In this document: positions 1 through 26,414 of the stretch, piece after piece | Layout of the letters: the number at the start of each line of letters is the position of its first letter | How positions within the stretch are numbered: the stretch's first letter is position 1 | IMG/VR virus record: IMGVR_UViG_2537561991_000013 | Coordinates: 1-26,414 of that record | DNA from: a virus | Taxonomy: Duplodnaviria; Heunggongvirae; Uroviricota; Caudoviricetes | Direction: 5' to 3' (one strand) | Length of the DNA stretch: 26,414 nucleotides | Notes under the pieces: generated by a model | The model's database searches: none | What the model saw: the letters and a program-made list of their open reading frames with translations, nothing else | What the model was told of the DNA's origin: nothing | Program-made: the position numbers and the translations under genes

Positions 1-162
1 GATAGCGGCGCGGGTTTCATCCGCGCCCATTTTCGGCACGCTACCCAGCTTGTCGCCGTTCGCCGGATTGGTGACGTCGATGACCTCGCCATTGTTGGCG
101 TCCAGCCATTCCCCGTTAATCAACGCCTGCTGGCGGAATAAGTTACTGTCGTTAAGTTTCAT
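1..162 (-). CDS. gabD: succinate-semialdehyde dehydrogenase, N-terminal 54 codons only (gene continues past the window start)
   Basis: Reverse-complement translation from ATG at 162 gives MKLNDSNLFRQQALINGEWLDANNGE..., which I recognise as the E. coli GabD N-terminus; lies 22 bp downstream of the lhgO stop as in the csiD-lhgO-gabD operon. Confidence 0.85.
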   Translation of the reverse strand, partial: MKLNDSNLFRQQALINGEWLDANNGEVIDVTNPANGDKLGSVPKMGADETRAAI

Positions 163-184
163 TGTTACGTCCTGTTTTCAAAGG

Positions 185-1453
185 TTATTGATTAAATGCG
201 GCGTGTAAGGCATCCACACTACGTGCCGCTCGCAGCGTGCGTCCGTGGTTACTCTGGCTTGCCAACAGCGTTTGTACCTTGCTGACAATATGCGCACCAA
301 TAGGAATTGCTGATGTCGCTGCCGGGGAGGGCGCATTGCAGGTGTGGATCGTGCGCGGGGTGGTGACAAACAGAAAATCGTCAATCAGCTTGCCGTCCGG
401 CGATACCGCCTGCGCCCGCACACCGGCGGGCCAGGGCTGGAGATCGCTTAACGAAAGCCGGGGACAATACTTTTGCACCAGCCGCAGATAGCCGCTTTTG
501 CACAGCGAGTTTTTCATCTCGCCCAGTCCTGAGCGTAGATGGTTTTGCAGCACCCGGCGAATCCCCGACGAGCCCAAAATTTCCAGCGTGTCGCTAAATG
601 AGAAGTCGCGCTTGCGATAGCCTTCACGTTTGAAAGCCAGCACCGCGTTTGGCCCGACGGTCACGCTGCCGTCGATCATGCGGGTGAGATGCACGCCCAA
701 AAACGGCATTGCTGGGTCGGGGATGGGGTAAATCAGGTGGTTAACAATCTGGTTATGCTCCGGCGCAAGGCGGAAATACTCGCCACGGAACGGGCAGATG
801 ATAAAGCCCGGTTCGAGTCCGAGCATTTTCACCAGCCGGTCAGCCATCAGCCCGGAACAGCTAATCAGCGTCGATGCTTCATATTCACCGCCCTGACTGG
901 TACGTATCACCACGCCGTTTTTATGCTCATTAAGGGCGCTGACTTCGGCGTTATAAATAATCTCGCCGCCTCTGTCCTGAAAGATTTTTGCCATCGCCGC
1001 TGTCACTTCGCGGTAGCTGACAATGCCGCTGGACGGCACAAAAATACCGCCGAGCCCGGTGATATTCGGTTCGCGCTCGCGCAGTTCGTCGGCGTTTAGC
1101 CATTCGCGCTCGATACCGTTCGCCGCTGTGCGTTCCCATAAGGCGCGCATCCGTTCCATTTCGAGCGGAGACGTGGCGACCAGCATCTTGCCGCAGTTGT
1201 CAAAGCGAATGCCGTTTTGATCGCAAAAGGCTTTAGTGGCGCGGTTTCCCGCCAGGCAAAACTGTGCCTTCAGGCTACCGGGCGTGTAATAGACCCCGGC
1301 ATGGATCACGCCGCTGTTGTGGCCCGTCTGGTGACAGGCCGGGCCGGACTCTTTTTCCAGCAACGCAATGCGGGCATCCGGATAGACATCAATCAGTTGC
1401 ATGGCGGTCGACATGCCGATGATGCCGCCGCCAATAATCACAAAATCATACAT
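185..1453 (-). CDS. lhgO: FAD-dependent L-2-hydroxyglutarate oxidase/dehydrogenase
   Basis: ORF 185..1519 trimmed to the internal ATG at 1453 (MYDFVIIGGGIIGMSTAM..., GxGxxG dinucleotide-binding motif at the N-terminus), preceded by GGAATTGAGCGG as RBS; 422 aa; position between csiD and gabD. Confidence 0.85.
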   Translation of the reverse strand: MYDFVIIGGGIIGMSTAMQLIDVYPDARIALLEKESGPACHQTGHNSGVIHAGVYYTPGSLKAQFCLAGNRATKAFCDQNGIRFDNCGKMLVATSPLEMERMRALWERTAANGIEREWLNADELREREPNITGLGGIFVPSSGIVSYREVTAAMAKIFQDRGGEIIYNAEVSALNEHKNGVVIRTSQGGEYEASTLISCSGLMADRLVKMLGLEPGFIICPFRGEYFRLAPEHNQIVNHLIYPIPDPAMPFLGVHLTRMIDGSVTVGPNAVLAFKREGYRKRDFSFSDTLEILGSSGIRRVLQNHLRSGLGEMKNSLCKSGYLRLVQKYCPRLSLSDLQPWPAGVRAQAVSPDGKLIDDFLFVTTPRTIHTCNAPSPAATSAIPIGAHIVSKVQTLLASQSNHGRTLRAARSVDALHAAFNQ

Positions 1454-1472
1454 CCGCTCAATTCCTTTGCGC

Positions 1473-2750
<1,278 letters not shown>

Positions 2751-2772
2751 CTGCCCCGTTTTAGCGGGGCAG
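2751..2772 (-). terminator. hairpin (CTGCCCCG-TTTTAG-CGGGGCAG), probable terminator of the GH13 fragment
   Basis: Perfect 8-bp inverted repeat with a 6-nt loop, 14 bp downstream of the minus-strand stop at 2786; the U-tract after it on the minus strand is imperfect. Confidence 0.4.
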
Positions 2773-2785
2773 ATATAACATTAAA

Positions 2786-3871
2786 TTACAAATAGAGATA
2801 GTTCAGCGGTTCTCCTGTTTTCCCTAAAAGAAGAGCGCTACGCCCAGGAATATTGATATTTAGAGTTCCGCCTCTAAGCATAAATGCTTTACCAGGGGGG
2901 ATAATTTTTCGGGTATTAATAATAATGTTAACGCTATTACTCCCCATGTTTTTATATTTTCCAGGTTGCAATTTGTTAGGCCAGGCACCTTCAACTTCTT
3001 CGTTTCCTTTATTTATTATAATTAGTCCATCATGAGGAGAGTGATTAATGTTCACAGAATCCCCACGACTAAAGGCCAGAACGTTTTTAGTTGCAAATAC
3101 ACCCTCAAATGCGCTCCATATTCCTGCTTTATCTATATATAATGCGTGGAATTCATTGTAGAGCTGCTGATAGGTAGAGCAACCTTTATTAAGCCACGCC
3201 TCATCGCCAACACGCGTCGACCCATCATAATTTTTAATTTCAGTCGTTGATTTTAATACTTGGCCATCCCAGTAAACTAAAGGCCTGCTGAACGGGAGAG
3301 CGGCCATATATGCCATTGCTAATTGTTCATCTTGTTGATGGTTAAATAGAAAGTCATTGAAAATATTGCCATTGTTAGGAAAATCGTGTTTAATGTTAAT
3401 CAATATCCGTCTTTTTGATGGGATGCTTGAGATTGTGGAACCCGGTTTTGATGCAAGGGTTTGGAGATCGCCACCAAATGAAAAAGCTTTTATCGTCTTC
3501 ATGAGCAATGAAAAATCAATGGCGCTTAAATCATCTCTTTCATAAAGCAGCGATGACATTTGTTCTTCATCCAACTGACAAGTTACCAGATATTCCATGT
3601 AATTCATAACGACTTTTTCATGATATTTTGGGTTAAATAAATTAGTATTGTGTAACCGCTCATTATAATTTTTAAGCGGTGGGGTTATTGATCTTTCTAT
3701 TTGTTCATGTTTTGAGTGTTTTGCTGCATCGTAACGTAAACCTCGTACGCCATATTTTCGCATTTCACGAACGTATTGATTTTGCAGCATAATAACCTGG
3801 TCACTTTTGGGGGTTGTTTTAGGCATTCCATTTAAACGCTTTTCTTTTAATGCATGGAGGTTTTCCCATTC
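2786..3871 (-). pseudogene. GH13 (alpha-amylase family) gene fragment, 5-prime end removed at the IS3 boundary (possibly the ygaQ locus)
   Basis: ORF 2786..3826 contains GH13 region II (GLRYDAAKH) about 30 aa from its start and a region-IV-like FLFNHQQD; the frame stays open upstream with no stop until the IS3 left end at 3872, so roughly 150-200 N-terminal codons are missing. Confidence 0.6.
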
Positions 3872-3936
3872 TGATCTTACCCAGCAATAGTGGACACGCG
3901 GCTAAGTGAGTAAACTCTCAGTCAGAGGTGACTCAC

Positions 3937-4236
3937 ATGACAAAAACAGTATCAACCAGTAAAAAACCCCGTAAACAGCATTCGCCTGAATTTCGCAGTG
4001 AAGCCCTGAAGCTTGCTGAACGCATCGGTGTTACTGCCGCAGCCCGTGAACTCAGCCTGTATGAATCACAGCTCTACAACTGGCGCAGTAAACAGCAAAA
4101 TCAGCAGACGTCTTCTGAACGTGAACTGGAGATGTCTACCGAGATTGCACGTCTCAAACGCCAGCTGGCAGAACGGGATGAAGAGCTGGCTATCCTCCAA
4201 AAGGCCGCGACATACTTCGCGAAGCGCCTGAAATGA
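3937..4236 (+). CDS. insE: IS3 OrfA (transposase N-terminal / HTH component)
   Basis: [32 protein letters not shown]... from ATG 3937 with AGAGGTG RBS; the ORF track starts at an upstream GTG at 3928. Confidence 0.85.
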
Positions 4237-5099
4237 AGTATGTCTTTATTGAAAAACATCAGGCTGAGTTCAGCATCAAAGCAATGTGCCGCGTGCTCCG
4301 GGTGGCCCGCAGCGGCTGGTATACGTGGTGTCAGCGGCGGACAAGGATAAGCACGCGTCAGCAGTTCCGCCAACACTGCGACAGCGTTGTCCTCGCGGCT
4401 TTTACCCGGTCAAAACAGCGTTACGGTGCCCCACGCCTGACGGATGAACTGCGTGCTCAGGGTTACCCCTTTAACGTAAAAACCGTGGCGGCAAGCCTGC
4501 GCCGTCAGGGACTGAGGGCAAAGGCCTCCCGGAAGTTCAGCCCGGTCAGCTACCGCGCACACGGCCTGCCTGTGTCAGAAAATCTGTTGGAGCAGGATTT
4601 TTACGCCAGTGGCCCGAACCAGAAGTGGGCAGGAGACATCACGTACTTACGTACAGATGAAGGCTGGCTGTATCTGGCAGTGGTCATTGACCTGTGGTCA
4701 CGTGCCGTTATTGGCTGGTCAATGTCGCCACGCATGACGGCGCAACTGGCCTGCGATGCCCTGCAGATGGCGCTGTGGCGGCGTAAGAGGCCCCGGAACG
4801 TTATCGTTCACACGGACCGTGGAGGCCAGTACTGTTCAGCAGATTATCAGGCGCAACTGAAGCGGCATAATCTGCGTGGAAGTATGAGCGCAAAAGGTTG
4901 CTGCTACGATAATGCCTGCGTGGAAAGCTTCTTTCATTCGCTGAAAGTGGAATGTATCCATGGAGAACACTTTATCAGCCGGGAAATAATGCGGGCAACG
5001 GTGTTTAATTATATCGAATGTGATTACAATCGGTGGCGGCGGCACAGTTGGTGTGGCGGCCTCAGTCCGGAACAATTTGAAAACAAGAACCTCGCTTAG
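4233..5099 (+). CDS. insF: IS3 OrfB (DDE transposase catalytic component; normally made as an OrfAB fusion by -1 frameshifting)
   Basis: 288-aa ORF recognised as IS3 InsF; overlaps the orfA stop in ATGA arrangement. Confidence 0.85.
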
Positions 5100-5250
5100 G
5101 CCTGTGTCCATATTACGTGGGTAGGATCACGCAGGGGTCGGCCCATTTGAGCTTCAGATAGGAACGTTTGAATTCCTTTCACAAAATACATCACATACTG
5201 AACGTGAACATTCCCACTTTGATCTTAAGGCCAAAAAGTATGCAGGACTA

Positions 5251-6969
5251 ATGATTTTTAGGGATAGCTTGAGAGTATTACCTTATGGTCGAGTAGATAA
5301 TGATTTCTTCCAGATAGAAGAAAGACGTTCATGGAATGCAGGGCGATATTATTGGTCTAATAGAAGGATTTTTGGTTATATTGGAATTACTCAATCCAGT
5401 AATAAAGAGCTGAAAGATAAGTCGGGGAGAGAGGGATTCATAAGAAACCAGGCTGCAAGAGAACTGAAAACTATTATATCTAATTTGTTAACTGAACTTG
5501 CTGATAGATTTTTTGGTTCACGTTCTGATGACCGTAAAGAGCTTTTAGAACAAGTTAAGCGTGAAAAAGAGTTAAGAAAATCTGCTCAACAACAAGCTCG
5601 AAAATCAACACAAAAAAGTTTTTCAGAAGCTTTGAAGAATCAGACACCAGTTCTTGATGCTTCCTTGGAGGCTGTTAAAAGGCTGAAAACTAAGCTTGAT
5701 AAAACTGATGGTTCGTTAGATTTAAACTATCTTAAAATTATAGACAGTGATCTTACAAACTTAGATGCGTTGCGCAGTGAAATTAAAACGCCTATCAAAC
5801 CTCCAAAACTTGGAATGTATGAAGAGAAATATAGAGACTACAGAGATAAATTTAATGAGTTCTCTGCGTATATTCTACAAATGAAGTTAGCAATTAATAA
5901 ACTTGATTCTGAATTAAATAAACTTGAGCCTTCATTGTCAGCGAAAAATCACCTTGAAAAAAATCAAGGTATTATTAATTCTAAACTAACTAAGTTTAAT
6001 AACACGATAGAGGAGAAGATACATTCTCTTTTAAAAAAATGGGCCGATGAAATAAAGGTTGATCGAAGTGATTATTATGCTAAAACTATATCAGTTGTTG
6101 ATTCAATAGATAATGATTCACAAATTGAAAATGTGTTTAATTTGCTCGATAGTTTATATGTTGAGTCAGTTGATACCCTAACTTTCAAATATCAATCAAT
6201 AATAAAAGGTCTCGATAGATTATTTGAAGGTATAAACTTAGATTCAGCATTCTCATTATCTGAAGAAGAACGCTCATATTTTGAAGAAAAAGCTAAAAGT
6301 TTAAACGCGCTTGCACAGTTAGGTATTAGTGTTGAGATAATATCTCATGAACTTGAAGAAATGGATTCTATGGTAACCAGAGGACTAAACTCTCTTCCTA
6401 CTTCTGTAAAAGAACACCCTGGTTTTTCATTGGCGTTAAATGCTCACAGATCGCTTACTCAACAAATACGTTTCTTATCACCTTTGAAAATATCAGGTTA
6501 TCAATCCAGGCAGAGAATAACTGGAAAAAATATCATGGATTATGTCCTGAAGTTCTTTGGGGAGCGTTTCGAACGGCAACGAATAACTATTGAATTTAGT
6601 GAAGAGTTTAAGCAAATCGCAATAACAGATATACCATCAAGGATCTATCCTGTTTTTACTAATATTATCAACAATGCAATGTATTGGGTCAGTCTGTCAA
6701 ATAATAGGCTCATAAAGATTGGTTTTGTGAATTCTTTGGTTATCATAGCAAATTCTGGTCCGGCAATTGATACCGATGATATCCCGCGACTATTTGAACT
6801 ATTTTATAGCAAAAGAGCAAATGGACATGGGGTAGGTCTGTATCTATGTCGAGAAAACCTTGCTGTTGCACATCATAAAATATGGTATTCAGAACCTGAT
6901 GAAGGCGATAACTATTTAATAAAAGATGACGCTAATTTTGTGATCCAGTTCAATGGAGTGGAGTTCTAA
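5251..6969 (+). CDS. cytoplasmic histidine-kinase-like protein: coiled-coil-rich N-region, DHp-like H-box and HATPase_c catalytic domain; frame is open upstream to the IS3 end (5130), so the true 5-prime end is probably deleted
   Basis: C-terminal motifs: H-box-like VEIISHELEEMDSMV, N-box YPVFTNIINNAMYW, G1-like IIANSGPAIDTDD, F-box RLFELFY, G2 GHGVGLYLCRENLA. No hydrophobic TM segment. Visibly AT-rich; weak SD before the ATG at 5251; no in-frame stop between 5130 and 5251. Confidence 0.7.
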   Translation: MIFRDSLRVLPYGRVDNDFFQIEERRSWNAGRYYWSNRRIFGYIGITQSSNKELKDKSGREGFIRNQAARELKTIISNLLTELADRFFGSRSDDRKELLEQVKREKELRKSAQQQARKSTQKSFSEALKNQTPVLDASLEAVKRLKTKLDKTDGSLDLNYLKIIDSDLTNLDALRSEIKTPIKPPKLGMYEEKYRDYRDKFNEFSAYILQMKLAINKLDSELNKLEPSLSAKNHLEKNQGIINSKLTKFNNTIEEKIHSLLKKWADEIKVDRSDYYAKTISVVDSIDNDSQIENVFNLLDSLYVESVDTLTFKYQSIIKGLDRLFEGINLDSAFSLSEEERSYFEEKAKSLNALAQLGISVEIISHELEEMDSMVTRGLNSLPTSVKEHPGFSLALNAHRSLTQQIRFLSPLKISGYQSRQRITGKNIMDYVLKFFGERFERQRITIEFSEEFKQIAITDIPSRIYPVFTNIINNAMYWVSLSNNRLIKIGFVNSLVIIANSGPAIDTDDIPRLFELFYSKRANGHGVGLYLCRENLAVAHHKIWYSEPDEGDNYLIKDDANFVIQFNGVEF

Positions 6970-6970
6970 T

Positions 6971-8719
6971 ATGACAGTGGCAAATTATAATTCTCTTGTC
7001 CAGAAAACTTTCTGCGAAAATGCAATTCGTTCCGTTGTCATGATTGATGACGATTTTCTGACGTATTCTGAATCAATCAGGGCGTTGAATAACGAAGTTG
7101 ATTTAGACTACAACAAAATTGACTCATCTAAACGAGCCGCTACTCTTGAGAGCTTTTTTCAATCTAAAAATATGATTTGTGATGTTGACAATGGTTCTGT
7201 TAATTTCGATGTGGATCGGATTAGAAAATCAGATCTTATTATTGTAGATTATCATCTTGATAATAATGCACCTGATAAAACACTTAAACTATTACAAGAT
7301 TTGAAAGACTCCGATCATTTAAATATGATTGTAATATATACTAGAGAGAATTTAGAAACGGTTTGGATGCAGATATCATCGACTCTCAAAGGTGCTCTGG
7401 ATATCAACAGCTTGATCATTGACTACGATAATGAAGATGTCCAAAGTTATTGGGAAGACGTTGTATTACCGAACTTAAATGATAATGGTAATAAAGCTCT
7501 CACAAGAGATGAAACAATAGCCTATATTAAAGACAGTAAGCCTTGTAGAAGAATTAAAAGATTAATACATGATGATGCTGTGTTGGAGGAACAAAAGGAT
7601 AAAAACTTCATTGCAAAAATGATTGCAGAATATGCTGTGTCTAGAAATGCAATTATTTCTAGCAACACATCTGGCAATGTCATTCGGGGTGATGAAAGCG
7701 GAGTAAAATGGATTCAATGTGGTAATATCTTTGTCTCCCTATTTCATAAGGTTCAAGATGATCATGAAAACGATGGAGATAGGATTTGGCAAACTCTCAA
7801 TGATTCTCTCATTGAATGGAAACCATCTTATTATCAGTTAATAAAATCTGAAATTCAGAATGCAATCGAAGCTGAGGCTTTATCTTTTGTAAATCATTTG
7901 GCTAACGATCATTACGGTCAAGCTGCGTGGTTAAATGAGATATTAAAATCAGACTCGCCTGATATTAGATGTAGAAATATTGACTTTGTATTTGGTAATT
8001 TATCAGAAGAGCTTTATCAAAGACTTAAAAATAATAATACGCTGGATGAATTTATCAAAAGTGTTTTTGATAGCTATTCAAATGAATACGCTAACAGCGG
8101 AGTTGCTGCATTGCTCCAATATTGCTCTTCAAAAATGGATCTGCCATCAAATAATGATACTTATCACGAAATGTATCATGCTTTAAATATGAATTTGTCT
8201 TCAAAGAATTTTGAAGATGGTCATATTTCTACTGGCACTATTTTCTTTGATACAGAGTCGAACAAATGGTATTTATGTGTATCTGCGGCATGTGATTTGG
8301 TTCCTACTCAGGGTAACGACCCTCACCATGTAAGATTAAGTCCGCACAGGCTCATTAAAGTTCTGGAGCTTTTTAACGCCAGTCAGAGTAAAGCATTGCC
8401 ATTTGCTGAACATTCGAAATATATATATGTAATGCATAAAAATCAAAGAAAATATCTCTCTATTTTCGAAGGGGATAAAACGCTTCCTGTTGTTGATTAT
8501 ATGGTGGTGTTGAATCATGGAACAACAGTTGATGGCGAAGAAAAAAATATTATTTCTGCCGTGTTTTTAAGTAATATGGATGGCAACGTGCAAAATGTTC
8601 CTGTCCGACTCAAACTTAAATCTCAACTGAGAACTGGTTATGCAGAAAGATATCAGGCTATAGCGTCTCAGTATAGCTCAAGGATTGGTGTGGATTATGT
8701 ATCAATGATGCTACCATAA
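6971..8719 (+). CDS. receiver (REC)-like N-terminal domain fused to an unassigned ~430-aa C-terminal domain
   Basis: ATG at 6971 is 1 nt after the kinase stop, with GGAGTGGAG as SD (the ORF track starts at 6953). N-terminus has REC-like beta1 VVMIDDD, beta3 DLIIVDYHLD, beta4 MIVIYT; the rest has no motif I can assign. AT-rich like the upstream gene. Confidence 0.55.
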   Translation: MTVANYNSLVQKTFCENAIRSVVMIDDDFLTYSESIRALNNEVDLDYNKIDSSKRAATLESFFQSKNMICDVDNGSVNFDVDRIRKSDLIIVDYHLDNNAPDKTLKLLQDLKDSDHLNMIVIYTRENLETVWMQISSTLKGALDINSLIIDYDNEDVQSYWEDVVLPNLNDNGNKALTRDETIAYIKDSKPCRRIKRLIHDDAVLEEQKDKNFIAKMIAEYAVSRNAIISSNTSGNVIRGDESGVKWIQCGNIFVSLFHKVQDDHENDGDRIWQTLNDSLIEWKPSYYQLIKSEIQNAIEAEALSFVNHLANDHYGQAAWLNEILKSDSPDIRCRNIDFVFGNLSEELYQRLKNNNTLDEFIKSVFDSYSNEYANSGVAALLQYCSSKMDLPSNNDTYHEMYHALNMNLSSKNFEDGHISTGTIFFDTESNKWYLCVSAACDLVPTQGNDPHHVRLSPHRLIKVLELFNASQSKALPFAEHSKYIYVMHKNQRKYLSIFEGDKTLPVVDYMVVLNHGTTVDGEEKNIISAVFLSNMDGNVQNVPVRLKLKSQLRTGYAERYQAIASQYSSRIGVDYVSMMLP

Positions 8720-8789
8720 TTATTATATTTTAGGCGTGGTGATTTTTTTCGCCATGCCTATTTTATATTTATCATCACAATGATGTTGT

Positions 8790-9101
8790 TTATTTTTGTT
8801 TAAGTCTTCTAAGCTTCATGCATTCTAATGAGAATAATAATAGAGTTGTGCTGTATATAAAGCCAGAGTTAGTTAATAACTTTAAATTTAATGCTTCAGG
8901 ATTTTCACTGAGAAAGTGAAAGGCATAAACTAAGTATACAGCTAAAGTAGCCGTTCCAATTGTTGGTCCAATATCGCCTTGATCATGAGGTTCAAGGTTT
9001 ACATTGAACTTGAAGATTAGCCATTCAAATCCCCAAGTAAAAAAAACAACTAATATCATGGCTGCGAATAATTTCGCGATGTTATCTGCTGATGGATTCA
9101 T
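8790..9101 (-). CDS. small hydrophobic protein (about 3 predicted TM segments), function unknown
   Basis: 103-aa ORF with three hydrophobic stretches (LFAAMILVVFFTWGF..., IGTATLAVYLVYAFHFL, FIYSTTLLLFSL); convergent with the kinase/receiver operon, AT-rich. Confidence 0.4.
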   Translation of the reverse strand: MNPSADNIAKLFAAMILVVFFTWGFEWLIFKFNVNLEPHDQGDIGPTIGTATLAVYLVYAFHFLSENPEALNLKLLTNSGFIYSTTLLLFSLECMKLRRLKQK

Positions 9102-9243
9102 CAGAACAGATTGTTTCTGAAAAAATTCACAAAGTGAGAGTCCGAAAAAAATAAAAAAAGTGGTCTGGAACTAAATTTTTCAAAAACTTTGAATAGGGTT
9201 TCCATTTTCTTTACCTTCAGGATTATATTAGCTATTCTGATAC

Positions 9244-10473
9244 TTAGGCTACCAGAGCATTTGATCTTTGAGCTTGAACGTAATCACTCCACCATTGCAT
9301 CAAACTCTGTCGCTCTATCAGATATTCTGCACGATTGTATGCTGCGATAATTTCATCTTTTTTCGAGTGGGCAAGCGCTGCCTCAAGAACTTCAGCTCTG
9401 AATTTACCAGACTCCTCTGCCGCTGTTCGTGCAATAGAACGCATACCGTGAGCTACAAGCTCGCCTCCGAACCCCATTCGGATGATAGCTGCGTTGGCTG
9501 TTTGTTCATGCATATGATTAAGAGGCGCTTTTATGCTGGGGAAAACCCATTCTCTATGCCCACTTATTGATTTCATTAATTCAAGGATGCGCAAAGCTTC
9601 TTTACTCAAAGGAACTTTGTGAAGCTTTTTCATTTTCATGAAATCAGCAGGAATGTTCCAAATGCTGTTGGTTGTATCAATATCAGACCACCTTGCGCGA
9701 ACGGCTTCACCCGGACGAACCCATGTCAACAATTGCCATTCAATTAGCATACGTGTTTCCAACCGGATTGACGCATTCGTCAAAGATTCCATAAACCTTG
9801 GCAATTCGCTTGGGGGAAGGGCAGGCATATTTTGCTTTTTTGGTTTACTGAATCTTTGACCAAGGTTGTCAGCCGGGTTGAACTCAATAAGTTCTTCAGT
9901 AGCTGCCCACCGGAAGATTTCATTCAGACGTGAAATGATACGGCGTAGAGTTTCCAATACGCCTCGTTGCTCAATAGGATCAAGGTGTTGTTTTAAGAGC
10001 TTAGGTCGGATCTCATTGATAGGGACATTACCCAGACCGGGAAAGACATTTCTCTCTAAGCTGCGCCAGATGTCTGCTGCATGGTCTTGTGAGATACCTG
10101 ATGTCTTTACCTTCTCATCTAACCATTTCCGCGCTACGGCTTGGAGAGTGTGCTCAGTAGCACTCTTTAATGCCTTCGCCTTATCGTTGTTATGGATTTG
10201 GGGATCAACACCATTTGCCAGAAAGGAGAGATATTCATCACGTAAGGCTCTGGCTCTTGCAAGGGTAAGGTGAGGATATGTCCCAAGGCTCATTTTGGTT
10301 CTTTTCTTGCTCACTGGTACTGCATACCTGAAATACCAATTTTTCTTGCCTCCTTTCGCCAAAGGAGCGATTCGTAGAATCAGACCATCACCGTCAAACA
10401 AGTTGATTTCTTTATCGGCTGGCTTGGTGCTTTTGATTTCAGTGTCAGTGAGCTTCTTAGCGATTTTTGCCAT
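9244..10473 (-). CDS. P4-type tyrosine integrase (CP4-57 IntA-like)
   Basis: ORF 9244..10515; likely start at ATG 10473 (MAKIAKKLTDTEIK...) with GAGGG RBS; C-terminal tyrosine-recombinase motifs (HGMRS...LAH...AAYNRAEY); sits 165 bp from the ssrA 3-prime fragment in the same orientation, as ssrA-intA does in K-12. Confidence 0.85.
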   Translation of the reverse strand: MAKIAKKLTDTEIKSTKPADKEINLFDGDGLILRIAPLAKGGKKNWYFRYAVPVSKKRTKMSLGTYPHLTLARARALRDEYLSFLANGVDPQIHNNDKAKALKSATEHTLQAVARKWLDEKVKTSGISQDHAADIWRSLERNVFPGLGNVPINEIRPKLLKQHLDPIEQRGVLETLRRIISRLNEIFRWAATEELIEFNPADNLGQRFSKPKKQNMPALPPSELPRFMESLTNASIRLETRMLIEWQLLTWVRPGEAVRARWSDIDTTNSIWNIPADFMKMKKLHKVPLSKEALRILELMKSISGHREWVFPSIKAPLNHMHEQTANAAIIRMGFGGELVAHGMRSIARTAAEESGKFRAEVLEAALAHSKKDEIIAAYNRAEYLIERQSLMQWWSDYVQAQRSNALVA

Positions 10474-10575
10474 TTTGGGACCCTCGGTTTTTGGACCCTT
10501 CTTAGTGGGTCCCATTCAGGGTGCCATAACTCGTAGTTCTCAGCAATTCTCACTGGACGACAATAGACGTAAAAA

Positions 10576-10608
10576 AGCCCGCAGAGCTTGTGCTGTGTGG
10601 GCTTAGTA
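10576..10608 (-). terminator. weak hairpin with U-tract between the att fragment and the integrase
   Basis: AGCCCGCA...TGTGGGCT inverted repeat (one mismatch) flanked by an A6 run on the plus strand (U-run on the minus strand). Confidence 0.3.
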
Positions 10609-10638
10609 GACTTCATTGAACTTCAAACAACTAAAAAG

Positions 10639-10674
10639 TGGTGGAGCTGGCGGGAGTTGAACCCGTATCCGAAA
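10639..10674 (-). other. partial copy of the 3-prime end of ssrA (tmRNA): att-type junction, not a functional tmRNA gene
   Basis: TGGTGGAGCTGGCGGGAGTTGAACCCGtaTCCGAAA is the reverse complement of the tmRNA 3-prime end (...GGACGCGGGTTCAACTCCCGCCAGCTCCACCA) with 2 mismatches; the match stops after ~36 nt and the rest of ssrA is absent. Confidence 0.75.
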
Positions 10675-10868
10675 AATTCTTAACCAATTGAATATTAATG
10701 ATTTTTCTAATTTAAAATACCTCACGTGCATTTTACGTGCATATTGTAGTACCTCTAACGTCCTGATTCTGTCCAACATTTTGAAGTGTTTAGGCGCCAC
10801 TGGGGCGGTGATTAGCGCTGTTTTGTGCTGTTCATAGCACTTCAAGACTATTCAATTCAGAGCAATCG

Positions 10869-10897
10869 TTGAAGAATTACCCGTAAGGTAATATCAT
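10869..10897 (+). promoter_or_regulatory. sigma-70-like promoter candidate (TTGAAG - 17 bp - TATCAT)
   Basis: -35 TTGAAG at 10869..10874 and -10 TATCAT at 10892..10897 with 17-bp spacing, upstream of the hairpin at 10932 and the ORF at 11009. Confidence 0.35.
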
Positions 10898-10931
10898 ACT
10901 ATTTAGGTAACTGCGGTTATCACCATCAAGG

Positions 10932-10967
10932 GCCACTGATGACGCTGTTATCATCAGTGGCTTTTTG
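10932..10967 (+). terminator. strong intrinsic-terminator-like hairpin (11-bp perfect stem GCCACTGATGA / TCATCAGTGGC, 8-nt loop, TTTTT tail)
   Basis: Perfect inverted repeat 10932..10942 / 10951..10961 followed by TTTTTG; about 40 nt upstream of the RBS of the 11009 ORF, so it may be an attenuator or the end of a ~60-nt RNA. Confidence 0.5.
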
Positions 10968-10970
10968 TAC

Positions 10971-10992
10971 CTTCACTGCACAGCCAGTGAAG
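10971..10992 (+). promoter_or_regulatory. 8-bp perfect inverted repeat (CTTCACTG-cacagc-CAGTGAAG) just upstream of the RBS of the 11009 ORF
   Basis: Inverted repeat ends 4 nt before GAGGAG (10997..11002); candidate operator or translational control hairpin. Confidence 0.35.
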
Positions 10993-11008
10993 TGTTGAGG
11001 AGACTAGC

Positions 11009-11350
11009 ATGAGAACAGTAGCGAGAAGATCGATACAGACGATTGAGCGTCGGACTCAACTCGTCAGTTCTTTTGTTGACTCAAACACAGCAAACGAGTT
11101 CTTCGTGAGAAGACTGAGTGATCGTGTCTCCCCGGCACGTCAGCTGTTTATTGTGACATTGAACAATGAGGTTCGTGACGGTGACGTGATCCCGTTCGCT
11201 GAGATCGCCATGAACAAAGAAAAATTGCGCTATGTTGTGAAGCCAGCAGATCAGTATCCTCAGTATGTAAGCAGTAATCTGCTGAAGAAAATTGAAGCGG
11301 CAATTGCTCTATACATGCAGAAGAACTACAGGGAAATTAACTACCATTAA
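11009..11350 (+). CDS. hypothetical protein (113 aa), first gene of a two-gene cassette at the int-proximal end of the prophage
   Basis: ORF with GAGGAG RBS at 6-nt spacing; no recognisable motif; followed 11 bp later by a second ORF. Confidence 0.5.
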   Translation: MRTVARRSIQTIERRTQLVSSFVDSNTANEFFVRRLSDRVSPARQLFIVTLNNEVRDGDVIPFAEIAMNKEKLRYVVKPADQYPQYVSSNLLKKIEAAIALYMQKNYREINYH

Positions 11351-11361
11351 AAGGTTGCTGA

Positions 11362-12129
11362 ATGGCTCCTGCGTTAATACCTTCATATAACAAGGACTTG
11401 AACATTACGCCATTTGGCGAAAAACGTCTTATTGAGTCATTCTATTTTTTCACTGCCGAGGCTGGCTTACTGAGGGCTGATGAGTACATTGTCAGTTCTG
11501 GTGAGTTTCAGTACTACTTGGATGTGTATCAACTGGGATGTTCCACCGACGACTTTTTTTTAGACTATGGCAGTGACCTTCTTGATTCGAAGGTTCCAAT
11601 GCAGGATCTGGTCAATACCCTCTTGGGTCTTGATATGGTAGACGATAACAAAACGATAAGAATAGGTCGTATACAGTTCAACGACTTTAATTTTATCGAA
11701 GAGAACGGTCAGATGATGACCGGAAAGCAAGTGAAAAGCGCTGTTATCGCACAGGATTTCCAATCAGCAGGTTTGGCGCGTGAGATCTATAAAATGCTTG
11801 CGCGAAAGCATGAGTTTCTCATCTGCGATAACATTCAAAGTATTGCCGGTGGTGCTCTTTGGGCTAGTAGCATCATTCGAATTGCCGAGGTACGGATCTA
11901 CAATTCACGCACGAAGAAATTTATGGACATACTTGGTCCAGGTGCGCGTGGCGTTTCAGGTACTTTGCCATGGAGTGCGAATGATCTGTCTGTAGATGAG
12001 ATTGTTCGCTGGGGTCGTGCGTATGATGATGAAAACTGTTGTCGTCACATTGTACATGTTATCTGTAAGGACCGACTCATTGACGATCAATTTCATGATT
12101 ATGTTTCGATAGGTGGCGCGACAGAATAA
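11362..12129 (+). CDS. hypothetical protein (255 aa), second gene of the cassette
   Basis: ORF closely following the 113-aa gene; no recognisable motif; ends at a bidirectional terminator shared with the integrase. Confidence 0.5.
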   Translation: MAPALIPSYNKDLNITPFGEKRLIESFYFFTAEAGLLRADEYIVSSGEFQYYLDVYQLGCSTDDFFLDYGSDLLDSKVPMQDLVNTLLGLDMVDDNKTIRIGRIQFNDFNFIEENGQMMTGKQVKSAVIAQDFQSAGLAREIYKMLARKHEFLICDNIQSIAGGALWASSIIRIAEVRIYNSRTKKFMDILGPGARGVSGTLPWSANDLSVDEIVRWGRAYDDENCCRHIVHVICKDRLIDDQFHDYVSIGGATE

Positions 12130-12141
12130 CCATCAAAAAGA

Positions 12142-12164
12142 CCCGGCATTTGCCGGGTTTTTTC
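12142..12164. terminator. bidirectional intrinsic terminator (CCCGGC-ATTT-GCCGGG flanked by A-run and T-run)
   Basis: 6-bp GC stem with AAAAAG upstream and TTTTTTC downstream; sits between the convergent 11362..12129 gene and the integrase. Confidence 0.6.
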
Positions 12165-12170
12165 TTCAAA

Positions 12171-13349
12171 TCACTTCTTCATTCCAGATTCCATTGCGGT
12201 TTTCCCGTCGTATTCAGCCAGGTATTTACCGTAATTGCGGAACAGCATTTCCGGCCCCTTATGCCCCATCTGCCCGGCAAGCCAGAAAAGGTTTACACCC
12301 TGGCTAATGTGTCTGGTGGCGAATGTGTGGCGCGTCTGGTACGGGTTACGGTAGCGCACACCAGCTTTTTTCAGGGTCGGCACCCATGCTTTTTTACGGA
12401 TAGCGTCGGCGTTCGTCCAGGGATCTCCCGTTTTCGGATCGCTGAATATGAACTCACTTTTCATAAAGGTGTATTGCTTCTGCGCCTGCAGGGCCGCCAG
12501 CGCCTCACTGTTCAGCTCCACCTTACGGGTACCGGCTTTTGTCTTGGTGCCTTTAAGTACCCCTACGACACTGGCCGCCTGTATGTGCGCTGTATTACCT
12601 ATAAAGTCGATATCGGTCCAACGTAATGCGCATAGCTCAGAGCTGCGTAGCCCTGTATTGAAGGCGAAGCGGAACAGATTCTGCCATTCCTGATACTTGC
12701 AGTGCTGATATATGGCACTGGTTTCCGCAGGCGCAAACGGATCAACTTCGTAATCGTCGGCGTTCGGTTTACTGTCGACCACGTGATACCGGCTGGCGCT
12801 GACAAGAGTTACCGGGTTAATAGTCAACAGGCCATCAGTTACAGCCTCATCAATGGCGCTGCGCAGAAATGACAGGTTATTCCTGATTGTTTTCAGCTTA
12901 GTTTTTCGGCTGGCTATCCAATTTTTTAGTACCGCAGGCGTCAATTCTGTTACATGTAGTTTATGTAGTTCTGATAGTGCTGATAGACATTTTTCGTAAC
13001 CGCCAATGGTTGACGGCGACAGATTGCGGTTCATGCAAATTTTCAGGTATTCATCAAGATAGGACTTAATATTTTTGGTTTTCTTTACTACACCGAATAA
13101 CTCCAGTTTTTTGGAACTGGGGAAATATTTCGCATATTCAAACGTTCCGCTGGCGATCTGATTTTGTATCTCCCCTAGCAGGCGCTCAGCATATTTAATA
13201 CCACGTGTATTTGCCTCAAGCCGAGACAGGGGCTCCCTGCAAAGAACCCCTTTATATGTGAAAGTGATAACTAGTGTTGAAGCAGTTTTATGCTTACGAA
13301 TAGTTACTCCTCTTGGCAGAGATAATAATCCTTGTTCTTTCTTGCCCAT
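12171..13349 (-). CDS. lambdoid-phage tyrosine integrase (not lambda Int)
   Basis: 392-aa ORF from ATG 13349; C-terminal catalytic motifs RHTFATRH...GHKGPEMLFRNYGKY; an overlapping excisionase-like gene lies upstream. Confidence 0.85.
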   Translation of the reverse strand: MGKKEQGLLSLPRGVTIRKHKTASTLVITFTYKGVLCREPLSRLEANTRGIKYAERLLGEIQNQIASGTFEYAKYFPSSKKLELFGVVKKTKNIKSYLDEYLKICMNRNLSPSTIGGYEKCLSALSELHKLHVTELTPAVLKNWIASRKTKLKTIRNNLSFLRSAIDEAVTDGLLTINPVTLVSASRYHVVDSKPNADDYEVDPFAPAETSAIYQHCKYQEWQNLFRFAFNTGLRSSELCALRWTDIDFIGNTAHIQAASVVGVLKGTKTKAGTRKVELNSEALAALQAQKQYTFMKSEFIFSDPKTGDPWTNADAIRKKAWVPTLKKAGVRYRNPYQTRHTFATRHISQGVNLFWLAGQMGHKGPEMLFRNYGKYLAEYDGKTAMESGMKK

Positions 13350-13513
13350 TTTGAAACCTCTATTAAGTCGACCCAGCGTTCTTTAACTCCGTCGACTTTT
13401 AATACATGAACCCCTTCTTTCCATATTCCTCTTTGTATCCGTTTGTTAACGGCATCAACCGTTTCTCCCGCGTCGCGGCAGTAGGTTGATATAGGCACGC
13501 AATCCAGCCCCAT
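13304..13513 (-). CDS. excisionase-like small DNA-binding protein
   Basis: 69-aa ORF overlapping the integrase start by 46 bp (typical xis-int arrangement); basic, with W/K-rich C-terminus. Confidence 0.5.
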   Translation of the reverse strand: MGLDCVPISTYCRDAGETVDAVNKRIQRGIWKEGVHVLKVDGVKERWVDLIEVSKWARKNKDYYLCQEE

Positions 13514-13671
13514 ACATCACCTCACATAACACTCAGCCCACGGCAGTGGCACCACACGTCAAACATTCGCTTCACAACTTCACGACAGTAGAAGCCGTCA
13601 ACATCTCGCGTCAGGTTATAGCGATTGCCGTAACGCTGGTGGACCCATTGTTCAAATGCTTTATTCATTCT

Positions 13672-13950
13672 TTACTTCCTTTTTATGGCTCGTAATTTTT
13701 TCAGGTGCTTTTCCTGCTCAGTGTCCGCGAGAATTTTGCGGTACTCCTGGTGGTCAATATGTTCGAACAGGCAGTTTAACTCACCAATGCGTACCCGCCC
13801 GGATCGTCCGTCCATCCGTCGAAAGAACACTGAGTGCTCAGTGATGCGAGTAATCACCACGGGGTATCCGGCTCTGTCCGTGTATATCTGACCGCGTTGA
13901 ATCAAAGCGAACATGTGGTTATCCCCATCGACAAATTGAGAACACAACAA
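13672..13950 (-). CDS. hypothetical small phage protein
   Basis: 92-aa ORF in the leftward early operon; no motif assigned; start codon uncertain. Confidence 0.4.
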   Translation of the reverse strand: MLCSQFVDGDNHMFALIQRGQIYTDRAGYPVVITRITEHSVFFRRMDGRSGRVRIGELNCLFEHIDHQEYRKILADTEQEKHLKKLRAIKRK

Positions 13951-14037
13951 ACGCTACTGCGAATACCACCCCCAGAGTTACGATTGCATCAGGCCAGCTC
14001 ATTGATTCACCTCCTGCGGCGTCCTGGTATTCGATTT

Positions 14038-14606
14038 TCATTCCGGATGCTCCTGAGCCACATTGAAATCGCCATGATCACGACAAGGCATCACAACAAA
14101 TTCAGGATTGCCATACATTGAGTTGATGATGGAATCAAACTGAATTCTGACCGCTTGCCCGTCACCGGAGGAACGTAACTGGACGGGAATAAATTTACGC
14201 TCACGACCAAACATCTTCTCTGGATAACTCAGGTAACCCGCCTGGATCACCGGGTGTGTACAGAGGTCAAATTTTTTCGGAATGATGCGTTCCAAATCCG
14301 GAAAACAACCGTCCACCAATTTAATGCCGGTAATGGACAGCCGGCGCTGAAACTGGTCGCGATGAACAGGATCGGCTCTTTACTAAAAATCAGCTCTGTC
14401 GTTTCGGCTTTGGCCGGGACGCCACCTTCGAACTGGACAATGATGTTTTTCTTCGTCCGGATGCCGTGAGTCATGCGCAGTGCTACGAAACCATTGGTTG
14501 CCTCAATATGTTTTGGCGTGATGTGAAGACCGTTCAGGTAATAACGAACGTCGTTTTTAGCAGCGCACACCAGAGCGGCGCGAATAAGTTTTGACTGGAT
14601 GATCAT
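14038..14606 (-). pseudogene. DNA polymerase III beta-clamp (DnaN)-like gene split into two overlapping frames (frameshift or authentic disruption)
   Basis: ORF 14247..14606 has KNDVRYYLNGLHI...EATNGFVALRM (compare DnaN QDVRYYLNGMLFE...VATDGHRLAV); ORF 14038..14319 in another frame has VDGCFPDLERIIPKK (compare DnaN VDGRFPDYRRVLPKN). Together they are about half the length of cellular DnaN. Confidence 0.5.
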
Positions 14607-15352
14607 GCTTTATCCTCCCATCCGATTACCTGAAAAAGCCCCATCTTCGGGTGATACCAGCGTGTGCCGCGTGGTTCAGCCTCTGACATCATTTGGTGGA
14701 ACGCCGCCATAAATGTCTCAAGCTCGACGACAGCCCTGCGAGACAACAGACCGTCCGGAGTCATAAATTCGTGCGTGTCGGTAGGGATGTGGTAGGCGTT
14801 GACCAGATTCCGACACTTGGCGTCACTCATTCCGCTTTTGGCTACCACCTGGCGGTAACCGACATATCCGGTGCGCATTGTGCCGCGTTTGATGTTCTCC
14901 ACAGCTTTGGTGACCGTTTCGATCTTCTCTTCAACATGACTCAGGCGCTTCTGCTGGCGAACGGCATCGGCGGCCATTGCAGCGATCATCTCCATTTCCG
15001 TCAGCGGCGCGTGAGTTCGGAAATAGCTGTTAACCAGTTCGCGCTGAACCTGCCATGCAAGAGCATCGTTAAAAGGCTTCGTCAACATCAGGTAACCAGA
15101 CTCGAAAAGAATGATCCCTTTGGCAGTTCGCGCGGCAAAGGCATCAGAAAGTGACTCCGTACGTATTACGTCCGCAGTCATTTCAAGAAAATCCACCCCT
15201 TCGATAAAGTGAGAACGGTTGCGGTTAAACGCAGCACGGGCGGTACCTTCCGGGCGCTGGTGGACGTCATCAATTATTGCAAATGTCACAACACGCTGAC
15301 CGCGATATTCGATTACCGGAAACTGTTTGTTGTTGATGGTTACAATATTCAT
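14603..15352 (-). CDS. phage ORF6N-domain protein (antirepressor-like)
   Basis: Start at ATG 15352 (MNIVTINNKQF...) with GGAGAT RBS; N-terminal segment VVTFAIIDDVHQRPEGTARAAFNRNRSHFIEGVDFLEMT resembles the ORF6N signature (RN...F.EG.DF..LT); the domain assignment is from memory. Confidence 0.5.
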   Translation of the reverse strand: MNIVTINNKQFPVIEYRGQRVVTFAIIDDVHQRPEGTARAAFNRNRSHFIEGVDFLEMTADVIRTESLSDAFAARTAKGIILFESGYLMLTKPFNDALAWQVQRELVNSYFRTHAPLTEMEMIAAMAADAVRQQKRLSHVEEKIETVTKAVENIKRGTMRTGYVGYRQVVAKSGMSDAKCRNLVNAYHIPTDTHEFMTPDGLLSRRAVVELETFMAAFHQMMSEAEPRGTRWYHPKMGLFQVIGWEDKA

Positions 15353-15395
15353 TTTTATCTCCAGACAGCCCGGCGTGTAATACCGGGCATATGTA

Positions 15396-16223
15396 TTACT
15401 TAACCTGAATAAATGGTGTGTTGGCACCGCTGGTCATGTATTGCGGCAGTGTACCGTTCCACTTGTTGATGGCTTCCAGCTCCATAACACCGGGGTTCTG
15501 GCGCAGAGCTTCACCGCGTAAACGAATAGCATCGGCTTCGGCCTGGGCTTTTGTGCGAATCGCATCTGCCTGTCCGGCAGCTTCCGCGCGCAACATGTTG
15601 GCTTCCGCTTCGCGCTGTTTTACTTCCTGCTCGCGTTGCAGGGTTTTCTGGTTCGCCGTGACTTTGGCATTAATGCTGTCGATAACAGTAGGTGGGTACT
15701 CCGGCTTACCCACATATGAGAGGCTCATTACCTGAATACCGATGGGCGTCATTTCTTCCTGAATGTCTTTAAGAGCTGCATCCAGCAGCTCAGACTTGCC
15801 GCCGTCGATAAATTTGTCGGTGGTCATTTTGCTGGCCAGTCGGTTGAGTGCGTCGGCTATCTTCTGGCGCAGGTCGGTGTCGGTAATGTCGTCCACGCCT
15901 TTGCGGTAGGTCTGAAAGACTGTGGTAACTTTGGATGGATCAACTTTGTAGGCCACGCCGATGTGATAGCCGATGGTTGTACCGTCACTCATCTGGAAAC
16001 TGAATGGATCATCGTAGGTCTTCATCTGCTTAAAGGTCGGGAAGATGTAAACCTCAGTGTTCCATCCCGTCCAGTAGCGCCCAACACCGACCACTTCACC
16101 GACGCCTTTATCGTCGCCCAGTTTGTTTACTTTGATGCCCACATTACCAGGCTCAACGCGATCGCAACCGACAAGGCCAATGGTCGGCAGAACAAGGGCT
16201 AAAGCAAAAAGTAATTTTTTCAT
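15396..16223 (-). CDS. SPFH/band-7 (prohibitin-like) lipoprotein
   Basis: Signal peptide with lipobox (MKKLLFALALVLPTIGLVGC), SPFH-like core and an Ala/Glu-rich coiled-coil C-terminus (AEANMLRAEAAGQADAIRTKAQAEADAIRL). Confidence 0.6.
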   Translation of the reverse strand: MKKLLFALALVLPTIGLVGCDRVEPGNVGIKVNKLGDDKGVGEVVGVGRYWTGWNTEVYIFPTFKQMKTYDDPFSFQMSDGTTIGYHIGVAYKVDPSKVTTVFQTYRKGVDDITDTDLRQKIADALNRLASKMTTDKFIDGGKSELLDAALKDIQEEMTPIGIQVMSLSYVGKPEYPPTVIDSINAKVTANQKTLQREQEVKQREAEANMLRAEAAGQADAIRTKAQAEADAIRLRGEALRQNPGVMELEAINKWNGTLPQYMTSGANTPFIQVK

Positions 16224-16408
16224 CTTTTATCCTTAGAAAAAGAAAGACCCTTATAAATGGCATAAATGCAGGGCGGGGTCAGACACGCCAGAGCAAAGCC
16301 AGAAATCACTGCTACCGTATCCTTCATTGATATGAGGGCCGGAACGATTAATCCGTAAATACATGTGATAATTGCCAGTGATATAACTATTCTGAAATAA
16401 ATGTTCAT
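16220..16408 (-). CDS. small membrane protein (2 predicted TM), translationally coupled to the SPFH gene
   Basis: 62-aa hydrophobic ORF whose stop overlaps the SPFH start by 4 nt. Confidence 0.45.
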   Translation of the reverse strand: MNIYFRIVISLAIITCIYGLIVPALISMKDTVAVISGFALACLTPPCIYAIYKGLSFSKDKR

Positions 16409-16468
16409 GGTCCTCCTGATGTATTCGGCTTGCCTTATTTAATTGCGTCATGGTTAATTTCGTTTACG

Positions 16469-16861
16469 TCAGAATGGTTTTGTTGCCATCAGTTCGTAAT
16501 ATCCGGCGCTCCATGTGTCATATTTTCTGAACCATTTTTCTGTATACTGTTTCCTGGCGATGAGTCTGCGCAGTCGTCTGATTGTTCGCTGGTGTGCGCG
16601 GGTATACTCTGTGGTTGATTCTCCACGTTTCCATATCTCATTCCTGTTGAAGATAAAACGCTTGTCAGGATAGCGTTGTCGGAATCCTGAACGTTCAAAA
16701 GCGCGGGTGGTCATAAAGAATGCCAGGTAACGAATTGCCGTTTTTCGGGTGAGGCATTTTTTTGTTCTTCCGTGGCGTGTTACAAAAAATAACGGGCCGA
16801 CGGGTGTATCATGTTTCTGTAATGCCTGGTCAATGGTGCTGGCGGTGCGGTTGTCGATCAT
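16469..16861 (-). CDS. hypothetical basic phage protein
   Basis: 130-aa ORF, Arg/Lys-rich; no motif assigned. Confidence 0.4.
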   Translation of the reverse strand: MIDNRTASTIDQALQKHDTPVGPLFFVTRHGRTKKCLTRKTAIRYLAFFMTTRAFERSGFRQRYPDKRFIFNRNEIWKRGESTTEYTRAHQRTIRRLRRLIARKQYTEKWFRKYDTWSAGYYELMATKPF

Positions 16862-17076
16862 TTCTTTATTTCTCCCGAATAACGTTCATGACTCATTACT
16901 TCCCAGTTCCGGCCGTCGTCTTTCGATAACAGCCGCCAGCGACGGTTAACCTTCAGACTGAGATATCCGGTGCGCTGTATCCGATGCGGAAATATCCGTC
17001 GGCATCGGTACAACAACAGGACCTGCAATGCCTGCCGGTGGATCCGCTCAGGAATGCGTGTTGCTGTTAATGCCAC
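16858..17076 (-). CDS. hypothetical small protein
   Basis: 72-aa ORF overlapping the downstream start by 4 nt; overlaps 17048..17263 in another frame, so one of the two may be spurious. Confidence 0.3.
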   Translation of the reverse strand: MALTATRIPERIHRQALQVLLLYRCRRIFPHRIQRTGYLSLKVNRRWRLLSKDDGRNWEVMSHERYSGEIKK

Positions 17077-17263
17077 CGGTTTCCTCCTGAGCAGGTGCTG
17101 TTATCTGATACCCCGCTCTTTCTGCCAGCCGTATGAATGTATCCATGCTGGCAATCAGCTCGCCATCGCGGACTTTGCAGACACCTGTGACTTGGCCATT
17201 TTCAATTGTCATAACGATCTGCACTTTTTCGTGCACAACAGATACAGGGGATAAATTAGCCAT
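17048..17263 (-). CDS. hypothetical small protein
   Basis: 71-aa ORF, start/stop coupled with 17263..17622. Confidence 0.35.
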   Translation of the reverse strand: MANLSPVSVVHEKVQIVMTIENGQVTGVCKVRDGELIASMDTFIRLAERAGYQITAPAQEETGGINSNTHS

Positions 17264-17622
17264 CAGTTAATTCCTCCGCTGATATATTTTTCTTTCGCGT
17301 AATCAATAATCTCTTGAAAAAGGTTGTCTATAATTAACTTTCCGGTTTCAGTCAGGTATTCAGTATGTTGATTAATCCCGATAGCATTCTGGTATGCAGT
17401 GTGGATTTCGGTTTCACCCTCCACCCGGCCCAATTCACCACGGGTAATACCTTCGAAGCGTAACAGCAACTGGTTTATAAACTGTTCAGTTATTTCTATG
17501 GTCGTAATGTTCCCATCAGGAAGGTCAACAATAAGCAGATTACCACCTGTTTTACGTTTTATTCGATGGAGTGCCGCAACAGCTATACGGCGACGATATG
17601 TATTAATGGGTTCATGTGTCAT
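17263..17622 (-). CDS. hypothetical phage protein
   Basis: 119-aa ORF in the leftward early operon. Confidence 0.45.
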   Translation of the reverse strand: MTHEPINTYRRRIAVAALHRIKRKTGGNLLIVDLPDGNITTIEITEQFINQLLLRFEGITRGELGRVEGETEIHTAYQNAIGINQHTEYLTETGKLIIDNLFQEIIDYAKEKYISGGIN

Positions 17623-17806
17623 TTGTTATTTCCCGTATGCTTTCCTGAGAAACAGTATTGCAACTGACCAGTATCCTGCATTAGCCATTAATAATGCGGT
17701 TTTATAAGCACTTCTGTTTTTCATGCATCACCACCATTTTCAGGTTGTGGAAATTCCCGACCAGAGACCGTTATGTTTTTATGGGTGATTGTTTATTGAG
17801 TTTTCT

Positions 17807-17998
17807 TTATTCGTTGCGCAGTGTGTCGATATACGCGTAAGCCATTTCACAGGTTTTATTCATGGAGCGAATGAGGCAACATAAATAATCGTCTGTCTCT
17901 CCTGAGTCGGGCGAATTCTTAAATATAAATTCAAGCATTGATGTATTCTCTTTTATTTGTGCTGCCACTTCCTCAAGAATATTTAATGGAGTTTTCAT
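17807..17998 (-). CDS. hypothetical small protein
   Basis: 63-aa ORF, stop/start overlapped with 17995..18219. Confidence 0.35.
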   Translation of the reverse strand: MKTPLNILEEVAAQIKENTSMLEFIFKNSPDSGETDDYLCCLIRSMNKTCEMAYAYIDTLRNE

Positions 17999-18219
17999 GT
18001 TCTTTGCTCCTTAAATGCATCGCATGCGCTTCTGGCGTATTGTTGTGCCAGTAAAAAGATATCATCCGAAAGTTCATCACATTCTTCATCACCGGAAGCC
18101 GAAATGATTAACCCCGCTTCAAGCAGTACGGCAATGTGATGAAAAGTTGTCTCCGGTTCGTTGGTAAGGCCTTTGAACATTTTCATCTTATGCTTCCTCC
18201 TGATTTTGTTTATAAGCAT
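17995..18219 (-). CDS. hypothetical small protein
   Basis: 74-aa ORF between the HTH gene and the 63-aa ORF. Confidence 0.35.
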   Translation of the reverse strand: MLINKIRRKHKMKMFKGLTNEPETTFHHIAVLLEAGLIISASGDEECDELSDDIFLLAQQYARSACDAFKEQRT

Positions 18220-18607
18220 CAGTCAATAACAACATTGGATCACAGCCAAGAACATTAGCCAGAGGGATAAGCATGCTGATGGTTGGTTCGTACTCTCCGC
18301 TCTCCCACTGGATGATAATTTCTTCATCGAGATCGAGCAGCCTAGCGAGTTCGGCGGTTGTTAAGCCGCAGGTTTCGCGTTGGGTGCGAATCCGATTCTG
18401 GGAATTAATAGCTAAATTTTGTTTGCATAAACGTGACGCGGTGAGGCTATATTTTTGAGTTACAGCCAGGATGGAGCTGGCAAGTTCAATTAACTCAGGG
18501 TTATTGCTGCTATACAGTAGTGCACCAGTCCCTACTAAGAGCTGAATATTCTCAAGAGCATCGTGCTGATTTGTTGGTAATCCCATATACGATGACATTT
18601 TTCTCAT
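18188..18607 (-). CDS. HTH (XRE-family) DNA-binding protein, first gene of the leftward early operon
   Basis: C-terminal half has an XRE-type HTH (GLTTAELARLLDLDEEIIIQWESGEYEPTISMLIPLANVLGCDP); CGATAAA-type half-sites lie in its upstream region (18640..18690). Confidence 0.5.
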   Translation of the reverse strand: MRKMSSYMGLPTNQHDALENIQLLVGTGALLYSSNNPELIELASSILAVTQKYSLTASRLCKQNLAINSQNRIRTQRETCGLTTAELARLLDLDEEIIIQWESGEYEPTISMLIPLANVLGCDPMLLLTDAYKQNQEEA

Positions 18608-18696
18608 CCTCTATAATTGCTTTGGTGAGTTCGATACCTATGTCAAGATAATAGGTTTACCGATTTCACCTGTCAATCGGTTTATCGATTTTTTCC

Positions 18697-18723
18697 CAAA
18701 AAAAAGCCCACTTAAGAGTGGGC
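18697..18723 (-). terminator. intrinsic terminator of the repressor gene (GCCCACT-TAAG-AGTGGGC with U-run on the minus strand)
   Basis: 7-bp stem preceded on the plus strand by A9, i.e. a U-tract after the hairpin on the minus strand; 19 bp downstream of the cI-like stop. Confidence 0.6.
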
Positions 18724-18741
18724 GGGTTAAATGATTTTTGC

Positions 18742-19434
18742 TTATGCAAAACGGTGTAGTGTCATAGGCCAACTGACAATTACTTTTCCGTCAATGTGAA
18801 GTTGTTCGAAGTCTTCCGGTTCGATAGCCCAATCCTTGTAAGCTGGGTTGTCAGATATCACCGTTAGAGTATCTTTGATTTTTTGAAGTCTTTTGATGTG
18901 CGATGTTCCAGAGTATGTAAAGGCGTATATACCATCACCATTAAATGTGCGAACTGATACATCTACAAATACCAAGTCTTCAGGGTCTATTGTGCCTTTC
19001 ATACTGTCGCCGTGGGCGTTTATTGCTTTGATTGCTGATGCTGGTCTGCCGCCAAAAACTCTTGATGCGTATCCTGGTTCTATCGCTATAGATCTGACAA
19101 TATCAGGAAAATCAGAGTTATAACTACCAGGTCCGCAACTATATCTGATGTCTAAAACATCCACGACATACGAATCAGTAACCCAATCTTCAGAAATGTT
19201 ACGTATTTGGTGTGAGTCTGCAGAGGTCACGATTTCCATTGGGCCAACACCCGATGCGAGCCATTCCGGGTTAACGCCCAAAACTTTTGCTATTTCGACT
19301 GTTTTTCTGGAACCGTTGGCTTTGTTAAGTAGTTGATTAACACTGGACTGAGCCATACCCACTTCTTTGGCCAGCCTACCTTGCGTAAATTTTGCGTTGC
19401 GCATAGCTAAATCAAGTCGTTCTGAAAATGTCAT
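18742..19434 (-). CDS. CI-like prophage repressor (N-terminal XRE HTH, C-terminal S24 LexA-like peptidase domain)
   Basis: 230-aa ORF; N-terminal HTH (FTQGRLAKEVGMAQSSVNQLL), C-terminal GDSM serine motif and downstream lysine; divergent from a Cro-like gene. Confidence 0.8.
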   Translation of the reverse strand: MTFSERLDLAMRNAKFTQGRLAKEVGMAQSSVNQLLNKANGSRKTVEIAKVLGVNPEWLASGVGPMEIVTSADSHQIRNISEDWVTDSYVVDVLDIRYSCGPGSYNSDFPDIVRSIAIEPGYASRVFGGRPASAIKAINAHGDSMKGTIDPEDLVFVDVSVRTFNGDGIYAFTYSGTSHIKRLQKIKDTLTVISDNPAYKDWAIEPEDFEQLHIDGKVIVSWPMTLHRFA

Positions 19435-19466
19435 TGCGATTTTCCTCCCCTCTCTATCTTGGCTAG

Positions 19467-19486
19467 TTTATCGGCTTTCCGATAAA
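19467..19486. promoter_or_regulatory. operator-like palindrome TTTATCGG-CTTT-CCGATAAA in the cI/cro intergenic region
   Basis: Perfect 8-bp inverted repeat with a 4-bp spacer between the divergent repressor and Cro-like genes; related CGATAAA half-sites recur at 18640..18690. Confidence 0.5.
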
Positions 19487-19553
19487 TATTCTATGTTTAA
19501 CGTTGAATATCGCTTTTCCTGTTGTTATTATGCGTTCAATAGGAGATGCGATT

Positions 19554-19841
19554 ATGAAACATAAAGCCATAGAGAAAGCTATTGAGATTCTTGGAAGTCA
19601 GCAAGCCTTAGCCAAGCGATGCGGAAAGGCCCAGTCAACAGTCTGCGATTGGTTGAACTGCAAGAACAAGATTTCACCAGAATTTGTGCCGTTATTGGTT
19701 GCAGCTGTCGACGGAAAGATCCAAGCGTATGAATTTCGGCCAGACCTACCAGAGCTTTTTCCACATCCAAGCTTAGCGCGCACGGGGGAGGTGAAGGGCT
19801 TGTATGTCCCAGAATTACGTTCAGACAGAGATGCCATCTAG
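19554..19841 (+). CDS. Cro/YdaS-like small HTH regulator
   Basis: ATG at 19554 with AGGAG RBS at 8-nt spacing (ORF track starts at 19503); MKHKAIEKAIEILGSQQALAKRCGKAQSTVCDWLN... is an HTH; divergent from cI. Confidence 0.6.
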   Translation: MKHKAIEKAIEILGSQQALAKRCGKAQSTVCDWLNCKNKISPEFVPLLVAAVDGKIQAYEFRPDLPELFPHPSLARTGEVKGLYVPELRSDRDAI

Positions 19842-20112
19842 GTACTGCCAGGCAGACGAAGAGTGGATTCAGCAGCAGTTACAGGGGCTGCCTCCGTCAC
19901 TGAGACGGAAGGTTGCCCTGAAATATGCGGAGGTATACGAAATCACTTTTGACGCTGAGCCTGTTTCATTCCGCAAGGAGAACAGAGCAAGGCACGAAGC
20001 AAACACAAGGCTCCGCCTGTTTGTAAGAAATCAGGGCAGAGCTTTACAGGGGTATACAGCCGAACCTCCCCTGGCTGGATCGCAATCGCGCTCCTCACTG
20101 TTTCGGGTTTAA
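19804..20112 (+). CDS. hypothetical protein in the cII position; possibly a remnant
   Basis: 102-aa ORF overlapping the Cro-like gene; no motif assigned; followed by ~780 bp with no credible ORF. Confidence 0.3.
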   Translation: MSQNYVQTEMPSRYCQADEEWIQQQLQGLPPSLRRKVALKYAEVYEITFDAEPVSFRKENRARHEANTRLRLFVRNQGRALQGYTAEPPLAGSQSRSSLFRV

Positions 20113-20891
20113 AGGTACCCGAACAGAAGCAGGCTTAAAGGTGCCTGTTCAGGTTGGCAACCAACTGACCCAACTCCTCATGTGTACTAGGGAAGTAGTA
20201 CGTTTTTATGGGGAAGAGGGTAAGGGGGGTAAGGGGGGATTGGGTGTTGGGGCAGGAATAGGGTCTTTTCCAACAGGAGAGATCCATTGGTTAAGTAGAT
20301 CACTGTCTTAAGGGCGCAATTTAAAAAAACGCCCGTATCAGCAAGGTAGTACAAAGCGCTCAGGCGCTGAGAAACGAAAAGGGTTCTTCCTGGAAGAGTG
20401 ATTGAAGAGGTGTTCAGAGGTAAATGCACTGAATGTTATTCACGAACATATGAAGTGAATGCCACGCATGAAGAATTCACCGTTGAGTGTGTGATGAATA
20501 CTGATAAATGCCGAATGGTATCCGCTGAATTACAGCCAGTGTGTTGAGCGACCTTATTATCCATGCGCGGTATTGTCGCCGTATTCCTGCATTAACAGAG
20601 ACCGCAGCCCGACAGGGAGACTCCTCTGCGAGAGTGTGCGGGGATAATCAAAAACGATACACACCGGGGTTTACCGCGTAAACGGAGCGCGGCGTTGTCC
20701 CCTCATGGTCGCTGGTCCGGTGCGATGGTGGAAGAAACCGGACGATGTGTTACCTCGCAAACTCTGTTATGTCATGTGTCTGATTTGTGATTTAAGTCGG
20801 ATAATTGTCATTGCCATTAAGCAGAGGATTGATGACCGACAGGGCTGCATTGTTAGAATAAGACTTATTCTTATCTATGCCGGGAATAAAA

Positions 20892-21218
20892 ATGAAAAGA
20901 AATCTTCCGTTAATTATTTTGTTGTCTTCTTTGGTTATGGGCTGTACGCAACATAAAACAGATATGCCTCGACAGTTGGTTAAGGCATTACCACAATATC
21001 CGGCCTATGCCGCGGCAAATTATATAAAGGGACGGGTTGATGTGAAGTTTGATATTGGTGCTGATGGTACTGTCACCCGAATTGAGTTTATCCGTTCAGA
21101 GCCGCACCATCTGTTTGATGAGCAGGTTGTAAAGGCGATGGCAAAATGGCGATTTGAGAAGGACAAGCCGCGTAAAGGCGTGAAGAAAACATTTATCTTT
21201 AGTCCTTCAGCACCCTGA
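20892..21218 (+). CDS. lipoprotein with a TonB C-terminal-like domain
   Basis: Start at ATG 20892 (MKRNLPLIILLSSLVMGC...) giving a lipoprotein signal and lipobox, Thr at +2; mature part PQYPAYAAANYIKGRVDVKFDIGADGTVTRIEFIRSEP...AMAKWRF parallels TonB CTD ([38 protein letters not shown]...AMRRWRY). Confidence 0.55.
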   Translation: MKRNLPLIILLSSLVMGCTQHKTDMPRQLVKALPQYPAYAAANYIKGRVDVKFDIGADGTVTRIEFIRSEPHHLFDEQVVKAMAKWRFEKDKPRKGVKKTFIFSPSAP

Positions 21219-21689
21219 TTATTTTATCAGAAGTTAATTATCACTCTGTTGCTATTCAGTACATCCCTGCAGGGTAAAGTCTTGTTTCGCCGGATATGAA
21301 GATGAAATATTGTTAGAAGACAGTAGCTACCGGTTCCTGTAACCGAACGTTCATTTCTCGTTATTTTTCATGCTGGCCGGGCGCAGGTGCTTTGCATCTG
21401 TTGCCAGCCTTCTCCTGCAGGCTTCAATAACCCATGCCGAAAAATTACCCGATCCCTTACGTTCAAGGGCAATATGGATTTGATTAATCATCTGGTTTGG
21501 GAAGCTTTATTTTTTGATGACATTGTGTTTTTCCGTGTTCAGTGCTGCTGATTTGTATTGTCTTAAGATGTCTTTACGTTAAGTTGACACAGATCAATTA
21601 ATGCATGACTTGGACAAAATTGATTATTTGTCGTGGTTTTATGGTGTACGTGGGATGTGTGATGGTATTTATATAAATGATAATTATTA

Positions 21690-21917
21690 TCATTTGTTGG
21701 GTCCTTTCCGGCGATCCGGCAGGCTACGGGGCGGCGACCTCGCGGGTTTTCGCTATTTATGAAAATTTTCCGGTTTAAGGCGTTTCCGTTCTTCTTCGTC
21801 GTAACTTAATGTTTTTATTTAAAATACCCCCTGAAAAGAAAGGAAACGACAGGTGCTGAAAACGAACTTTTGGGCCTTTGTCGTTTCCTTTCTCTGTTTT
21901 TGGCCGTGGAATGAACA
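21690..21917 (+). other. cos region (cosN cohesive-end site at 21728..21739, GGGCGGCGACCT, with flanking cosQ/cosB)
   Basis: Sequence across 21695..21917 matches the lambda right-end/left-end junction as I recall it (...GGTCCTTTCCGGCGATCC...ACG | GGGCGGCGACCTCGCGGGTTTTCGCTATTTATGAAAATTTTCCGG...) with a few substitutions, immediately upstream of nu1. Confidence 0.8.
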
Positions 21918-22437
21918 ATGGAAGTCAACAAAAAGCAGCTGGCTGACATTTTCGGTGCGAGTATCCGTACCATTCAGAACTGGCAGGAACAGGGAATGCC
22001 CGTTCTGCGAGGCGGTGGCAAGGGTAATGAGGTGCTTTATGACTCTGCCGCCGTCATAAAATGGTATGCCGAAAGGGATGCTGAAATTGAGAACGAAAAG
22101 CTGCGCCGGGAGGTTGAAGAACTGCGGCAGGCCAGCGAGGCAGATCTCCAGCCAGGAACTATTGAGTACGAACGCCATCGACTTACGCGTGCGCAGGCCG
22201 ACGCACAGGAACTGAAGAATGCCAGAGACTCCGCTGAAGTGGTGGAAACCGCATTCTGTACTTTCGTGTTGTCGCGGATCGCAGGTGAAATTGCCAGTAT
22301 TCTCGACGGGCTCCCCCTGTCGGTGCAGCGGCGTTTTCCGGAACTGGAAAACCGACATGTTGATTTCCTGAAACGGGATATCATCAAAGCCATGAACAAA
22401 GCAGCCGCGCTGGATGAACTGATACCGGGGTTGCTGA

Positions 22438-22463
<26 letters not shown>
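21918..22463 (+). CDS. nu1: terminase small subunit (lambda Nu1)
   Basis: 181-aa ORF MEVNKKQLADIFGASIRTIQNWQEQGMPVLRGGGKGNEVLYD... recognised as lambda gpNu1; position right after cos. Confidence 0.9.
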
Positions 22464-26144
<3,681 letters not shown>

Positions 26145-26164
<20 letters not shown>

Positions 26165-26414
26165 TCTCCCGCATATTGCCAGCATGGCCTTTAATGAGCC
26201 GCTGATGCTTGAACCCGCCTATGCGCGGGTTTTCTTTTGTGCGCTTGCAGGCCAGCTTGGGATCAGCCGCCTGACGGATGCGGTGTCCGGCGACAGCCTG
26301 ACTGCCCAGGAGGCACTCGCGACGCTGGCATTATCCGGTGATGATGACGGACCACGACAGGCCCGCAGTTATCAGGTCATGAACGGCATCGCCGTGCTGC
26401 CGGTGTCCGGCACG
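26145..26414 (+). CDS. C: head protease/scaffold (lambda gpC), 5-prime part only; continues past the window end
   Basis: GTG start at 26145 with AGGAGGAG RBS; translation (M)TAELRNLPHIASMAFNEPLMLEPAYARVFF... recognised as the lambda gpC N-terminus. Confidence 0.85.

Follow-up and report, generated by a model that had tools for sequence, protein, structure and literature searches.

The first 10.7 kb of the window (i.e. the whole 26,414-nucleotide stretch analysed here) are 99.9% identical to E. coli FDAARGOS_1059, and the match ends at position 10674. The gene order in that genome is lhgO, glaH (csiD), an amylase fragment, IS3, genes annotated as 'ATP-binding protein' and 'response regulator receiver domain', a hypothetical gene, an integrase, ssrA and smpB. 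In the window, a lambdoid prophage with integrase, S24 repressor, terminase and portal genes lies in tandem at 10675–26414. Within the shared part, a 3′ fragment of a ygaQ-like GH13 alpha-amylase pseudogene (2786–3871, minus strand; 361 codons plus stop) is cut at the left end of a complete IS3 (3872–5129, plus strand), and a 3′ fragment of an island kinase (5130–6969, plus strand) begins at its right end. These are followed by the intact partner of the kinase, a Response_reg_2 protein (6953–8719, plus strand), by the P4-type tyrosine integrase of an island remnant (9244–10515, minus strand) and by an att core of the ssrA 3′ end (10639–10665).

The IS3 copy is 1,258 bp long and, as the original prediction had held, complete. 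Its ends read TGATCTTACCC... and ...GGGTAGGATCA (TGATC...GATCA), 28 of 39 positions agree between its imperfect terminal inverted repeats, and it contains intact orfA (3937–4236; Pfam match HTH_Tnp_1) and orfB (4233–5099; rve, rve_2 and HTH_21). The length of ∼1,258 bp and the imperfect repeats starting with 5′-TG and ending with CA-3′ fit the IS3-group format, and PGAP labels an identical copy as 'IS3-like element IS3 family transposase, programmed frameshift'. An automated inverted-repeat finder returned no terminal repeats for IS3 because these repeats hold no exact seed of 9 nt. FDAARGOS_1059 has the same IS3 sequence as the window, and three further IS3 copies from this locus are one SNP away from it. 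The 3-bp duplication that marks simple insertions of IS3 members is absent from the window, and a deletion accounts for its absence.

The triplets that flank IS3 are TTC on the left (3869–3871) and CGC on the right (5130–5132). Reading frames run open to both ends of the element, on the minus strand from 3871 to a stop at 2786 and on the plus strand from 5131 to a stop at 6969; both are real coding sequence, and homology to intact genes ends exactly at the two IS3 termini (amylase on the left, kinase on the right). On the left, sequence up to 3871 aligns with the amylase of O157, RM10466 and CAVP776, which read CCCATTC/ATCCTTAGA... at this point (a slash marks the junction point here and below); on the right, sequence from 5129/5130 onwards aligns with the kinase of Salmonella and Serratia. 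CGC stands in its native kinase context (...CCTAACGCAGGAGTC), and intact island copies read ...AATCCTAACGCAGGAGTC.... As TTC is native to the amylase and CGC is native to the kinase, the flanks never adjoined each other, and there is no reason to expect a duplication. IS3 therefore marks a deletion junction between two unrelated, 5′-truncated genes. The same junction is present in 68 complete E. coli genomes, which shows that it is not an assembly artefact. The original prediction of a complete IS3 without duplication, lying between open GH13 and kinase frames and marking a deletion that took both 5′ ends and the DNA between them, is borne out here, since both flanks are native and their intact homologues are longer.

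On the amylase side, alignment to the intact homologues indicates that 1,089 of 2,253 bp are kept in the window and 1,164 bp are lost. The fragment, annotated by PGAP as 'missing N-terminus', retains the Alpha-amylase_C domain (PF02806) and a partial catalytic domain. The full-length O157 copy (2,253 bp) contains PF00128 at residues 264–525, with a score barely over the threshold (22.2 versus 22 bits), together with PF02806. In O157, RM10466 and CAVP776 the amylase frame continues natively past the point at which IS3 starts in the window, the 2,253-bp gene is already a pseudogene in all three, and the ileY tRNA gene lies just beyond its 5′ half. The amylase gene is a repeated IS3 site: in strain JS316 a simple IS3 insertion lies ∼375 bp deeper in the gene, bounded by a clean 3-bp duplication (TTC), and JNU contains another duplication-less IS3 junction, at which the amylase is joined to a DUF262 gene. 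The JS316 duplication rules out the idea that IS3 targets this gene without duplicating its site.

On the kinase side, 612 amino acids from position 5131 align without gaps, at 99% identity, to residues 377–988 of 988-aa homologues from Salmonella, Klebsiella and Serratia, i.e. the first 376 codons are lost. The fragment keeps the HEF_HK and HATPase_c domains, and HATPase_c_3, which is N-terminal in full-length kinases, is missing. PGAP annotates only 5251–6969, as an intact 572-aa protein; however, the 40 codons ahead of the annotated ATG (5251) encode exactly homologue residues 377–416, which shows that the open frame is not fortuitous. At the DNA level, positions 5129–9300 are 99.3–99.4% identical to four intact islands (Salmonella and Serratia), with homology starting at the IS3 end. 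The Response_reg_2 protein (Pfam PF19192, E = 3.6e-31) is intact, and the gene order is kept in the intact islands. A PADLOC search gave no match for the kinase and only a weak, irrelevant match for the response-regulator protein.

The integrase (Pfam Arm-DNA-bind_3, Phage_int_M and Phage_integrase) adjoins ssrA 3′-end sequence, and in FDAARGOS_1059 the same integrase lies beside an intact ssrA. The 27-bp att core (TGGTGGAGCTGGCGGGAGTTGAACCCG), i.e. the proximal att, occurs once in the window, and no 15-mer of it has a second copy there. Absence of a distal att repeat is consistent with its deletion, in agreement with the earlier suggestion that the second att site of the island was possibly lost. 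ARAGORN detected no tmRNA in the window because the prophage lies between the att copy and the real ssrA. IS3 is thus located at the far edge of a tmRNA-gene island.

We then examined how much DNA was lost and how often. In intact islands, the region upstream of the kinase contains a C5 methylase, three small ORFs, a relaxase, further ORFs and two tyrosine recombinases. Judged by comparison with these islands and with intact amylase loci, the lost DNA comprises 1,164 bp of the amylase, ileY (by synteny with O157, RM10466 and CAVP776), 376 kinase codons and the methylase, relaxase and recombinase genes. The island part of this loss is at least 11 kb, the distal end of the intact island lying beyond the stretch examined; no repeat of the ssrA core turned up along the 3.4 kb that were followed into an Enterobacter contig. 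The methylase and the 5′ segment of the kinase have no match in 5,426 complete E. coli genomes. By contrast, the retained part of the kinase is present in 561 complete E. coli genomes, in 560 of them at ≥99% identity. As the 5′ part is found nowhere and the retained part is nearly uniform, the deletion happened once in E. coli. Absence of the intervening DNA (methylase plus kinase 5′ probe) fits a deletion rather than an inversion or translocation. As to reciprocal IS3 flanks, which had been put forward as a check, none can exist on the kinase side, because the missing half of the kinase is in none of the 5,426 genomes.

Comparison of the junctions among E. coli genomes reveals an allelic series. 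The commoner IS3-bearing allele, hereafter type II, reads ...CCCATTCATCCTTAGAGATGTTATCT/IS3/CGCAGGGG... (in short, ...GATGTTATCT/IS3/CGCAGG...) and is present in ∼430–437 genomes (e.g. O26 RM10386, E. coli W and SE11). The window carries the type I allele, ...CCCATTC/IS3/CGCAGGGG..., which accounts for the 68 genomes mentioned above; this count relies on a 44-mer junction probe, as a 60-mer over-counted by joining separate pieces. Type II contains 19 bp more of native amylase than type I and has the identical right junction between IS3 and the kinase, and is therefore the older of the two. The allele of the window is thus second-generation. The type I alleles of ETEC 120899 and of O178:H19 match type II perfectly across 2.4 kb of left flank, IS3 and 1.4 kb of right flank, except for these 19 bp. 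Type I is an in-place extension of the deletion at the left end of IS3.

The window and its nearest relatives have type I on another amylase haplotype (haplotype a), which differs from that of the alleles just compared (haplotype b) at 47 sites in 2.4 kb (∼3%), and the first SNP is 60 bp from the junction. A junction probe found no type II allele on haplotype a, and a full-length haplotype-a amylase is present in CAVP776. The likeliest explanation is that the core-side flank in the lineage of the window was replaced by homologous recombination that ended against the heterology. For the same type I junction to stand on two amylase haplotypes, a crossover must have fallen within 60 bp of it or the junction must have arisen twice.

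In 72 genomes, nearly all of STEC lineages, the amylase and kinase fragments are joined without IS3. Six junction variants, representing at least four different scars, were distinguished, and they remove 1,261 to 1,266 bp compared with an IS3 length of 1,258 bp. Two variants derive from type I: scar A (CCCATTC/AGGGG) lacks IS3 and CGC (1,261 bp) and occurs in eight genomes (O103:H2, one designated O121, and some with no serotype given), and scar B (TTTTCC/CGCAGG), on a type I haplotype, lacks CATTC and IS3 (1,263 bp) and also occurs in eight genomes, including O103:H2 strain 12009 and O45:H2. The other four have a type II parent: C1 (GAGATG/CGCAGG) lacks TTATCT and IS3 (1,264 bp); C2 (GAGATG/CAGG) lacks TTATCT, IS3 and CG (1,266 bp); C3 (GAGATG + CG + CGCAGG), the commonest scar and the O111:H8 form, is as C1 with an added CG (net 1,262 bp); and C4 (GAGAT/CACGCAGG; 1,263 bp) shows 3 nt of microhomology (GAT) and retains the CA at the end of IS3. 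Each scar retains just part of the type I or type II flanks, so that all are derived and not ancestral. Two other readings of the scars were considered and rejected. The O103 allele CCCATTC/AGGGG is not a pre-insertion site, because the CGC missing from it is native kinase sequence; and 13 extra bases in O111-type scars are not footprints of the IS3 ends or templated insertions, because type II identifies them as native amylase.

IEE reportedly stimulates both the excision of IS3-family elements and the deletion of adjacent DNA and has an activity of microhomology-mediated end joining, and the iee gene has been reported in O157:H7, O26:H11, O103:H2, O111:H8 and O121:H19 (PMC9397093, PMC9943667, bioRxiv 10.1101/2023.06.07.543989). 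The scar serotypes found here match reported iee carriers in O103:H2, O111:H8 and O121. With a 180-bp probe from iee (ECs_1305, Sakai) appended to the junction query and the second match scored, iee was matched in 56 of the 60 listed scar genomes, compared with ∼749 of 5,426 genomes (∼14%) overall, a comparison that ignores phylogeny. Strains of O26 that are iee-positive still retain IS3. This co-occurrence is suggestive of a role of IEE in promoting the IS3 excisions but is confounded by phylogeny, as the scars fall in a few STEC clades. The GAT joining in scar C4 would fit the reported end-joining activity of IEE. Scar A, in which exactly IS3 and the 3 bp outside one end are lost, may be the product predicted for a donor backbone that reseals at the strand-transfer point of a figure-eight intermediate, and not for slippage between duplicated repeats.

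Based on these comparisons, we propose an account in which an IS3-marked deletion was followed by a 19-bp extension, a flank replacement and later excisions, with a probability of about 0.85 for the account as a whole. The comparisons establish the two truncations, the exact breakpoints, the single origin and the order from type II through type I to the scars. A mobilizable island integrated at ssrA would once have lain between ssrA and the ygaQ-like amylase pseudogene, with an order from ssrA of integrase, small ORF, Response_reg_2 protein, 988-aa GHKL/histidine kinase, C5 methylase, relaxase and recombinases. An IS3 copy already present at one boundary of the DNA to be lost would have joined its other end to a distant site, and this first deletion would have removed the 5′ third of the kinase, ileY, the 5′ half of the amylase and all remaining island DNA including the distal att, to give type II. 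A second, small adjacent deletion at the left end of IS3 then took a further 19 bp of the amylase to give type I. In the lineage of the window, the amylase side would have been replaced by the 3%-divergent haplotype through recombination that ended within 60 bp of IS3, and in iee-positive STEC lineages IS3 was excised later, leaving small scars.

We infer that the first deletion arose by transposase-mediated adjacent deletion, which we regard as somewhat better than an even bet. The main competitor, a credible though less probable course of events, is that two IS3 copies inserted in the same orientation (in the amylase with a TCT duplication and in the kinase with a CGC duplication) recombined via RecA and left a hybrid IS3. 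Such recombination is one of two usual reasons why duplications are missing (PMC11708052), the amylase is a repeated IS3 target (i.e. the JS316 insertion and the JNU junction), and genomes that hold IS3 have a median of four IS3 matches. However, recombination between copies would need a further insertion 19 bp away and another recombination to produce the 19-bp step, and no single-insertion precursor was detected. Among the 5,426 complete E. coli genomes, no amylase copy carried an IS3 flanked by a TCT duplication, and among GTDB species representatives no intact kinase carried one flanked by a CGC duplication, although the ancestor is in any case unsampled. The original prediction had named both adjacent deletion and recombination between two IS3 copies; the deletion itself stands, and with no precursor found the two routes are inseparable.

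The remaining alternatives are less probable. That the type I allele of the window arose independently, by IS3 insertion at TTC in haplotype a followed by recombination with incoming type I or II DNA (using IS3 as homology on the left and the core genome beyond ssrA on the right), is unlikely. The first haplotype SNP only 60 bp from the junction, the lack of type II on haplotype a and the full-length haplotype-a amylase of CAVP776 would suit such an origin, but it needs an insertion at the same phosphodiester bond as in haplotype-b type I. A probe for the simple TTC insertion was swamped, as joining TTC to the IS3 end reproduces a native 28-mer. Still less probable is a deletion caused first by a double-strand break or illegitimate recombination, with IS3 then filling the break without duplication. 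Such a route has been proposed for de novo duplication-less insertions of IS5 and IS481 (Ngan et al. 2024, PMC11708052); here, however, every IS3-less allele is derived, one of them retains the terminal CA of IS3, and no IS-free junction with more flanking sequence was found. An ordinary insertion, in which the duplication decayed by point mutation and the open frames are fortuitous, has next to no probability and is refuted by the origin of the flanks from two genes with known intact forms: the 40 kinase residues upstream of the annotated start correspond to homologue residues 377–416, and the amylase continues natively elsewhere.

The preferred account, i.e. adjacent deletion followed by extension and excision, resembles known systems in several respects. 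IS-mediated deletions and IS–IS recombination involving IS150 in the Lenski lines likewise have precise IS ends, no duplication and non-contiguous flanks, and deletions there frequently began small and grew in later steps (Ngan et al. 2024, PMC11708052). The small extension step is of similar kind, 19 bp here versus a 14-bp example in that study. In contrast to the Lenski lines, the present case comes from a natural population, its starting insertion is unsampled and the element is IS3 itself. In experiments, IS3 and IEE yield both deletion and excision (Kanai, Tsuru and Furusawa 2022, PMC8860574). The insertion–deletion–excision (IDE) model of that work involves the same element, adjacent 'creep' and then IS loss with small, variable scars; by contrast, no operon is formed here, as the remnants are divergently oriented gene fragments, and the excised IS3 lacked a duplication, so that excision could restore no gene. 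Excision of IS3-family elements promoted by IEE in STEC has been reported by Kusumoto et al. (2011; cited in PMC9397093 and PMC9943667).

The island remnant also resembles CP4-57 of E. coli K-12 and other ssrA islands, as a P4-type integrase lies beside the ssrA 3′ end, the element is located between ssrA and ygaQ–csiD, and a second element (here the lambdoid prophage) is in tandem. The cargo differs from that of CP4-57 (i.e. methylase, GHKL kinase, Response_reg_2 module and relaxase), and the E. coli copy is a 5.5-kb stump without a distal att that cannot excise.

The phenomenon is standard IS biology, and knowledge of how IS3 works is unchanged. Its value is modest and lies in a naturally sampled series of deletion, extension and excision, in which one IS3 copy provides alleles dated by descent, from the large deletion through the 19-bp extension to several independent excisions; duplication-less excision scars bear on models of excision. 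The deletion–extension–excision sequence of IS3 is hard to detect in nature according to the authors who described it (PMC8860574). Tentatively, the locus might represent a natural, population-scale record of this sequence, with scars that could discriminate between excision models since the excised IS3 had no duplication. The allele series could serve typing of phylogroup B1 and STEC as well as tests of models of IEE-promoted excision. For annotation, the 572-aa 'ATP-binding protein' family entry, with >2,000 E. coli members, is the tail of a 988-aa kinase, i.e. a widespread mis-annotation, and the 'island' adjacent to it is a non-excisable stump.

The IS3-kinase junction of the window is shared, base for base, with an allele in which the amylase pseudogene (ygaQ-like, GH13) to the left of IS3 is 19 bp longer (2638-2690 of the related locus L019, against 3852-3871 of the window). 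This allele (type II) is present in ~437 genomes, O26, E. coli W and SE11 among them, and is far commoner than that of the window (type I). Type II predates the window allele, and the latter is a secondary extension of the deletion by 19 bp.

The type I junction is found, in identical form, on two amylase/glaH haplotypes (comparison of window 1472-3871 with L019, L023 and L024). Over 2.4 kb the two are distinguished by 47 sites, the nearest of them just 60 bp from IS3. Sharing of one junction so close to the first difference implies either that a recombination tract stopped where the heterology begins or that the junction arose a second time.

IS3 itself has been lost from 72 complete genomes, mostly STEC O103:H2, O45:H2 and O111:H8 (one genome is labelled O121), where amylase and kinase fragments are joined directly. 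Six different small scars occur at these junctions (loci L002 and L011-L016; equivalent to window 3860-5140): one corresponds to removal of exactly IS3 plus 3 bp, while another has a GAT microhomology and keeps the terminal CA of IS3. The IS-excision enhancer gene iee is present in 56 of the 60 listed scar genomes.

In strains that keep the full-length amylase gene, the tRNA-Ile gene ileY lies just past it (L003 10900-10975, L017 11899-11974 and L025 5898-5973), so ileY is part of the deleted interval in every genome with type I, type II or a scar. The amylase pseudogene is also a recurrent IS3 site. In JS316 the element is simply inserted and flanked by a duplication of TTC (L021 6533-7790), and the IS3 of JNU (L020 6586-7843) has no duplication, its fusion partner being a truncated DUF262 gene; both copies lie in the same gene and in the same orientation.

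On the other side of IS3, the kinase remnant is annotated by PGAP as an intact 'ATP-binding protein' of 572 aa (window 5251-6969; WP_000577254.1), one 90% cluster of which alone holds 2,075 member sequences. It is not intact: the full protein has 988 aa, of which the annotation covers residues 417-988, and the real frame of the remnant is open from 5131 rather than from the annotated 5251. In the intact island (L004 8833-14717; window counterpart 5130-8719), the kinase, with HATPase_c_3, HEF_HK and HATPase_c domains, belongs to a three-gene module with a C5 DNA methylase and a Response_reg_2 protein, and is 99% identical among proteins reported from Salmonella, Klebsiella and Serratia. All that is left of the module in E. 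coli is the kinase core together with the response regulator; the methylase is missing. A PADLOC search gave no match for the kinase and one weak, irrelevant match for the response-regulator protein. One possibility is that the module forms a methylase-linked, restriction-modification-like or defence system that is as yet uncharacterised.

The same ssrA att also carries, in tandem, a lambdoid prophage (window 10675-26414) with integrase (12171-13349), S24 repressor (18742-19434), large terminase (22438-24363) and portal (24563-26164) genes. ARAGORN found no tmRNA in the window; the functional ssrA lies outside it, beyond the prophage. The island stump is still decaying in some lineages (L002 7840-10902; search match H31; L018 5932-7479): in O103 WL1467 the response-regulator gene is broken by an IS3-family element, strain 99_0288 has an IS1 within its kinase fragment, and the kinase fragment of strain C3 has an internal loss.

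Follow-up and report, generated by a model that had tools for sequence, protein, structure and literature searches.

Pairs of genes for a soluble histidine kinase and a receiver protein, carrying the Pfam domains HEF_HK and Response_reg_2, respectively, were described in silico in 2021 by Bellieny-Rabelo, Pretorius & Moleleki (Genome Biol Evol, PMC8011034), the work in which PF19191 and PF19192 were defined. The family was first noticed through its up-regulation in Pectobacterium under infection stress, and an enrichment of restriction-modification (R-M) genes around it has been reported (PMC8011034). Phosphorelay signalling in defence is known from Detocs, which consists of DtcA, DtcB and DtcC and combines a TPR sensor, a buffer receiver and, as output, a PNP ATP nucleosidase (Rousset et al. 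2023, 10.1101/2023.01.24.525353). A further point of comparison is offered by the paraMORC families, whose members are either partnered by helicases or fused to nucleases (Iyer, Abhiman & Aravind 2008, PMC2292703).

The window analysed here, the whole stretch of 26,414 nucleotides of the IMG/VR record IMGVR_UViG_2537561991_000013, carries at positions 5130-8719 a kinase-receiver pair that is probably the right-hand remnant of a mobile methylase-kinase-receiver module with a putative DNA-sensing phosphorelay, the E. coli copy being most likely defunct. The initial annotation had proposed an AT-rich operon of two genes 1 nt apart, and both ORFs lie where it placed them. The frame of gene 1 is open from 5131, with the first ATG at 5251 and a TAA stop at 6967-6969 (longest ATG-initiated ORF 5251-6969, 572 aa), and gene 2 runs from an ATG at 6971, 1 nt past that stop, to 8719; GC content is 34.2% in the pair as against 54% in the flanking chromosome. 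The features of the remnant and its left border are as follows.

3872-5129, plus strand: IS3, 1258 bp, with orfA at 3928-4236 and orfB at 4233-5099 (terminal repeats read directly)
5130-6969, plus strand: 3' fragment of the kinase gene, codons 377-988 of a paraMORC-histidine kinase (alignment to the intact gene of locus L002)
6316-6492, plus strand: HEF_HK (DHp) domain with the H-box SHELEE (Pfam PF19191, E 1.1e-5)
6634-6909, plus strand: HATPase_c catalytic domain with N, G1, F and G2 boxes (Pfam PF02518, E 3e-11)
6971-7819, plus strand: REC domain, Pfam Response_reg_2 (PF19192), about residues 1-283 of the gene 2 protein
7823-8719, plus strand: output region, residues 285-582 of the 582-aa gene 2 protein

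The pair clearly belongs to the family of PMC8011034: each of the two Pfam models scores higher than its cut-off, the genes lie side by side in the same orientation, the kinase is a soluble protein, and conservation extends to the His and Asp/Asp/Thr/Lys residues. The profile searches thereby bear out the histidine-kinase catalytic core and the receiver-like opening of gene 2 that had been read from the letters, supporting HATPase_c, DHp (HEF_HK) and receiver (Response_reg_2) domains. The pair has been recognised before, both domains being Pfam families of PMC8011034 and these very proteins standing among the predicted defence genes in Table S5 of DefensePredictor (2026), with log-odds of 12.05 for the receiver protein and 6.64 for the truncated kinase. 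With Pfam entries, a 2021 paper and proteins already flagged as defence, the finding in this window is not new. Neither protein matches known defence or NCBIfam families, the generic matches to the histidine-kinase ATPase domain falling far below curated cut-offs.

The PF19191 match reaches 26.3 bits against a curated cut-off of 24.1 and places the candidate phospho-histidine at codon 6346-6348, corresponding to H782 of the full-length kinase. Conservation reaches at least 95% for H782 and E783 in a set of 52 kinases, each from a different species, and likewise for N887, N890, N891, G919, F931, F934, G941, G943 and G945 in the catalytic domain. The proposal that the kinase is soluble agrees with the lack of a transmembrane-like stretch in either protein (maximum Kyte-Doolittle 19-residue mean 1.38 and 0.96). 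Intact kinases of 988 aa, 99% identical to the fragment, occur in Salmonella, Klebsiella and Serratia and begin with an N-terminal HATPase_c_3 domain that is missing from the window copy. They start with this MORC-like GHKL ATPase, continue with a middle and coiled-coil region and close with the DHp domain and the histidine-kinase ATPase; conservation is at least 95-100% for the two ATPase modules, for the H-box and for the catalytic residues of the receiver. The N-terminal GHKL match is found on the kinase in all 53 informative loci of other species, in one case split over two ORFs. The coiled-coil N-region of about 370 aa pointed out in the initial annotation is therefore present, but it is the back half of an N-region of about 770 aa from which a second GHKL ATPase has been lost.

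The agent of this loss is the IS3 copy, whose terminal repeats read TGATCTTACCC... at one end and ...GGTAGGATCA at the other, and which is annotated as IS3 in an identical locus in RefSeq. It is flanked by TTC and CGC and thus has no 3-bp target duplication. The remnant is bounded on its left by this element, and homology to the intact genes begins exactly at 5130, confirming the suspicion that IS3 had removed the 5' end. The associated deletion took the methylase gene and kinase codons 1-376, that is, the entire first ATPase, while the remainder of the kinase and the complete receiver gene are still open reading frames. Because of this deletion the copy in the window has neither the neighbouring methylase nor HATPase_c_3, the domain that marks the predominant 'group 1' architecture of PMC8011034. 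The 'group 2' of that study, without HATPase_c_3, is regarded there as natural, whereas here one case is a truncation and another, locus L010, a mis-called start. A natural short isoform, considered for the recurrent 572-aa kinases of other genera, was rejected on the one case checked, again L010, where the ORF is intact and 999 aa long.

Judging from gene order in other species, the native unit appears as a trio of a C5 DNA methylase, the 988-aa soluble kinase and the 582-aa receiver protein. The methylase lies directly beside kinase and receiver in 52 of the 53 informative loci; all three genes share one strand in 45, and in 7 a convergent methylase lies directly downstream. In L002, whose allele is 99% identical to the one in the window and whose kinase is reported from Serratia liquefaciens and other Enterobacterales, the genes of the methylase-kinase-receiver operon overlap or are 1 nt apart, and the same trio is seen in Citrobacter, Acinetobacter, Salmonella and a metagenome locus, where the receiver is only 25% identical. 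The survey of homologous neighbourhoods thus yielded intact copies and a co-occurring third gene, and the two-gene operon of the initial annotation has to be replaced by a module with a methylase and an N-terminal GHKL on its kinase. The methylase of the intact locus matches PF00145 (E 6.6e-59) and the PADLOC model MTase_II; none is found within the whole window. The sole other recurrent neighbour is Vsr (23 loci), and the modules are set in islands and ICEs that carry integrases and relaxases, with HNH/ScoMcrA genes as neighbours. Independent loci hence reproduce the link to C5 methylase, Vsr and HATPase_c_3 that PMC8011034 reports. Like the MORC/paraMORC proteins of PMC2292703, the intact homologues have an N-terminal GHKL module with motifs I-III and are linked to C5 methylases, Vsr and mobile islands; unlike there, the module forms one protein with a histidine kinase that is predicted to signal to a receiver protein. 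The literature on MADS and paraMORC/Shedu revealed no connection to the methylase-kinase-receiver trio. Compared with Type II R-M, the methylase is conserved in the intact loci but no recognisable endonuclease is, nor is a helicase.

In the REC domain of the gene 2 protein a helical insertion separates beta4/alpha4 from beta5, and the key residues of the domain are D26, D27, D88, D93 (the acceptor, codon 7247-7249), T124 and K260, so that the Asp, Asp, Asp, Thr and Lys residues of a receiver are present in this adjoining Response_reg_2 protein. As the receiver fold with its insertion spans about residues 1-283, the unassigned output amounts to about 300 aa and not the 430 given at first; that the C-terminal part fits no family still stands. 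The analysis of PMC8011034 stops short of this domain. It opens with a helical bundle, after which comes a beta-rich domain, and has N406, G422, C441 and R571 as invariant residues; in the wide family, H403 and D442 are less than 85% conserved. Searching PDB sequences with a profile of the receiver protein gave nothing below E 0.9. PD-(D/E)xK and HNH nucleases and a deaminase-like Zn site (H403, C436, C441) were considered and rejected, there being no structural match, and the MazF/Kid/CcdB toxin fold is offered as a lead, a candidate comparison for the output. The output domain is matched by 648 cluster representatives; among the best 150, proteins with a length of about 550-680 aa have the domain at roughly residues 260-650, following the same REC domain, shorter proteins look like fragments, and there is no contextual clue to function.

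In the mechanism suggested by this domain order, the methylase would mark host DNA, and the MORC-like ATPase module would sense unmarked, incoming DNA or another infection cue. Sensing would trigger autophosphorylation at His782, from where the phosphoryl group would move on to Asp93 of the receiver, and phosphorylation would free the C-terminal domain, a putative toxic or nucleolytic effector built around the invariant Asn406, Cys441 and Arg571. Without the self-marking enzyme and the presumed sensor, the E. coli copy would most likely not work as a system. A more far-reaching version, which we regard as possible though rather doubtful, makes the intact trio a new immune class in which a MORC-like ATPase reads DNA methylation and a phosphorelay activates an effector fold not seen before; the same reading would combine self-marking of the R-M type with signalling of the Detocs type, with Cys441, Asn406 and Arg571 as invariant residues of the effector. 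In Table S6 of DefensePredictor, the related E. coli kinase-receiver entries 2CM2 and 2CMP are given as 'defensive' = FALSE (24 phages, MG1655). Their listed products include no methylase, and the kinase of 2CMP is given as two ATP-binding proteins; under the new-class reading, this single published negative assay would have failed because the methylase or the sensor context was omitted from the constructs. If the trio is immune, epigenetic self-marking (R-M) and phosphorelay-gated effectors (Detocs), so far separate, would be joined, and an output fold without a characterised relative would be added to the known effectors. A bolder addition is that the E. coli remnant retains a working effector that is still used.

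Of 5426 complete E. coli genomes, about 560 (~10%) have inherited the remnant at an identity of at least 99%, with both ORFs intact and 99.8-99.9% identical across these genomes. Since the two remaining ORFs are intact in hundreds of genomes, residual function is conceivable, and the pair might be a working orphan unit in which the 572-aa kinase from ATG 5251 phosphorylates the receiver-effector, possibly with transcription from or through IS3 and a residual or rewired function in defence or stress. The retained H-box, ATP-binding boxes and receiver residues and the rating of both genes as defensive by DefensePredictor speak for such a unit, as do the changes relative to the intact allele in gene 2, 12 synonymous and 2 non-synonymous. 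The kinase fragment, however, has 4 synonymous and 6 non-synonymous changes (Fisher p 0.03 for the comparison with gene 2), evidence counted for relaxed constraint on the fragment, though the contrast is drawn from 24 substitutions and part of these may be older than the truncation. That the copies are nearly identical suits recent common descent rather than selection, and in several genomes additional IS elements have inserted into the pair. No promoter-like site stands between IS3 and ATG 5251, the regional frequency of such sites not exceeding that of shuffled sequence. Against the orphan unit also stand the loss of the presumed sensor and of the methylase and the retention of an N-terminal GHKL match in every one of the 53 informative loci from other species. 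Among complete E. coli genomes, the missing methylase and kinase-5' DNA were not found (megablast), blastn with the pair detected no extra divergent copies, and no plasmid copies of the pair were found. A still-functional orphan unit is accordingly an unlikely reading, and the IS3-cut E. coli copy is most likely a relic of the three-gene module, probably no longer functional as such.

Slightly less likely again is that the pair is a regulatory circuit of an R-M system or mobile element, controlling methylase expression, element maintenance or transfer, with the C-terminal region as a binding or regulatory output and no toxin. The tight operonic linkage with the methylase, and frequently Vsr, would fit such a role, as would the lack of a recognisable nuclease or toxin motif in the pair, the failure of the cloned related pair to give phage defence and the first sighting of the family through its infection-stress response in Pectobacterium. 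A canonical transcriptional two-component system (DNA-binding output, housekeeping, vertically inherited) was considered and set aside.

The divergent two-gene Detocs variant suggested at first is highly improbable, for although a soluble kinase, a receiver with a non-DNA-binding output and an accessory island follow the same logic, and a chain from kinase autophosphorylation through phosphotransfer to an activated receiver-effector fusion, on a defence island, is plausibly shared, the sensor is GHKL/MORC-like instead of TPR, the output is neither a PNP nor another known Detocs effector, no stand-alone buffer receiver (DtcB) is found in the loci examined, where the extra genes are the methylase and Vsr, and no model named Detocs in PADLOC-DB v2, which presumably contains Detocs models, matches at E 0.1 or better (PD-T4-6 at 0.029 and C3a59 at 0.0026 being the only matches at E <=0.1). 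The place of obligatory third gene is taken by a DNA methylase, implying an epigenetic self-marking without counterpart in Detocs.

As the pair is the leftover of a described three-gene module, the family is worth testing, and the unit to test is three genes rather than two; the probable relic status of the widespread E. coli copy makes it a poor object for this purpose. Candidate functional residues are H782, D93, E32/N36 of the N-terminal GHKL, C441 and R571.

To the right of the pair the window continues with these features.

8731-8760, plus strand: terminator-like hairpin, 12-bp stem and T run (pattern scan, consensus match only)
8790-9206, minus strand: small hydrophobic ORF, outside the conserved core
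9244-10515, minus strand: P4-type tyrosine integrase (Pfam Arm-DNA-bind_3, Phage_int_M, Phage_integrase)
10639-10730, minus strand: partial ssrA (tmRNA; Rfam tmRNA, 18.6 bits, below gathering, E 2.5e-5)

The integrase domains and the partial tmRNA match agree with the ssrA-associated island with a P4-type integrase recognised earlier, and the same integrase gene adjoins ssrA/smpB in loci L001 and L002. ARAGORN finds no complete tmRNA in the whole window, and the partial ssrA is an attachment-site remnant between two tandem integrated elements. The terminator-like hairpin lies directly 3' of the gene 2 stop. The small hydrophobic ORF goes with this island allele, homologous ORFs being found in only 6 scanned loci; it measures 138 aa in intact islands, and here stops break its N-terminal part and leave an ORF of 103 aa at 8790-9101.

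The locus is real and correctly placed, but it is a relic copy only: the window is E. coli chromosome and carries the IS3-truncated remnant of a conserved trio found on islands and ICEs and made up of a C5 DNA methylase, a double-ATPase histidine kinase and a receiver-effector protein. Gene 1, the kinase fragment, is open in frame from 5131, with its first ATG at 5251 and a TAA at 6967-6969; gene 2, the receiver protein, runs from an ATG at 6971, one base past the gene 1 stop, to 8719. The GC content of the pair is 34.2% compared with 54% in neighbouring chromosomal genes, and the initial annotation of a closely spaced, AT-rich pair thus holds. As it had also proposed, gene 1 contains a kinase catalytic core, matching HEF_HK (E 1.1e-5, above the curated cut-off) and HATPase_c (E 3e-11) in Pfam, and neither protein has a transmembrane-like stretch. 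The receiver-like start of gene 2 is likewise supported by the profile HMMs (Response_reg_2, E 3.6e-31), and its C-terminal part is indeed without a Pfam match, this part comprising the last 298 residues rather than the estimated ~430. No specific NCBIfam or PADLOC family was matched by either whole protein, and the receiver-protein profile had no match in the PDB sequence set.

Features of the window
185-2555, lhgO and glaH
2786-3826, AT-rich alpha-amylase-C pseudogene (37.8% GC)
3872-5129, IS3, followed by gene 1 and gene 2
8731-8760, strong hairpin and T run, 3' of gene 2
9244-10515, P4-type integrase
10639-10730, partial tmRNA match
12171-26414, second tyrosine integrase and lambdoid prophage, in tandem with the island at ssrA
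12171-13349, second tyrosine integrase
14603-15427, ORF6N-domain gene, prophage
15396-16223, SPFH/Band 7 gene, prophage
18742-19434, CI-like S24 repressor, prophage
22438-24363, terminase gpA, prophage
24563-26164, lambda-type portal, prophage

The P4-type integrase was found beside an ssrA remnant, as described from the sequence alone. Since this tmRNA match is partial and ARAGORN detected no complete tmRNA in the window, two elements lie in tandem at ssrA, with the full ssrA outside the window. Directly adjoining the remnant, between both integrated elements, Rfam gives a partial hit to the Salmonella island sRNA IsrM (10571-10648, minus strand; 53 bits, far under the gathering score of 376, E 1.3e-13).

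IS3 is exactly 1258 bp long and is flanked by TTC on the left and CGC on the right, without a 3-bp target duplication, so that an IS3-associated deletion fits better than a simple insertion. Identity to L002, the intact trio locus used as reference, starts at the first base past IS3, and codons 1-376 are missing in the DNA alignment, which confirms that the 5' end of gene 1 was removed. Gene 1 homologues at 99% identity, assigned by name to Salmonella, Klebsiella and Serratia, have 988 aa and an additional N-terminal HATPase_c_3 domain, and the part deleted in the window contains GHKL motifs I-III (ELWKNAYDA, DNGCGM, GEKGIGRLS). The coiled-coil-rich N-region of ~370 aa is therefore present, but it is just the rear half of a sensor region that is far larger in intact kinases. 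Left of IS3 lies the alpha-amylase-C pseudogene and not island DNA; together with the missing target duplication, this suggests that an IS3-mediated deletion probably removed the entire left part of the island, including the methylase, relaxase and extra recombinases seen in L002.

In L002, the start of the kinase lies in an overlap with a C5 cytosine methyltransferase gene (PF00145, E 6.6e-59), whose product has GGPPCQGFS and ENV motifs. The receiver gene begins 1 nt past the kinase stop, and beyond it come the small ORF and integrase also seen in the window, and then smpB. The trio also occurs in a Citrobacter ICE, an Acinetobacter island, a Salmonella island and a metagenome contig whose receiver protein is just 25% identical. 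A neighbourhood scan of 62 loci, one genome per species, was performed with all ORFs scored by HMMs built for the purpose, and the 53 loci with enough flanking sequence were used for gene-content counts. Methylase, kinase and receiver are co-stranded in 45 of these, kinase and receiver are followed by a convergent methylase in seven, and one has no methylase. With a methylase adjoining the pair in 52/53 loci, the native unit has three genes rather than the two of the operon originally proposed; the survey of homologues thus provided both intact copies, such as L002, and a third co-occurring gene. The kinases of all 53 loci have the N-terminal GHKL match, one being split over two ORFs. Besides these genes, a single neighbour recurs, a Vsr-type mismatch endonuclease (23 loci); Vsr usually accompanies C5 methylases. 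The findings of Bellieny-Rabelo et al. (PMC8011034), who defined both Pfam domains, are thereby reproduced with independent data. Some of the kinases listed without the N-terminal ATPase ('group 2' of that 2021 work) may reflect truncation or faulty annotation; at the one locus checked, the 572 aa given for a Salmonella kinase result from a mis-called start, the ORF being intact at 999 aa (L010, 3984-6983). A split kinase in Methylobacter tundripaludum (L047, 2765-6984; N-terminal piece 2765-3241, rest 4258-6984) suggests that the gene was disrupted independently there.

Among 52 full-length kinases from different species, residues conserved in at least 95% comprise E32, N36, D39, D61, G63, G65, G104, K106, G107 and G109 of the first ATPase and H782, E783, N887, N890, N891, G919, F931, F934, G941, G943 and G945 of the kinase core. 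In 105 receiver proteins only 20-36% identical to the gene 2 product, D93, T124 and K260 are invariant, followed by D88 (99%), D26 (98%) and D27 (87%). Structure prediction, suggested earlier for the C-terminal part of gene 2, gave a confident model of residues 285-582 alone (pLDDT 85.8, pTM 0.85), in which a helical bundle leads into a beta-rich domain; Foldseek found no match for it (best E 0.012, TM ~0.1). Resemblance to a toxin fold is a weak lead, profile-profile comparison with a small MazF/Kid alignment giving 0.2% probability. The output-domain profile matched 648 cluster representatives among 1.8 billion proteins; within the best 150, all proteins of ~550-680 aa have the domain behind the same receiver domain, shorter ones resemble fragments, and no other context was seen. 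Across this wide family P285, N406, G422, C441 and R571 are 100% conserved and G573, D575, C436 and R560 92-97% conserved, a pattern that looks like an active or ligand-binding site.

The pair is present at ≥99% identity in ~560 of 5426 complete E. coli genomes, always on the chromosome, no plasmid copies being found. NZ_CP027368.1, the only matching genome inspected for its annotation, has IS3 directly upstream as in the window, and additional IS insertions occur in a few of the pair-bearing genomes. Megablast against the complete E. coli genomes gave no match to the lost methylase and 5' kinase segment. Of the differences from the intact L002 allele, 4 are synonymous and 6 non-synonymous in the kinase fragment, against 12 and 2 in gene 2 (Fisher p 0.03); these small counts hint at relaxed constraint on the fragment. 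In one E. coli genome (NZ_CP027766.1) the match begins only at query base 59, directly against the alpha-amylase pseudogene annotation, suggesting an additional deletion of IS3 and 58 bp of the remnant. L011 (DAIPZW010000118.1), a 5.6-kb contig from a Bacteroidales MAG bin, encodes a receiver protein 100% identical to that of gene 2, begins about where IS3 ends and is probably a mis-binned E. coli contig. Two assemblies labelled 'DH5alpha' (NZ_CP026085.1, NZ_CM135829.1) also contain the remnant; the ssrA site of K-12 strains holds the CP4-57 prophage instead, so these labels may be wrong.

For the intact trio, the methylase would mark self DNA, the MORC-like module would detect DNA that lacks the mark or some other sign of infection, the kinase would relay this to Asp93, and the output domain would then act as a toxin or nuclease. 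MORC/paraMORC proteins have been linked to R-M systems (PMC2292703). Less likely readings are that the remnant is still functional as an orphan pair, and that the pair regulates the R-M system or mobile element rather than including an effector. Also less likely is a distinct two-gene Detocs variant, which was ruled against since none of the defining features of Detocs (DtcA, DtcB, DtcC), namely a TPR kinase, a buffer receiver and mostly PNP effectors, applies to the pair. The family is already described, solely in silico (PMC8011034), and already flagged as a defence candidate: in DefensePredictor, precisely the RefSeq proteins of this pair are entered under 'Predicted novel defense gene', with log-odds of 12.05 (WP_000214990.1) and 6.64 (WP_000577254.1) (PMC13092281). 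Units cloned from other E. coli strains, 2CM2 (a 607-aa Response_reg_2 protein and a 989-aa ATP-binding protein) and 2CMP (the same receiver protein, with the kinase entered as two ATP-binding proteins), were scored 'defensive' = FALSE against 24 phages in MG1655 (Table S6, PMC13092281). No methylase is among their listed products, a possible reason for the negative assay, and the authors state that for some negatives the system boundaries may have to be redrawn (PMC13092281). The three-gene definition of the unit and a near-novel effector fold with invariant residues are added here, and the family is still an attractive experimental target.

HNH_2 endonuclease genes lie a few genes from the trio in Acinetobacter (L007/L008, 11060-11881) and Salmonella (L010, 9775-10650), the latter also with a ScoMcrA-type DNA-binding domain, and may be separate methyl-dependent restriction enzymes on a shared island. 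The small hydrophobic/membrane ORF 3' of gene 2 (8790-9206, minus strand) has 138 aa in L002, L010 and L001, the one other E. coli genome with annotation inspected; in the window stop codons interrupt its first ~35 codons, and 103 aa remain.

Follow-up and report, generated by a model that had tools for sequence, protein, structure and literature searches.

A 36-nt remnant of the tmRNA gene ssrA, at positions 10639–10674 (minus strand) of the 26,414-nt stretch of viral DNA analysed here (the window), marks the junction of two mobile elements stacked at ssrA. With high confidence, we read it as the integrase-proximal hybrid attachment (att) site of an ssrA-specific lambdoid prophage, lying beside an older P4-type island. 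An earlier note on this DNA had given the range 10576–10930. Besides the fragment and the adjoining attachment-site arm (to about 10790), that range takes in terminator and spacer sequence on the left and, on the right, the upstream region of a pair of cargo genes (about 10790–11008).

The ssrA fragment and its strand-exchange interval

Read on the minus strand, window positions 10674 to 10639 give TTTCGGATACGGGTTCAACTCCCGCCAGCTCCACCA, to be compared with TTTCGGACGCGGGTTCAACTCCCGCCAGCTCCACCA for the final 36 nt (nt 328–363) of ssrA in E. coli K-12. The alignment yields 34 identities in 36 positions. Both mismatches lie side by side, at window 10667 (ssrA nt 335, C>T) and 10666 (nt 336, G>A), and are followed by an exact block of 27 nt (window 10639–10665, ssrA nt 337–363) that spans the T stem-loop, the 3′ strand of the acceptor and the terminal CCA. 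A 26-mer from the ssrA 3′ end occurs once in the window at up to three mismatches and in none of 100 shuffles, and a minus-strand search of the whole window found no second copy of the final 14–20 nt at up to two mismatches. The earlier note had described the last ~36 nt of tmRNA with two mismatches, and this is what we find, the rest of tmRNA being absent from the window. ARAGORN detected no tmRNA in the window, and no Rfam model matched the fragment region at its gathering score; a permissive Rfam scan returned a partial tmRNA match of 18.6 bits (gathering score 47) to the T-arm and acceptor end, over 10639–10730. Positions 10639–10674 thus do not provide the full-length tRNA-like domain and tag reading frame of a functional tmRNA gene.

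Two open reading frames at this locus were set aside. The 80-aa frame at 10603–10845 (minus strand, TTG start), which runs over the fragment and the arm, is a mechanical, spurious call and no gene, and the 103-aa frame at 10295–10606 (plus strand, TTG start), which runs over the terminator and the 5′ end of the left-hand integrase gene, is antisense to that annotated gene. RefSeq annotation of the identical sequence in genome PV16-126 places nothing under 10545–10790.

Relatives of the window establish what lies on either side of such a fragment, both in a free phage and after integration. The free phage LMessi (PP925823.1) has a contiguous attP, its two arms joined around an ssrA-like core in the order int stop codon, an arm homologous to window 10666–10790 with ATGCACTTAAAATGCACTTG, then CGGACACGGGTTCAACTCCCGCCAGCTCCACCA, CTTTTGATAGGACTGC..., and an arm with ATGCACGTGAAATGCACGTG. 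PV16-126 (O103:H2) matches window 1–14029 at 98.8% and 10545–10790 at 100%. From its ssrA end it carries smpB, an intact 363-nt ssrA, a distal arm of the LMessi type, a DinI-like gene and espK, espN and nleL, and onward the tail, head and early genes; int and two ORFs come next, before the fragment and the island with the P4-type integrase. In EPEC strain E110019, which is 99.9% identical over window 10639–16787, the prophage is present without the island: an intact ssrA stands at the far end, with DinI, espM2 and espW as its neighbours, and the native chromosomal flank ATCATGATTGG directly follows the fragment (ATCATGATTGGACGG...ypjA). In K-12 this flank comes after psaA, the 14-nt repeat that bounds CP4-57 on the right. 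PV16-126 and E110019 therefore both have the core at the two prophage ends and an intact ssrA at one of them. The effector set of E110019 equals that of Sp17 in PMC2323221, and Sp17 is located at ssrA (PMC8190617).

The records of PhiR12_1 to PhiR12_5, whose hosts are K-12 MG1655 or E. coli C according to GenBank, as lysogens, are bounded by the ssrA core and 99% identical in DNA to the window over the att and int region; the terminus of PhiR12_1 consists of the ssrA 3′ end and the distal arm. The tandem junction of fragment and island is found in 89 of 5426 complete genomes, O26:H11 11368 among them. We also observed that the phi467 record (LN997803.1) runs, at 1–2500, past the att end into a neighbouring island with intA and a hypothetical gene, and that the PhiR12_5 record (PV340554.1) does the same at 1–1555, into an IS and a truncated P4-type int. 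Since both reach into a bacterial island, the ends as deposited differ from the real termini of these phages. In phi467 the junction is also short of 3 nt (CAC) at the CCA.

These relatives bear out the proposal that the fragment is an att-derived remnant, which finds support in the LMessi attP, in the junctions of integrated relatives and in the phage-specific mismatches. The two mismatches, real as first described, acquire a different meaning. The G>A change at nt 336 is shared by LMessi and phi467, so the ~10 upstream nt (328–336) are a phage imitation of ssrA and not decayed host sequence. The intact ssrA at the far end carries the host bases (..ACGC GGG..) and the fragment the phage bases (..ATAC GGG..), which puts the crossover 3′ of nt 336. 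On the other side, the sequences of E110019, the E. coli C lysogen (PhiR12_5) and K-12 part directly after the CCA. Together these two limits place the exchange inside 10639–10665, the 27-nt host-identical block with the phage-private bases 10666 and 10667 directly 5′ of it. Within this interval, the crossover most likely falls at the T-loop (TTCAACT), between the symmetric halves of the T stem, a placement suggested by the scheme of tRNA/tmRNA integration sublocations ("Sublocations II and III") as it is cited in PMC3146451.

Attachment-site arm, integrase and the variable slot

The int-proximal attP arm (10666–10790, minus strand), which includes the phage imitation of ssrA nt 328–336, aligns with LMessi, phi467 and PhiR12_5. 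Its GC content is 30.4%, against 46.5% for the whole window, in keeping with the AT-rich arm noted earlier. The arm holds two direct copies of the 8-mer ACGTGCAT, at 10724–10731 and 10735–10742, with an 11-bp spacing and TTT between them; the earlier note had suggested this ACGTGCAT-TTT-ACGTGCAT arrangement as a possible arm site. Exactly two copies of the 8-mer exist in the window, by itself an unremarkable number that 28 of 100 shuffles attain. The repeat is significant because it recurs on the other att arm. The 20-mer ATGCACGTAAAATGCACGTG, which contains the tandem ATGCACGT repeats 11 bp apart, sits 58 nt from the core (10742..10723, minus strand), and PV16-126 and PhiR12_1 have an identical 20-mer in the same orientation on the distal arm, 92 nt beyond the CCA; the longest common substring of shuffled arms has a mean of 7.6 nt and a maximum of 14. 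Besides those on the two arms, the 52.8-kb PV16-126 prophage has no other tandem copies of the repeat. In LMessi and phi467 the repeat has diverged in its flanks, but its ATGCAC cores are unchanged in sequence and spacing. Two IHF-like matches with one mismatch each, at 10681–10693 and 10756–10768, are both kept in LMessi.

Judged by these sequence features, the tandem ATGCACGT repeats at 10723–10742 (minus strand) are probably arm-type sites for the N-terminal domain of the prophage integrase, and the suggestion of an arm site thereby gains weight as a prediction. The assignment is credible because that integrase has an arm-binding domain. Encoded at 12171–13349 on the minus strand and transcribed towards the att site, it combines Pfam Arm-DNA-bind_2 (PF12167) with the catalytic Phage_integrase domain (PF00589), belongs to PHROG 1 and has a distant match to structures of lambda Int; its coding region is 99% identical in DNA to that of the PhiR12 phages. 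A putative xis lies at 13304–13513. We regard it as the putative recombinase of attP and attB at the ssrA core, which would bind the arm repeats. A search for a binding or recombination experiment on this integrase found none.

Between arm and int lies a cargo insert of ~1.4 kb (10791–12170, plus strand) with no counterpart in LMessi. It encodes two ORFs, at 11009–11350 (113 aa) and 11362–12129 (255 aa), which belong to PHROG 2594 and 3307, both of unknown function, and which had no match in Pfam, NCBIfam, PADLOC or PDB. A promoter scan marks a promoter-like site at 10869–10897 (plus strand). A hairpin at 10932–10961 (plus strand), with a perfect 11-bp stem followed by TTTTT, stands between this site and the ORF at 11009 and could be a leader/attenuator or a terminator. 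At the other end, a terminator scan places a terminator hairpin at 12141–12158 (minus strand), just past the int stop codon. The slot itself is variable among relatives: O26:H11 11368 has a DUF4760 gene there, phi467 a hypothetical gene of 909 nt that matches it in length and position, and in LMessi the slot is empty, int abutting the arm. It is tempting to combine the two observations, with the 11-bp-phased ATGCAC(G/T)T repeats as the arm-site code of PF12167-type ssrA-specific integrases and the slot between arm and int as a hot spot for phage-exclusion cargo; we offer this joint proposal tentatively, and on balance doubt that both parts hold.

Order of events at ssrA

On the left of the junction stands a P4-type tyrosine integrase gene (9244–10473, minus strand), similar to CP4-57 IntA. 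The ORF called mechanically reaches 10515, and RefSeq starts the gene at 10473; the protein is WP_001341819.1 in relatives. Pfam Arm-DNA-bind_3, Phage_int_M and Phage_integrase are recognized together with NCBIfam PRK09692 at its cutoff, and a full-length comparison with K-12 IntA gives 48% identity. The gene follows the ssrA 3′ end directly, with a gap of 165 nt from the CCA to the start codon, and is co-oriented with the fragment in the manner of ssrA and intA in K-12. The identity and orientation previously proposed for this integrase are thus both upheld. In the gap lies a Rho-independent terminator (hairpin and T-run at about 10571–10604, minus strand; terminator scan) that is homologous to the hairpin after K-12 ssrA and forms the paired region in an alignment to the end of the Rfam IsrM model. 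This terminator follows ssrA in the island-only state and was displaced along with the fragment.

The rest of the island (3928–9101), identified with Pfam and with RefSeq annotation of the identical arrangement in relatives, is decayed. It comprises a hypothetical gene (8790–9101, minus strand), a gene for a 588-aa receiver-domain protein (Response_reg_2, PF19192; 6953–8719), an overlapping gene for a 572-aa HATPase_c/HEF_HK protein (5251–6969) and an IS3 (3928–5099) that abuts a truncated ygaQ. PADLOC gave no match for the kinase and receiver pair (5251–8719), which adjoins ssrA in both island-bearing genomes that we inspected (PV16-126 and 503025). Further leftward, beyond ygaQ, come glaH and lhgO, so that the flank is the ssrA-to-glaH region of E. 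coli. The ygaQ remnant within 2786–5099 has no N-terminus. Missing at this scar are the distal part of the island, its ssrA repeat, the native flank ATCATGATTGG and the ypjA-to-ileY segment of K-12, and no attR of the island, as a second copy of the ssrA tail, was found on the minus strand of the window. The IS3/ygaQ scar is common to prophage-free strains. The island is a remnant of a CP4-57-like element that lost its distal end by an IS3-associated deletion.

On the right, the proposed int-proximal end of a lambdoid prophage is confirmed by the Arm-DNA-bind_2 integrase and by the genes beyond it, which encode a cI-like repressor, a YdaS/Cro-like protein, the Nu1 and A terminase and a lambda-type portal. 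Compared with E110019, ~9.5 kb is deleted at 20402/20403; replication genes (helicase, toprim), Q, esterase, holin and lysozyme are gone, and the immunity region is joined straight to the post-lysis region. After 20742 the sequence switches from the E110019 type to a lambda-type module (TonB-like, Nu1, A, portal). This late module is common to thousands of other prophages, the portal protein being identical in 7,953 collection blocks. With such a deletion and a different head module, the prophage is defective and mosaic. A 46-mer across the deletion junction had no match in genome_contigs or metagenome_contigs and one in IMG/VR, and no record was found for the ORF that spans the junction. The same join occurs in IMGVR_UViG_2681813321_000026 at 99.96%, a record that diverges left of 13538. 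When 25 kb of the window was compared by megablast with 5,426 complete E. coli genomes, at most 54% was found in one place.

The state of the site before the prophage arrived can be recovered from other strains. A 702-nt query built in silico from K-12 ssrA and the reverse complement of window 10638–10300 represents the pre-insertion junction. At least 25 complete genomes contain it in full, at 100% identity along the 702 nt, and a match to 80% or more of its length occurs in 962 of 5426 genomes. The earlier note had proposed a comparison with empty ssrA sites as a check; in other strains the ssrA–island site is indeed found unoccupied. Genome 503025 illustrates this state, with smpB, ssrA, WP_001341819.1, the hypothetical gene, receiver, kinase, IS3, truncated ygaQ and glaH in sequence. 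Its colinearity with the window (1–10674, 98.8%) breaks off precisely at 10674, the position of ssrA nt 328. From the presence of the decayed island on an intact ssrA in prophage-free strains, it follows that the distal end, the flank and attR had been lost before the prophage arrived. The order put forward earlier, the kinase/receiver island first and the prophage second, is accordingly the parsimonious one; it is not proven, because precise excision of a prophage would also yield the island-only state.

We envision that integration would proceed as follows. The phage attP would consist of the AT-rich arm beside int, a 36–44-nt imitation of the tmRNA 3′ end with private bases at nt 335 and 336, and a second arm, and the integrase would exchange strands within the 27-nt exact block. 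At the far end, host ssrA nt 1–336 would be completed by the phage copy of the remaining 3′ end to a full gene. At the int-proximal end, the phage imitation would be joined to the 3′ end that the host gene originally had and to the sequence downstream of it, here the terminator and P4-type integrase of the already decayed CP4-57-like island. The far end would then be expected to show a 363-nt ssrA ending in ...GGACGCGGGTTCAACTCCCGCCAGCTCCACCA, followed by CTTTTGATAGGACTGC and an arm with ATGCACGT(A/G)AAATGCACGTG, and to carry the repeat CGGGTTCAACTCCCGCCAGCTCCACCA. Regeneration of ssrA at the far end, also part of the original proposal, is seen directly in PV16-126 and E110019. The window ends inside the prophage head genes and has an internal deletion, and its own far end we therefore infer from these relatives.

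Several other histories could lead to a similar arrangement. Had the phage entered ssrA first and the P4-type island later used the leftover 3′ fragment as a secondary attB, the final junction sequence would be indistinguishable, and such a use is conceivable, P4-type elements requiring a short 3′ core alone (psaA in K-12 is 14 nt). This order nevertheless appears quite improbable, as the identical decayed island sits directly on an intact ssrA in many prophage-free genomes and the prophages at the site differ among strains while the island does not; moreover, the island has no attR, so no recent movement of it would be possible. Somewhat less improbable, though still unlikely, is an inversion or translocation by recombination with another lambdoid prophage, after which the intact ssrA would no longer stand at the far end. 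The switch after 20742 to a Nu1/A/portal module widespread in other prophages would fit such an event, and the deletion at 20402/20403 does show past rearrangement. Against this, lambdoid mosaicism is normal and arises without chromosomal rearrangement, the deletion is simple and internal, and the same early–late join recurs at 99.96% in UViG 2681813321_000026.

The fragment itself has also been considered under two readings that do without a hybrid att site. As an IsrM-like small RNA formed by the ssrA end and the island terminator (10571–10648, minus strand), it would account for an Rfam IsrM match (RF02763) of 53 bits with E = 1e-13. Only the first ~20 and last ~57 of the 329 model positions align, however, the score falls far below the gathering score of 376, so that the model is not matched as a whole, and a promoter scan found no promoter-like site on the minus strand. 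We take STM2763 to be an integrase, and the equivalence of the IsrM junction with the junction of ssrA fragment and integrase rests on that assignment. Salmonella IsrM lies between STM2762 and STM2763, upstream of the latter (PMC2330248). It would there be at an equivalent junction, which would explain the similarity. An IsrM-like RNA is in our view very improbable here. We give practically no credence to a decayed ssrA pseudogene or a chance match that owes nothing to site-specific recombination. The fragment is short, and no tmRNA model scores over threshold on it; yet shuffles produced no match, an integrase gene stands on each side, the same sequence and flanks form a contiguous attP in LMessi, and the mismatches are phage-specific and not random decay. 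The shuffles, the LMessi attP, the phage-private bases and the pre-insertion site effectively refute this reading. We thus rejected a functional tmRNA, an IsrM gene and a chance match, as well as a coding function for the ORF at 10603–10845, and retain the int-proximal hybrid att site as the reading of the fragment.

Comparison with known ssrA-associated elements

That ssrA is a hot spot of integration, where elements stack in tandem and leave repeats of its 3′ end, has been described since the early 2000s. Phages and islands are documented to integrate there, leaving direct repeats of the 3′ end and tandem arrays (PMC3146451, PMC2323221, PMC8190617, PMC8112680). Stx phages occupy ssrA in O111 (PMC2323221), tandem prophages occur in STEC and EPEC (PMC8112680), and arrays marked by ssrA 3′-end repeats are reported in PMC3146451 and by Williams 2003 as cited in PMC10107115. 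The arrangement in the window is ordinary and already known in kind, and nothing suggests a new kind of system. What the analysis contributes is a boundary between two mobile elements fixed at 10639–10665. It also exposes the ORF at 10603–10845 as spurious and the phi467 and PhiR12_5 records as overrunning the true att end. It further provides a worked example of how stacked ssrA elements can be ordered in time from the pre-insertion sites of other strains, and a testable candidate arm-site sequence for this integrase family.

The closest counterparts are the ssrA prophages of EHEC and EPEC (Sp17 of O157 Sakai and those of E110019 and O26:H11 11368, with PhiR12_1 to PhiR12_5), which share with the window the insertion into the ssrA 3′ end and an int that faces the fragment; PhiR12 and E110019 share 99% DNA identity with it in the integrase and att region. 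The relatives carry type III secretion effector cargo at their ssrA-proximal end, and the corresponding far end of the window prophage lies outside the window. The window prophage differs from them in having no replication, Q or lysis genes and in its lambda-type head module. Between Salmonella IsrM and the window, homology covers the 5′ and 3′ ends of the RNA, which correspond to the ssrA end and to the terminator that precedes a P4-type integrase; the central ~250 nt of IsrM are missing here, so the window locus is not an IsrM gene.

The island, for its part, resembles CP4-57 of K-12 in its P4-type integrase directly downstream of ssrA, co-oriented with it and preceded by a homologous terminator, and CP4-57 likewise has an ssrA 3′-end repeat at an element boundary. 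It departs from CP4-57 in an integrase that is 48% identical, in its kinase/receiver cargo and in the deletion of the psaA equivalent together with the native flank, and its integrase faces the fragment, whereas intA of CP4-57 faces an intact ssrA. Lambda attP, built of a core, the arm-type sites P1, P2 and P′1–3 and IHF sites, offers a parallel for the prophage att site, with a separate arm-binding N-domain in the integrase, a short core flanked by AT-rich arms, helically phased tandem repeats on both arms and IHF-like sites (in the window with one mismatch, binding being predicted); the window differs in its arm domain (PF12167), in the sequence of the repeat and in the placement of its core inside an RNA gene, with a copy that restores the gene. 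In the islands of Dehalococcoides, as here, the point of insertion can be recognized from private substitutions directly upstream of the repeat; those islands use serine recombinases, whereas the junction in the window joins two families of tyrosine integrases, P4-type and lambdoid.

Follow-up and report, generated by a model that had tools for sequence, protein, structure and literature searches.

A conserved leader with a putative intrinsic terminator upstream of a mobile two-gene module in enterobacterial prophages

The window analysed here is a stretch of 26,414 nucleotides (nt) of the IMG/VR record IMGVR_UViG_2537561991_000013. The region under study lies just inside a lambdoid prophage at ssrA in the Escherichia coli chromosome, between the att junction and the phage integrase gene. 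The att junction (10634-10699, minus strand) is a copy of the tmRNA (ssrA) 3' end and marks the border between an island on the left and the prophage. Partial matches to this tmRNA 3' fragment were obtained in an Rfam E-value search of positions 10640-11060. A complete tmRNA was found neither by ARAGORN nor at the Rfam gathering thresholds, and ARAGORN likewise gave neither tRNA nor tmRNA genes. The matches of the window to many E. coli genomes and to PhiR12 phage records begin only at ~10639-10650 and extend rightwards.

Inside the prophage follows a strict two-gene module on the plus strand, of which the leader described here is the 5' part. Gene 1 (11009-11350) encodes a 113-aa protein of the function-unassigned family phrog_2594, and gene 2 (11362-12129) encodes a 255-aa protein of phrog_3307 with a GNAT-acetyltransferase-like fold. 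In 52 out of 52 loci they are next to each other. At the 3' end of the module, between gene 2 and the convergent integrase gene, lies a bidirectional terminator, ACCCGGCAAATGCCGGGT with flanking A and T runs (12141-12165). This terminator of the module (12141-12158) had been overlooked in the first-pass annotation of the sequence.

Neither protein has a match in Pfam, PADLOC or NCBIfam, PHROGs assigns both to families of unassigned function only, and PDB sequence profiles returned nothing for the two. The remote relatives of gene 1 found in a search of 1.8 billion proteins are likewise without Pfam domain. The AF2 model of the gene 1 protein (pLDDT 75) consists of a beta-sheet and a C-terminal helix and has no match among PDB folds; by Pfam and by comparison of this model with the PDB, the protein is not of the RHH/DUF1778 type. 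Its N-terminal half is Arg-rich and nearly invariant. The gene 2 protein has an extra N-terminal beta domain and shares 5-13% identity with GNAT toxins. Pfam showed no CAT or other known RNA-binding domain in the module.

The module occurs in prophages of Escherichia, Citrobacter, Yersinia, Serratia, Pantoea and relatives. Here it is inserted between att and int, in a Serratia prophage it is placed after the Q antiterminator gene, and in a Pantoea prophage it lies within the tail/baseplate gene cluster. The leader travels with the module at each of these three insertion contexts. A phage moron is an accessory unit with its own promoter and terminator, found at variable positions between conserved phage genes. 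The concept reportedly goes back to Juhala et al. in 2000. The module brings promoter and terminator with it, and its insertion sites between conserved phage genes vary; it is a mobile moron, because it sits at three different positions in unrelated phages. Like morons it is on the same strand as the phage late genes, which lie at the far end of the phage genome; the extra terminator between promoter and gene is not part of the standard moron description. Searches of the literature by phage name, protein accessions and PHROG ids did not find the module.

The leader begins with a sigma-70-type promoter on the plus strand, which was found by a promoter scan and which had already been proposed at the same place: a -35 element TTGAAG (10869-10874), a 17-nt spacer and a -10 element TATCAT (10892-10897). 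It matches the consensus at 9 of 12 positions, a match which taken alone is at chance level (1 found against 1.9 expected). The promoter call is backed by its position, which is conserved in nearly all relatives: a -35/-10 pair with a 16-18 nt spacer is found at the same location in nearly all leader types, and the distance from the end of the -10 element to the ATG is mostly 106-116 nt (~90-122 nt in more divergent types). The sequence upstream of the promoter is only 47-50% identical among relatives. From the promoter geometry, transcription is predicted to start at 10904-10906, 7-9 nt past the -10 element. The promoter scan gave no promoter-like site between the terminator and the ATG.

The promoter spacer holds the palindrome ATTACC-N5-GGTAAT (10876-10892), which overlaps the first base of the -10 element and lies outside the elements listed in the first-pass annotation. 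Related spacer palindromes are present in most leader types, and the Yersinia-type loci have a different perfect palindrome, TATAGC-N4-GCTATA, in the same place. The palindrome is operator-like and a candidate operator.

Folding of the predicted transcript places a hairpin at its 5' end. This hairpin, P1, is GGUAAC-UGCG-GUUAUC (10906-10911 with 10916-10921, plus strand), with 6 bp including one G.U pair and an energy of -6.0 kcal/mol (z = -2.3). P1 had been missed before. Across 26 distinct leaders 92.7% of the cells of P1 are paired, with double changes at 2 pairs, and other leader types have different hairpins at this place (AACAACC/GGUUGUU, UUACCAA/UUGGUAA). P1 is joined to the next hairpin by the linker ACCAUCAAGG (10922-10931), which is unpaired in the minimum-energy fold. 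Among type-I relatives the linker hardly differs even where protein identity is only ~67%, and its conservation is limited to type I.

Downstream of the linker lies a hairpin with arms at 10932-10942 and 10951-10961, followed by a U5 tract at 10962-10966. The stem has 11 bp with 100% complementarity, the loop has 8 nt, and TTTTT is followed by G10967. The perfect hairpin with U5 tail that had been noted beforehand exists as described, and its energy of -21.5 kcal/mol (z = -5.1) was reached by 0 of 200 shuffled sequences; the putative 69-nt transcript folds with -28 kcal/mol (z = -4.6). On the minus strand there is no U-tract, and CCCTTG follows the stem. The tract consists of only five U here and of U7-8 in other types, and only 42 nt separate it from the ATG. 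Double-sided changes are found at 5 of the 11 pairs, and 0 of 500 shuffles reach the observed score. By its stem and its one-strand U-tract, the element is predicted to be an intrinsic terminator at which the transcript would end.

Between the terminator and gene 1 lies a third hairpin, P3, CUUCACUG-CACAGC-CAGUGAAG (10971-10978 with 10985-10992, plus strand), a perfect inverted repeat of 8 bp with a 6-nt loop. It ends 4 nt before the Shine-Dalgarno sequence GAGGAG (10997-11002), which precedes the ATG of gene 1 (11009-11011). The earlier description of P3 is accurate, and its energy alone is not exceptional (z = -1.0, 29 of 200 shuffles as good). Close relatives preserve P3, with one compensatory change (C-G to U-A) and wobble changes in its stem. 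The hairpins that other types form at this place differ from P3, and that of the Pantoea type covers GGAGG. We also considered an upstream open reading frame from ATG 10939 (19 codons, stop overlapping the Shine-Dalgarno sequence) as a leader peptide and rejected it: it is broken in the close relative L033 by a stop at codon 4 and is absent in type II.

The comparison covered 32 distinct leaders, with relatives included down to a protein identity of ~50-60%. In 26 of them the plan of sigma-70 promoter, P1, terminator and a hairpin adjacent to or overlapping the ribosome-binding site (RBS) recurs. In these 26 a hairpin followed by T4-8 lies 38-49 nt before the ATG, built from at least ten different stem sequences. 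The six other variants (Buttiauxella type, L026, L052 and L054) are without canonical hairpin and U-tract; therefore the terminator is dispensable for the module. The RNA sequence differs strongly among types I, II and III, in all of which both proteins are conserved; as a possible seed or protein-binding motif, the leader RNAs of the three types have in common only CCAC/GUGG at the stem base. Among distant type-I relatives the short RNA segment is 73-80% conserved, compared with 63-69% for the coding sequence.

For P1 and the terminator together, 87.5% of the cells are paired, 7 pairs are changed on both sides and there are 27 compensatory cells. This pairing score is reached by 0 of 500 shuffles, and controls with slid positions give 23-62%. 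G.U-type pairs outnumber A.C-type pairs by 46 to 6, and the U-tract is kept on one strand only. For both of these reasons, selection is on the plus-strand RNA and not on palindromes in double-stranded DNA, as far as the sequences tell.

A covariance model of P1 and terminator gave one match per locus, always upstream of gene 1, and no second copy elsewhere in 254 kb. A pattern scan of IMG/VR returned module loci only, plus one chance match inside a coding region. Searched against Rfam at the gathering thresholds across the entire window, and at E <= 10 for positions 10640-11060, the leader matched no family; the tmRNA 3' fragment at att was the sole hit.

The best explanation of these observations is that the leader of the two-gene moron is probably a transcription attenuator that also yields a ~60-nt RNA. 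The sigma-70 promoter (10869-10897) would start transcription at ~10905, with the spacer palindrome possibly serving as operator. The first 16 nt would fold into P1, and ~10 nt further on the 11-bp hairpin with its U5 tract would act as intrinsic terminator. Most transcripts would then end at ~10964-10967, giving the ~60-nt RNA, and only read-through polymerases would reach the RBS preceded by P3. The read-through transcripts would include both genes and reach as far as the bidirectional terminator (12141-12165). The sequences show the elements themselves, their co-occurrence with the module, their conservation and the covariation at the RNA level; the start site, the termination itself, its efficiency and the physiological role are inferred.

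With such an attenuator, the lysogen would express the module, which may be harmful, at a low and set level. Once the phage is induced and circularised, late transcription would cross attP into the module on the same strand and, if resistant to the terminator, override the block in the leader. Toxicity of the module, as a rationale for tight control, is a conjecture.

Three readings of the leader had been offered beforehand: a ~60-nt small RNA, a transcription attenuator or an operator pair. The comparative evidence favours the first two, which are not mutually exclusive, with the positions of promoter, hairpin and U-tract kept in 26 of 32 leaders and with compensatory and wobble changes. It speaks against the two hairpins as an operator pair, given the strong bias towards G.U-type pairs and the U-tract on one strand only.

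Attenuation is in itself a familiar mechanism. Promoter-proximal terminators that give a short RNA, unless a change in the polymerase or in the RNA fold prevents it, are known from lambda PR'-tR', with its 6S RNA and Q antitermination, and from trp, pyrBI and the bgl RAT/terminator. In lambda the Q-binding element lies in the promoter spacer and the 6S RNA is 194 nt long. The leader here similarly has a sequence element in the promoter spacer, and its predicted RNA is much shorter than 6S. Unlike lambda Q and the classic attenuators, the module is without Q-like protein, leader peptide or CAT-domain antiterminator.

The order of a small upstream gene and a GNAT-fold gene is shared with the GNAT type II toxin-antitoxin pairs TacA-TacT, AtaR-AtaT and KacA-KacT, as is a palindrome overlapping the promoter, which is found in autoregulated toxin-antitoxin operons. 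The module differs from them in that gene 1 is not RHH/DUF1778 and that the gene 2 protein has 255 aa and an extra beta domain. We know of no leader terminator in GNAT type II toxin-antitoxin operons.

GraL, the greA leader of E. coli, has the same layout as the leader here, with an intrinsic terminator in the 5' UTR near the promoter (PMC6829880). It releases RNAs of 37-59 nt, and only about one third of the transcripts read through into greA; the sequence that precedes the terminator plays a role in cis, termination is imprecise, and there is feedback by GreA via RNA polymerase (PMC6829880). GraL differs in that its gene is a chromosomal housekeeping one, and its sequence has no relation to that of the leader here.

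The RCd22-AbiF system of a Clostridioides difficile prophage (abiF RNA motif, Rfam: RF03085) has a housekeeping-sigma promoter followed by a short structured RNA and a Rho-independent terminator, at which most transcripts stop (PMC12373285). There is no promoter between terminator and gene, and abiF is expressed by read-through only (PMC12373285). The leader here is comparable in being prophage-encoded and in its promoter, short RNA and terminator without internal promoter. It does not match the abiF motif RF03085 in Rfam even at E <= 10, and its predicted RNA of ~60 nt compares with ~100-130 nt in RCd22. Furthermore, the downstream proteins are not Abi_2/AbiD/F (Pfam), and the locus has two genes, of which one codes for a GNAT-like fold.

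With its terminator between the promoter and the first gene and no internal promoter, the leader has the layout of an attenuator, and the termination could be conditional. P1, an alternative helix and the terminator would then form a three-state switch whose balance some factor shifts; candidates are a protein of the module, a product of the phage or a stress signal. We regard such a switch as a tentative possibility. The alternative helix (10908-10922 with 10937-10950, plus strand) cannot form together with P1 or with the upper half of the terminator stem. This candidate antiterminator emerged as the minimum-energy fold of the truncated transcript lacking the 3' arm (-11 kcal/mol), which would make it the nascent fold before the 3' arm emerges. 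Its energy does not stand out (z = -0.5, matched by 57 of 200 shuffles). In type-I leaders 91% of its cells are paired, compared with 20-62% in slid controls, and two pairs change on both sides; the covariation is not significant.

Further points for a switch are complementary P1 and terminator loops in several variants (L003, L028, L031 and L032) and the bistable type II, in which CGUGG can pair with the linker CCACG or the terminator-arm CCAC at similar energies (-7 to -9 kcal/mol). The type-I RNA segment, better conserved than the coding sequence, is also consistent with it. Against this, type-III leaders have no predicted alternative helix, and a search for a sensor found no leader peptide, no Rfam riboswitch and no CAT/RAT-type protein or known RNA-binding domain in the module. 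The Arg-rich part of gene 1 could be taken as a lambda N-like motif that binds P1; its N-terminus is nearly invariant while the P1 type changes, and no co-variation between the two was found across loci.

Besides its effect in cis, the terminated ~60-nt RNA might have a function in trans: it could regulate the module proteins or serve as their antitoxin, or it could work as a small RNA by base pairing. We consider this unlikely. In type III toxin-antitoxin systems the terminator sets the ratio of RNA to protein, the antitoxins are tandem repeats processed by the endoribonuclease toxin, and the systems are found on mobile elements and are linked to phage defence. ToxIN has a promoter, a short structured RNA, a terminator and a gene without a second promoter, which counts in favour of an RNA with two functions. 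The order of promoter, non-coding RNA, terminator and protein gene in ToxIN, CptIN and TenpIN (PMC3401426) is similar to that of the locus here. However, the proteins of the module are a small beta-rich one and one of GNAT-like fold, with no ToxN/AbiQ-like endoribonuclease (Pfam, PADLOC), and TRF found no tandem repeats in the leader, which has only one 13-nt imperfect direct repeat, 31 nt apart.

The RCd22-abiF layout, with promoter, structured RNA and terminator, no second promoter and possibly toxic gene(s), also agrees with a function in trans, and for the RCd22 RNA a trans-neutralising role was demonstrated (PMC12373285). Action in trans by an RNA terminated within a leader has a precedent in GraL (PMC6829880). 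A 5'-terminal hairpin together with a terminator hairpin is typical of stable small RNAs, and type-I relatives show higher conservation in the primary sequence of the RNA than in the coding sequence. On the other side, types I, II and III differ and have no common seed or protein-binding motif beyond CCAC/GUGG, and the antitoxin slot is already taken by the protein partner, gene 1. Complementarity of the leader RNA to the initiation regions of both genes is at the shuffled level, with duplexes at 10 loci not above shuffled ones (z -1.5 to +1.0). The U tail is short. As regards the features of Hfq-type small RNAs, the tail is U5 here and U7-8 elsewhere, and the linker is conserved in type I only.

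More speculatively, and in our estimation quite unlikely, the ~60-nt RNA would be a functional third component of a new three-part phage module, alongside the 113-aa protein and the GNAT-like enzyme, either as the sensor of a switch or as an RNA partner or antitoxin that binds one of the two proteins. As a sensor, the P1/antiterminator/terminator switch may open on phage infection or prophage induction. As an RNA partner, it may couple a GNAT-fold effector to a logic like that of type III systems or RCd22; we found no description of such a combination.

That the inverted repeats are operators, bound by a repressor as DNA rather than folding as RNA, is very improbable. All three are palindromic in DNA, the P1 stem (GATAAC/GTTATC) varies less than the P1 loop, and the Pantoea-type P1 (TTACC-N5-GGTAA) has the same form as the spacer palindrome, itself probably an operator. 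However, the stem sequences vary while the pairing is kept, and the 46 to 6 ratio of G.U-type to A.C-type pairs means that it is kept in the plus-strand RNA only. The U-tract right after the second hairpin, the terminator, is conserved, the elements are found 10-95 nt past the predicted start, and the types of spacer palindrome and of P1 are uncorrelated across loci.

Chance hairpins, or a terminator that serves only outside transcription from the late operon or host genes and has no role for the cassette, are extremely improbable: the promoter match alone is not above chance and terminator-like hairpins are common in intergenic DNA, but this hairpin is specific to the module, is conserved by compensatory changes, lies downstream and not upstream of a conserved promoter and moves with the module into three unrelated contexts.

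The attenuator favoured here is a compact RNA leader motif, absent from Rfam, that is tied to a mobile two-gene phage module. Leader terminators before phage accessory genes are an emerging way to near-silence toxic defence or abortive-infection genes for as long as these are not required (RCd22-AbiF, AbiD1), and a second, unrelated example before a GNAT-like protein in enterobacterial lambdoid phages would extend this theme. As the 130-nt element is found in phages that lysogenise E. coli K-12, it offers an easy experimental handle on how the cassette is regulated and what it does. The L033 leader contains a perfect DnaA box, TTATCCACA; the box is not conserved, reading TTATCACCA in the window, and we regard it as a chance match.

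The leader precedes a two-gene module on the plus strand, which encodes a 113-aa protein (gene 1, 11009-11350) and a 255-aa protein (gene 2, 11362-12129). Its promoter consists of a -35 TTGAAG (10869-10874), a 17-nt spacer and a -10 TATCAT (10892-10897), also on the plus strand, and agrees with the consensus at 9 of 12 positions, which alone is at chance level (1 match found vs 1.9 expected). P1, a 6-bp hairpin (GGUAAC-UGCG-GUUAUC, 10906-10921; -6.0 kcal/mol, z = -2.3), lies at the predicted 5' end. It is followed by the terminator, an 11-bp perfect inverted repeat pairing 10932-10942 with 10951-10961 around an 8-nt loop, with TTTTT at 10962-10966. For the terminator hairpin segment the folding energy is -21.5 kcal/mol (z = -5.1 against shuffled sequences), and for the putative transcript it is -28 kcal/mol (z = -4.6). 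P3, an 8-bp perfect inverted repeat (10971-10978 with 10985-10992), ends 4 nt before the Shine-Dalgarno sequence GAGGAG (10997-11002) of gene 1, whose ATG is at 11009, and its energy is unexceptional (z = -1.0). The promoter, the hairpin with its T5 and the second inverted repeat had been reported in the first-pass annotation and are all found in the sequence at the reported coordinates, while P1, a promoter-spacer palindrome (ATTACC-N5-GGTAAT, 10876-10892) and a terminator at the 3' end of the cassette had been overlooked.

The best-supported reading is that the leader is an attenuator, in which the point where transcription starts, the termination event and how efficient it is are deduced from sequence features. 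Transcription would start at about 10905, P1 would fold at the 5' end of the RNA and the terminator would free a ~60-nt RNA from most polymerases, while the remaining ones would transcribe gene 1 and gene 2 as far as 12165. The 42 nt from the U-tract to the ATG contain no promoter-like site, so the module promoter would express the genes only through terminator read-through.

The exact leader is rare, being present in 10 of the 5,426 complete genomes of E. coli and in four PhiR12 phage records, none of them below 98.8% identity, and therefore we traced the genes instead. At 90% clustering the 113-aa protein has 35 relatives, down to ~60% identity, in Escherichia, Citrobacter, Yersinia, Pantoea, Serratia and others; for the 255-aa protein the number is 31. 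From genomes, IMG/VR and metagenomes we assembled a set of 52 loci, and the two genes are adjacent in all of them. The leader accompanies the module. Comparing the 150 nt upstream of gene 1 gave 32 distinct sequences, almost all of which share a common plan: a -35/-10 pair, a small hairpin, a larger hairpin with a T run and a further hairpin by the Shine-Dalgarno sequence. The promoter spacing is 16-18 nt, the -10 mostly ends 106-116 nt before the ATG and the small hairpin lies 7-10 nt past the -10. The last hairpin lies over the Shine-Dalgarno sequence in the Pantoea-type leader and next to it elsewhere. In 26 of the 32 distinct leaders a hairpin runs straight into T4-8, at a distance of 38-49 nt from the ATG. 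These terminators use at least ten stem sequences, such as GCCACUGAUGA/UCAUCAGUGGC, GCUACUGGUGA/UCAUCAGUGGC, CCACUAAG/CUUAGUGG, CCCACCU/AGGUGG and GGUCG.CGAC/GUUGCGGCC. Exceptions are the Buttiauxella type and the loci L026, L052 and L054, in which the U-tract is interrupted or the terminator is not clear.

We aligned 27 leaders, of which 26 are distinct, from the start site through the U tail, and examined the pairs of P1 and the terminator. Standard pairs make up 87.5% of the cells, compared with 23-62% when the partner was slid by 1-3 columns, and none of 500 shuffles matched the observed score. Changes on both sides occur in 7 of the 17 pairs, with 27 compensatory cells. The non-Watson-Crick cells comprise 46 of G.U type and 6 of A.C type, an asymmetry indicating that what is kept is pairing within the plus-strand RNA, not within the complementary strand or a DNA palindrome. 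Searching with a covariance model built on P1 and the terminator gave a single match in each locus, in every case ahead of gene 1 (E 1e-15 to 2e-2), and no additional match in 254 kb; a strict pattern scan of IMG/VR returned only module loci and one chance match within a gene. Distant relatives of type I, the sequence class to which the window's leader belongs, are 73-80% identical to the window in the 62-nt RNA segment, 63-69% in coding sequence and 47-50% in the DNA upstream of the promoter. In close relatives P3 shows one compensatory change from C-G to U-A, three wobble changes and one A.C mismatch; across types a different hairpin stands in its place, with no significant energy.

We consider it possible, if only tentatively, that the leader is a conditional switch, in which the nascent RNA chooses between P1 with the terminator and an alternative helix. 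A helix of this kind, which the first-pass annotation had suggested looking for by fold prediction, is present: 10908-10922 (P1 5' arm, loop and 3' arm) can pair with 10937-10950 (upper terminator 5' arm and loop) at -11 kcal/mol before the 3' arm of the terminator is made, and excludes both P1 and the full terminator. It is compatible with 91% of the cells in type-I leaders, against 20-62% in slid controls; the P1-loop and terminator-loop sequences match in several variants, and type-II leaders have a separate bistable design, in which CGUGG pairs with CCACG or with CCAC. However, its energy is ordinary (z = -0.5), its covariation is not significant and type-III leaders lack it. The search for a sensor found no conserved leader peptide, aptamer match or known antiterminator domain, and differences in P1 type are not accompanied by co-variation in the near-invariant, Arg-rich N-terminus of gene 1.

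It is possible, at a low probability, that the short RNA acts in trans, but it has no tandem repeats, no sequence common across types and no complementarity to the initiation regions of the module's own genes. That the hairpins are DNA operators, the operator pair of the first-pass annotation, is unlikely given the G.U/A.C asymmetry, whereas its attenuator and its ~60-nt small RNA agree with the conservation, the pairing at the RNA level and the lack of an internal promoter. Yersinia-type loci carry a different perfect palindrome, TATAGC-N4-GCTATA, at the position of the spacer palindrome, which makes the latter a reasonable candidate for an operator.

The attenuator layout is the same as in two known systems, and by analogy the leader would work alike. 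In GraL, the greA leader of E. coli, the terminator lets about one third of transcripts through, and the short RNAs have a trans activity as well (PMC6829880). In the Clostridioides difficile prophage system RCd22-abiF, a terminator ahead of the toxic gene stops most transcription, and the RNA has the further role of neutralising the protein (PMC12373285). The leader has no match to the abiF motif RF03085, and the module protein fold differs. Leader and module also resemble type III toxin-antitoxin operons in layout, but the leader lacks their defining repeats and the protein fold again differs. GNAT type II toxin-antitoxin pairs differ from the module because gene 1 does not encode an RHH protein. 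Neither module protein has a match in Pfam, PADLOC or NCBIfam, and in PHROGs both fall in families of unknown function (phrog_2594 and phrog_3307). In the AF2 model of the 113-aa protein (pLDDT 75), a disordered N-terminus is followed by a sheet of five strands and a C-terminal helix; the model has no PDB match. The leader forms a new family of RNA leaders, and the phage module that it belongs to is uncharacterised.

Window-type modules lie between att and int. In Serratia odorifera the module follows a Q-type antiterminator gene and several terminators and precedes the lysis genes, the classic late-operon moron position, like stx of Stx phages; in the prophage locus L055 the intervening terminator-like hairpins are four (5318-5658). 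In Pantoea ananatis it lies within a myovirus tail/baseplate gene cluster. In every one of these contexts the module shares the strand of the late genes. The late genes of PhiR12_1 (J, tail fibres) are on the module strand and run toward the att end of the record, so that in the circular phage late transcription reaches the module in sense. The module is mobile and fits the moron concept, in which an accessory unit brings along a promoter and a terminator of its own. In PhiR12_1 (PV340549.1) the 255-aa protein gene is annotated as two CDS, 713-913 and 949-1479, which suggests that it is disrupted in this isolate; the leader is intact.

The window is E. coli chromosome and matches O103:H2 strain PV16-126 at 99.9-100% identity over the query. 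A partial copy of the tmRNA 3' end (10634-10699, minus strand) forms an att junction, and neither ARAGORN nor Rfam gathering thresholds gave a complete tmRNA in the window. On its left side an island carries a P4-type integrase (9244-10515, minus strand), and on its right side a lambdoid prophage begins; PhiR12 records and many E. coli genomes align only from about 10639-10650 rightwards. The partial copy between two integrase-bearing elements suggests that these sit in tandem at the ssrA attachment site. The prophage end is ordered att junction, leader region, gene 1, gene 2, a bidirectional terminator (A-run, ACCCGGCAAATGCCGGGT and T-run, 12141-12165, stem 12141-12158) and the convergent phage integrase gene (12171-13349, minus strand, Pfam matches). 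The terminator would end int transcripts too. In the left island, an overlapping plus-strand gene pair (5251-6969 and 6953-8719) encodes a HATPase_c/HEF_HK protein (PF02518, PF19191) and a Response_reg_2 protein (PF19192); it resembles a conflict or defence pair of a two-component-like kind, and PADLOC gave no confident defence-system match for it.

Further small features were seen in and around the leader. A 19-codon upstream frame (MTLLSSVAFCTFTAQPVKC, 10939-10998, plus strand) begins within the 5' arm of the terminator and ends in the Shine-Dalgarno region; it is kept in L003-type loci with a GTG start, broken in locus L033 and absent from type II. In L006-type loci the equivalent frame continues into gene 1, which may explain annotated variants of 127-131 aa. 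In the L033 leader a perfect DnaA-box-like TTATCCACA falls in the P1 3' arm and the linker (about 3911-3919), where the window has TTATCACCA (10917-10925); this match is probably due to chance. A 13-nt direct repeat occurs as TGAAGTGTTTAGG at 10782-10794 and as TGAAGTGTTGAGG at 10988-11000, the second copy covering the P3 3' arm and the Shine-Dalgarno sequence, and TTGAAGTG/CACTTCAA motifs are found again at 10781-10788 and 10838-10845. An 11-nt tandem direct repeat, ACGTGCATTTT then ACGTGCATATT (10724-10745), lies between the att core and the promoter of the module and is a candidate for integrase arm-type sites.

Follow-up and report, generated by a model that had tools for sequence, protein, structure and literature searches.

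The whole stretch of viral DNA analysed here (26,414 nucleotides, hereafter the window) contains two overlapping reading frames that resemble the β sliding clamp, DnaN, and the question is whether they represent two genes, one gene broken by mutation or by a sequencing error, or one gene whose frames are joined by recoding, and what a protein of this kind would do. A preliminary description took the locus for a frameshifted DnaN-like gene of about half the length of a clamp in a lambdoid early-left operon. This description is supported, as the locus lies between an ORF6N gene and xis/int, on the int strand and downstream of a CI-like repressor gene. The coordinates and motifs that it gave for the two open reading frames (ORFs) were exact, and both motifs align to Escherichia coli DnaN. 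The 119-aa ORF (14247-14606, minus strand) starts with MIIQSKLIRAALVCAAKNDVRYYLNGL and includes DVRYYLNGL (14526-14552), which aligns with DnaN residues 150-158 (DVRYYLNGM). The 93-aa ORF (14038-14319, minus strand) starts with (L)VDGCFPDLERIIPKK, and VDGCFPDLERIIPKK (14272-14316) aligns with DnaN residues 237-251 (VDGRFPDYRRVLPKN). ORFs are also present on the plus strand across the region (14254-14469 and 14466-14594), and the region 14038-14606 is accounted for by the minus-strand gene, whose parts are as follows.

14038..14606, minus strand: the whole mini β-clamp gene, a probable pseudogene allele of 569 nt (intact relatives, 570 nt and 189 codons), as aligned to the intact PEC240 gene.
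14370..14606, minus strand: native-frame 5΄ part, codons 1-79 (M1 to I79), carrying DVRYYLNGL and ATNGF.
Between 14370 and 14369, minus strand: one-G deletion, a gap at alignment column 238 that is neither in a homopolymer nor at a slippery site.
14247..14369, minus strand: out-of-frame tail of the 119-aa ORF, 40 non-native codons followed by a TGA stop.
14038..14369, minus strand: native 3΄ part (intact codons 80-189), now in a different frame, carrying VDGCFPDLERIIPKK, QAGY and FVVMPCR.
14271..14277, minus strand: A6 run AAAAAAT, CCGAAAAAATTT, a slippery-type heptamer in the shifted frame and a frameshift site in relatives.

The motifs in the two parts have counterparts in the clamp: DVRYYLNGL and ATNGF contain the equivalents of DnaN R152/L155 and T172/G174/H175, respectively, QAGY occupies the positions of N320/Y323, and FVVMPCR corresponds to V360-R365. 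The alignment with the PEC240 gene contained a single gap, at which a G is absent at gene nucleotide 237/238 (intact, GCCGATCGCTGTTC; window, GCCGATC-CTGTTC). Because this is the only gap and the intact gene encodes one 189-aa protein, the two ORFs represent one gene. The frame break had been expected inside the overlap of the ORFs (14247-14319); instead, the missing G lies 50 nt upstream of it in the direction of the gene, at 14370|14369.

We searched 5426 complete E. coli genomes by megablast and found the stretch in 60 of them. The match in E. coli E110019 covered 569 of 569 nt, and among the matches listed, 29 records besides E110019 each span 570 nt, one base more than the query. When an 81-nt probe over the lesion was used, the extra base was present in 52 of the 53 complete E. 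coli genomes matched, and E110019 alone was without it; RefSeq labels the identical sequence in this finished genome as 'frameshifted'. The survey of homologous prophages for an intact frame, which the preliminary description had proposed, gave the same picture: a single ORF of 185-211 codons was found in 77 of 80 related viral contigs (IMG/VR), a sample from a family-alignment search that yielded close enterobacterial relatives only.

If the frame break were a sequencing or assembly error, the gene would really be intact in this strain. The window is a draft contig of the 2010 era (ADUO01000161.1, assembly GCA_000188775.2; a 12.4-kb locus of this contig is contained exactly in the reverse complement of the window), and drafts often carry single-base indel errors. 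However, the site of the missing G (GATC|GCTG) lies outside any homopolymer, and the same 569 nt were found not only in the finished E110019 chromosome but also in 10 of 10 fetched loci (eight NCBI assemblies and two ENA metagenomes, the latter as scaffolds). The exact 119-aa ORF was present in 288 index blocks of the assembly collection and on 203 contigs, and one intact variant was present on 873 contigs. With the allele this reproducible, an error is extremely improbable.

A programmed –1 ribosomal frameshift of the dnaX or IS3 transposase style, which would join the frames into a full-length protein, was another option raised beforehand, and two observations are consistent with it: the 3΄ frame is offset by –1 from the 5΄ frame, and the heptamer A AAA AAT at 14271-14277 lies in the 5΄ frame. 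However, no heptamer of the form X XXY YYZ was found at or near 14369/14370, and the nearest one in the gene, A AAA AAT, is 95 nt further on. Slippage at that distance would garble about 31 codons across the invariant GxFPD segment. The two-frame layout is, moreover, not conserved, since nearly all relatives (in the E. coli genomes and viral contigs counted above) have a single intact ORF. We therefore consider recoding highly improbable.

The remaining option of the preliminary description, a pseudogene, is the one that the evidence picks. The median dN/dS among intact copies was 0.089 (731 pairs, 67 unique sequences), and these copies are thus under strong purifying selection; the intact gene is functional and the window allele probably a loss allele, with a lesion that is reproducible in independent assemblies. 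Translation of the window allele would yield 79 native residues followed by 40 out-of-frame residues, and the FPD linker, the N/Y helix and the C-terminal VVMPxR strand would all fall outside the translated frame; it is from the loss of the C-terminal 110 residues from the frame that we infer the loss of function. The deletion might also have produced a split gene with working fragments, that is, the N-terminal 79 residues alone or together with a C-terminal piece initiated at TTG 14319 or ATG 14250. The allele is common, occurs with three integrase modules and has undergone no secondary decay, as would be expected of such a gene, but a recent origin explains the identity of all copies equally well. 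The break also lies inside domain II, before its last strands and the FPD linker, the whole pocket is in neither fragment, and by inspection of the sequence the internal starts have no convincing ribosome-binding site. A split gene is thus quite improbable, and a pseudogene remains the reading that we prefer.

The deletion allele itself has spread. The 7-kb early-left operon that includes the deletion is at least 99.86% identical across the deletion-allele loci, yet it is joined to three xis/int modules, which encode a 392-aa integrase, a 428-aa integrase adjoining mlrA and a 437-aa integrase adjoining yecN/cmoA. The breakpoints between operon and modules correspond to window positions ~13509-13538, just upstream of xis (loci L010, L011 and L014). 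Three xis/int modules and attachment sites on one operon indicate recent swapping of integrase modules among these prophages, and the deletion is a heritable allele that was kept through this exchange. The allele has also been named: the GenBank submitter name for the 119-aa ORF is 'putative DNA polymerase III beta subunit, central domain protein'. Public records thus already carry annotations of the family and of this frameshift.

Two kinds of variation were observed besides the deletion. In E110019, an IS3-family element lies between the 40-aa ORF and the DUF4222 gene (L001/L013, 6784-7997; equivalent to window ~13900-13950), and this insertion is absent from the window and from most other carriers of the deletion allele. 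Independent frameshift alleles were found at the A6 run (14271-14277) in other E. coli, Shigella, Salmonella and Klebsiella assemblies, for example P0041 (a cluster of 64 member sequences with a representative on 25 contigs), P0049 and P0053. The A6 run is a mutational or sequencing hot spot that is separate from the lesion in the window.

We then asked whether the protein is a clamp homologue. With a single sequence as the query, the curated cut-offs of DnaN families were not reached in Pfam (PF02767, 15.2 bits against a cut-off of 27, E = 0.027) or NCBIfam (TIGR00663, 18.5 bits against a cut-off of 137.65, E = 7.7e-4), and a phmmer search of the PDB was likewise below threshold (E ~0.02); a family profile was needed to show clamp homology. 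Database searches returned relatives of ~188 aa in Salmonella, Klebsiella, Kluyvera, Cronobacter, Citrobacter, Serratia, Providencia and others, and a profile of 21 relatives matched E. coli-type β clamps in the PDB with E = 2.2e-13. The similarity to DnaN on which the preliminary description depended is therefore significant by profile search, and alignment with E. coli DnaN by hhalign gave a probability of 98.2%. The AlphaFold2 model of a relative that is 81% identical to the intact E. coli protein (pLDDT 84.6, pTM 0.82) had, as its best BFVD matches, phage 'DNA polymerase III beta subunit' proteins of 180-215 aa. With an exhaustive profile search, 952 representative clusters were obtained at E < 1e-10, and nearly all of the best 150 of these 952 representatives are 170-215 aa in length; by tblastn, the family was present in 245 phage records.

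The protein also matched phrog_3007 over its full length (E = 2.9e-64, residues 1-179 on profile positions 3-188 of 190). The PHROG label of this family, 'RusA-like Holliday junction resolvase', was considered as an alternative identity and rejected, since Pfam, NCBIfam, PDB-sequence and fold searches gave it no support and returned sliding clamps; it is likely a mislabel. The label has been passed to RefSeq phage records such as NC_025458, NC_054650 and NC_021563, although in the GenBank originals of these records the protein is called 'DNA polymerase III beta subunit' or 'beta-clamp'. The intact E. coli orthologue (99.1% nucleotide identity) is WP_021501358.1, which NCBI names 'beta clamp domain-containing protein'. 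One 90%-identity cluster (that of P0210 and P0211) contains both the intact E. coli mini-clamp and an unrelated 249-aa ORF6N protein, which is its representative; because of this clustering artefact, the initial search for homologues did not return the intact E. coli protein. No match to PADLOC defence models was obtained. Short phage homologues of the polymerase III β subunit that cover domains II and III only were already noted in 2011 (Kazlauskas & Venclovas, PMC3201878), and this bioinformatic note is the sole mention of the mini-clamp family, with no experimental characterisation, that we found in the literature on phage-encoded clamps and DnaN-like proteins, on clamp domains II and III in phages, on clamp-binding motifs in prophages, on anti-defence and on β*.

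The architecture was examined with a profile of 134 diverse representatives (20-44% identity). In this alignment, DnaN residues 136-253 correspond to the N-terminal 110 residues of the mini-clamp and DnaN 314-366 to its C-terminal part, which includes FNxxY (DnaN N320 and Y323) and the terminal VVMPMRL. Narrower profiles place the middle of the protein on DnaN 254-292 instead, an ambiguity that arises because the halves of clamp domains are internal repeats. We favour placing the C-terminal part on the second half of domain III, on the basis of a 16-bit HMM segment, the conserved N/Y helix and the single β-α-β-β-β unit of the predicted model, which ends in the C-terminal strand. On that reading, the protein would consist of DnaN domain II and the C-terminal half of domain III, without domain I and DnaN 254-313. 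The mini-clamp, at 189 aa, is not the three-domain protomer of ~366 aa. Mutation of I272/L273 makes β monomeric (PMC11139829), and neither the segment containing these residues nor domain I, which form the head-to-tail dimer interface, has a counterpart in the mini-clamp.

The peptide-binding pocket, on the other hand, is represented throughout. The pocket of the clamp that receives the clamp-binding motif (CBM) comprises subsite I (R152, L155, T172, G174, H175, R176, L177, P242, R246, V247, V360 and M362) and subsite II (H175, N320, Y323, V344, M362, P363, M364 and R365) (PMC11139829). All 18 of the 18 CBM pocket positions fall in aligned columns, and eight are conserved at 90% or above in the family. 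Pocket residues make up eight of the ten most conserved columns (R152 99%, G174 99%, P242 99%, M362 96%, L155 96%, P363 92%, T172 90% and H175 90%), followed among pocket residues by Y323 (86%), R365 (81%) and N320 (71%). The median conservation was 0.83 for pocket columns and 0.30 for the others (Mann-Whitney test, P = 1.2e-6), an enrichment that is partly built in, because the same residues are the most conserved in DnaN and were present in the profile that recruited the relatives. In the E. coli prophage variant, four sites differ from the consensus of the pocket (H175 to F, N320 to Q, M364 to C and R176/L177 to V/A). The prophage protein has an isoelectric point of 9.3 and the family a median of 8.3, compared with 5.25 for DnaN, and high values have been tied to clamp homologues that have no loader and possibly bind DNA directly (PMC3201878).

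The intact protein would thus retain both subsites of the CBM pocket without the ring-forming parts, and would be basic. From the kept pocket, the loss of domain I and the interface segment and the basic character, we infer that intact copies are most likely non-ring, pocket-bearing modules that bind CBM proteins; pocket function, ligand and oligomeric state are all predictions from sequence. Candidate ligands would be host Pol III α, δ, Hda and the TLS polymerases, or a phage partner, and the effect might be either recruitment of such proteins to phage DNA or their titration at an early stage of induction. The idea of the preliminary description that such a protein could hijack or titrate clamp-binding host factors fits a conserved peptide-binding pocket, although the gene in the window is broken, so that the proposed mechanism would not be operating here.

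Intact mini-clamps might instead oligomerise and serve as a processivity factor for a polymerase, encircling or binding DNA, instead of working as decoys or adaptors. The replication module is where lytic siphoviruses carry the gene, flanked by genes for a ParB-like nuclease and a helicase, which agrees with such a role, as do the retention of a pocket that tethers polymerases and a high isoelectric point like that of loader-independent viral clamps that bind DNA directly (PMC3201878). However, domain I and the interface segment DnaN 254-313 are absent, the annotation of Serratia phage Eta lists no DNA polymerase, and the gene calls over window positions 8247-20606 (from int to just past the cro-like gene) include no polymerase gene. 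In Shewanella phage 1/41, moreover, the gene is an isolated insertion among tail genes. We judge a role as a processivity factor, the main alternative for the intact family, to be unlikely. Taking these points together, the gene in the window is very probably an early-left accessory gene for a 189-aa mini β-clamp, composed of DnaN domain II and the C-terminal half of domain III, that was killed by an inherited one-G deletion and whose intact copies would be non-ring pocket modules.

The early-left genes are arranged in the order CI-like repressor, several small genes, ParE-like, SPFH, ORF6N, mini-clamp, 40-aa ORF, DUF4222, xis and int, and ATGA start/stop overlaps couple the mini-clamp gene to both of its neighbours. 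The relevant neighbours are the following.

14603..15352, minus strand: ORF6N-domain protein gene, 249 aa, translationally coupled upstream of the mini-clamp gene, with a C-terminal domain that ends in RWYHPKMGLFQVIGW.
13919..14041, minus strand: 40-aa hydrophobic ORF, coupled downstream.
16858-17076, minus strand: ParE-like toxin-family gene in the same operon.
15396-16223, minus strand: SPFH/Band_7 gene in the same operon.
9244-10473, minus strand: second tyrosine integrase gene, 409 aa, ~1.7 kb beyond the prophage int.

The mini-clamp gene occupies the same position in prophages of Klebsiella, Serratia and Providencia. The earlier statement that a clamp homologue is unusual for a lambdoid early region was accordingly overstated, given that 60 of the 5426 complete E. 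coli genomes carry the gene, that it recurs in prophages throughout Enterobacterales and that short homologues were reported in 2011 (PMC3201878). The proteins encoded by the coupled upstream genes are 224-346 aa in length and differ in their N-terminal DNA-binding domains, which include ORF6N, Phage_pRha and others (window 14603-15352; L017 3303-4004; L022 2664-3416; L023-L102). They share a C-terminal domain, absent from Pfam, that ends in RW[YQH]HP[KNE][MF]G[LG]F, and this ending was found at 64 of 84 loci compared with 3 of 1562 background ORFs, a count that reflects one homologous domain and not independent events. The upstream gene and the mini-clamp gene may possibly form a two-gene module.

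We also considered the 'KMGLF' tail of the ORF6N protein as a clamp-binding motif that docks in the pocket of the mini-clamp. This candidate was rejected, since AlphaFold2 places residues 226-240 in β-strands of a folded domain (pLDDT ~88) and not in a disordered tail, and only the synteny of the two genes stands.

We tentatively propose that intact members might be natural minimal, ringless copies of the pocket that act as phage decoys or adaptors for host CBM proteins, that in enterobacterial prophages they might work as a two-gene module with the coupled Bro-N/ORF6N/Rha-type protein, whose DNA-binding domain is exchanged while its C-terminal domain keeps its place beside the mini-clamp gene, and that the spread of the broken allele over three integrase modules might mean that the gene is dispensable or costly for the lysogen. 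This combined proposal is possible, but we would not call it probable.

Several known systems provide comparisons. The mini-clamp shares homology and the clamp fold with E. coli DnaN (366 aa, PDB 1MMI), but it is half as long, is without domain I and the segment DnaN 254-313, and has an isoelectric point of 9.3 instead of 5.25; it also falls far below the cut-offs of TIGR00663 and of Pfam (PF00712, PF02767 and PF02768), and is borne by a prophage in an early-left operon. The gene in the window is a member of the PHROG 3007 family (170-215 aa), with WP_021501358.1, Serratia phage Eta gp10 and Shigella phage DS8 QCQ57356.1, but its copy is frameshifted and is not a single ORF of ~170-215 codons. 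Within the family, members of the enterobacterial prophage subfamily lie in the PL operon beside ORF6N/Rha-type genes and not in a replication module.

A natural clamp derivative reportedly described by Skaliter, Paz-Elizur and Livneh in 1996 is β*, which is said to be a UV-inducible internal product of dnaN of ~26 kDa that consists of domains II and III. It reportedly starts near DnaN residue 135, keeps the whole of domain III and forms a trimeric ring. Both β* and the mini-clamp are thus natural clamp derivatives without domain I, but the mini-clamp has in addition lost half of domain III and is encoded by a diverged gene of its own.

Twort gp168 (PDB 7EVP) and Mu MuC (PMC12867686) have in common with the mini-clamp the manipulation of the β-clamp interaction network by a phage. 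Both are ligands of the host clamp without being homologous to it, whereas phages with a mini-clamp carry a copy of the pocket itself.

The copy in the window matters little, as it is most probably a dead accessory prophage gene whose frameshift and clamp similarity have been publicly flagged. The family is of more interest, because hundreds of diverged phage and prophage lineages keep a clamp fragment with the docking pocket for polymerases, the clamp loader, Hda and repair proteins, but have dropped the ring-forming parts. If the predicted binding of CBM proteins is true, mini-clamps would represent a new phage route into the interaction hub of the host replisome and a natural minimal scaffold for work on inhibitors of the clamp pocket.

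Two further observations concern related elements. The second integrase gene in the window suggests that elements are integrated in tandem. Salmonella phage Fels-1 (L003, 4001-4321) matches residues 80-187 only, with 71% identity, over two annotated hypothetical ORFs, and its copy appears to be a truncated or recombined remnant.

Follow-up and report, generated by a model that had tools for sequence, protein, structure and literature searches.

A two-gene membrane module of a phiP27-like prophage, coding for a small two-helix protein and an SPFH lipoprotein, as a candidate early lytic inner-membrane scaffold

Analysis of the window (the whole stretch of 26,414 nucleotides) showed two overlapping ORFs on the minus strand. 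The first one, at 16408..16220, encodes a 62 aa protein with two transmembrane (TM) helices (ORF list and hydropathy), hereafter the partner, while the second one, at 16223..15396, encodes a 275 aa SPFH/Band_7 lipoprotein (Pfam, PHROG, AlphaFold and Foldseek). The best reading of this pair, placed ahead of superinfection exclusion, is that of a conserved, horizontally exchanged membrane module which would act as an early lytic inner-membrane scaffold, and we give this proposal an even chance of being correct. Structurally, the scaffolds of the SPFH class (HflK/C, prohibitin, stomatin, flotillin, erlin) are understood as membrane cages, whereas their viral versions are unstudied; in the searchable literature, neither functional work on a phage SPFH lipoprotein nor an experiment on any member of the family described here was found. 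What is new is a family with members in at least 423 phage records, with a dedicated partner that is not NfeD and with genes that are coupled and sometimes fused, forming a module that bacterial chromosomes share with both killing and dormant phages. What had been an anonymous "lipoprotein / serine protease" thereby becomes part of a defined two-component system, tractable in easy hosts such as E. coli and P. aeruginosa, with membrane takeover, FtsH control and phage exclusion as possible readouts.

The two genes share an ATGA stop/start overlap at 16220-16223 (minus strand), a geometry typical of translational coupling. On the same strand, a Shine-Dalgarno sequence AGGAGG lies 3 nt 5' of the partner ATG (16412-16417) and an AAGGA precedes the SPFH start codon (16230-16234). 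The SPFH protein matches the Pfam Band_7/SPFH family over residues 22-208 (E-value = 8e-31, 107.9 bits against a cut-off of 23.6) and PHROG 200, named "lipoprotein" (1e-114), and its N-terminus reads MKKLLFALALVLPTIGLVGC followed by DR, a lipoprotein signal peptide with the lipobox LVGC. The prophage is a phiP27-like one of E. coli, and both genes belong to its early-left operon. A preliminary description had proposed an SPFH (band-7) lipoprotein, coupled to a small membrane protein inside a prophage early operon, and the domain match, the lipobox, the overlap with a two-TM partner and the genomic position bear it out. The prophage shows 99.9% identity to a RefSeq-annotated one of E. coli E110019, with an integrase at 12171-13349 and a LexA-family repressor at 18742-19434.

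Concerning expression, a consensus scan located a pL-like early-left promoter (TTGACA-17-TATTAT) at 18676..18648 on the minus strand, the sole strong minus-strand promoter for the operon. Two operator-like repeats on the same strand overlap it, AATCGATAAACCGATT at 18690-18675 and AATCGGTAAACCTATT at 18665-18650, and the same motif (TATCGGCTTTCCGATA) is found between the cI-like gene and the cro-like gene (19469-19484); we infer that the repeats at the pL-like promoter are operators. Just upstream of this promoter, an intrinsic-terminator-like hairpin (18706..18723, minus strand) ends the cI-like transcript and separates the cI-like gene from the early-left operon, and the next minus-strand terminator-like site follows at 13843. 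Between 16409 and 18648, this crude consensus search, which a weak internal promoter could escape, detected nothing promoter-like on the minus strand other than a weak 9/12 match at 17622. Both genes are thus probably silent in the lysogen, given that a separate promoter for the pair was not detected and that operator-like repeats overlap the promoter of the operon. In other phages, the pair is found among an RNA-polymerase subunit and other early-region genes (Pylas), or with an annotated sigma-70 promoter ahead of the partner gene (TL).

The signal peptide of the SPFH protein covers aa 1-19 (16164..16223, minus strand), with the lipobox L-V-G-C at aa 17-20 (nt 16175-16164). Cys20, followed by Asp at +2 and Arg at +3, shows no or almost no variation across the alignments of the family, and a lipobox, defined as an N-terminal signal peptide ending in [LVI][ASTVI][GAS]C, is present in at least 113 of 150 family representatives, while some relatives carry an uncleaved TM anchor in its place. 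All 100 enterobacterial members parsed read C-D-R, thus combining the Asp+2 retention signal with Arg+3 in each case. The SPFH1 and SPFH2 domains (aa 22-208 by Pfam, 15600..16160, minus strand; also seen in the AlphaFold model) are followed by a long Ala/Glu/Gln-rich single helix (aa 178-242 in the AlphaFold model, 15498..15692, minus strand) and by a C-terminal K-W-N-G motif (aa 254-257, 15453..15464, minus strand), a signature after the coiled coil that family alignments recover in 125 of 150 representatives, with W255 and G257 invariant and P260 nearly so. Many GenBank records, among them those of phiP27 and Stx2 phages, name the protein "serine protease" or "putative serine protease", and this inherited annotation is all that speaks for a proteolytic function. 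The signal peptide, SPFH domain and coiled coil account for the whole protein, and the label is rejected because neither a protease domain nor a protease fold was matched in Pfam, NCBIfam or Foldseek, so that such a function has a negligible chance of being real and a widespread mis-annotation can be corrected. The label most likely goes back to "membrane protease subunits, stomatin/prohibitin homologs", the former name of a COG. NCBI, for its part, labels some members of the family "prohibitin family protein".

An orientation facing the periplasm, with the anchor at the N-terminus, is predicted from the signal peptide and the invariant Cys, and Asp at +2, the TM-anchored relatives and the fusions described below suggest that the lipoprotein may be kept in the inner membrane. 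In Lol sorting, Arg at +3 may weaken the inner-membrane retention signal given by Asp+2. This residue could favour a different reading, in which the protein is a surface lipoprotein or virulence factor of lysogenic conversion, exported to the outer membrane and to vesicles and sensed by TLR2. A precedent is reported for Pmorf0222, a prophage HflK/C-like protein of Pasteurella multocida (PMC9872710): this SPFH protein of 25-35 kDa is described as sensed by TLR2 and present in outer-membrane vesicles, with attenuated virulence upon deletion, and it is only possibly related to ours. However, virulent phages infecting environmental bacteria often carry the family, expression of the pair in the lysogen is probably repressed, and both the fusions and the TM-anchored relatives indicate the inner membrane, which makes conversion a very improbable role.

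The AF2 model, predicted for the monomer (pLDDT 83.9), consists of SPFH1, SPFH2 and the long helix. Specifically, it contains a beta-rich region (aa 20-94), an alpha/beta region (aa 96-175) and the 65-residue helix 178-242 (pLDDT about 90), which aligns with HflK, HflC, QmcA and PHB and is the counterpart of the coiled-coil wall of SPFH cages. The best Foldseek matches are HflC, PHB2, HflK and erlin (E-value about 1e-14), and a probability of 1.00 was obtained for HflC, HflK, PHB, erlin, stomatin, flotillin and QmcA, all of them cage formers. In profile searches QmcA was the best match, along with HflK, HflC and PHB. As modelled, the protein has the complete architecture of cage-forming SPFH proteins. 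HflK/HflC, the FtsH modulators of E. coli (SPFH3 subfamily), likewise place SPFH1 and SPFH2 before a long coiled coil and are anchored in the membrane by their N-terminus while the folded part lies in the periplasm, as predicted here; they differ in being held by a TM helix instead of a lipid, share only 16-18% identity with the prophage protein and work as a K/C pair, whereas here a single phage-carried SPFH gene goes with a dedicated two-TM partner. Prohibitin and erlin complexes share the architecture and the outside-facing orientation, but are eukaryotic and TM-anchored, with no sequence-level kinship beyond the SPFH superfamily. Erlin works with a small multi-TM partner, RNF170.

These likenesses raise the possibility that the protein mimics HflK/C and tunes the choice between lysis and lysogeny by modulating the degradation of CII-like regulators by FtsH. 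Phage lambda CIII does this FtsH/CII-modulating job from the same operon position, and the placement in a pL-type operon, the periplasm-facing topology as in HflK/C and the presence of HflK and HflC among the best sequence and structure matches would all suit such a role. Lysogeny control has also been voiced, as speculation, for the SPFH gene of a Burkholderia phage (PMC10269572). Nevertheless, most of the sampled carriers are virulent and face no lysogeny decision, there is one SPFH gene and no K/C pair, orthologues exist in the cellular genomes of Dyella, and the scores against the equivalog models TIGR01932 and TIGR01933 of NCBIfam (25.4 and 23.4 bits) fall far below the cut-offs of 134.4 and 159.4. 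We therefore regard an HflK/C mimic serving lysogeny as improbable.

The partner protein shows by hydropathy two hydrophobic segments followed by a basic C-terminal tail, and its predicted topology is N-in/C-in in the inner membrane; its homologue in Pylas carries the annotation "2 TMDs N in C in". The periplasmic loop between the helices is only about 9 residues long and bears the motif P-x-L-I-S-x-x-D-T, conserved in the family alignment and HMM. The protein matches PHROG 1130, "membrane protein", at 1.5e-23, its homologues form 27 clusters, and its sequence is kept across E. coli, Salmonella and Klebsiella. Searches of nine homologues against Pfam at E-value ≤ 10 assigned no family, giving chance-level TM matches alone, and included no match to NfeD, which was thereby ruled out as the identity of the partner; the NfeD OB fold could not be accommodated either, because the protein has only 62 aa. 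By sequence, the partner is a conserved family that has no Pfam model and is distinct from NfeD. The SPFH-NfeD operons (QmcA-YbbJ, PH1511-PH1510) resemble the present locus in joining a scaffold to a small membrane partner, with occasional fusions, yet they differ in the OB-fold partner, absent here, and in orientation, as QmcA faces the cytoplasm while the prophage SPFH protein is predicted to be exported.

The size and the N-in/C-in topology of the partner are also class II holin-like, and its basic C-terminal tail would suit such a protein. It could be imagined that the SPFH scaffold controls the timing of lysis by restraining this holin-like protein, the holin of the phage or the proton-motive force, all the more as a stabilising effect of SPFH proteins on stressed membranes is known, the link of YdjI with PspA (PMC8581546) being one example. 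Against this, the pair was never located in a lysis cassette at the inspected loci, where it lies among early, replication and nucleotide-metabolism genes, and in the near-identical prophage the lysis genes are more than 10 kb away from it. Moreover, the partner matched no holin in PHROG or in Pfam (E-value ≤ 10) and no Imm family in the same searches, and the module has cellular orthologues; control of lysis timing is thus a doubtful explanation, with roughly the same small likelihood as a role in lysogeny. Spanin pairs (Rz/Rz1) similarly join an inner-membrane protein to a lipoprotein, but this lipoprotein is small, resides in the outer membrane and, like its companion, is encoded by the lysis cassette, whereas the locus studied here lies in the early-left operon and encodes an SPFH lipoprotein of 275 aa.

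The association of the two genes extends well beyond this prophage. Loci were located with single-protein scans and a 12-sequence alignment. The partner HMM matched a same-strand ORF preceding the SPFH gene at 61 of 82 diverse viral loci, and most of the loci that it missed have an adjoining two-TM ORF with the motif. Among bacterial SPFH loci the partner was found at 65 of 79. A stop/start overlap occurs in 57 of 86 diverse partner-SPFH loci, in 37 of them by 4 nt. Records inspected singly, which span the N4-like, rV5-like, Bruynoghevirus, Bcepfunavirus and SSU5-like groups, show the partner adjoining the SPFH gene in Pylas, Maja, CKB-S1, ORM_20 and PhiR41_1, and one or two genes upstream of it in 4MG, TL and, weakly, phiEa21-4. 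Since the partner is conserved as a protein and its profile finds the upstream ORF in most of these unrelated loci, the pairing lies far beyond chance. Additionally, about 20 of the best 150 SPFH representatives, all distant relatives, are in-frame fusions in the order partner, linker, signal peptide/lipobox and SPFH, and a close relative that is fused is also present in a P1-like element of E. coli. In the fusions the SPFH part comes after the N-in/C-in hairpin and a third TM helix. The two halves of the pair do not evolve in step: an identity of 96-97% in the mature SPFH protein may go with one of only 26-30% in the partner, and the opposite case occurs as well. Such decoupled sequence histories argue against a tight, sequence-specific interface. 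The short loop of the partner, of about 9 residues, was likewise counted against its contact with the periplasmic SPFH domain.

Regarding distribution, many of the phages with the SPFH gene are virulent (N4-like, rV5-like, Bruynoghevirus, FelixO1-like and phiCbK-like), while the temperate carriers include P2-, P1- and SSU5-like elements. A chromosomal version of the pair occupies a syntenic site in 17-18 of 25 Dyella/Rhodanobacteraceae genomes. At the DNA level, the match to phiP27 spans positions 15367-16412 of the window and that to Stx2 phages positions 15396-16411, so that homology breaks exactly at the edges of the two-gene cassette. The cassette is also placed in unrelated backbones (lambdoid, P2-like, P1-like, SSU5-like and Enc34-like). 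Because homology ends at the cassette edges and the backbones are unrelated, the data support an accessory, exchangeable module and not a core phage function, as the preliminary description had supposed. Among the E. coli genomes searched, an "empty site" with the flanking genes abutting was not found; these genes occur either apart or with the cassette, and one prophage retains a decayed SPFH remnant. The patchy distribution with breakpoints at the cassette edges is that of a moron, although neither a promoter nor a terminator of its own was found to flank the pair on the minus strand. PHROG 200 and PHROG 1130, to which the two proteins belong, are entries without a function and with their pairing unrecorded; PHROG 1130 is listed in the moron category.

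An accessory, patchy and exchangeable cassette is also what would be expected of superinfection exclusion, in which the partner and the periplasmic lipoprotein would keep the genomes of other phages from entering the cell, acting from the prophage or, in the manner of T4 Imm/Sp, at an early stage of lytic growth. T4 Imm/Sp, P22 SieA and HK97 gp15 are exclusion proteins of the periplasmic face of the inner membrane, which is also the predicted site of our module. Compared with the scaffold, the partner is fast-evolving, which is what a specificity component under conflict would show, and early expression in virulent phages would suit exclusion of the T4 type during infection. Envelope exclusion proteins in general (T4 Imm/Sp, P22 SieA, HK97 gp15, Llp, Cor) are likewise accessory, being small inner-membrane proteins and/or lipoproteins that act in the periplasm; no homology to them was detected, and the present module differs in having no promoter of its own and in having cellular orthologues. 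No PADLOC model was matched by either protein or by the neighbouring genes, nor any Pfam exclusion family by either of the two. The apparently repressor-controlled operon, with no separate promoter found for the pair, would leave it unexpressed in the lysogen, and the vertically inherited, syntenic version in Dyella and its relatives also speaks against exclusion. The only lead from the literature, the Vi01-like phage PhiSH19 with an SPFH gene beside a "superinfection exclusion protein", turned out to concern a more distant, different lipoprotein, whose neighbour is soluble and gives no match to the partner HMM. Adsorption or DNA entry has been suggested in passing, as speculation (PMC13239085). 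On balance, exclusion is an unlikely function of the pair, and the preliminary description, which had put it forward as a candidate and had tied the cassette to prophages, is not followed in either respect, given the wide occurrence of the family in virulent phages and the chromosomal pair of Dyella and relatives. The same description had held that homologues universally present as an essential gene in related lytic phages would refute its proposal; homologues proved to be common in such phages but not universal. The role in membrane organisation or membrane stress that it also proposed is plausible.

For the early lytic scaffold that we prefer, the following scheme can be proposed. The first gene would give a 62 aa hairpin of two TM helices in the inner membrane, and the second, translationally coupled to it, a lipid-anchored SPFH protein with its whole folded part in the periplasm. 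Judging from its architecture, the SPFH protein probably joins the partner in building a ring or dome at the outer side of the inner membrane, resembling those of HflK/C, prohibitin and erlin, and the assembly might fence off a patch of membrane. Its transcription would be tied solely to that of the early-left operon, and would thus follow induction or infection and not take place in the lysogen. Most likely, it would serve to remodel or shield the inner membrane of the host in the course of lytic development, possibly by holding a host inner-membrane machine or, alternatively, by stabilising the membrane itself. FtsH is the leading candidate for such a machine, purely by analogy with HflK/C. 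The cellular locus of Dyella implies that the biochemistry of the module is not specific to phages. In a broader and rather unlikely version, virulent and temperate phages of Gram-negative bacteria alike would carry an HflK/C-like cage, built up from the periplasmic side around a host inner-membrane machine such as FtsH, with the fast-evolving two-TM partner as the adaptor that chooses the target. If true, viruses would in general seize the membrane quality control of their hosts by means of a system that they borrowed from cells and that is still found in Dyella and its relatives.

Both genes are on the window's minus strand, where the ORF list places a 62 aa partner at 16408..16220 and a 275 aa SPFH protein at 16223..15396, overlapping by the ATGA at 16220-16223. 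The partner ORF is preceded by an AGGAGG that ends 3 nt 5' of its ATG, and the SPFH ORF by an AAGGA 6 nt 5' of its own ATG, within the terminal part of the partner ORF. The 275 aa protein matches the Pfam Band_7/SPFH family over residues 22-208 (E = 8e-31) and its N-terminus, MKKLLFALALVLPTIGLVGC followed by DRVEPG, is a lipoprotein signal peptide with the lipobox L-V-G-C. The partner bears the sequence LISMKDTVA between two hydrophobic stretches and a basic C-terminal tail, and has no family match in Pfam or NCBIfam. The ORFs, the overlap, the Band_7 match and the lipobox confirm the preliminary description of an SPFH lipoprotein coupled to a small membrane protein in a prophage early operon. 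A prophage of Escherichia coli E110019 and of many further strains matches the region at 99.9% identity, and the cassette DNA is present in 535 of the 5426 complete E. coli genomes, 198 of the places being on plasmids. RefSeq labels the same two genes 'SPFH domain-containing protein' and 'hypothetical protein', and PHROGs 200 and 1130 already group the two proteins, without a function and without a record of the link between them. Serine protease, a common annotation of the SPFH gene, has no basis in domain or fold. Our search of the literature found no functional study of the phage SPFH lipoprotein or its partner.

DNA homology to phage phiP27 (window 15367-16412) and to a set of Stx2 phages (window 15396-16411) covers exactly these two genes and nothing else; phiP27 also carries the small partner ORF, which is unannotated there. 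Several unrelated elements carry the same SPFH gene, always with a short ORF of two transmembrane (TM) helices just 5' of it, namely the P2-like phage P88 (partner/SPFH overlap of 4 nt), P1-like phage-plasmids (overlap of 20 nt), an SSU5-like phage-plasmid and an Enc34-like Salmonella prophage. With homology limited to the two genes and the cassette present in unrelated backbones, the earlier suggestion of an accessory module is supported.

We built a partner profile from an alignment of the partners of these backbones and the N-terminal extensions of fusion proteins. Its common features are TM1, the motif G-x-x-x-P-x-L-[IV]-S-[AS]-x-[DS]-[TS], TM2 and a basic tail. The profile matched a same-strand 5' ORF in 11 of 12 sequences (the window and 11 phage records), a search that took in phages outside the building set. 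In the rV5-like phage 4MG the match lies one gene further 5' (E = 2e-14), in the Bruynoghevirus TL two genes 5' (E = 3e-6), and in phiEa21-4 it is weak (E = 1e-3). Among diverse loci on viral contigs, 61 of 82 had a match at E <= 0.01, and most of the 20 misses have an adjacent 2-TM ORF that bears the motif by eye. The real exceptions on viral contigs are three outliers of 24-27% identity, one contig and the phiCbK-like phages, where a 116 aa multi-TM protein takes the place of the partner. Species-representative bacterial genomes gave an adjacent partner match in 62 of 79 loci, with one pair fused and two split by an insertion sequence. Stop and start codons overlap in 57 of 86 diverse loci (37 by 4 nt, 9 by 1 nt), and a further 28 have a gap of <=13 nt. 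About 20 of the best 150 cluster representatives are in-frame fusions of 320-392 aa, in the order partner-like hairpin, charged linker, signal peptide, lipobox and SPFH domain, which agrees with the N-in/C-in topology predicted for the partner. The same kind of fusion occurs in a close P1-like relative from E. coli (P0002, 347 aa, common to eight member sequences); it joins a P1-type partner to the SPFH lipoprotein and apparently arose through a small indel within the 20 nt of overlap. Gene fusions are classic evidence of two proteins working together. The two genes, translationally coupled, inherited together and in some cases fused, make up a single conserved module.

Compared with the window, P88 and the P1-like elements have mature SPFH proteins that are 96-97% identical but partners of only 26-30% identity; a Salmonella prophage has 61% in the partner and 54% in the SPFH protein. 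Judging from these identities, partner and scaffold have decoupled histories, which was unexpected and suggests recombination within the cassette or a 'specificity' partner that varies. It may be the partner that varies and gives specificity; alternatively, the partner-SPFH interface may rest solely on the short conserved motif.

In the AlphaFold2 model of the SPFH protein, made with 84 diverse homologues (mean pLDDT 83.9), the signal peptide is an N-terminal helix. Residues 20-94 make up a beta-rich SPFH1 domain and residues 96-175 an alpha/beta SPFH2 domain; a single helix then runs unbroken for 65 residues (178-242), and a short helix (244-253) precedes a disordered tail. In a Foldseek search of the PDB, the model matches HflC (1e-14), prohibitin-2, HflK and erlin-1/2 best, and next stomatin, flotillin, QmcA and major vault protein; every one of these assembles into large rings or cages. 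The solved relatives that match best at the level of sequence profiles are QmcA, HflK, HflC and prohibitin. The protein is neither HflK nor HflC, since it scores 25 and 23 bits against equivalog cut-offs of 134 and 159 and, unlike HflK/C, the phage module has only one SPFH gene. Positions invariant across the family include Cys20, the lipidation site, and a C-terminal K-W-[DN]-G-x-L-P. A lipobox is present in at least 113 of 150 family representatives and an uncleaved hydrophobic anchor replaces it in some of the remainder, which by prediction places the folded part outside the cytoplasm, as in HflK/C. All 100 parsed enterobacterial members have Cys-Asp-Arg, in which Asp at +2 is the signal for inner-membrane retention in E. 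coli and Arg at +3 may weaken it. A second, distinct phage SPFH lipoprotein was found in the Vi01-like Salmonella phage PhiSH19 (L168, 1141-1932; 263 aa, lipobox LLSGC), with neither the K-W-D-G motif nor a 2-TM partner.

Between the integrase (12171-13349, minus strand) and the LexA-family cI-like repressor (18742-19434, minus strand), both supported by the ORF list and the RefSeq-annotated copy, all genes are on the minus strand and tightly packed. The only strong minus-strand promoter match is the early-left promoter, TTGACA-17-TATTAT at 18676..18648. A terminator-like hairpin at 18723..18706 on the same strand ends the repressor gene directly before it, and the next such minus-strand site is at 13843. 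Two 16-nt near-palindromes, AATCGATAAACCGATT and AATCGGTAAACCTATT, overlap this promoter (18650-18690) and the same motif, TATCGGCTTTCCGATA, lies at 19469-19484 between the cI-like and cro-like genes; the three copies, with a consensus of about ATCGG-N4-CCGAT, are probably the repressor's operators. Since no promoter-like site was found in the 60 nt 5' of the partner ORF and the operon promoter carries operator-like repeats, the pair is most probably expressed only on derepression of the early-left operon. Among the neighbouring genes on the minus strand, a 72 aa ORF at 16858-17076 that overlaps its neighbours is labeled 'ParE family toxin-like protein' by RefSeq in the near-identical E110019 prophage. 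A gene that RefSeq marks as frameshifted in E110019 corresponds to two overlapping ORFs (119 and 93 aa; 14038-14606), probably a pseudogene in the window as well. The mechanical ORF of the ORF6N/anti-repressor-like gene (14603-15427) starts at a GTG overlapping the SPFH stop; the RefSeq start, ATG at 15352 (MNIVTINNKQ...), is likely the real one and leaves a 43-nt gap 3' of the SPFH gene. The E110019 copy (L001) has an IS3-family element at 11311-12524, absent from the window, which has an intact 92 aa ORF there (about 13672-13950).

With tblastn, the SPFH family was detected in 423 of 50,697 phage records. In rows sampled evenly down the ranking, most carriers belong to groups that we take to be virulent: Schitoviridae/N4-like (Pylas, S6, SPSP, Pokken, Meara), Vequintavirinae (4MG, SSE121, KNP2), Bruynoghevirus (TL, Clew-1), Ounavirinae (phiEa21-4), Bcepfunavirus (Maja, BcepF1), phiCbK-like and jumbo phages. 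Distant matches reach Lak megaphages, a crAss-like virus and Halorubrum viruses. In the virulent-group genomes inspected, early, replication and nucleotide-metabolism genes surround the pair, and TL has an annotated sigma-70 promoter just 5' of the partner. Control of lysis timing would suit the holin-like topology of the partner, but the pair was never found in a lysis cassette among the inspected phage genomes and no holin homology was found. The module is also cellular: the pair has a non-phage neighbourhood in Luteibacter, and among 25 species genomes of Dyella and other Rhodanobacteraceae (L183-L239) 17-18 have it at a syntenic chromosomal locus that is not a prophage, which implies a vertically inherited version. 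These chromosomal genes would be left to explain if the pair served superinfection exclusion, a candidate role in the preliminary description; location and accessory nature fit that prophage-centred idea, but it is not specifically supported, as no homology to known systems was found and the pair is probably silent in the lysogen.

The pair comprises an inner-membrane hairpin and an SPFH protein that is exported, anchored by a lipid and complete in the architectural elements of cage-forming scaffolds; the module, in which the SPFH scaffold is lipid-anchored and the partner is not NfeD, is spread among phages. In the mechanism that we propose, the pair would be made early during lytic development, and the SPFH protein would assemble as a ring or dome on the inner membrane, at its periplasmic side, with the partner supplying the membrane-embedded part. 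Such an assembly could fence off or stabilise a membrane patch, or capture a host inner-membrane protein; the analogy with HflK/C and prohibitin would make FtsH the obvious candidate for capture. Lysogeny control via FtsH, as suggested for a Burkholderia phage (PMC10269572), would leave the many virulent carriers unexplained. A lysogenic-conversion lipoprotein has a precedent in an HflK/C-like protein of a Pasteurella prophage, present in outer-membrane vesicles and reported as a virulence factor (PMC9872710), which is possibly related to the SPFH family described here. The pair is well defined and widespread, nothing about it contradicts current understanding, and its function as a membrane scaffold is putative.

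Some copies of the cassette are altered. In Shigella flexneri SFBU1023 (L169) and E. coli ECMA0423 (L170), an insert of about 790 nt (about 3230-4000) that contains IS1 InsA-like ORFs sits exactly at the partner-stop/SPFH-start junction, uncoupling the two genes and altering the partner C-terminus. In the E. coli O103:H2 12009 prophage (L249, 2985-3500) the partner is intact and the SPFH gene is a 331-nt frameshifted remnant adjoining IS3 copies, a decaying copy of the cassette.

Follow-up and report, generated by a model that had tools for sequence, protein, structure and literature searches.

A lambdoid prophage of Escherichia coli very probably crippled by one clean 8,876-bp internal deletion

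Escherichia coli K-12 carries the cryptic prophages Rac, DLP12, Qin, e14, and CP4-57, which are lambdoid or integrase-bearing remnants kept after the loss of their lytic functions. In lambda biology, a phage that lacks its replication proteins, the antiterminator Q, and the holin, endolysin, and spanin does not amplify, express its late genes, or lyse its host. Pathogenic E. coli very commonly carry defective lambdoid prophages, and among those of O157 Sakai (Sp1–Sp18) essential modules have been deleted or disrupted, with int, immunity, and packaging genes retained. Through inter-prophage interactions, defective Sakai prophages were excised, packaged, and even transferred or rescued (Asadulghani et al. 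2009, PMC2669165). According to the table in that work, all 11 lambdoid Sakai prophages keep Q and the full lysis set, and replication genes are retained in each of them except Sp3.

The stretch of DNA analyzed here (the window, 26,414 bp) matches contig ADUO01000161.1 (draft E. coli assembly GCA_000188775.2) identically over its full length. Its left part is chromosomal and contains lhgO, glaH, and an alpha-amylase gene truncated by IS3, after which comes a low-GC island with its own P4-type integrase. The prophage lies to the right of this island and is visible from 10639 to 26414, where the contig ends inside a repeated phage gene (C). Among the left-arm and island genes tested, PADLOC found no match to a defence system. 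We assign a probability of roughly 90% to the reading that this is a lambdoid prophage, bounded on the left by a copy of the ssrA end and crippled by one clean internal deletion of 8,876 bp. Like the defective Sakai prophages it would retain int, immunity, and packaging genes, but it would have lost its replication, Q, and lysis modules together in one event, a more disabling lesion than theirs. The features on which this reading is built are collected in Table 1.

Table 1. Features of the prophage and of its deletion junction, in window coordinates
Feature	Position	Strand	Basis or remark
Copy of the 3' end of ssrA (tmRNA gene), 27 bp, presumed att-site core	10639–10665	-	Identical to K-12 NC_000913 2755929–2755955
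Two cargo ORFs (113 aa and 255 aa) between att core and int	11009–12129	+	PHROG 2594, PHROG 3307
Tyrosine integrase, 392 aa	12171–13349	-	Pfam Arm-DNA-bind_2 and Phage_integrase
Excisionase, 69 aa	13304–13513	-	PHROG 2917 "excisionase", E=2.5e-41
Early-left operon	13522–18607	-	Profile matches; comparison with intact relative
CI-type repressor, 230 aa, HTH and S24 self-cleavage domain	18742–19434	-	Pfam Peptidase_S24 E=7.5e-17, HTH
Cro-like regulator, 95 aa	19554–19841	+	Pfam YdaS_toxin/HTH_3; PHROG 35 "transcriptional repressor"
Conserved phage ORF, 102 aa	19804–20112	+	PHROG 852, E=3.7e-41
Retained intergenic leader, preceding the helicase gene in intact relatives	20113–20403	+	100% identical to UGBS01000001.1 (L020) 341–631
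Deletion junction, 8,876 bp absent	20403/20404		Three-way alignment
3' remnant (49 codons) of a 74-aa ORF, start lost	20398–20547	+	PHROG 2571; intact ORF is L020 9432–9656
TonB_C-domain lipoprotein, 108 aa (113 aa from the upstream ATG at 20877)	20892–21218	+	Pfam TonB_C E=2.7e-15; lipobox-like LVMGC
DUF3950 small ORF, 46 aa	21351–21491	-	Pfam DUF3950 E=8e-19; also called in L016, L019, L020
Lambda cosN 12-base cohesive-end sequence, GGGCGGCGACCT	21731–21742	+	Read from sequence, exact
Terminase small subunit Nu1	21918–22463	+	Pfam Phage_Nu1 E=2.5e-100
Terminase large subunit A	22438–24363	+	PHROG 15; Pfam GpA_ATPase and GpA_nuclease (source contig, relatives)
Head–tail adaptor W	24360–24566	+	PHROG 75
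Portal protein B	24563–26164	+	PHROG 21
Start of head protease/scaffold gene C, cut by contig end	26145–26414	+	Transferred from L020 15254–16573 (S49 peptidase)

The organization of the prophage is that of lambda (Lambdavirus lambda, NC_001416) at both visible ends. A divergent pair of a CI-type repressor and a Cro-type regulator is present, int and xis lie at the left end, and cosN is identical to that of lambda. The cos site is followed by cosB, a hairpin-forming inverted repeat (21837–21893), and the genes Nu1-A-W-B-C in the lambda order at about 99% DNA identity (98.9–99.0% over window positions 21533–26414). Between these two conserved parts the resemblance ends. Only 1,889 bp separate the end of cro (19841) from cosN (21731), and 2,076 bp separate it from the start of Nu1, whereas in lambda 10.26 kb lie between the end of cro (38241) and cos (48502). 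Equivalents of cII/O/P, the nin region, Q, S, R, and Rz are missing here. Two further differences concern gene content, as the undeleted relative described below has a helicase–primase replication module where lambda has O/P, and the plus-strand TonB_C lipoprotein gene takes the place of bor. In addition, the ssrA 3'-end copy at the left boundary means that this prophage has an attachment site other than attB-lambda.

The left boundary was placed by comparison with relatives. Similarity to the prophage of EPEC E110019 and to that of another relative (L014), both in other chromosomal contexts, begins exactly at 10639, and we therefore took the 27 bp starting there as the left attachment core. 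In K-12 the same 27 bp, which we take to be the 3' terminus of ssrA, lie directly upstream of CP4-57/intA, so the sequence is presumably the attachment-site core of this prophage as well. The cryptic CP4-57 would thus share its att site. The K-12 cryptic prophages are old and heavily eroded, whereas the element described here is one deletion away from a complete phage and otherwise pristine.

Beside this site lie the tyrosine integrase and the excisionase. The two cargo ORFs that accompany the integrase belong to families without an assigned function, and they occur next to it also in E110019, in L014, and in the prophage of UGBS01000001.1 (segment L007). The early-left operon contains small ORFs, a split PHROG 3007 gene, an ORF6N anti-repressor-like gene, an SPFH/Band_7 protein gene, a ParE-like gene, and a gene for a 139-aa HTH regulator. 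It equals the operon of the intact relative, with a D18N substitution in a 48-aa ORF as the sole difference. The Cro-like gene of E110019 is annotated in RefSeq as "transcriptional regulator".

The short interval between cro and cos had already attracted attention in the preliminary description, which gave it as about 2 kb here against about 9 kb in lambda. The first value holds and the second is close enough to the measured distance. The 102-aa ORF had been called doubtful, but the gene is genuine and conserved among phages: 1,616 blocks of the assembly collection list the identical protein, the ORF sits between cro and the helicase gene at all 10 loci shown, and in relatives it is the last gene ahead of the replication module. 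Downstream of it, about 780 bp had been reported to lack credible ORFs. We indeed found no convincing ORF in 764 bp (20113–20876), although this stretch is not simply empty, since it holds both the deletion junction and an ORF remnant. The lipoprotein gene described as the only one there is present, but the DUF3950 gene had been missed. The former is not a Bor homologue, as it encodes a TonB_C domain instead; it is a moron-type gene located between the lysis cassette and cos, and it has the same position in other lambda-like prophages (L015–L024).

The first part of this stretch is the intergenic leader, which carries G-rich GGTAAGGGGGG repeats and has a predicted RNA fold with a z-score of -3.5. 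No Rfam family matched anywhere in the window, and repeat and fold analysis of 19842–21917 gave nothing interpretable besides this structured leader and the known cos-proximal hairpin. The ORF whose remnant follows is found after Rz in intact relatives. Its 49-aa truncated product is absent among the called genes on record, and neither of the two ORFs that cross or abut the junction is on record as a called gene. A consensus scan of the plus strand between cro and Nu1 detected no terminator-like site.

The missing DNA was found in another E. coli. The record UGBS01000001.1 (GCA_900449155.1), reached through exact-protein look-ups, holds a near-identical prophage with the same genes at the same chromosomal site, in two segments (L007 and L020) that overlap and are contiguous in the record. 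Window positions 9804–20403 correspond to L007 1–10600 with 1 mismatch in 10,600 bp (99.991%), and positions 20399–26414 correspond to L020 9508–15523 with 2 mismatches in 6,016 bp (99.967%), one of which is the microhomology position itself. The flanks thus differ by 3 mismatches in 16.6 kb, and at one point between them, window positions 20403 and 20404, the relative has an extra 8,876 bp (L020 632–9507). This segment encodes, in its replication part, a DEAD/ResIII (DEAD-box) helicase of 552 aa, a zinc-ribbon/Toprim primase of 322 aa, and a protein of 285 aa. Its middle part contains a Q-family antiterminator (131 aa), a 65-aa ORF, and a SASA/NanS-type esterase (617 aa). Then come a class II holin (71 aa), a DUF1327 protein (114 aa), an endolysin of the lysozyme type (177 aa), and Rz (164 aa), and the right end consists of the first 25 codons of the 74-aa ORF. 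The helicase, primase, Q, and spanin assignments are backed by PHROG matches.

The replication module downstream of cro and the Q gene and lysis cassette upstream of cos are absent from the window and present in the extra segment of the relative. With them the prophage has lost the genes for replication, for the activation of late genes, and for lysis, none of which lytic growth can do without. The proposal that an internal deletion had removed these modules is in this way borne out at the level of single bases: when aligned with a relative sharing the immunity region, both arms match one and the same prophage, and the gap between them is the 8,876 bp. Because both arms are near-identical to UGBS01000001.1 (99.97–99.99%), the retained genes show no more damage than their counterparts in the undeleted relative, in agreement with the earlier statement that int-xis, the immunity region, and the packaging/head genes look intact. 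Replication or lysis genes elsewhere in the prophage would speak against the loss; none was recognized by Pfam or PHROG in the visible left arm, including the early-left operon. On the other side, the genes that follow C in the sister prophage keep the lambda order (D, E, FI, FII, Z, U, V), so nothing points to the lost functions lying further right.

The junction itself could be read from the alignment of the three sequences. With the breakpoint marked by a slash, the left parent is ...GAGTGATT/TTTCAG, the right parent is ...CTGCTT/GAAGAGG, and the window is GAGTGATTGAAGAGG. The left breakpoint lies between the 102-aa ORF, which ends 291 bp before it, and the helicase gene, which begins 123 bp after it; the right breakpoint cuts codon 26 of the 74-aa ORF that closely follows Rz. 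The two ends have only TT in common, or 4 of 5 bases when TGATT is set against TGCTT. As judged from this sequence, the loss is a product of illegitimate recombination at the level of microhomology, not of homologous exchange between phage modules. Since a single deletion and three base substitutions separate the element from a fully equipped prophage, the deletion appears to be very recent.

When window positions 12000–26414 were compared by megablast with complete E. coli genomes, one prophage family matched up to 20403 and another from 20563; in a finer search the right-hand match started at 20402, so no filler DNA is present at the junction. None of the 5,426 complete E. coli genomes spans it. 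In EPEC E110019 both breakpoint flanks lie inside one prophage, 9.46 kb apart. This prophage has the left arm in common with the window as well, and like that of UGBS01000001.1 it keeps a replication/Q/lysis segment of 8.9–9.5 kb; it differs from ours also in its packaging module, which is of the HK97 type instead of the lambda type. About 20 other relatives reach window position 20403, and all of them continue toward the helicase gene. The contigs with the D18N variant, otherwise private to the window, end between window positions 15846 and 20236, all ahead of the junction.

An exact 40-mer across the junction had no match in genome_contigs or metagenome_contigs and one in viral_contigs, the IMG/VR record UViG_2681813321_000026. 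This record matches window positions 13538–25875 through the junction with 5 base differences in 12,338. Two of the five are in unique sequence, one of them private to the window and the other to the IMG/VR record. To the left of window position 13538 it carries an int-xis module unlike that of the window, belonging to the Rac intR/xisR type, whose integrase has 28% protein identity to the window's. A further pattern search did not lengthen this contig. The record also has an N at position 74 and a 73-base overlap of its contig end with an internal segment, which suggests a short-read graph containing two related prophages. Its link to the other int module may accordingly be an assembly path through a shared repeat, and the isolate behind the record may be related to, or even the same strain as, that of the window.

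These observations bear on other ways in which the junction could have come about. A draft assembler may have misjoined two places in a prophage-rich genome, in which case the real prophage would be intact. The window is a complete draft contig ending in a repeated phage gene, genomes of this kind hold more than one copy of the sequence right of the junction (as with L020 and L021, both from a single genome), and several related draft contigs break in the G-rich leader, at about 20200–20236. Misjoins arise in shared repeats, however, and the sides of this junction share just 2 to 5 bases. Because the same junction occurs in two non-identical records, assembled differently and each with private base differences, a one-off misassembly is unlikely, and we regard an artefact of this kind as extremely improbable. 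We give no more credit to a chimera, formed by an inversion or a deletion between prophages, that would have left the missing modules in a reciprocal product elsewhere in the genome. EHEC and EPEC genomes do hold many lambdoid prophages with shared modules, and the right-hand part is joined to a different int-xis module in the IMG/VR record; yet other lambda-like right arms are only 98.1–98.3% identical to that of the window, and the junction lacks the homology normal for inter-prophage exchange. As both arms match a single prophage at a single site, a chimera was rejected.

The retention of cos, the terminase, the head genes, int/xis, and an inducible repressor could also be seen as the mark of an evolved helper-dependent satellite or a domesticated particle-producing element, whose compact int-immunity-cos-head layout was selected and is spread by helpers. 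The lack of a terminator-like site between the early rightward operon and the head genes fits such an element, as does the occurrence of the junction in two records, if the int module of the second one is taken at face value and not as a path through a repeat. Against it stand the minimal distance of the element from a fully equipped prophage, the absence of the junction from the complete genomes and from both contig collections, and the lack, in the visible part, of satellite hallmarks (an own replication initiator, capsid-size genes, helper-hijacking genes). The interval 10639–26414 contains no gene for a primase, a helicase, or a Rep protein, and no genes redirecting helper assembly or packaging were recognized in the visible prophage up to the contig end; a phage satellite of the P4-like, PICI, or capsid-forming PICI type was rejected on these grounds. 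Altogether, we hold a selected satellite to be most unlikely. There is a slim chance, little better, that the deletion, by fusing the SOS-inducible early rightward operon (cro and the 102-aa ORF) directly to the TonB_C gene, cos, and the terminase/head operon, allows Q-free expression of the packaging and head genes upon induction and survival as a non-lytic, helper-mobilisable cos element. If that were true, the second record with its different integrase module would represent real spread.

A lambdoid prophage crippled by one internal deletion is thus the reading we prefer, and its consequences can be outlined by analogy with lambda. A single event would have taken the whole replication module (the helicase, the primase, and their 285-aa partner), Q and presumably its late promoter and leader, the esterase, and the lysis cassette. 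Int, Xis, the cleavable repressor, Cro, the early-left accessory genes, and the TonB_C lipoprotein would have been kept, together with cos, the lambda-type terminase, the portal, and the head genes on the right. Upon SOS induction the element may still derepress and excise, but with no replication, no activation of late genes by Q, and no lysis, it would form no plaques alone. Because no terminator-like site was found between cro and Nu1, some transcription started at the early rightward promoter may run on into the head genes independently of Q. We infer from this comparison that the prophage is defective, with a non-inducible or helper-dependent phenotype, and that it would stay in the chromosome as a passenger, with its immunity function and its accessory genes preserved. 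Revival would be expected only if a co-resident lambdoid phage recombined with it or supplied help. A defective element is not necessarily an immobile one, since in E. coli O157 Sakai such prophages were rescued by others in the same genome.

That internal deletions make lambdoid prophages defective is well known, and the present instance is very clean but ordinary, mainly one more well-documented example. Its value is modest and lies in a reconstruction of the event at single-base level, seldom achievable elsewhere, with an intact sister copy at hand for comparison; it offers a snapshot of the first step of prophage domestication. In annotations, the label for this region should be defective prophage and not active prophage. 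The strain, for its part, has a prophage that is probably unable to kill its host on induction and that still gives immunity and accessory genes.

The junction aside, the prophage in the window differs from its intact sister, the same-site prophage of E. coli UGBS01000001.1, by only two bases, at 13617 and 21696. The former produces D18N in a 48-aa ORF and was used as a lineage marker, common to five other draft contigs, and the latter lies 35 bp upstream of cosN. The split of the PHROG 3007 gene, a single gene of 189 aa in the prophages related to L005, is shared with the intact sister, and RefSeq marks the corresponding gene of the EPEC strain E110019 as frameshifted. Because the intact sister is split too and the E110019 gene is frameshifted, the split is older than the deletion.

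The only other record that shares the deletion junction of the window is L025 (IMGVR_UViG_2681813321_000026). At its positions 12413–14009 this record carries a Rac-type intR/xisR module, where the window has its own integrase and excisionase (12171–13537). Three of the five base differences between the two records are grouped at 13558–13649, adjoining the point at which the int modules switch. The L025 sequence also includes an N at position 74 and a contig-end overlap of 73 bases. Its different module represents either a real exchange of int modules that followed the deletion, or a path that the assembly took through a repeat.

Near the junction, the leader 5′ of the lost helicase gene includes a G-rich segment (20190–20260) in which GGTAAGGGGGG units are repeated in tandem. 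Draft contigs from two related strains stop within it, at 20201 and 20236, and the predicted fold of the 326 nt around it is more stable than those of shuffled controls (z = −3.5). This segment is a candidate origin or regulatory element of the helicase-primase module. On the other side of the junction, the lipoprotein with a TonB_C domain (20892–21218) matches PHROG 1267, labelled "Rz-like spanin." Intact relatives, however, carry upstream of this lipoprotein gene a separate Rz gene that is complete, and the label has probably been carried over in annotation rather than reflecting function.

At the left end of the prophage, positions 10639–10665 match exactly 27 bp of the K-12 sequence at the boundary of ssrA and the prophage CP4-57. 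Since this 27-bp core separates an island integrase from the prophage, the ssrA site appears to be occupied by two integrative elements in tandem, the island and the prophage. The prophage carries its integrase at the end distant from the expected position of the complete ssrA gene, and the 26,414 bp of the window contain no tmRNA gene.

Features of the prophage and of the adjacent island
Feature	Position	Strand	Description
PHROG 3007 gene (labelled RusA-like)	14038–14606	−	two overlapping ORFs, 93 aa and 119 aa
Island large gene 1	within 5251–10515		572 aa; Pfam HEF_HK and HATPase_c
Island large gene 2	within 5251–10515		588 aa; Pfam Response_reg_2
103-aa ORF	island, after the 572-aa and 588-aa genes
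P4-type integrase	island, adjoining the ssrA-derived att core

The island (5251–10515) is of low GC content (32–35%) and adjoins an IS3 copy (3928–5099), which truncates a ygaQ-like gene of the alpha-amylase family; this arrangement of gene and IS3 (2786–5099) is also found in O103:H2 PV16-126 and many further strains. PADLOC v2 returned no matching model for the genes in 5251–10515. Together they resemble a two-component-like cassette for conflict or defence, carried on an ssrA island.

What the first reader, a model, noticed from the sequence alone, without database searches (positions are those of the whole stretch)
20892..21218. TonB C-terminal-domain lipoprotein encoded just upstream of cos
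The mature protein is essentially a TonB CTD (PQYP...VDVKFDI..DG.V...........AMAKWRF) tethered by a lipid anchor, with Thr at +2 suggesting outer-membrane sorting. A free TonB-CTD mimic in the periplasm could compete for TonB boxes of TonB-dependent receptors, which would block TonB-dependent phages and colicins, or alter iron uptake. Its upstream region holds a near-palindrome AGAATAAG-a-CTTATTCT (20862..20878) and a GATAAT-containing motif (20805..20823) loosely resembling Fur-box hexamers.
Basis: partly seen in the sequence, partly recalled or inferred. Interest (0 to 1): 0.6.

Follow-up and report, generated by a model that had tools for sequence, protein, structure and literature searches.

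The report
Prophage lipoprotein copying TonB's receptor-binding end
A prophage gene encodes a small, lipid-anchored copy of the end of TonB that docks onto outer-membrane transporters. It is most likely an unpowered decoy that dampens TonB-dependent entry of bacterial toxins and phages; the gene is common and already annotated, but I found no test of its function.

Summary
The ORF at 20892-21218 (+) is real. It encodes a 108-aa prelipoprotein (lipobox LVMG|C18, Thr at +2). The mature 91 residues are a short disordered tether plus a complete TonB C-terminal domain: Pfam TonB_C E=2e-15, 40% identical to E. coli TonB 153-231, and the AlphaFold model superposes on TonB bound to BtuB/FhuA at 1.0-1.4 A. 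It lacks TonB's membrane anchor and proline-rich rod, so it cannot transduce energy.

The gene is already annotated as 'TonB family protein'. It occurs in 1616 of 5426 complete E. coli genomes, including phage 21, Stx1a phages and the Nissle and E2348/69 prophages. Wherever I inspected the prophage context, it lies between the lysis and packaging genes. Relatives occur in Klebsiella, Sodalis and Rahnella prophages, on plasmids and on chromosomes. dN/dS is 0.13. I found no functional study.

Best reading (about 0.45): an outer-membrane-tethered, unenergised TonB decoy that captures Ton boxes and dampens TonB-dependent import. Indirect support:
- Soluble TonB-CTD proteins in Serratia sit in a conserved module with a Ton-box-bearing colicin and its immunity gene.
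- Two homologues carry 17/19 Fur boxes at -30 and -36.

Here the palindrome (really 20855-20871) is only a 13/19 Fur match and is absent from the phage-21 allele. The PHROG 'spanin' label is wrong.

The parts
20892..21218 (+). Gene for the 108-aa prelipoprotein with a TonB C-terminal domain (stop codon included)
   Evidence: ORF and translation. Same CDS annotated 'TonB family protein' in RefSeq E. coli prophages. dN/dS 0.13 against the phage-21 allele.
20892..20945 (+). Lipoprotein signal peptide (residues 1-17) and lipobox Cys18 (LVMG|C), followed by Thr at +2
   Evidence: PROSITE-type lipobox match. Cys and a non-Asp +2 residue conserved in all 17 short lipoprotein relatives inspected. Only hydrophobic segment in the protein.
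20946..20990 (+). Short tether (mature residues 19-33) between the lipid anchor and the folded domain
   Evidence: pLDDT below 50 for residues 14-23 and 28-32 in the AF2 model. Most variable part of the family alignment.
20991..21203 (+). TonB_C domain (residues 34-104): helix 38-42, strands 47-55 and 60-70, helix 76-84, strand 94-103 (equivalent to TonB beta3, the Ton-box docking strand)
   Evidence: Pfam PF03544 E=2.4e-15 and TIGR01352 57 bits. 32/79 identical to E. coli TonB 153-231, ungapped. AF2 model matches 2gsk_B and 2grx_C at rmsd 1.0-1.4 A, TM 0.83-0.88.
20832..20859 (+). Weak sigma-70 promoter-like site: ATGACC, 16 nt, TG-n-TAGAAT
   Evidence: Consensus scan, 9/12 with an extended -10, but the number of such sites in the region is no more than chance. 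A -10-like hexamer ends at -33 here, -31 in Sodalis and -31 in the P0177 homologue.
20855..20875 (.). Perfect palindrome AGAATAAG-a-CTTATTCT (20855-20871) overlapping a 13/19 match to the Fur-box consensus (20857-20875); possible weak Fur operator over the -10/+1 region
   Evidence: 13/19; 50 of 1000 shuffles reach it. Same relative position as the 17/19 Fur boxes of two homologues. Right arm absent in the phage-21 allele.
20882..20885 (+). Shine-Dalgarno-like GGGA, 6 nt before the ATG
   Evidence: Read directly from the sequence. Phage 21's curated record marks an RBS at the equivalent place.

Best explanation
The gene is a lysogenic-conversion 'moron' carried between the lysis and packaging modules of lambdoid prophages.

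Shown from sequence and model: its product is exported, and the sequence predicts lipidation on Cys18. [quoted passage not shown] What hangs from the lipid is a tether of about 13-15 residues plus a complete TonB C-terminal domain. There is no membrane anchor, no ExbB/ExbD-interacting segment and no proline-rich rod.

Inferred: the tethered domain pairs its exposed beta3 strand with the Ton box of TonB-dependent transporters, and/or with the Ton box of incoming group-B colicins and similar cargo as it emerges under the outer membrane. Because the protein is not coupled to the proton-motive force, the contact is unproductive and competes with real TonB. The outcome would be reduced TonB-dependent import, meaning tolerance to TonB-dependent colicins, microcins and phages at some cost to siderophore and B12 uptake.

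Inferred timing: in intact phages the gene lies in the late-gene orientation, so the late transcript should read it. In at least some family members it also has its own Fur-repressed promoter, so it would be made together with its iron-regulated targets. For this copy, Fur control is only weakly indicated.
For: - Domain identity and fold. The best structural matches are TonB in complex with BtuB and FhuA.
- Retention of TonB residues (by ungapped alignment): Y163/P164 (Y36/P37), F180 (F53), G186 (G59), F202 (F75), W213 (W86), F230 (F103) and the beta3 strand. Numbering of the TonB positions is from my knowledge of the E. coli sequence.
- Ton-box recognition is beta-augmentation on beta3 and depends more on secondary structure than on side chains (PMC11658791).
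- The position equivalent to TonB Q160 is Leu. Q160L is the classical functional suppressor allele (PMC11658791).
- Missing energy-coupling parts: scores are 50-74 bits against TonB equivalog cut-offs of 265-448, and there is no second hydrophobic segment.
- Precedent for inhibition: over-expressed periplasmic TonB domain inhibits TonB-dependent iron import (Howard 2001, via PMC9841981).
- Precedent for the topology: phage lipoproteins Llp and Cor act from the inner leaflet of the outer membrane on the periplasmic face of FhuA, and acylation favours complex formation (bioRxiv 10.64898/2026.03.26.714494).
- The protein is under selection and is not a tonB scrap. dN/dS is 0.13 with near-saturated synonymous sites. 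The family forms a clade separate from enterobacterial TonB CTDs.
- Same slot after the lysis genes in E. coli, Klebsiella, Rahnella and Sodalis prophages with different packaging modules.
- Association with TonB-dependent toxins: in Serratia a secreted, non-lipidated TonB_C protein forms a three-gene module with a colicin-E1-type immunity gene and a pore-forming colicin. The colicin's invariant N-terminal DSMTVTG resembles a Ton box. The module recurs on a chromosome, on a plasmid-like contig and on a conjugative plasmid.
- Fur boxes of 17/19 at -30 (Sodalis prophage) and -36 (P0177). Each is unique in its locus and reached by 0 of 1000 shuffles. Weaker matches at the same place: 13/19 here, 13/19 in P0065 and 12/19 in Klebsiella.
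Against: - No experiment on this protein or family was found. Binding to any Ton box is inferred, not shown.
- The residues equivalent to TonB R158, Q160 and R166 are K, L and Y, and they vary within the family. The salt bridge TonB R166 makes with FhuA (from memory of the 2GRX paper) cannot be the same.
- The gene is in 30% of complete E. coli genomes, including Nissle 1917. From general knowledge, Nissle relies on TonB-dependent siderophore uptake. So either expression is low or conditional, or the block is partial or selective.
- Transporters greatly outnumber TonB, so saturating them needs a lot of decoy.
- De-repressing a general TonB blocker during iron starvation looks self-defeating.
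- Promoter-like sites upstream are no more frequent than chance, and the palindrome is not conserved in the phage-21 allele.
- Some outer-membrane lipoproteins are surface-exposed. If this one is, it cannot reach Ton boxes.
- The Serratia proteins are a separate clade without a lipid anchor, so their context is an analogy, not homologous evidence.
Confidence: 0.45

Rival explanations
1. Same inhibitory outcome, different target. The tethered domain binds the host's own TonB C-terminus or the periplasmic domain of ExbD and holds or blocks the energy transducer, rather than occupying transporter Ton boxes.
For: TonB is far scarcer than its transporters, and they compete for it (PMC9841981), so titrating TonB is stoichiometrically cheaper. 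The aromatic residues implicated in TonB-TonB contacts (F202, W213, F230 equivalents) are conserved. TonB CTD fragments crystallise as dimers (1u07 and 1ihr among the hits).
Against: A paper titled 'The TonB Dimeric Crystal Structures Do Not Exist In Vivo' appears in the search results (PMC3005593; only the title and the start of the abstract were seen). The model is closest to the receptor-bound monomeric form. The protein ends 4 residues short of the position matching TonB's C-terminus, so it lacks the C-terminal strand. From memory, that strand is used in the 1U07 dimer.
Confidence: 0.15
2. Not a blocker but an iron-limitation accessory. Either a Fur-regulated outer-membrane lipoprotein that modulates or prioritises which transporters get access to limiting TonB, or one that ties the outer membrane to peptidoglycan, benefiting the host under iron stress.
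For: Near-consensus Fur boxes in two homologues. Family members also sit on chromosomes and plasmids outside prophages, which suggests a host-beneficial function. Phage 21 carries the gene together with sitABCD and bor. Nissle carries it next to iss. A general blocker switched on during iron starvation would be costly.
Against: No positive role is known for an unenergised TonB CTD. Peptidoglycan binding by the TonB CTD is only a literature suggestion that I recall, not tested here. The Serratia colicin linkage fits protection better than nutrition.
Confidence: 0.15
3. A late lytic-cycle function. The gene is made only from the phage late transcript, to shut TonB-dependent transporters during virion production. 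This would exclude superinfecting TonB-dependent phages or stop progeny being lost on debris, like T5 Llp.
For: Same strand as, and directly downstream of, the lysis cassette in every intact phage examined. No above-chance promoter in the E. coli alleles. Llp is a precedent.
Against: Phage 21's central tail fibre is annotated as lambda-J-like, and no cor gene is annotated in the tail region inspected, so self-exclusion through a TonB-dependent receptor is not indicated. The gene is intact in this window's prophage, which has lost Q, the late promoter and the lysis genes. Homologues have their own Fur-box promoter and terminator or are not in phages at all.
Confidence: 0.12
4. A non-functional fragment of a captured tonB gene, as older annotations imply ('Partial tonB-like membrane protein', 'TonB fragment').
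For: Those labels are in GenBank records.
Against: dN/dS is 0.13 across alleles whose synonymous sites are near saturation. A dedicated lipoprotein signal has been acquired and conserved. The clade is distinct from enterobacterial TonB CTDs. The gene is present in 1616 genomes, with 1612 covering at least 80% of it.
Confidence: 0.03
5. A spanin (lysis) component, as the PHROG family label 'Rz-like spanin' says.
For: phrog_1267 matches end to end (E=3e-42) and carries that label. The protein is a lipoprotein encoded next to lysis genes.
Against: The E. coli and Rahnella carriers checked have their own Rz with an embedded Rz1 o-spanin; none was detected in the Sodalis gene scanned. The protein has no C-terminal transmembrane segment, so it is not a u-spanin, and it is a folded TonB_C domain rather than a proline-rich o-spanin. 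It is retained in a prophage without lysis genes and on plasmids and chromosomes.
Confidence: 0.01

Closest known systems
C-terminal domain of E. coli TonB (residues ~153-239; PDB 1U07, 2GSK with BtuB, 2GRX with FhuA)
   Same: Same Pfam domain and fold. 32/79 residues identical without gaps. The YP motif, F180, G186, F202, W213, F230 equivalents and the beta3 docking strand are kept. The model superposes at 1.0-1.4 A.
   Different: No N-terminal membrane anchor and no proline-rich spacer, so no ExbB/ExbD coupling. Anchored by lipid to the outer rather than the inner membrane (predicted). Ends 4 residues earlier. Q160, R166 and Y215 equivalents are L, Y and F. Forms a clade apart from enterobacterial TonBs.
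Artificially expressed periplasmic TonB fragments (Howard, Herrmann, Stratilo and Braun 2001, J Bacteriol 183:5885)
   Same: An unenergised TonB periplasmic domain placed in the periplasm. It is reported to inhibit TonB-dependent iron import (as summarised in PMC9841981). This is the laboratory version of the proposed natural decoy.
   Different: Those fragments were engineered, soluble and over-produced. This one is natural, lipid-tethered, diverged to 40% identity, and untested. The original paper was not available to read.
Phage superinfection-exclusion lipoproteins Llp (T5) and Cor (phi80, HK022, N15, mEp167)
   Same: [quoted passage not shown] They act on the periplasmic face of a TonB-dependent transporter and block phages, colicin M and ferrichrome uptake.
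   Different: Unrelated fold and sequence: no Cor or Llp family appeared among the PHROG or Pfam hits. Llp and Cor are specific for FhuA and remodel its plug and loops. A TonB CTD would be expected to address Ton boxes in general.
Bor / Iss lipoproteins of lambda, phage 21 and ExPEC prophages
   Same: An outer-membrane lipoprotein moron in the same lysis-to-cos slot. Phage 21 and the Nissle prophage carry bor/iss and the TonB-CTD gene side by side.
   Different: Different protein family. bor/iss is on the opposite strand. It is linked to serum resistance, not to TonB.
Serratia stand-alone TonB_C proteins linked to colicin genes (P0183, P0184; WP_165366317)
   Same: About 119 aa, consisting of just a signal peptide and a TonB_C domain. 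Encoded on mobile DNA. The context points to TonB-dependent toxin traffic.
   Different: Ordinary Sec signal, no lipobox. Separate clade, 34-42% identity. Sits in a colicin-immunity module, not a prophage.

Membership tests
Pfam TonB_C (PF03544) / TIGR01352 tonB_Cterm domain | Profile score above the curated cut-off | tested here: met
   57.2 bits against 24.6 (Pfam) and 57.1 against 27.1 (TIGR01352), covering residues 34-105.
Pfam TonB_C (PF03544) / TIGR01352 tonB_Cterm domain | TonB CTD fold: short helix, two strands, a helix, and a third strand forming a three-stranded sheet | tested here: met
   AF2 model with domain pLDDT 83-90. Top PDB matches are 2gsk_B, 2grx_C and 1u07_A, with TM (normalised to target length) 0.78-0.88 and rmsd 1.0-1.5 A.
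TonB energy transducer proper (NCBIfam PRK10819 equivalogs) | Full-length match above the equivalog cut-off | tested here: not met
   50-74 bits against cut-offs of 265-448. Only the last ~80 profile positions match.
TonB energy transducer proper (NCBIfam PRK10819 equivalogs) | N-terminal inner-membrane anchor that couples to ExbB/ExbD, plus a proline-rich periplasm-spanning spacer | tested here: not met
   The only hydrophobic segment is the cleavable lipoprotein signal. Eight residues separate Cys18 from the start of the TonB-homologous stretch (Pro26), and 15 separate it from the Pfam domain. There is no Pro-rich region.
Bacterial lipoproteins (signal peptidase II substrates) | Lipobox [LVI][ASTVI][GAS]C at the end of an n-h signal peptide, conserved in relatives | tested here: met
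   IILLSSLVMGC fits the PROSITE PS51257-type pattern. The Cys is conserved in 17 of 17 short lipoprotein relatives.
Bacterial lipoproteins (signal peptidase II substrates) | Actual acylation, and outer-membrane (Lol) sorting | not testable with these tools
   Only the +2 rule can be applied. The +2 residue is Thr here and T/S/A in relatives, never Asp.
Llp/Cor superinfection-exclusion lipoproteins | Homology to the Llp/Cor family | tested here: not met
   No Cor or Llp family among the PHROG or Pfam hits. The fold is TonB CTD. The resemblance is functional and topological only.
Spanins (o-spanin Rz1 type or unimolecular spanin) | o-spanin: a short proline-rich lipoprotein paired with or embedded in Rz. 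u-spanin: a lipoprotein signal plus a C-terminal transmembrane segment. | tested here: not met
   No second hydrophobic segment: the maximum Kyte-Doolittle value after residue 20 is 0.53. The protein is a folded TonB_C domain. The E. coli and Rahnella carriers checked have their own embedded Rz1.
Phage morons (accessory genes inserted between conserved modules) | Presence or absence between the same conserved neighbours in related phages; atypical base composition | tested here: met
   Present between the lysis and terminase genes in phages with lambda-type or HK97/HNH-type packaging modules, and absent from a related prophage (L003). Gene GC is 43% against 56% for the adjacent packaging genes.
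Phage morons (accessory genes inserted between conserved modules) | Own promoter and terminator | tested here: inconclusive
   In the window there is one weak promoter-like site and no terminator call, no better than shuffles. The Sodalis homologue has a promoter-like site, a Fur box and a strong terminator.
Fur regulon | Fur box (GATAATGATAATCATTATC) overlapping the promoter | tested here: inconclusive
   Window: 13/19 at 20857-20875, reached by 50 of 1000 shuffles. Phage-21 allele: 10/19. Homologues: 17/19 (Sodalis, -30) and 17/19 (P0177, -36), each reached by 0 of 1000 shuffles. Binding itself is not testable here.

The most novel reading that the evidence does not exclude
Stand-alone TonB C-terminal domains are a natural, mobile class of 'translocation immunity'. 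An outer-membrane-tethered form is carried by prophages and plasmids and is, in part, Fur-tuned to appear together with iron-regulated receptors. A soluble form is built into Serratia colicin operons. Both would act as unenergised decoys that catch Ton boxes and protect the carrier from TonB-dependent bacteriocins and phages. That mechanism of lysogenic conversion and bacteriocin self-protection did not turn up in any of my literature searches.
Probability: 0.35. Interest if true: 0.75.

Novelty: new variant of a known kind. Interest (0 to 1): 0.58.

Why it matters
TonB-dependent transporters are the main doors for siderophores, vitamin B12, group-B colicins, siderophore-microcins, several phages and 'Trojan-horse' antibiotics.

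If about 30% of complete E. coli genomes carry a natural TonB decoy, the gene would be a hidden variable in several areas:
- colicin and microcin warfare in the gut;
- phage host range;
- iron acquisition;
- susceptibility to siderophore-conjugated drugs.
The carriers include probiotic Nissle, EPEC E2348/69, Stx1a phages and the classical phage 21.

It would also give TonB researchers a naturally evolved, membrane-tethered competitor of the TonB/Ton-box contact. The experiment is cheap: one plasmid plus standard phage, colicin and uptake assays.

If the gene has no such effect, the finding is only a correctly annotated domain protein of unknown function.

Tried and rejected
- **Spanin label.** phrog_1267 is labelled 'Rz-like spanin'. 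Rejected on anatomy, and because the carriers checked have their own Rz/Rz1.
- **Palindrome as a conserved operator.** An alignment of upstream regions shows it is kept only among near-identical copies. Its right arm is deleted in phage 21.
It scores 11/19, which is background level.
- **Promoter and terminator scans in four loci.** None exceeded shuffled expectation, except the Sodalis terminator count.
- **PADLOC defence models.** No hit.
- **Rfam on 19800-22000.** No hit.
- **Foldseek against viral predicted structures (BFVD).** No significant match.
- **Scan of one-genome-per-species contigs.** Only a 418-nt contig labelled Modestobacter, 70% identical to the query over residues 1-67, probably contamination.
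- **Eight literature searches for a described function.** None was found.
- **Howard 2001 (PMC99666).** Not held, so it is cited second-hand.
- **Complex prediction with Ton-box peptides.** Could not be attempted because the structure tool takes single window or database proteins only.
- **'Recent capture of the host tonB 3' end'.** Rejected because the family is a separate clade with saturated synonymous divergence between its own alleles.
Full report
**1. What is in the sequence**

The interval 20892-21218 (+) is an intact ORF of 108 codons plus stop. RefSeq annotates the same 327-nt CDS as 'TonB family protein' in other E. coli strains. An in-frame ATG at 20877 has no ribosome-binding site, whereas 20892 is preceded by GGGA at a 6-nt spacing.

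The N-terminus MKRNLPLIILLSSLVMG|C fits the lipoprotein lipobox pattern, with Cys18 followed by Thr. It is the only hydrophobic stretch in the protein. The mature product is 91 residues, 10.4 kDa, pI 9.8.

- The perfect palindrome AGAATAAG-a-CTTATTCT is at 20855-20871.
- GATAAT is at 20800-20805.
- cosQ is at 21699-21705 and cosN at 21729-21740, about 0.5 kb downstream. A minus-strand DUF3950/YlcI-type gene (21351-21491) lies in between, followed by lambda-type Nu1 (21918-22463) and A (22438-24363).

**2. Identity of the protein**

Residues 34-105 are a TonB C-terminal domain. Pfam TonB_C scores 57.2 bits (cut-off 24.6) and TIGR01352 scores 57.1 bits (cut-off 27.1). phmmer against PDB sequences gives E~1e-16 to the E. 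coli and Salmonella TonB CTDs. The ungapped alignment with E. coli TonB 153-231 has 32/79 identities.

An AlphaFold2 model has mean pLDDT 74, with 83-90 across the domain and below 50 for the signal and tether. It has the expected helix-strand-strand-helix-strand order. Its best PDB matches are TonB bound to BtuB (2gsk_B, rmsd 1.0 A) and to FhuA (2grx_C, rmsd 1.4 A).

The protein fails every full-length TonB equivalog model (50-74 bits against cut-offs of 265-448). It has no membrane anchor and no proline-rich rod. It is therefore a TonB_C-domain protein but not a TonB, and it cannot be coupled to ExbB/ExbD.

**3. Where else it occurs**

The gene is common.
- blastn finds it in 1616 of 5426 complete E. 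coli genomes. About 415 carry this allele (at least 95% nt identity) and about 1200 carry a ~73% allele. The second group includes Nissle 1917 and ATCC 25922.
- The window allele is also in EPEC E2348/69, Stx1a-converting phages, Lys8385Vzw and JLK-2012.
- The second allele is in the classical lambdoid phage 21. Its curated record calls the gene 'TonB C-terminal domain protein', CPT_21_73. It is also in ev017 and Perceval.

In every intact phage examined, the gene lies after the holin-endolysin-Rz/Rz1 cassette and before the terminase genes, on the late-gene strand. This holds for phages with lambda-type cos/Nu1/A packaging and for those with HNH/HK97-type packaging modules. A related prophage (L003) lacks it at that position. 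Its GC content is 43%, against 56% for the neighbouring packaging genes. This is the pattern of a moron.

An exhaustive HMMER search and a profile search show a wider family of 107-133-aa lipoproteins that consist of a lipobox plus TonB_C:
- Klebsiella (prophage and IncF plasmids), Sodalis and Rahnella copies sit in the same prophage slot.
- Other members are on chromosomes or plasmids.

In a neighbour-joining tree the mini-lipoproteins separate from the enterobacterial TonB CTD clade, which has 98% bootstrap support. Between the two E. coli alleles, synonymous sites are nearly saturated (pS 0.65) while dN/dS is 0.13. The protein is therefore old, distinct from host tonB, and under purifying selection. 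It is not a gene fragment.

**4. The window's own context**

Upstream of the gene the window carries a cI-like repressor (18742-19434, minus strand) and a Cro/YdaS-like gene (19503-19841). Sequence to the left of ~20402 matches prophage immunity regions, and sequence to the right matches the region upstream of TonB-family genes in other prophages. No complete genome in the collection has this junction.

This prophage therefore appears to have lost its replication, Q/late-promoter and lysis genes while keeping an intact TonB-CTD gene.

**5. How it probably works**

*Shown.* The protein has a lipoprotein signal with an outer-membrane-type +2 residue, conserved across the family. It has a tether of about 13-15 disordered residues and a complete TonB CTD. 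That domain keeps the YP motif, the core aromatic residues (F180, F202, W213, F230 equivalents) and the beta3 strand, residues 94-103.

*Established knowledge.*
- The Ton box of FhuA pairs with TonB beta3 by beta-augmentation, and Ton-box function depends more on secondary structure than on side chains (PMC11658791).
- TonB Q160L is a functional suppressor allele. The phage protein has Leu at that position.
- Over-produced periplasmic TonB domain inhibits TonB-dependent iron import (Howard 2001, via PMC9841981).
- Phage lipoproteins Llp and Cor act from the inner leaflet of the outer membrane on the periplasmic face of FhuA, and acylation favours complex formation.

*Inferred.* The lipid-tethered domain sits just under the outer membrane. 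There it engages Ton boxes of transporters and/or of incoming group-B colicins without being able to pull. This competes with real TonB and reduces TonB-dependent import.

**6. Two new pieces of indirect evidence**

*A colicin-linked counterpart in Serratia.* Serratia has a 119-aa secreted TonB_C protein with an ordinary Sec signal and no lipobox. It forms a three-gene module with a colicin-E1-type immunity gene and a convergent pore-forming colicin.
- The module recurs in three different settings: a chromosome, a plasmid-like contig with KfrA and toxin-antitoxin genes, and a conjugative S. proteamaculans plasmid.
- All three colicins carry an invariant DDGDSMTVTGD at residues 15-25, which resembles the Ton box of group-B colicins. 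The comparison with colicin B's DTMVV is from memory.
- Elsewhere the TonB_C gene persists at the chromosomal site without the colicin, as orphan immunity genes do.

This fits a free TonB CTD protecting against TonB-dependent toxin entry. However, these proteins form a separate clade, so it is an analogy rather than homologous evidence.

*Fur boxes in the family.* I scored the 150 nt upstream of family members against the 19-bp Fur consensus:

| Family member | Best match | Position relative to ATG | Shuffles (of 1000) reaching it |
|---|---|---|---|
| Sodalis prophage gene | 17/19 (GATAATGATTCTCATTAAC) | -30 | 0 |
| P0177 (chromosomal) | 17/19 (TATAATGATAATCGTTATC) | -36 | 0 |
| This window (palindrome region) | 13/19 | -35 | 50 |
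| P0065 (plasmid) | 13/19 | -30 | 36 |
| Klebsiella | 12/19 | -37 | 164 |
| Rahnella | 11/19 | -27 | 522 |
| Phage-21 allele | 10/19 | -78 | 904 |
| P0180 | 10/19 | -92 | 863 |

The two 17/19 sites are each the only such site in their locus. The Sodalis site overlaps a -10-like TATCAT, and the gene is followed by a strong terminator. In the phage-21 allele the right arm of the palindrome is deleted.

So part of the family looks Fur-repressed, like TonB and its transporters. For this copy the evidence is weak.

**7. Arguments against the decoy reading, and rivals**

No experiment on this family turned up in eight literature searches. The specific objections are:
- The equivalents of TonB R158, Q160 and R166 are not conserved.
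- The gene is carried by strains, such as Nissle, that depend on TonB-dependent uptake (general knowledge). Any block must therefore be conditional, partial or selective.
- Transporters outnumber TonB.
- A blocker induced by iron starvation seems costly.

The rivals are:
- Titration of TonB or ExbD rather than Ton boxes.
- A non-inhibitory iron-stress or envelope role. Phage 21 carries sitABCD, which from general knowledge is a TonB-independent metal transporter. That could equally be read as compensation.
- A purely late-lytic exclusion role.

The 'gene fragment' and 'spanin' readings are effectively excluded.

**8. Comparison with known systems, and novelty**

The protein is a member of the TonB_C domain family and fails membership of TonB proper. 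It resembles Llp and Cor in topology and presumed target class but is unrelated to them. It shares the genomic slot with Bor/Iss. Its closest functional precedent is the engineered periplasmic TonB fragment.

The gene's existence and domain are already in public annotation. What is not described in anything I could search is the following:
- the family as a whole (a lipid-anchored, stand-alone TonB CTD on mobile elements);
- its Fur boxes;
- the colicin-linked soluble counterpart;
- any function.

I therefore rate it a new variant of a known kind. Interest is moderate to good because the hypothesis is specific, cheap to test and concerns a gene present in about 30% of complete E. coli genomes.

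Noticed in passing
window 21675-21695 (core 21678-21692): A perfect 10+10 palindrome, AAATGATAAT-t-ATTATCATTT. Its core TGATAATTATTATCA is an exact match to the Fur 7-1-7 consensus TGATAATnATTATCA. It lies 7 nt upstream of cosQ (21699-21705). None of 100 shuffles gives a match, and 19-mers here score 15/19 to the Fur box. Phage 21 has a half-degenerate version (GTGATAATTATTCTCG) at the same place. From memory, lambda has TGATAATCATTATCA there. I do not know whether it is a Fur site, part of cos, or something else.
   Followed up: partly
window ~20402/20403 (context 18742-20891): The prophage looks like a deletion derivative. The immunity region (cI-like repressor, Cro/YdaS-like gene, a 102-aa ORF) is joined directly to the sequence that normally lies upstream of the TonB-family gene. 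Replication, nin, Q, late-promoter and lysis genes are missing. No complete E. coli genome in the collection shows this junction.
   Followed up: partly
L090:7001-9510, L092:5001-7447, L102:4001-6498 (Serratia): A conserved three-gene module: a secreted stand-alone TonB_C protein (119 aa, no lipobox), then a colicin-E1-family immunity protein, then a convergent pore-forming colicin with an invariant N-terminal Ton-box-like DSMTVTG. It is found on a chromosome, a plasmid-like contig and a conjugative plasmid. In L094 and L095 the TonB_C gene remains without the colicin.
   Followed up: partly
L091:6942-7368 (Sodalis prophage) and L100:350-385 (P0177 locus): Near-consensus Fur boxes (17/19) 30-36 nt upstream of two distant TonB-CTD lipoprotein genes. 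The Sodalis copy also has a promoter-like site and a strong intrinsic terminator, so it looks like a self-contained iron-regulated moron.
   Followed up: yes
L097:8968-11501 and L085:3227-4327 (phage 21); L098:2354-6327 (Nissle prophage): Phage 21 carries sitBCD (the sit Fe/Mn ABC transporter) as a moron, plus bor and the TonB-CTD gene near cos. The Nissle prophage has an ompC-like porin gene, iss and the TonB-family gene around its lysis cassette. Several envelope and metal-related morons thus travel together.
   Followed up: no
window 21019-21046 (minus strand), equivalent L085:4128-4155: A strong promoter-like site on the antisense strand inside the gene: TTCACA-16-TATAAT, 11/12. It is at the same codon positions (N-Y-I-K-G) in the phage-21 allele (TTAACC-16-TATAAT with TG). 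It may simply reflect the conserved coding sequence.
   Followed up: no
PHROG family phrog_1267: This PHROG is the TonB-CTD mini-lipoprotein family (end-to-end match, E=3e-42), yet it is labelled 'Rz-like spanin' in the lysis category. That is almost certainly an annotation error, and it will propagate to phage genome annotations.
   Followed up: yes
window 21351-21491 (minus strand): A 46-aa DUF3950 (YlcI/YnfO-type) gene lies between the TonB-CTD gene and cos, convergent with it. The same pairing is seen in most E. coli carriers, and its function is unknown.
   Followed up: no
L004 (NZ_SJEX01000172.1, 418 nt, labelled Modestobacter excelsi): The only hit in the one-genome-per-species collection is a 418-nt contig in an actinobacterial assembly that encodes the N-terminal 67 residues of this family at 70% identity to the query. 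It is probably enterobacterial contamination of that assembly.
   Followed up: no
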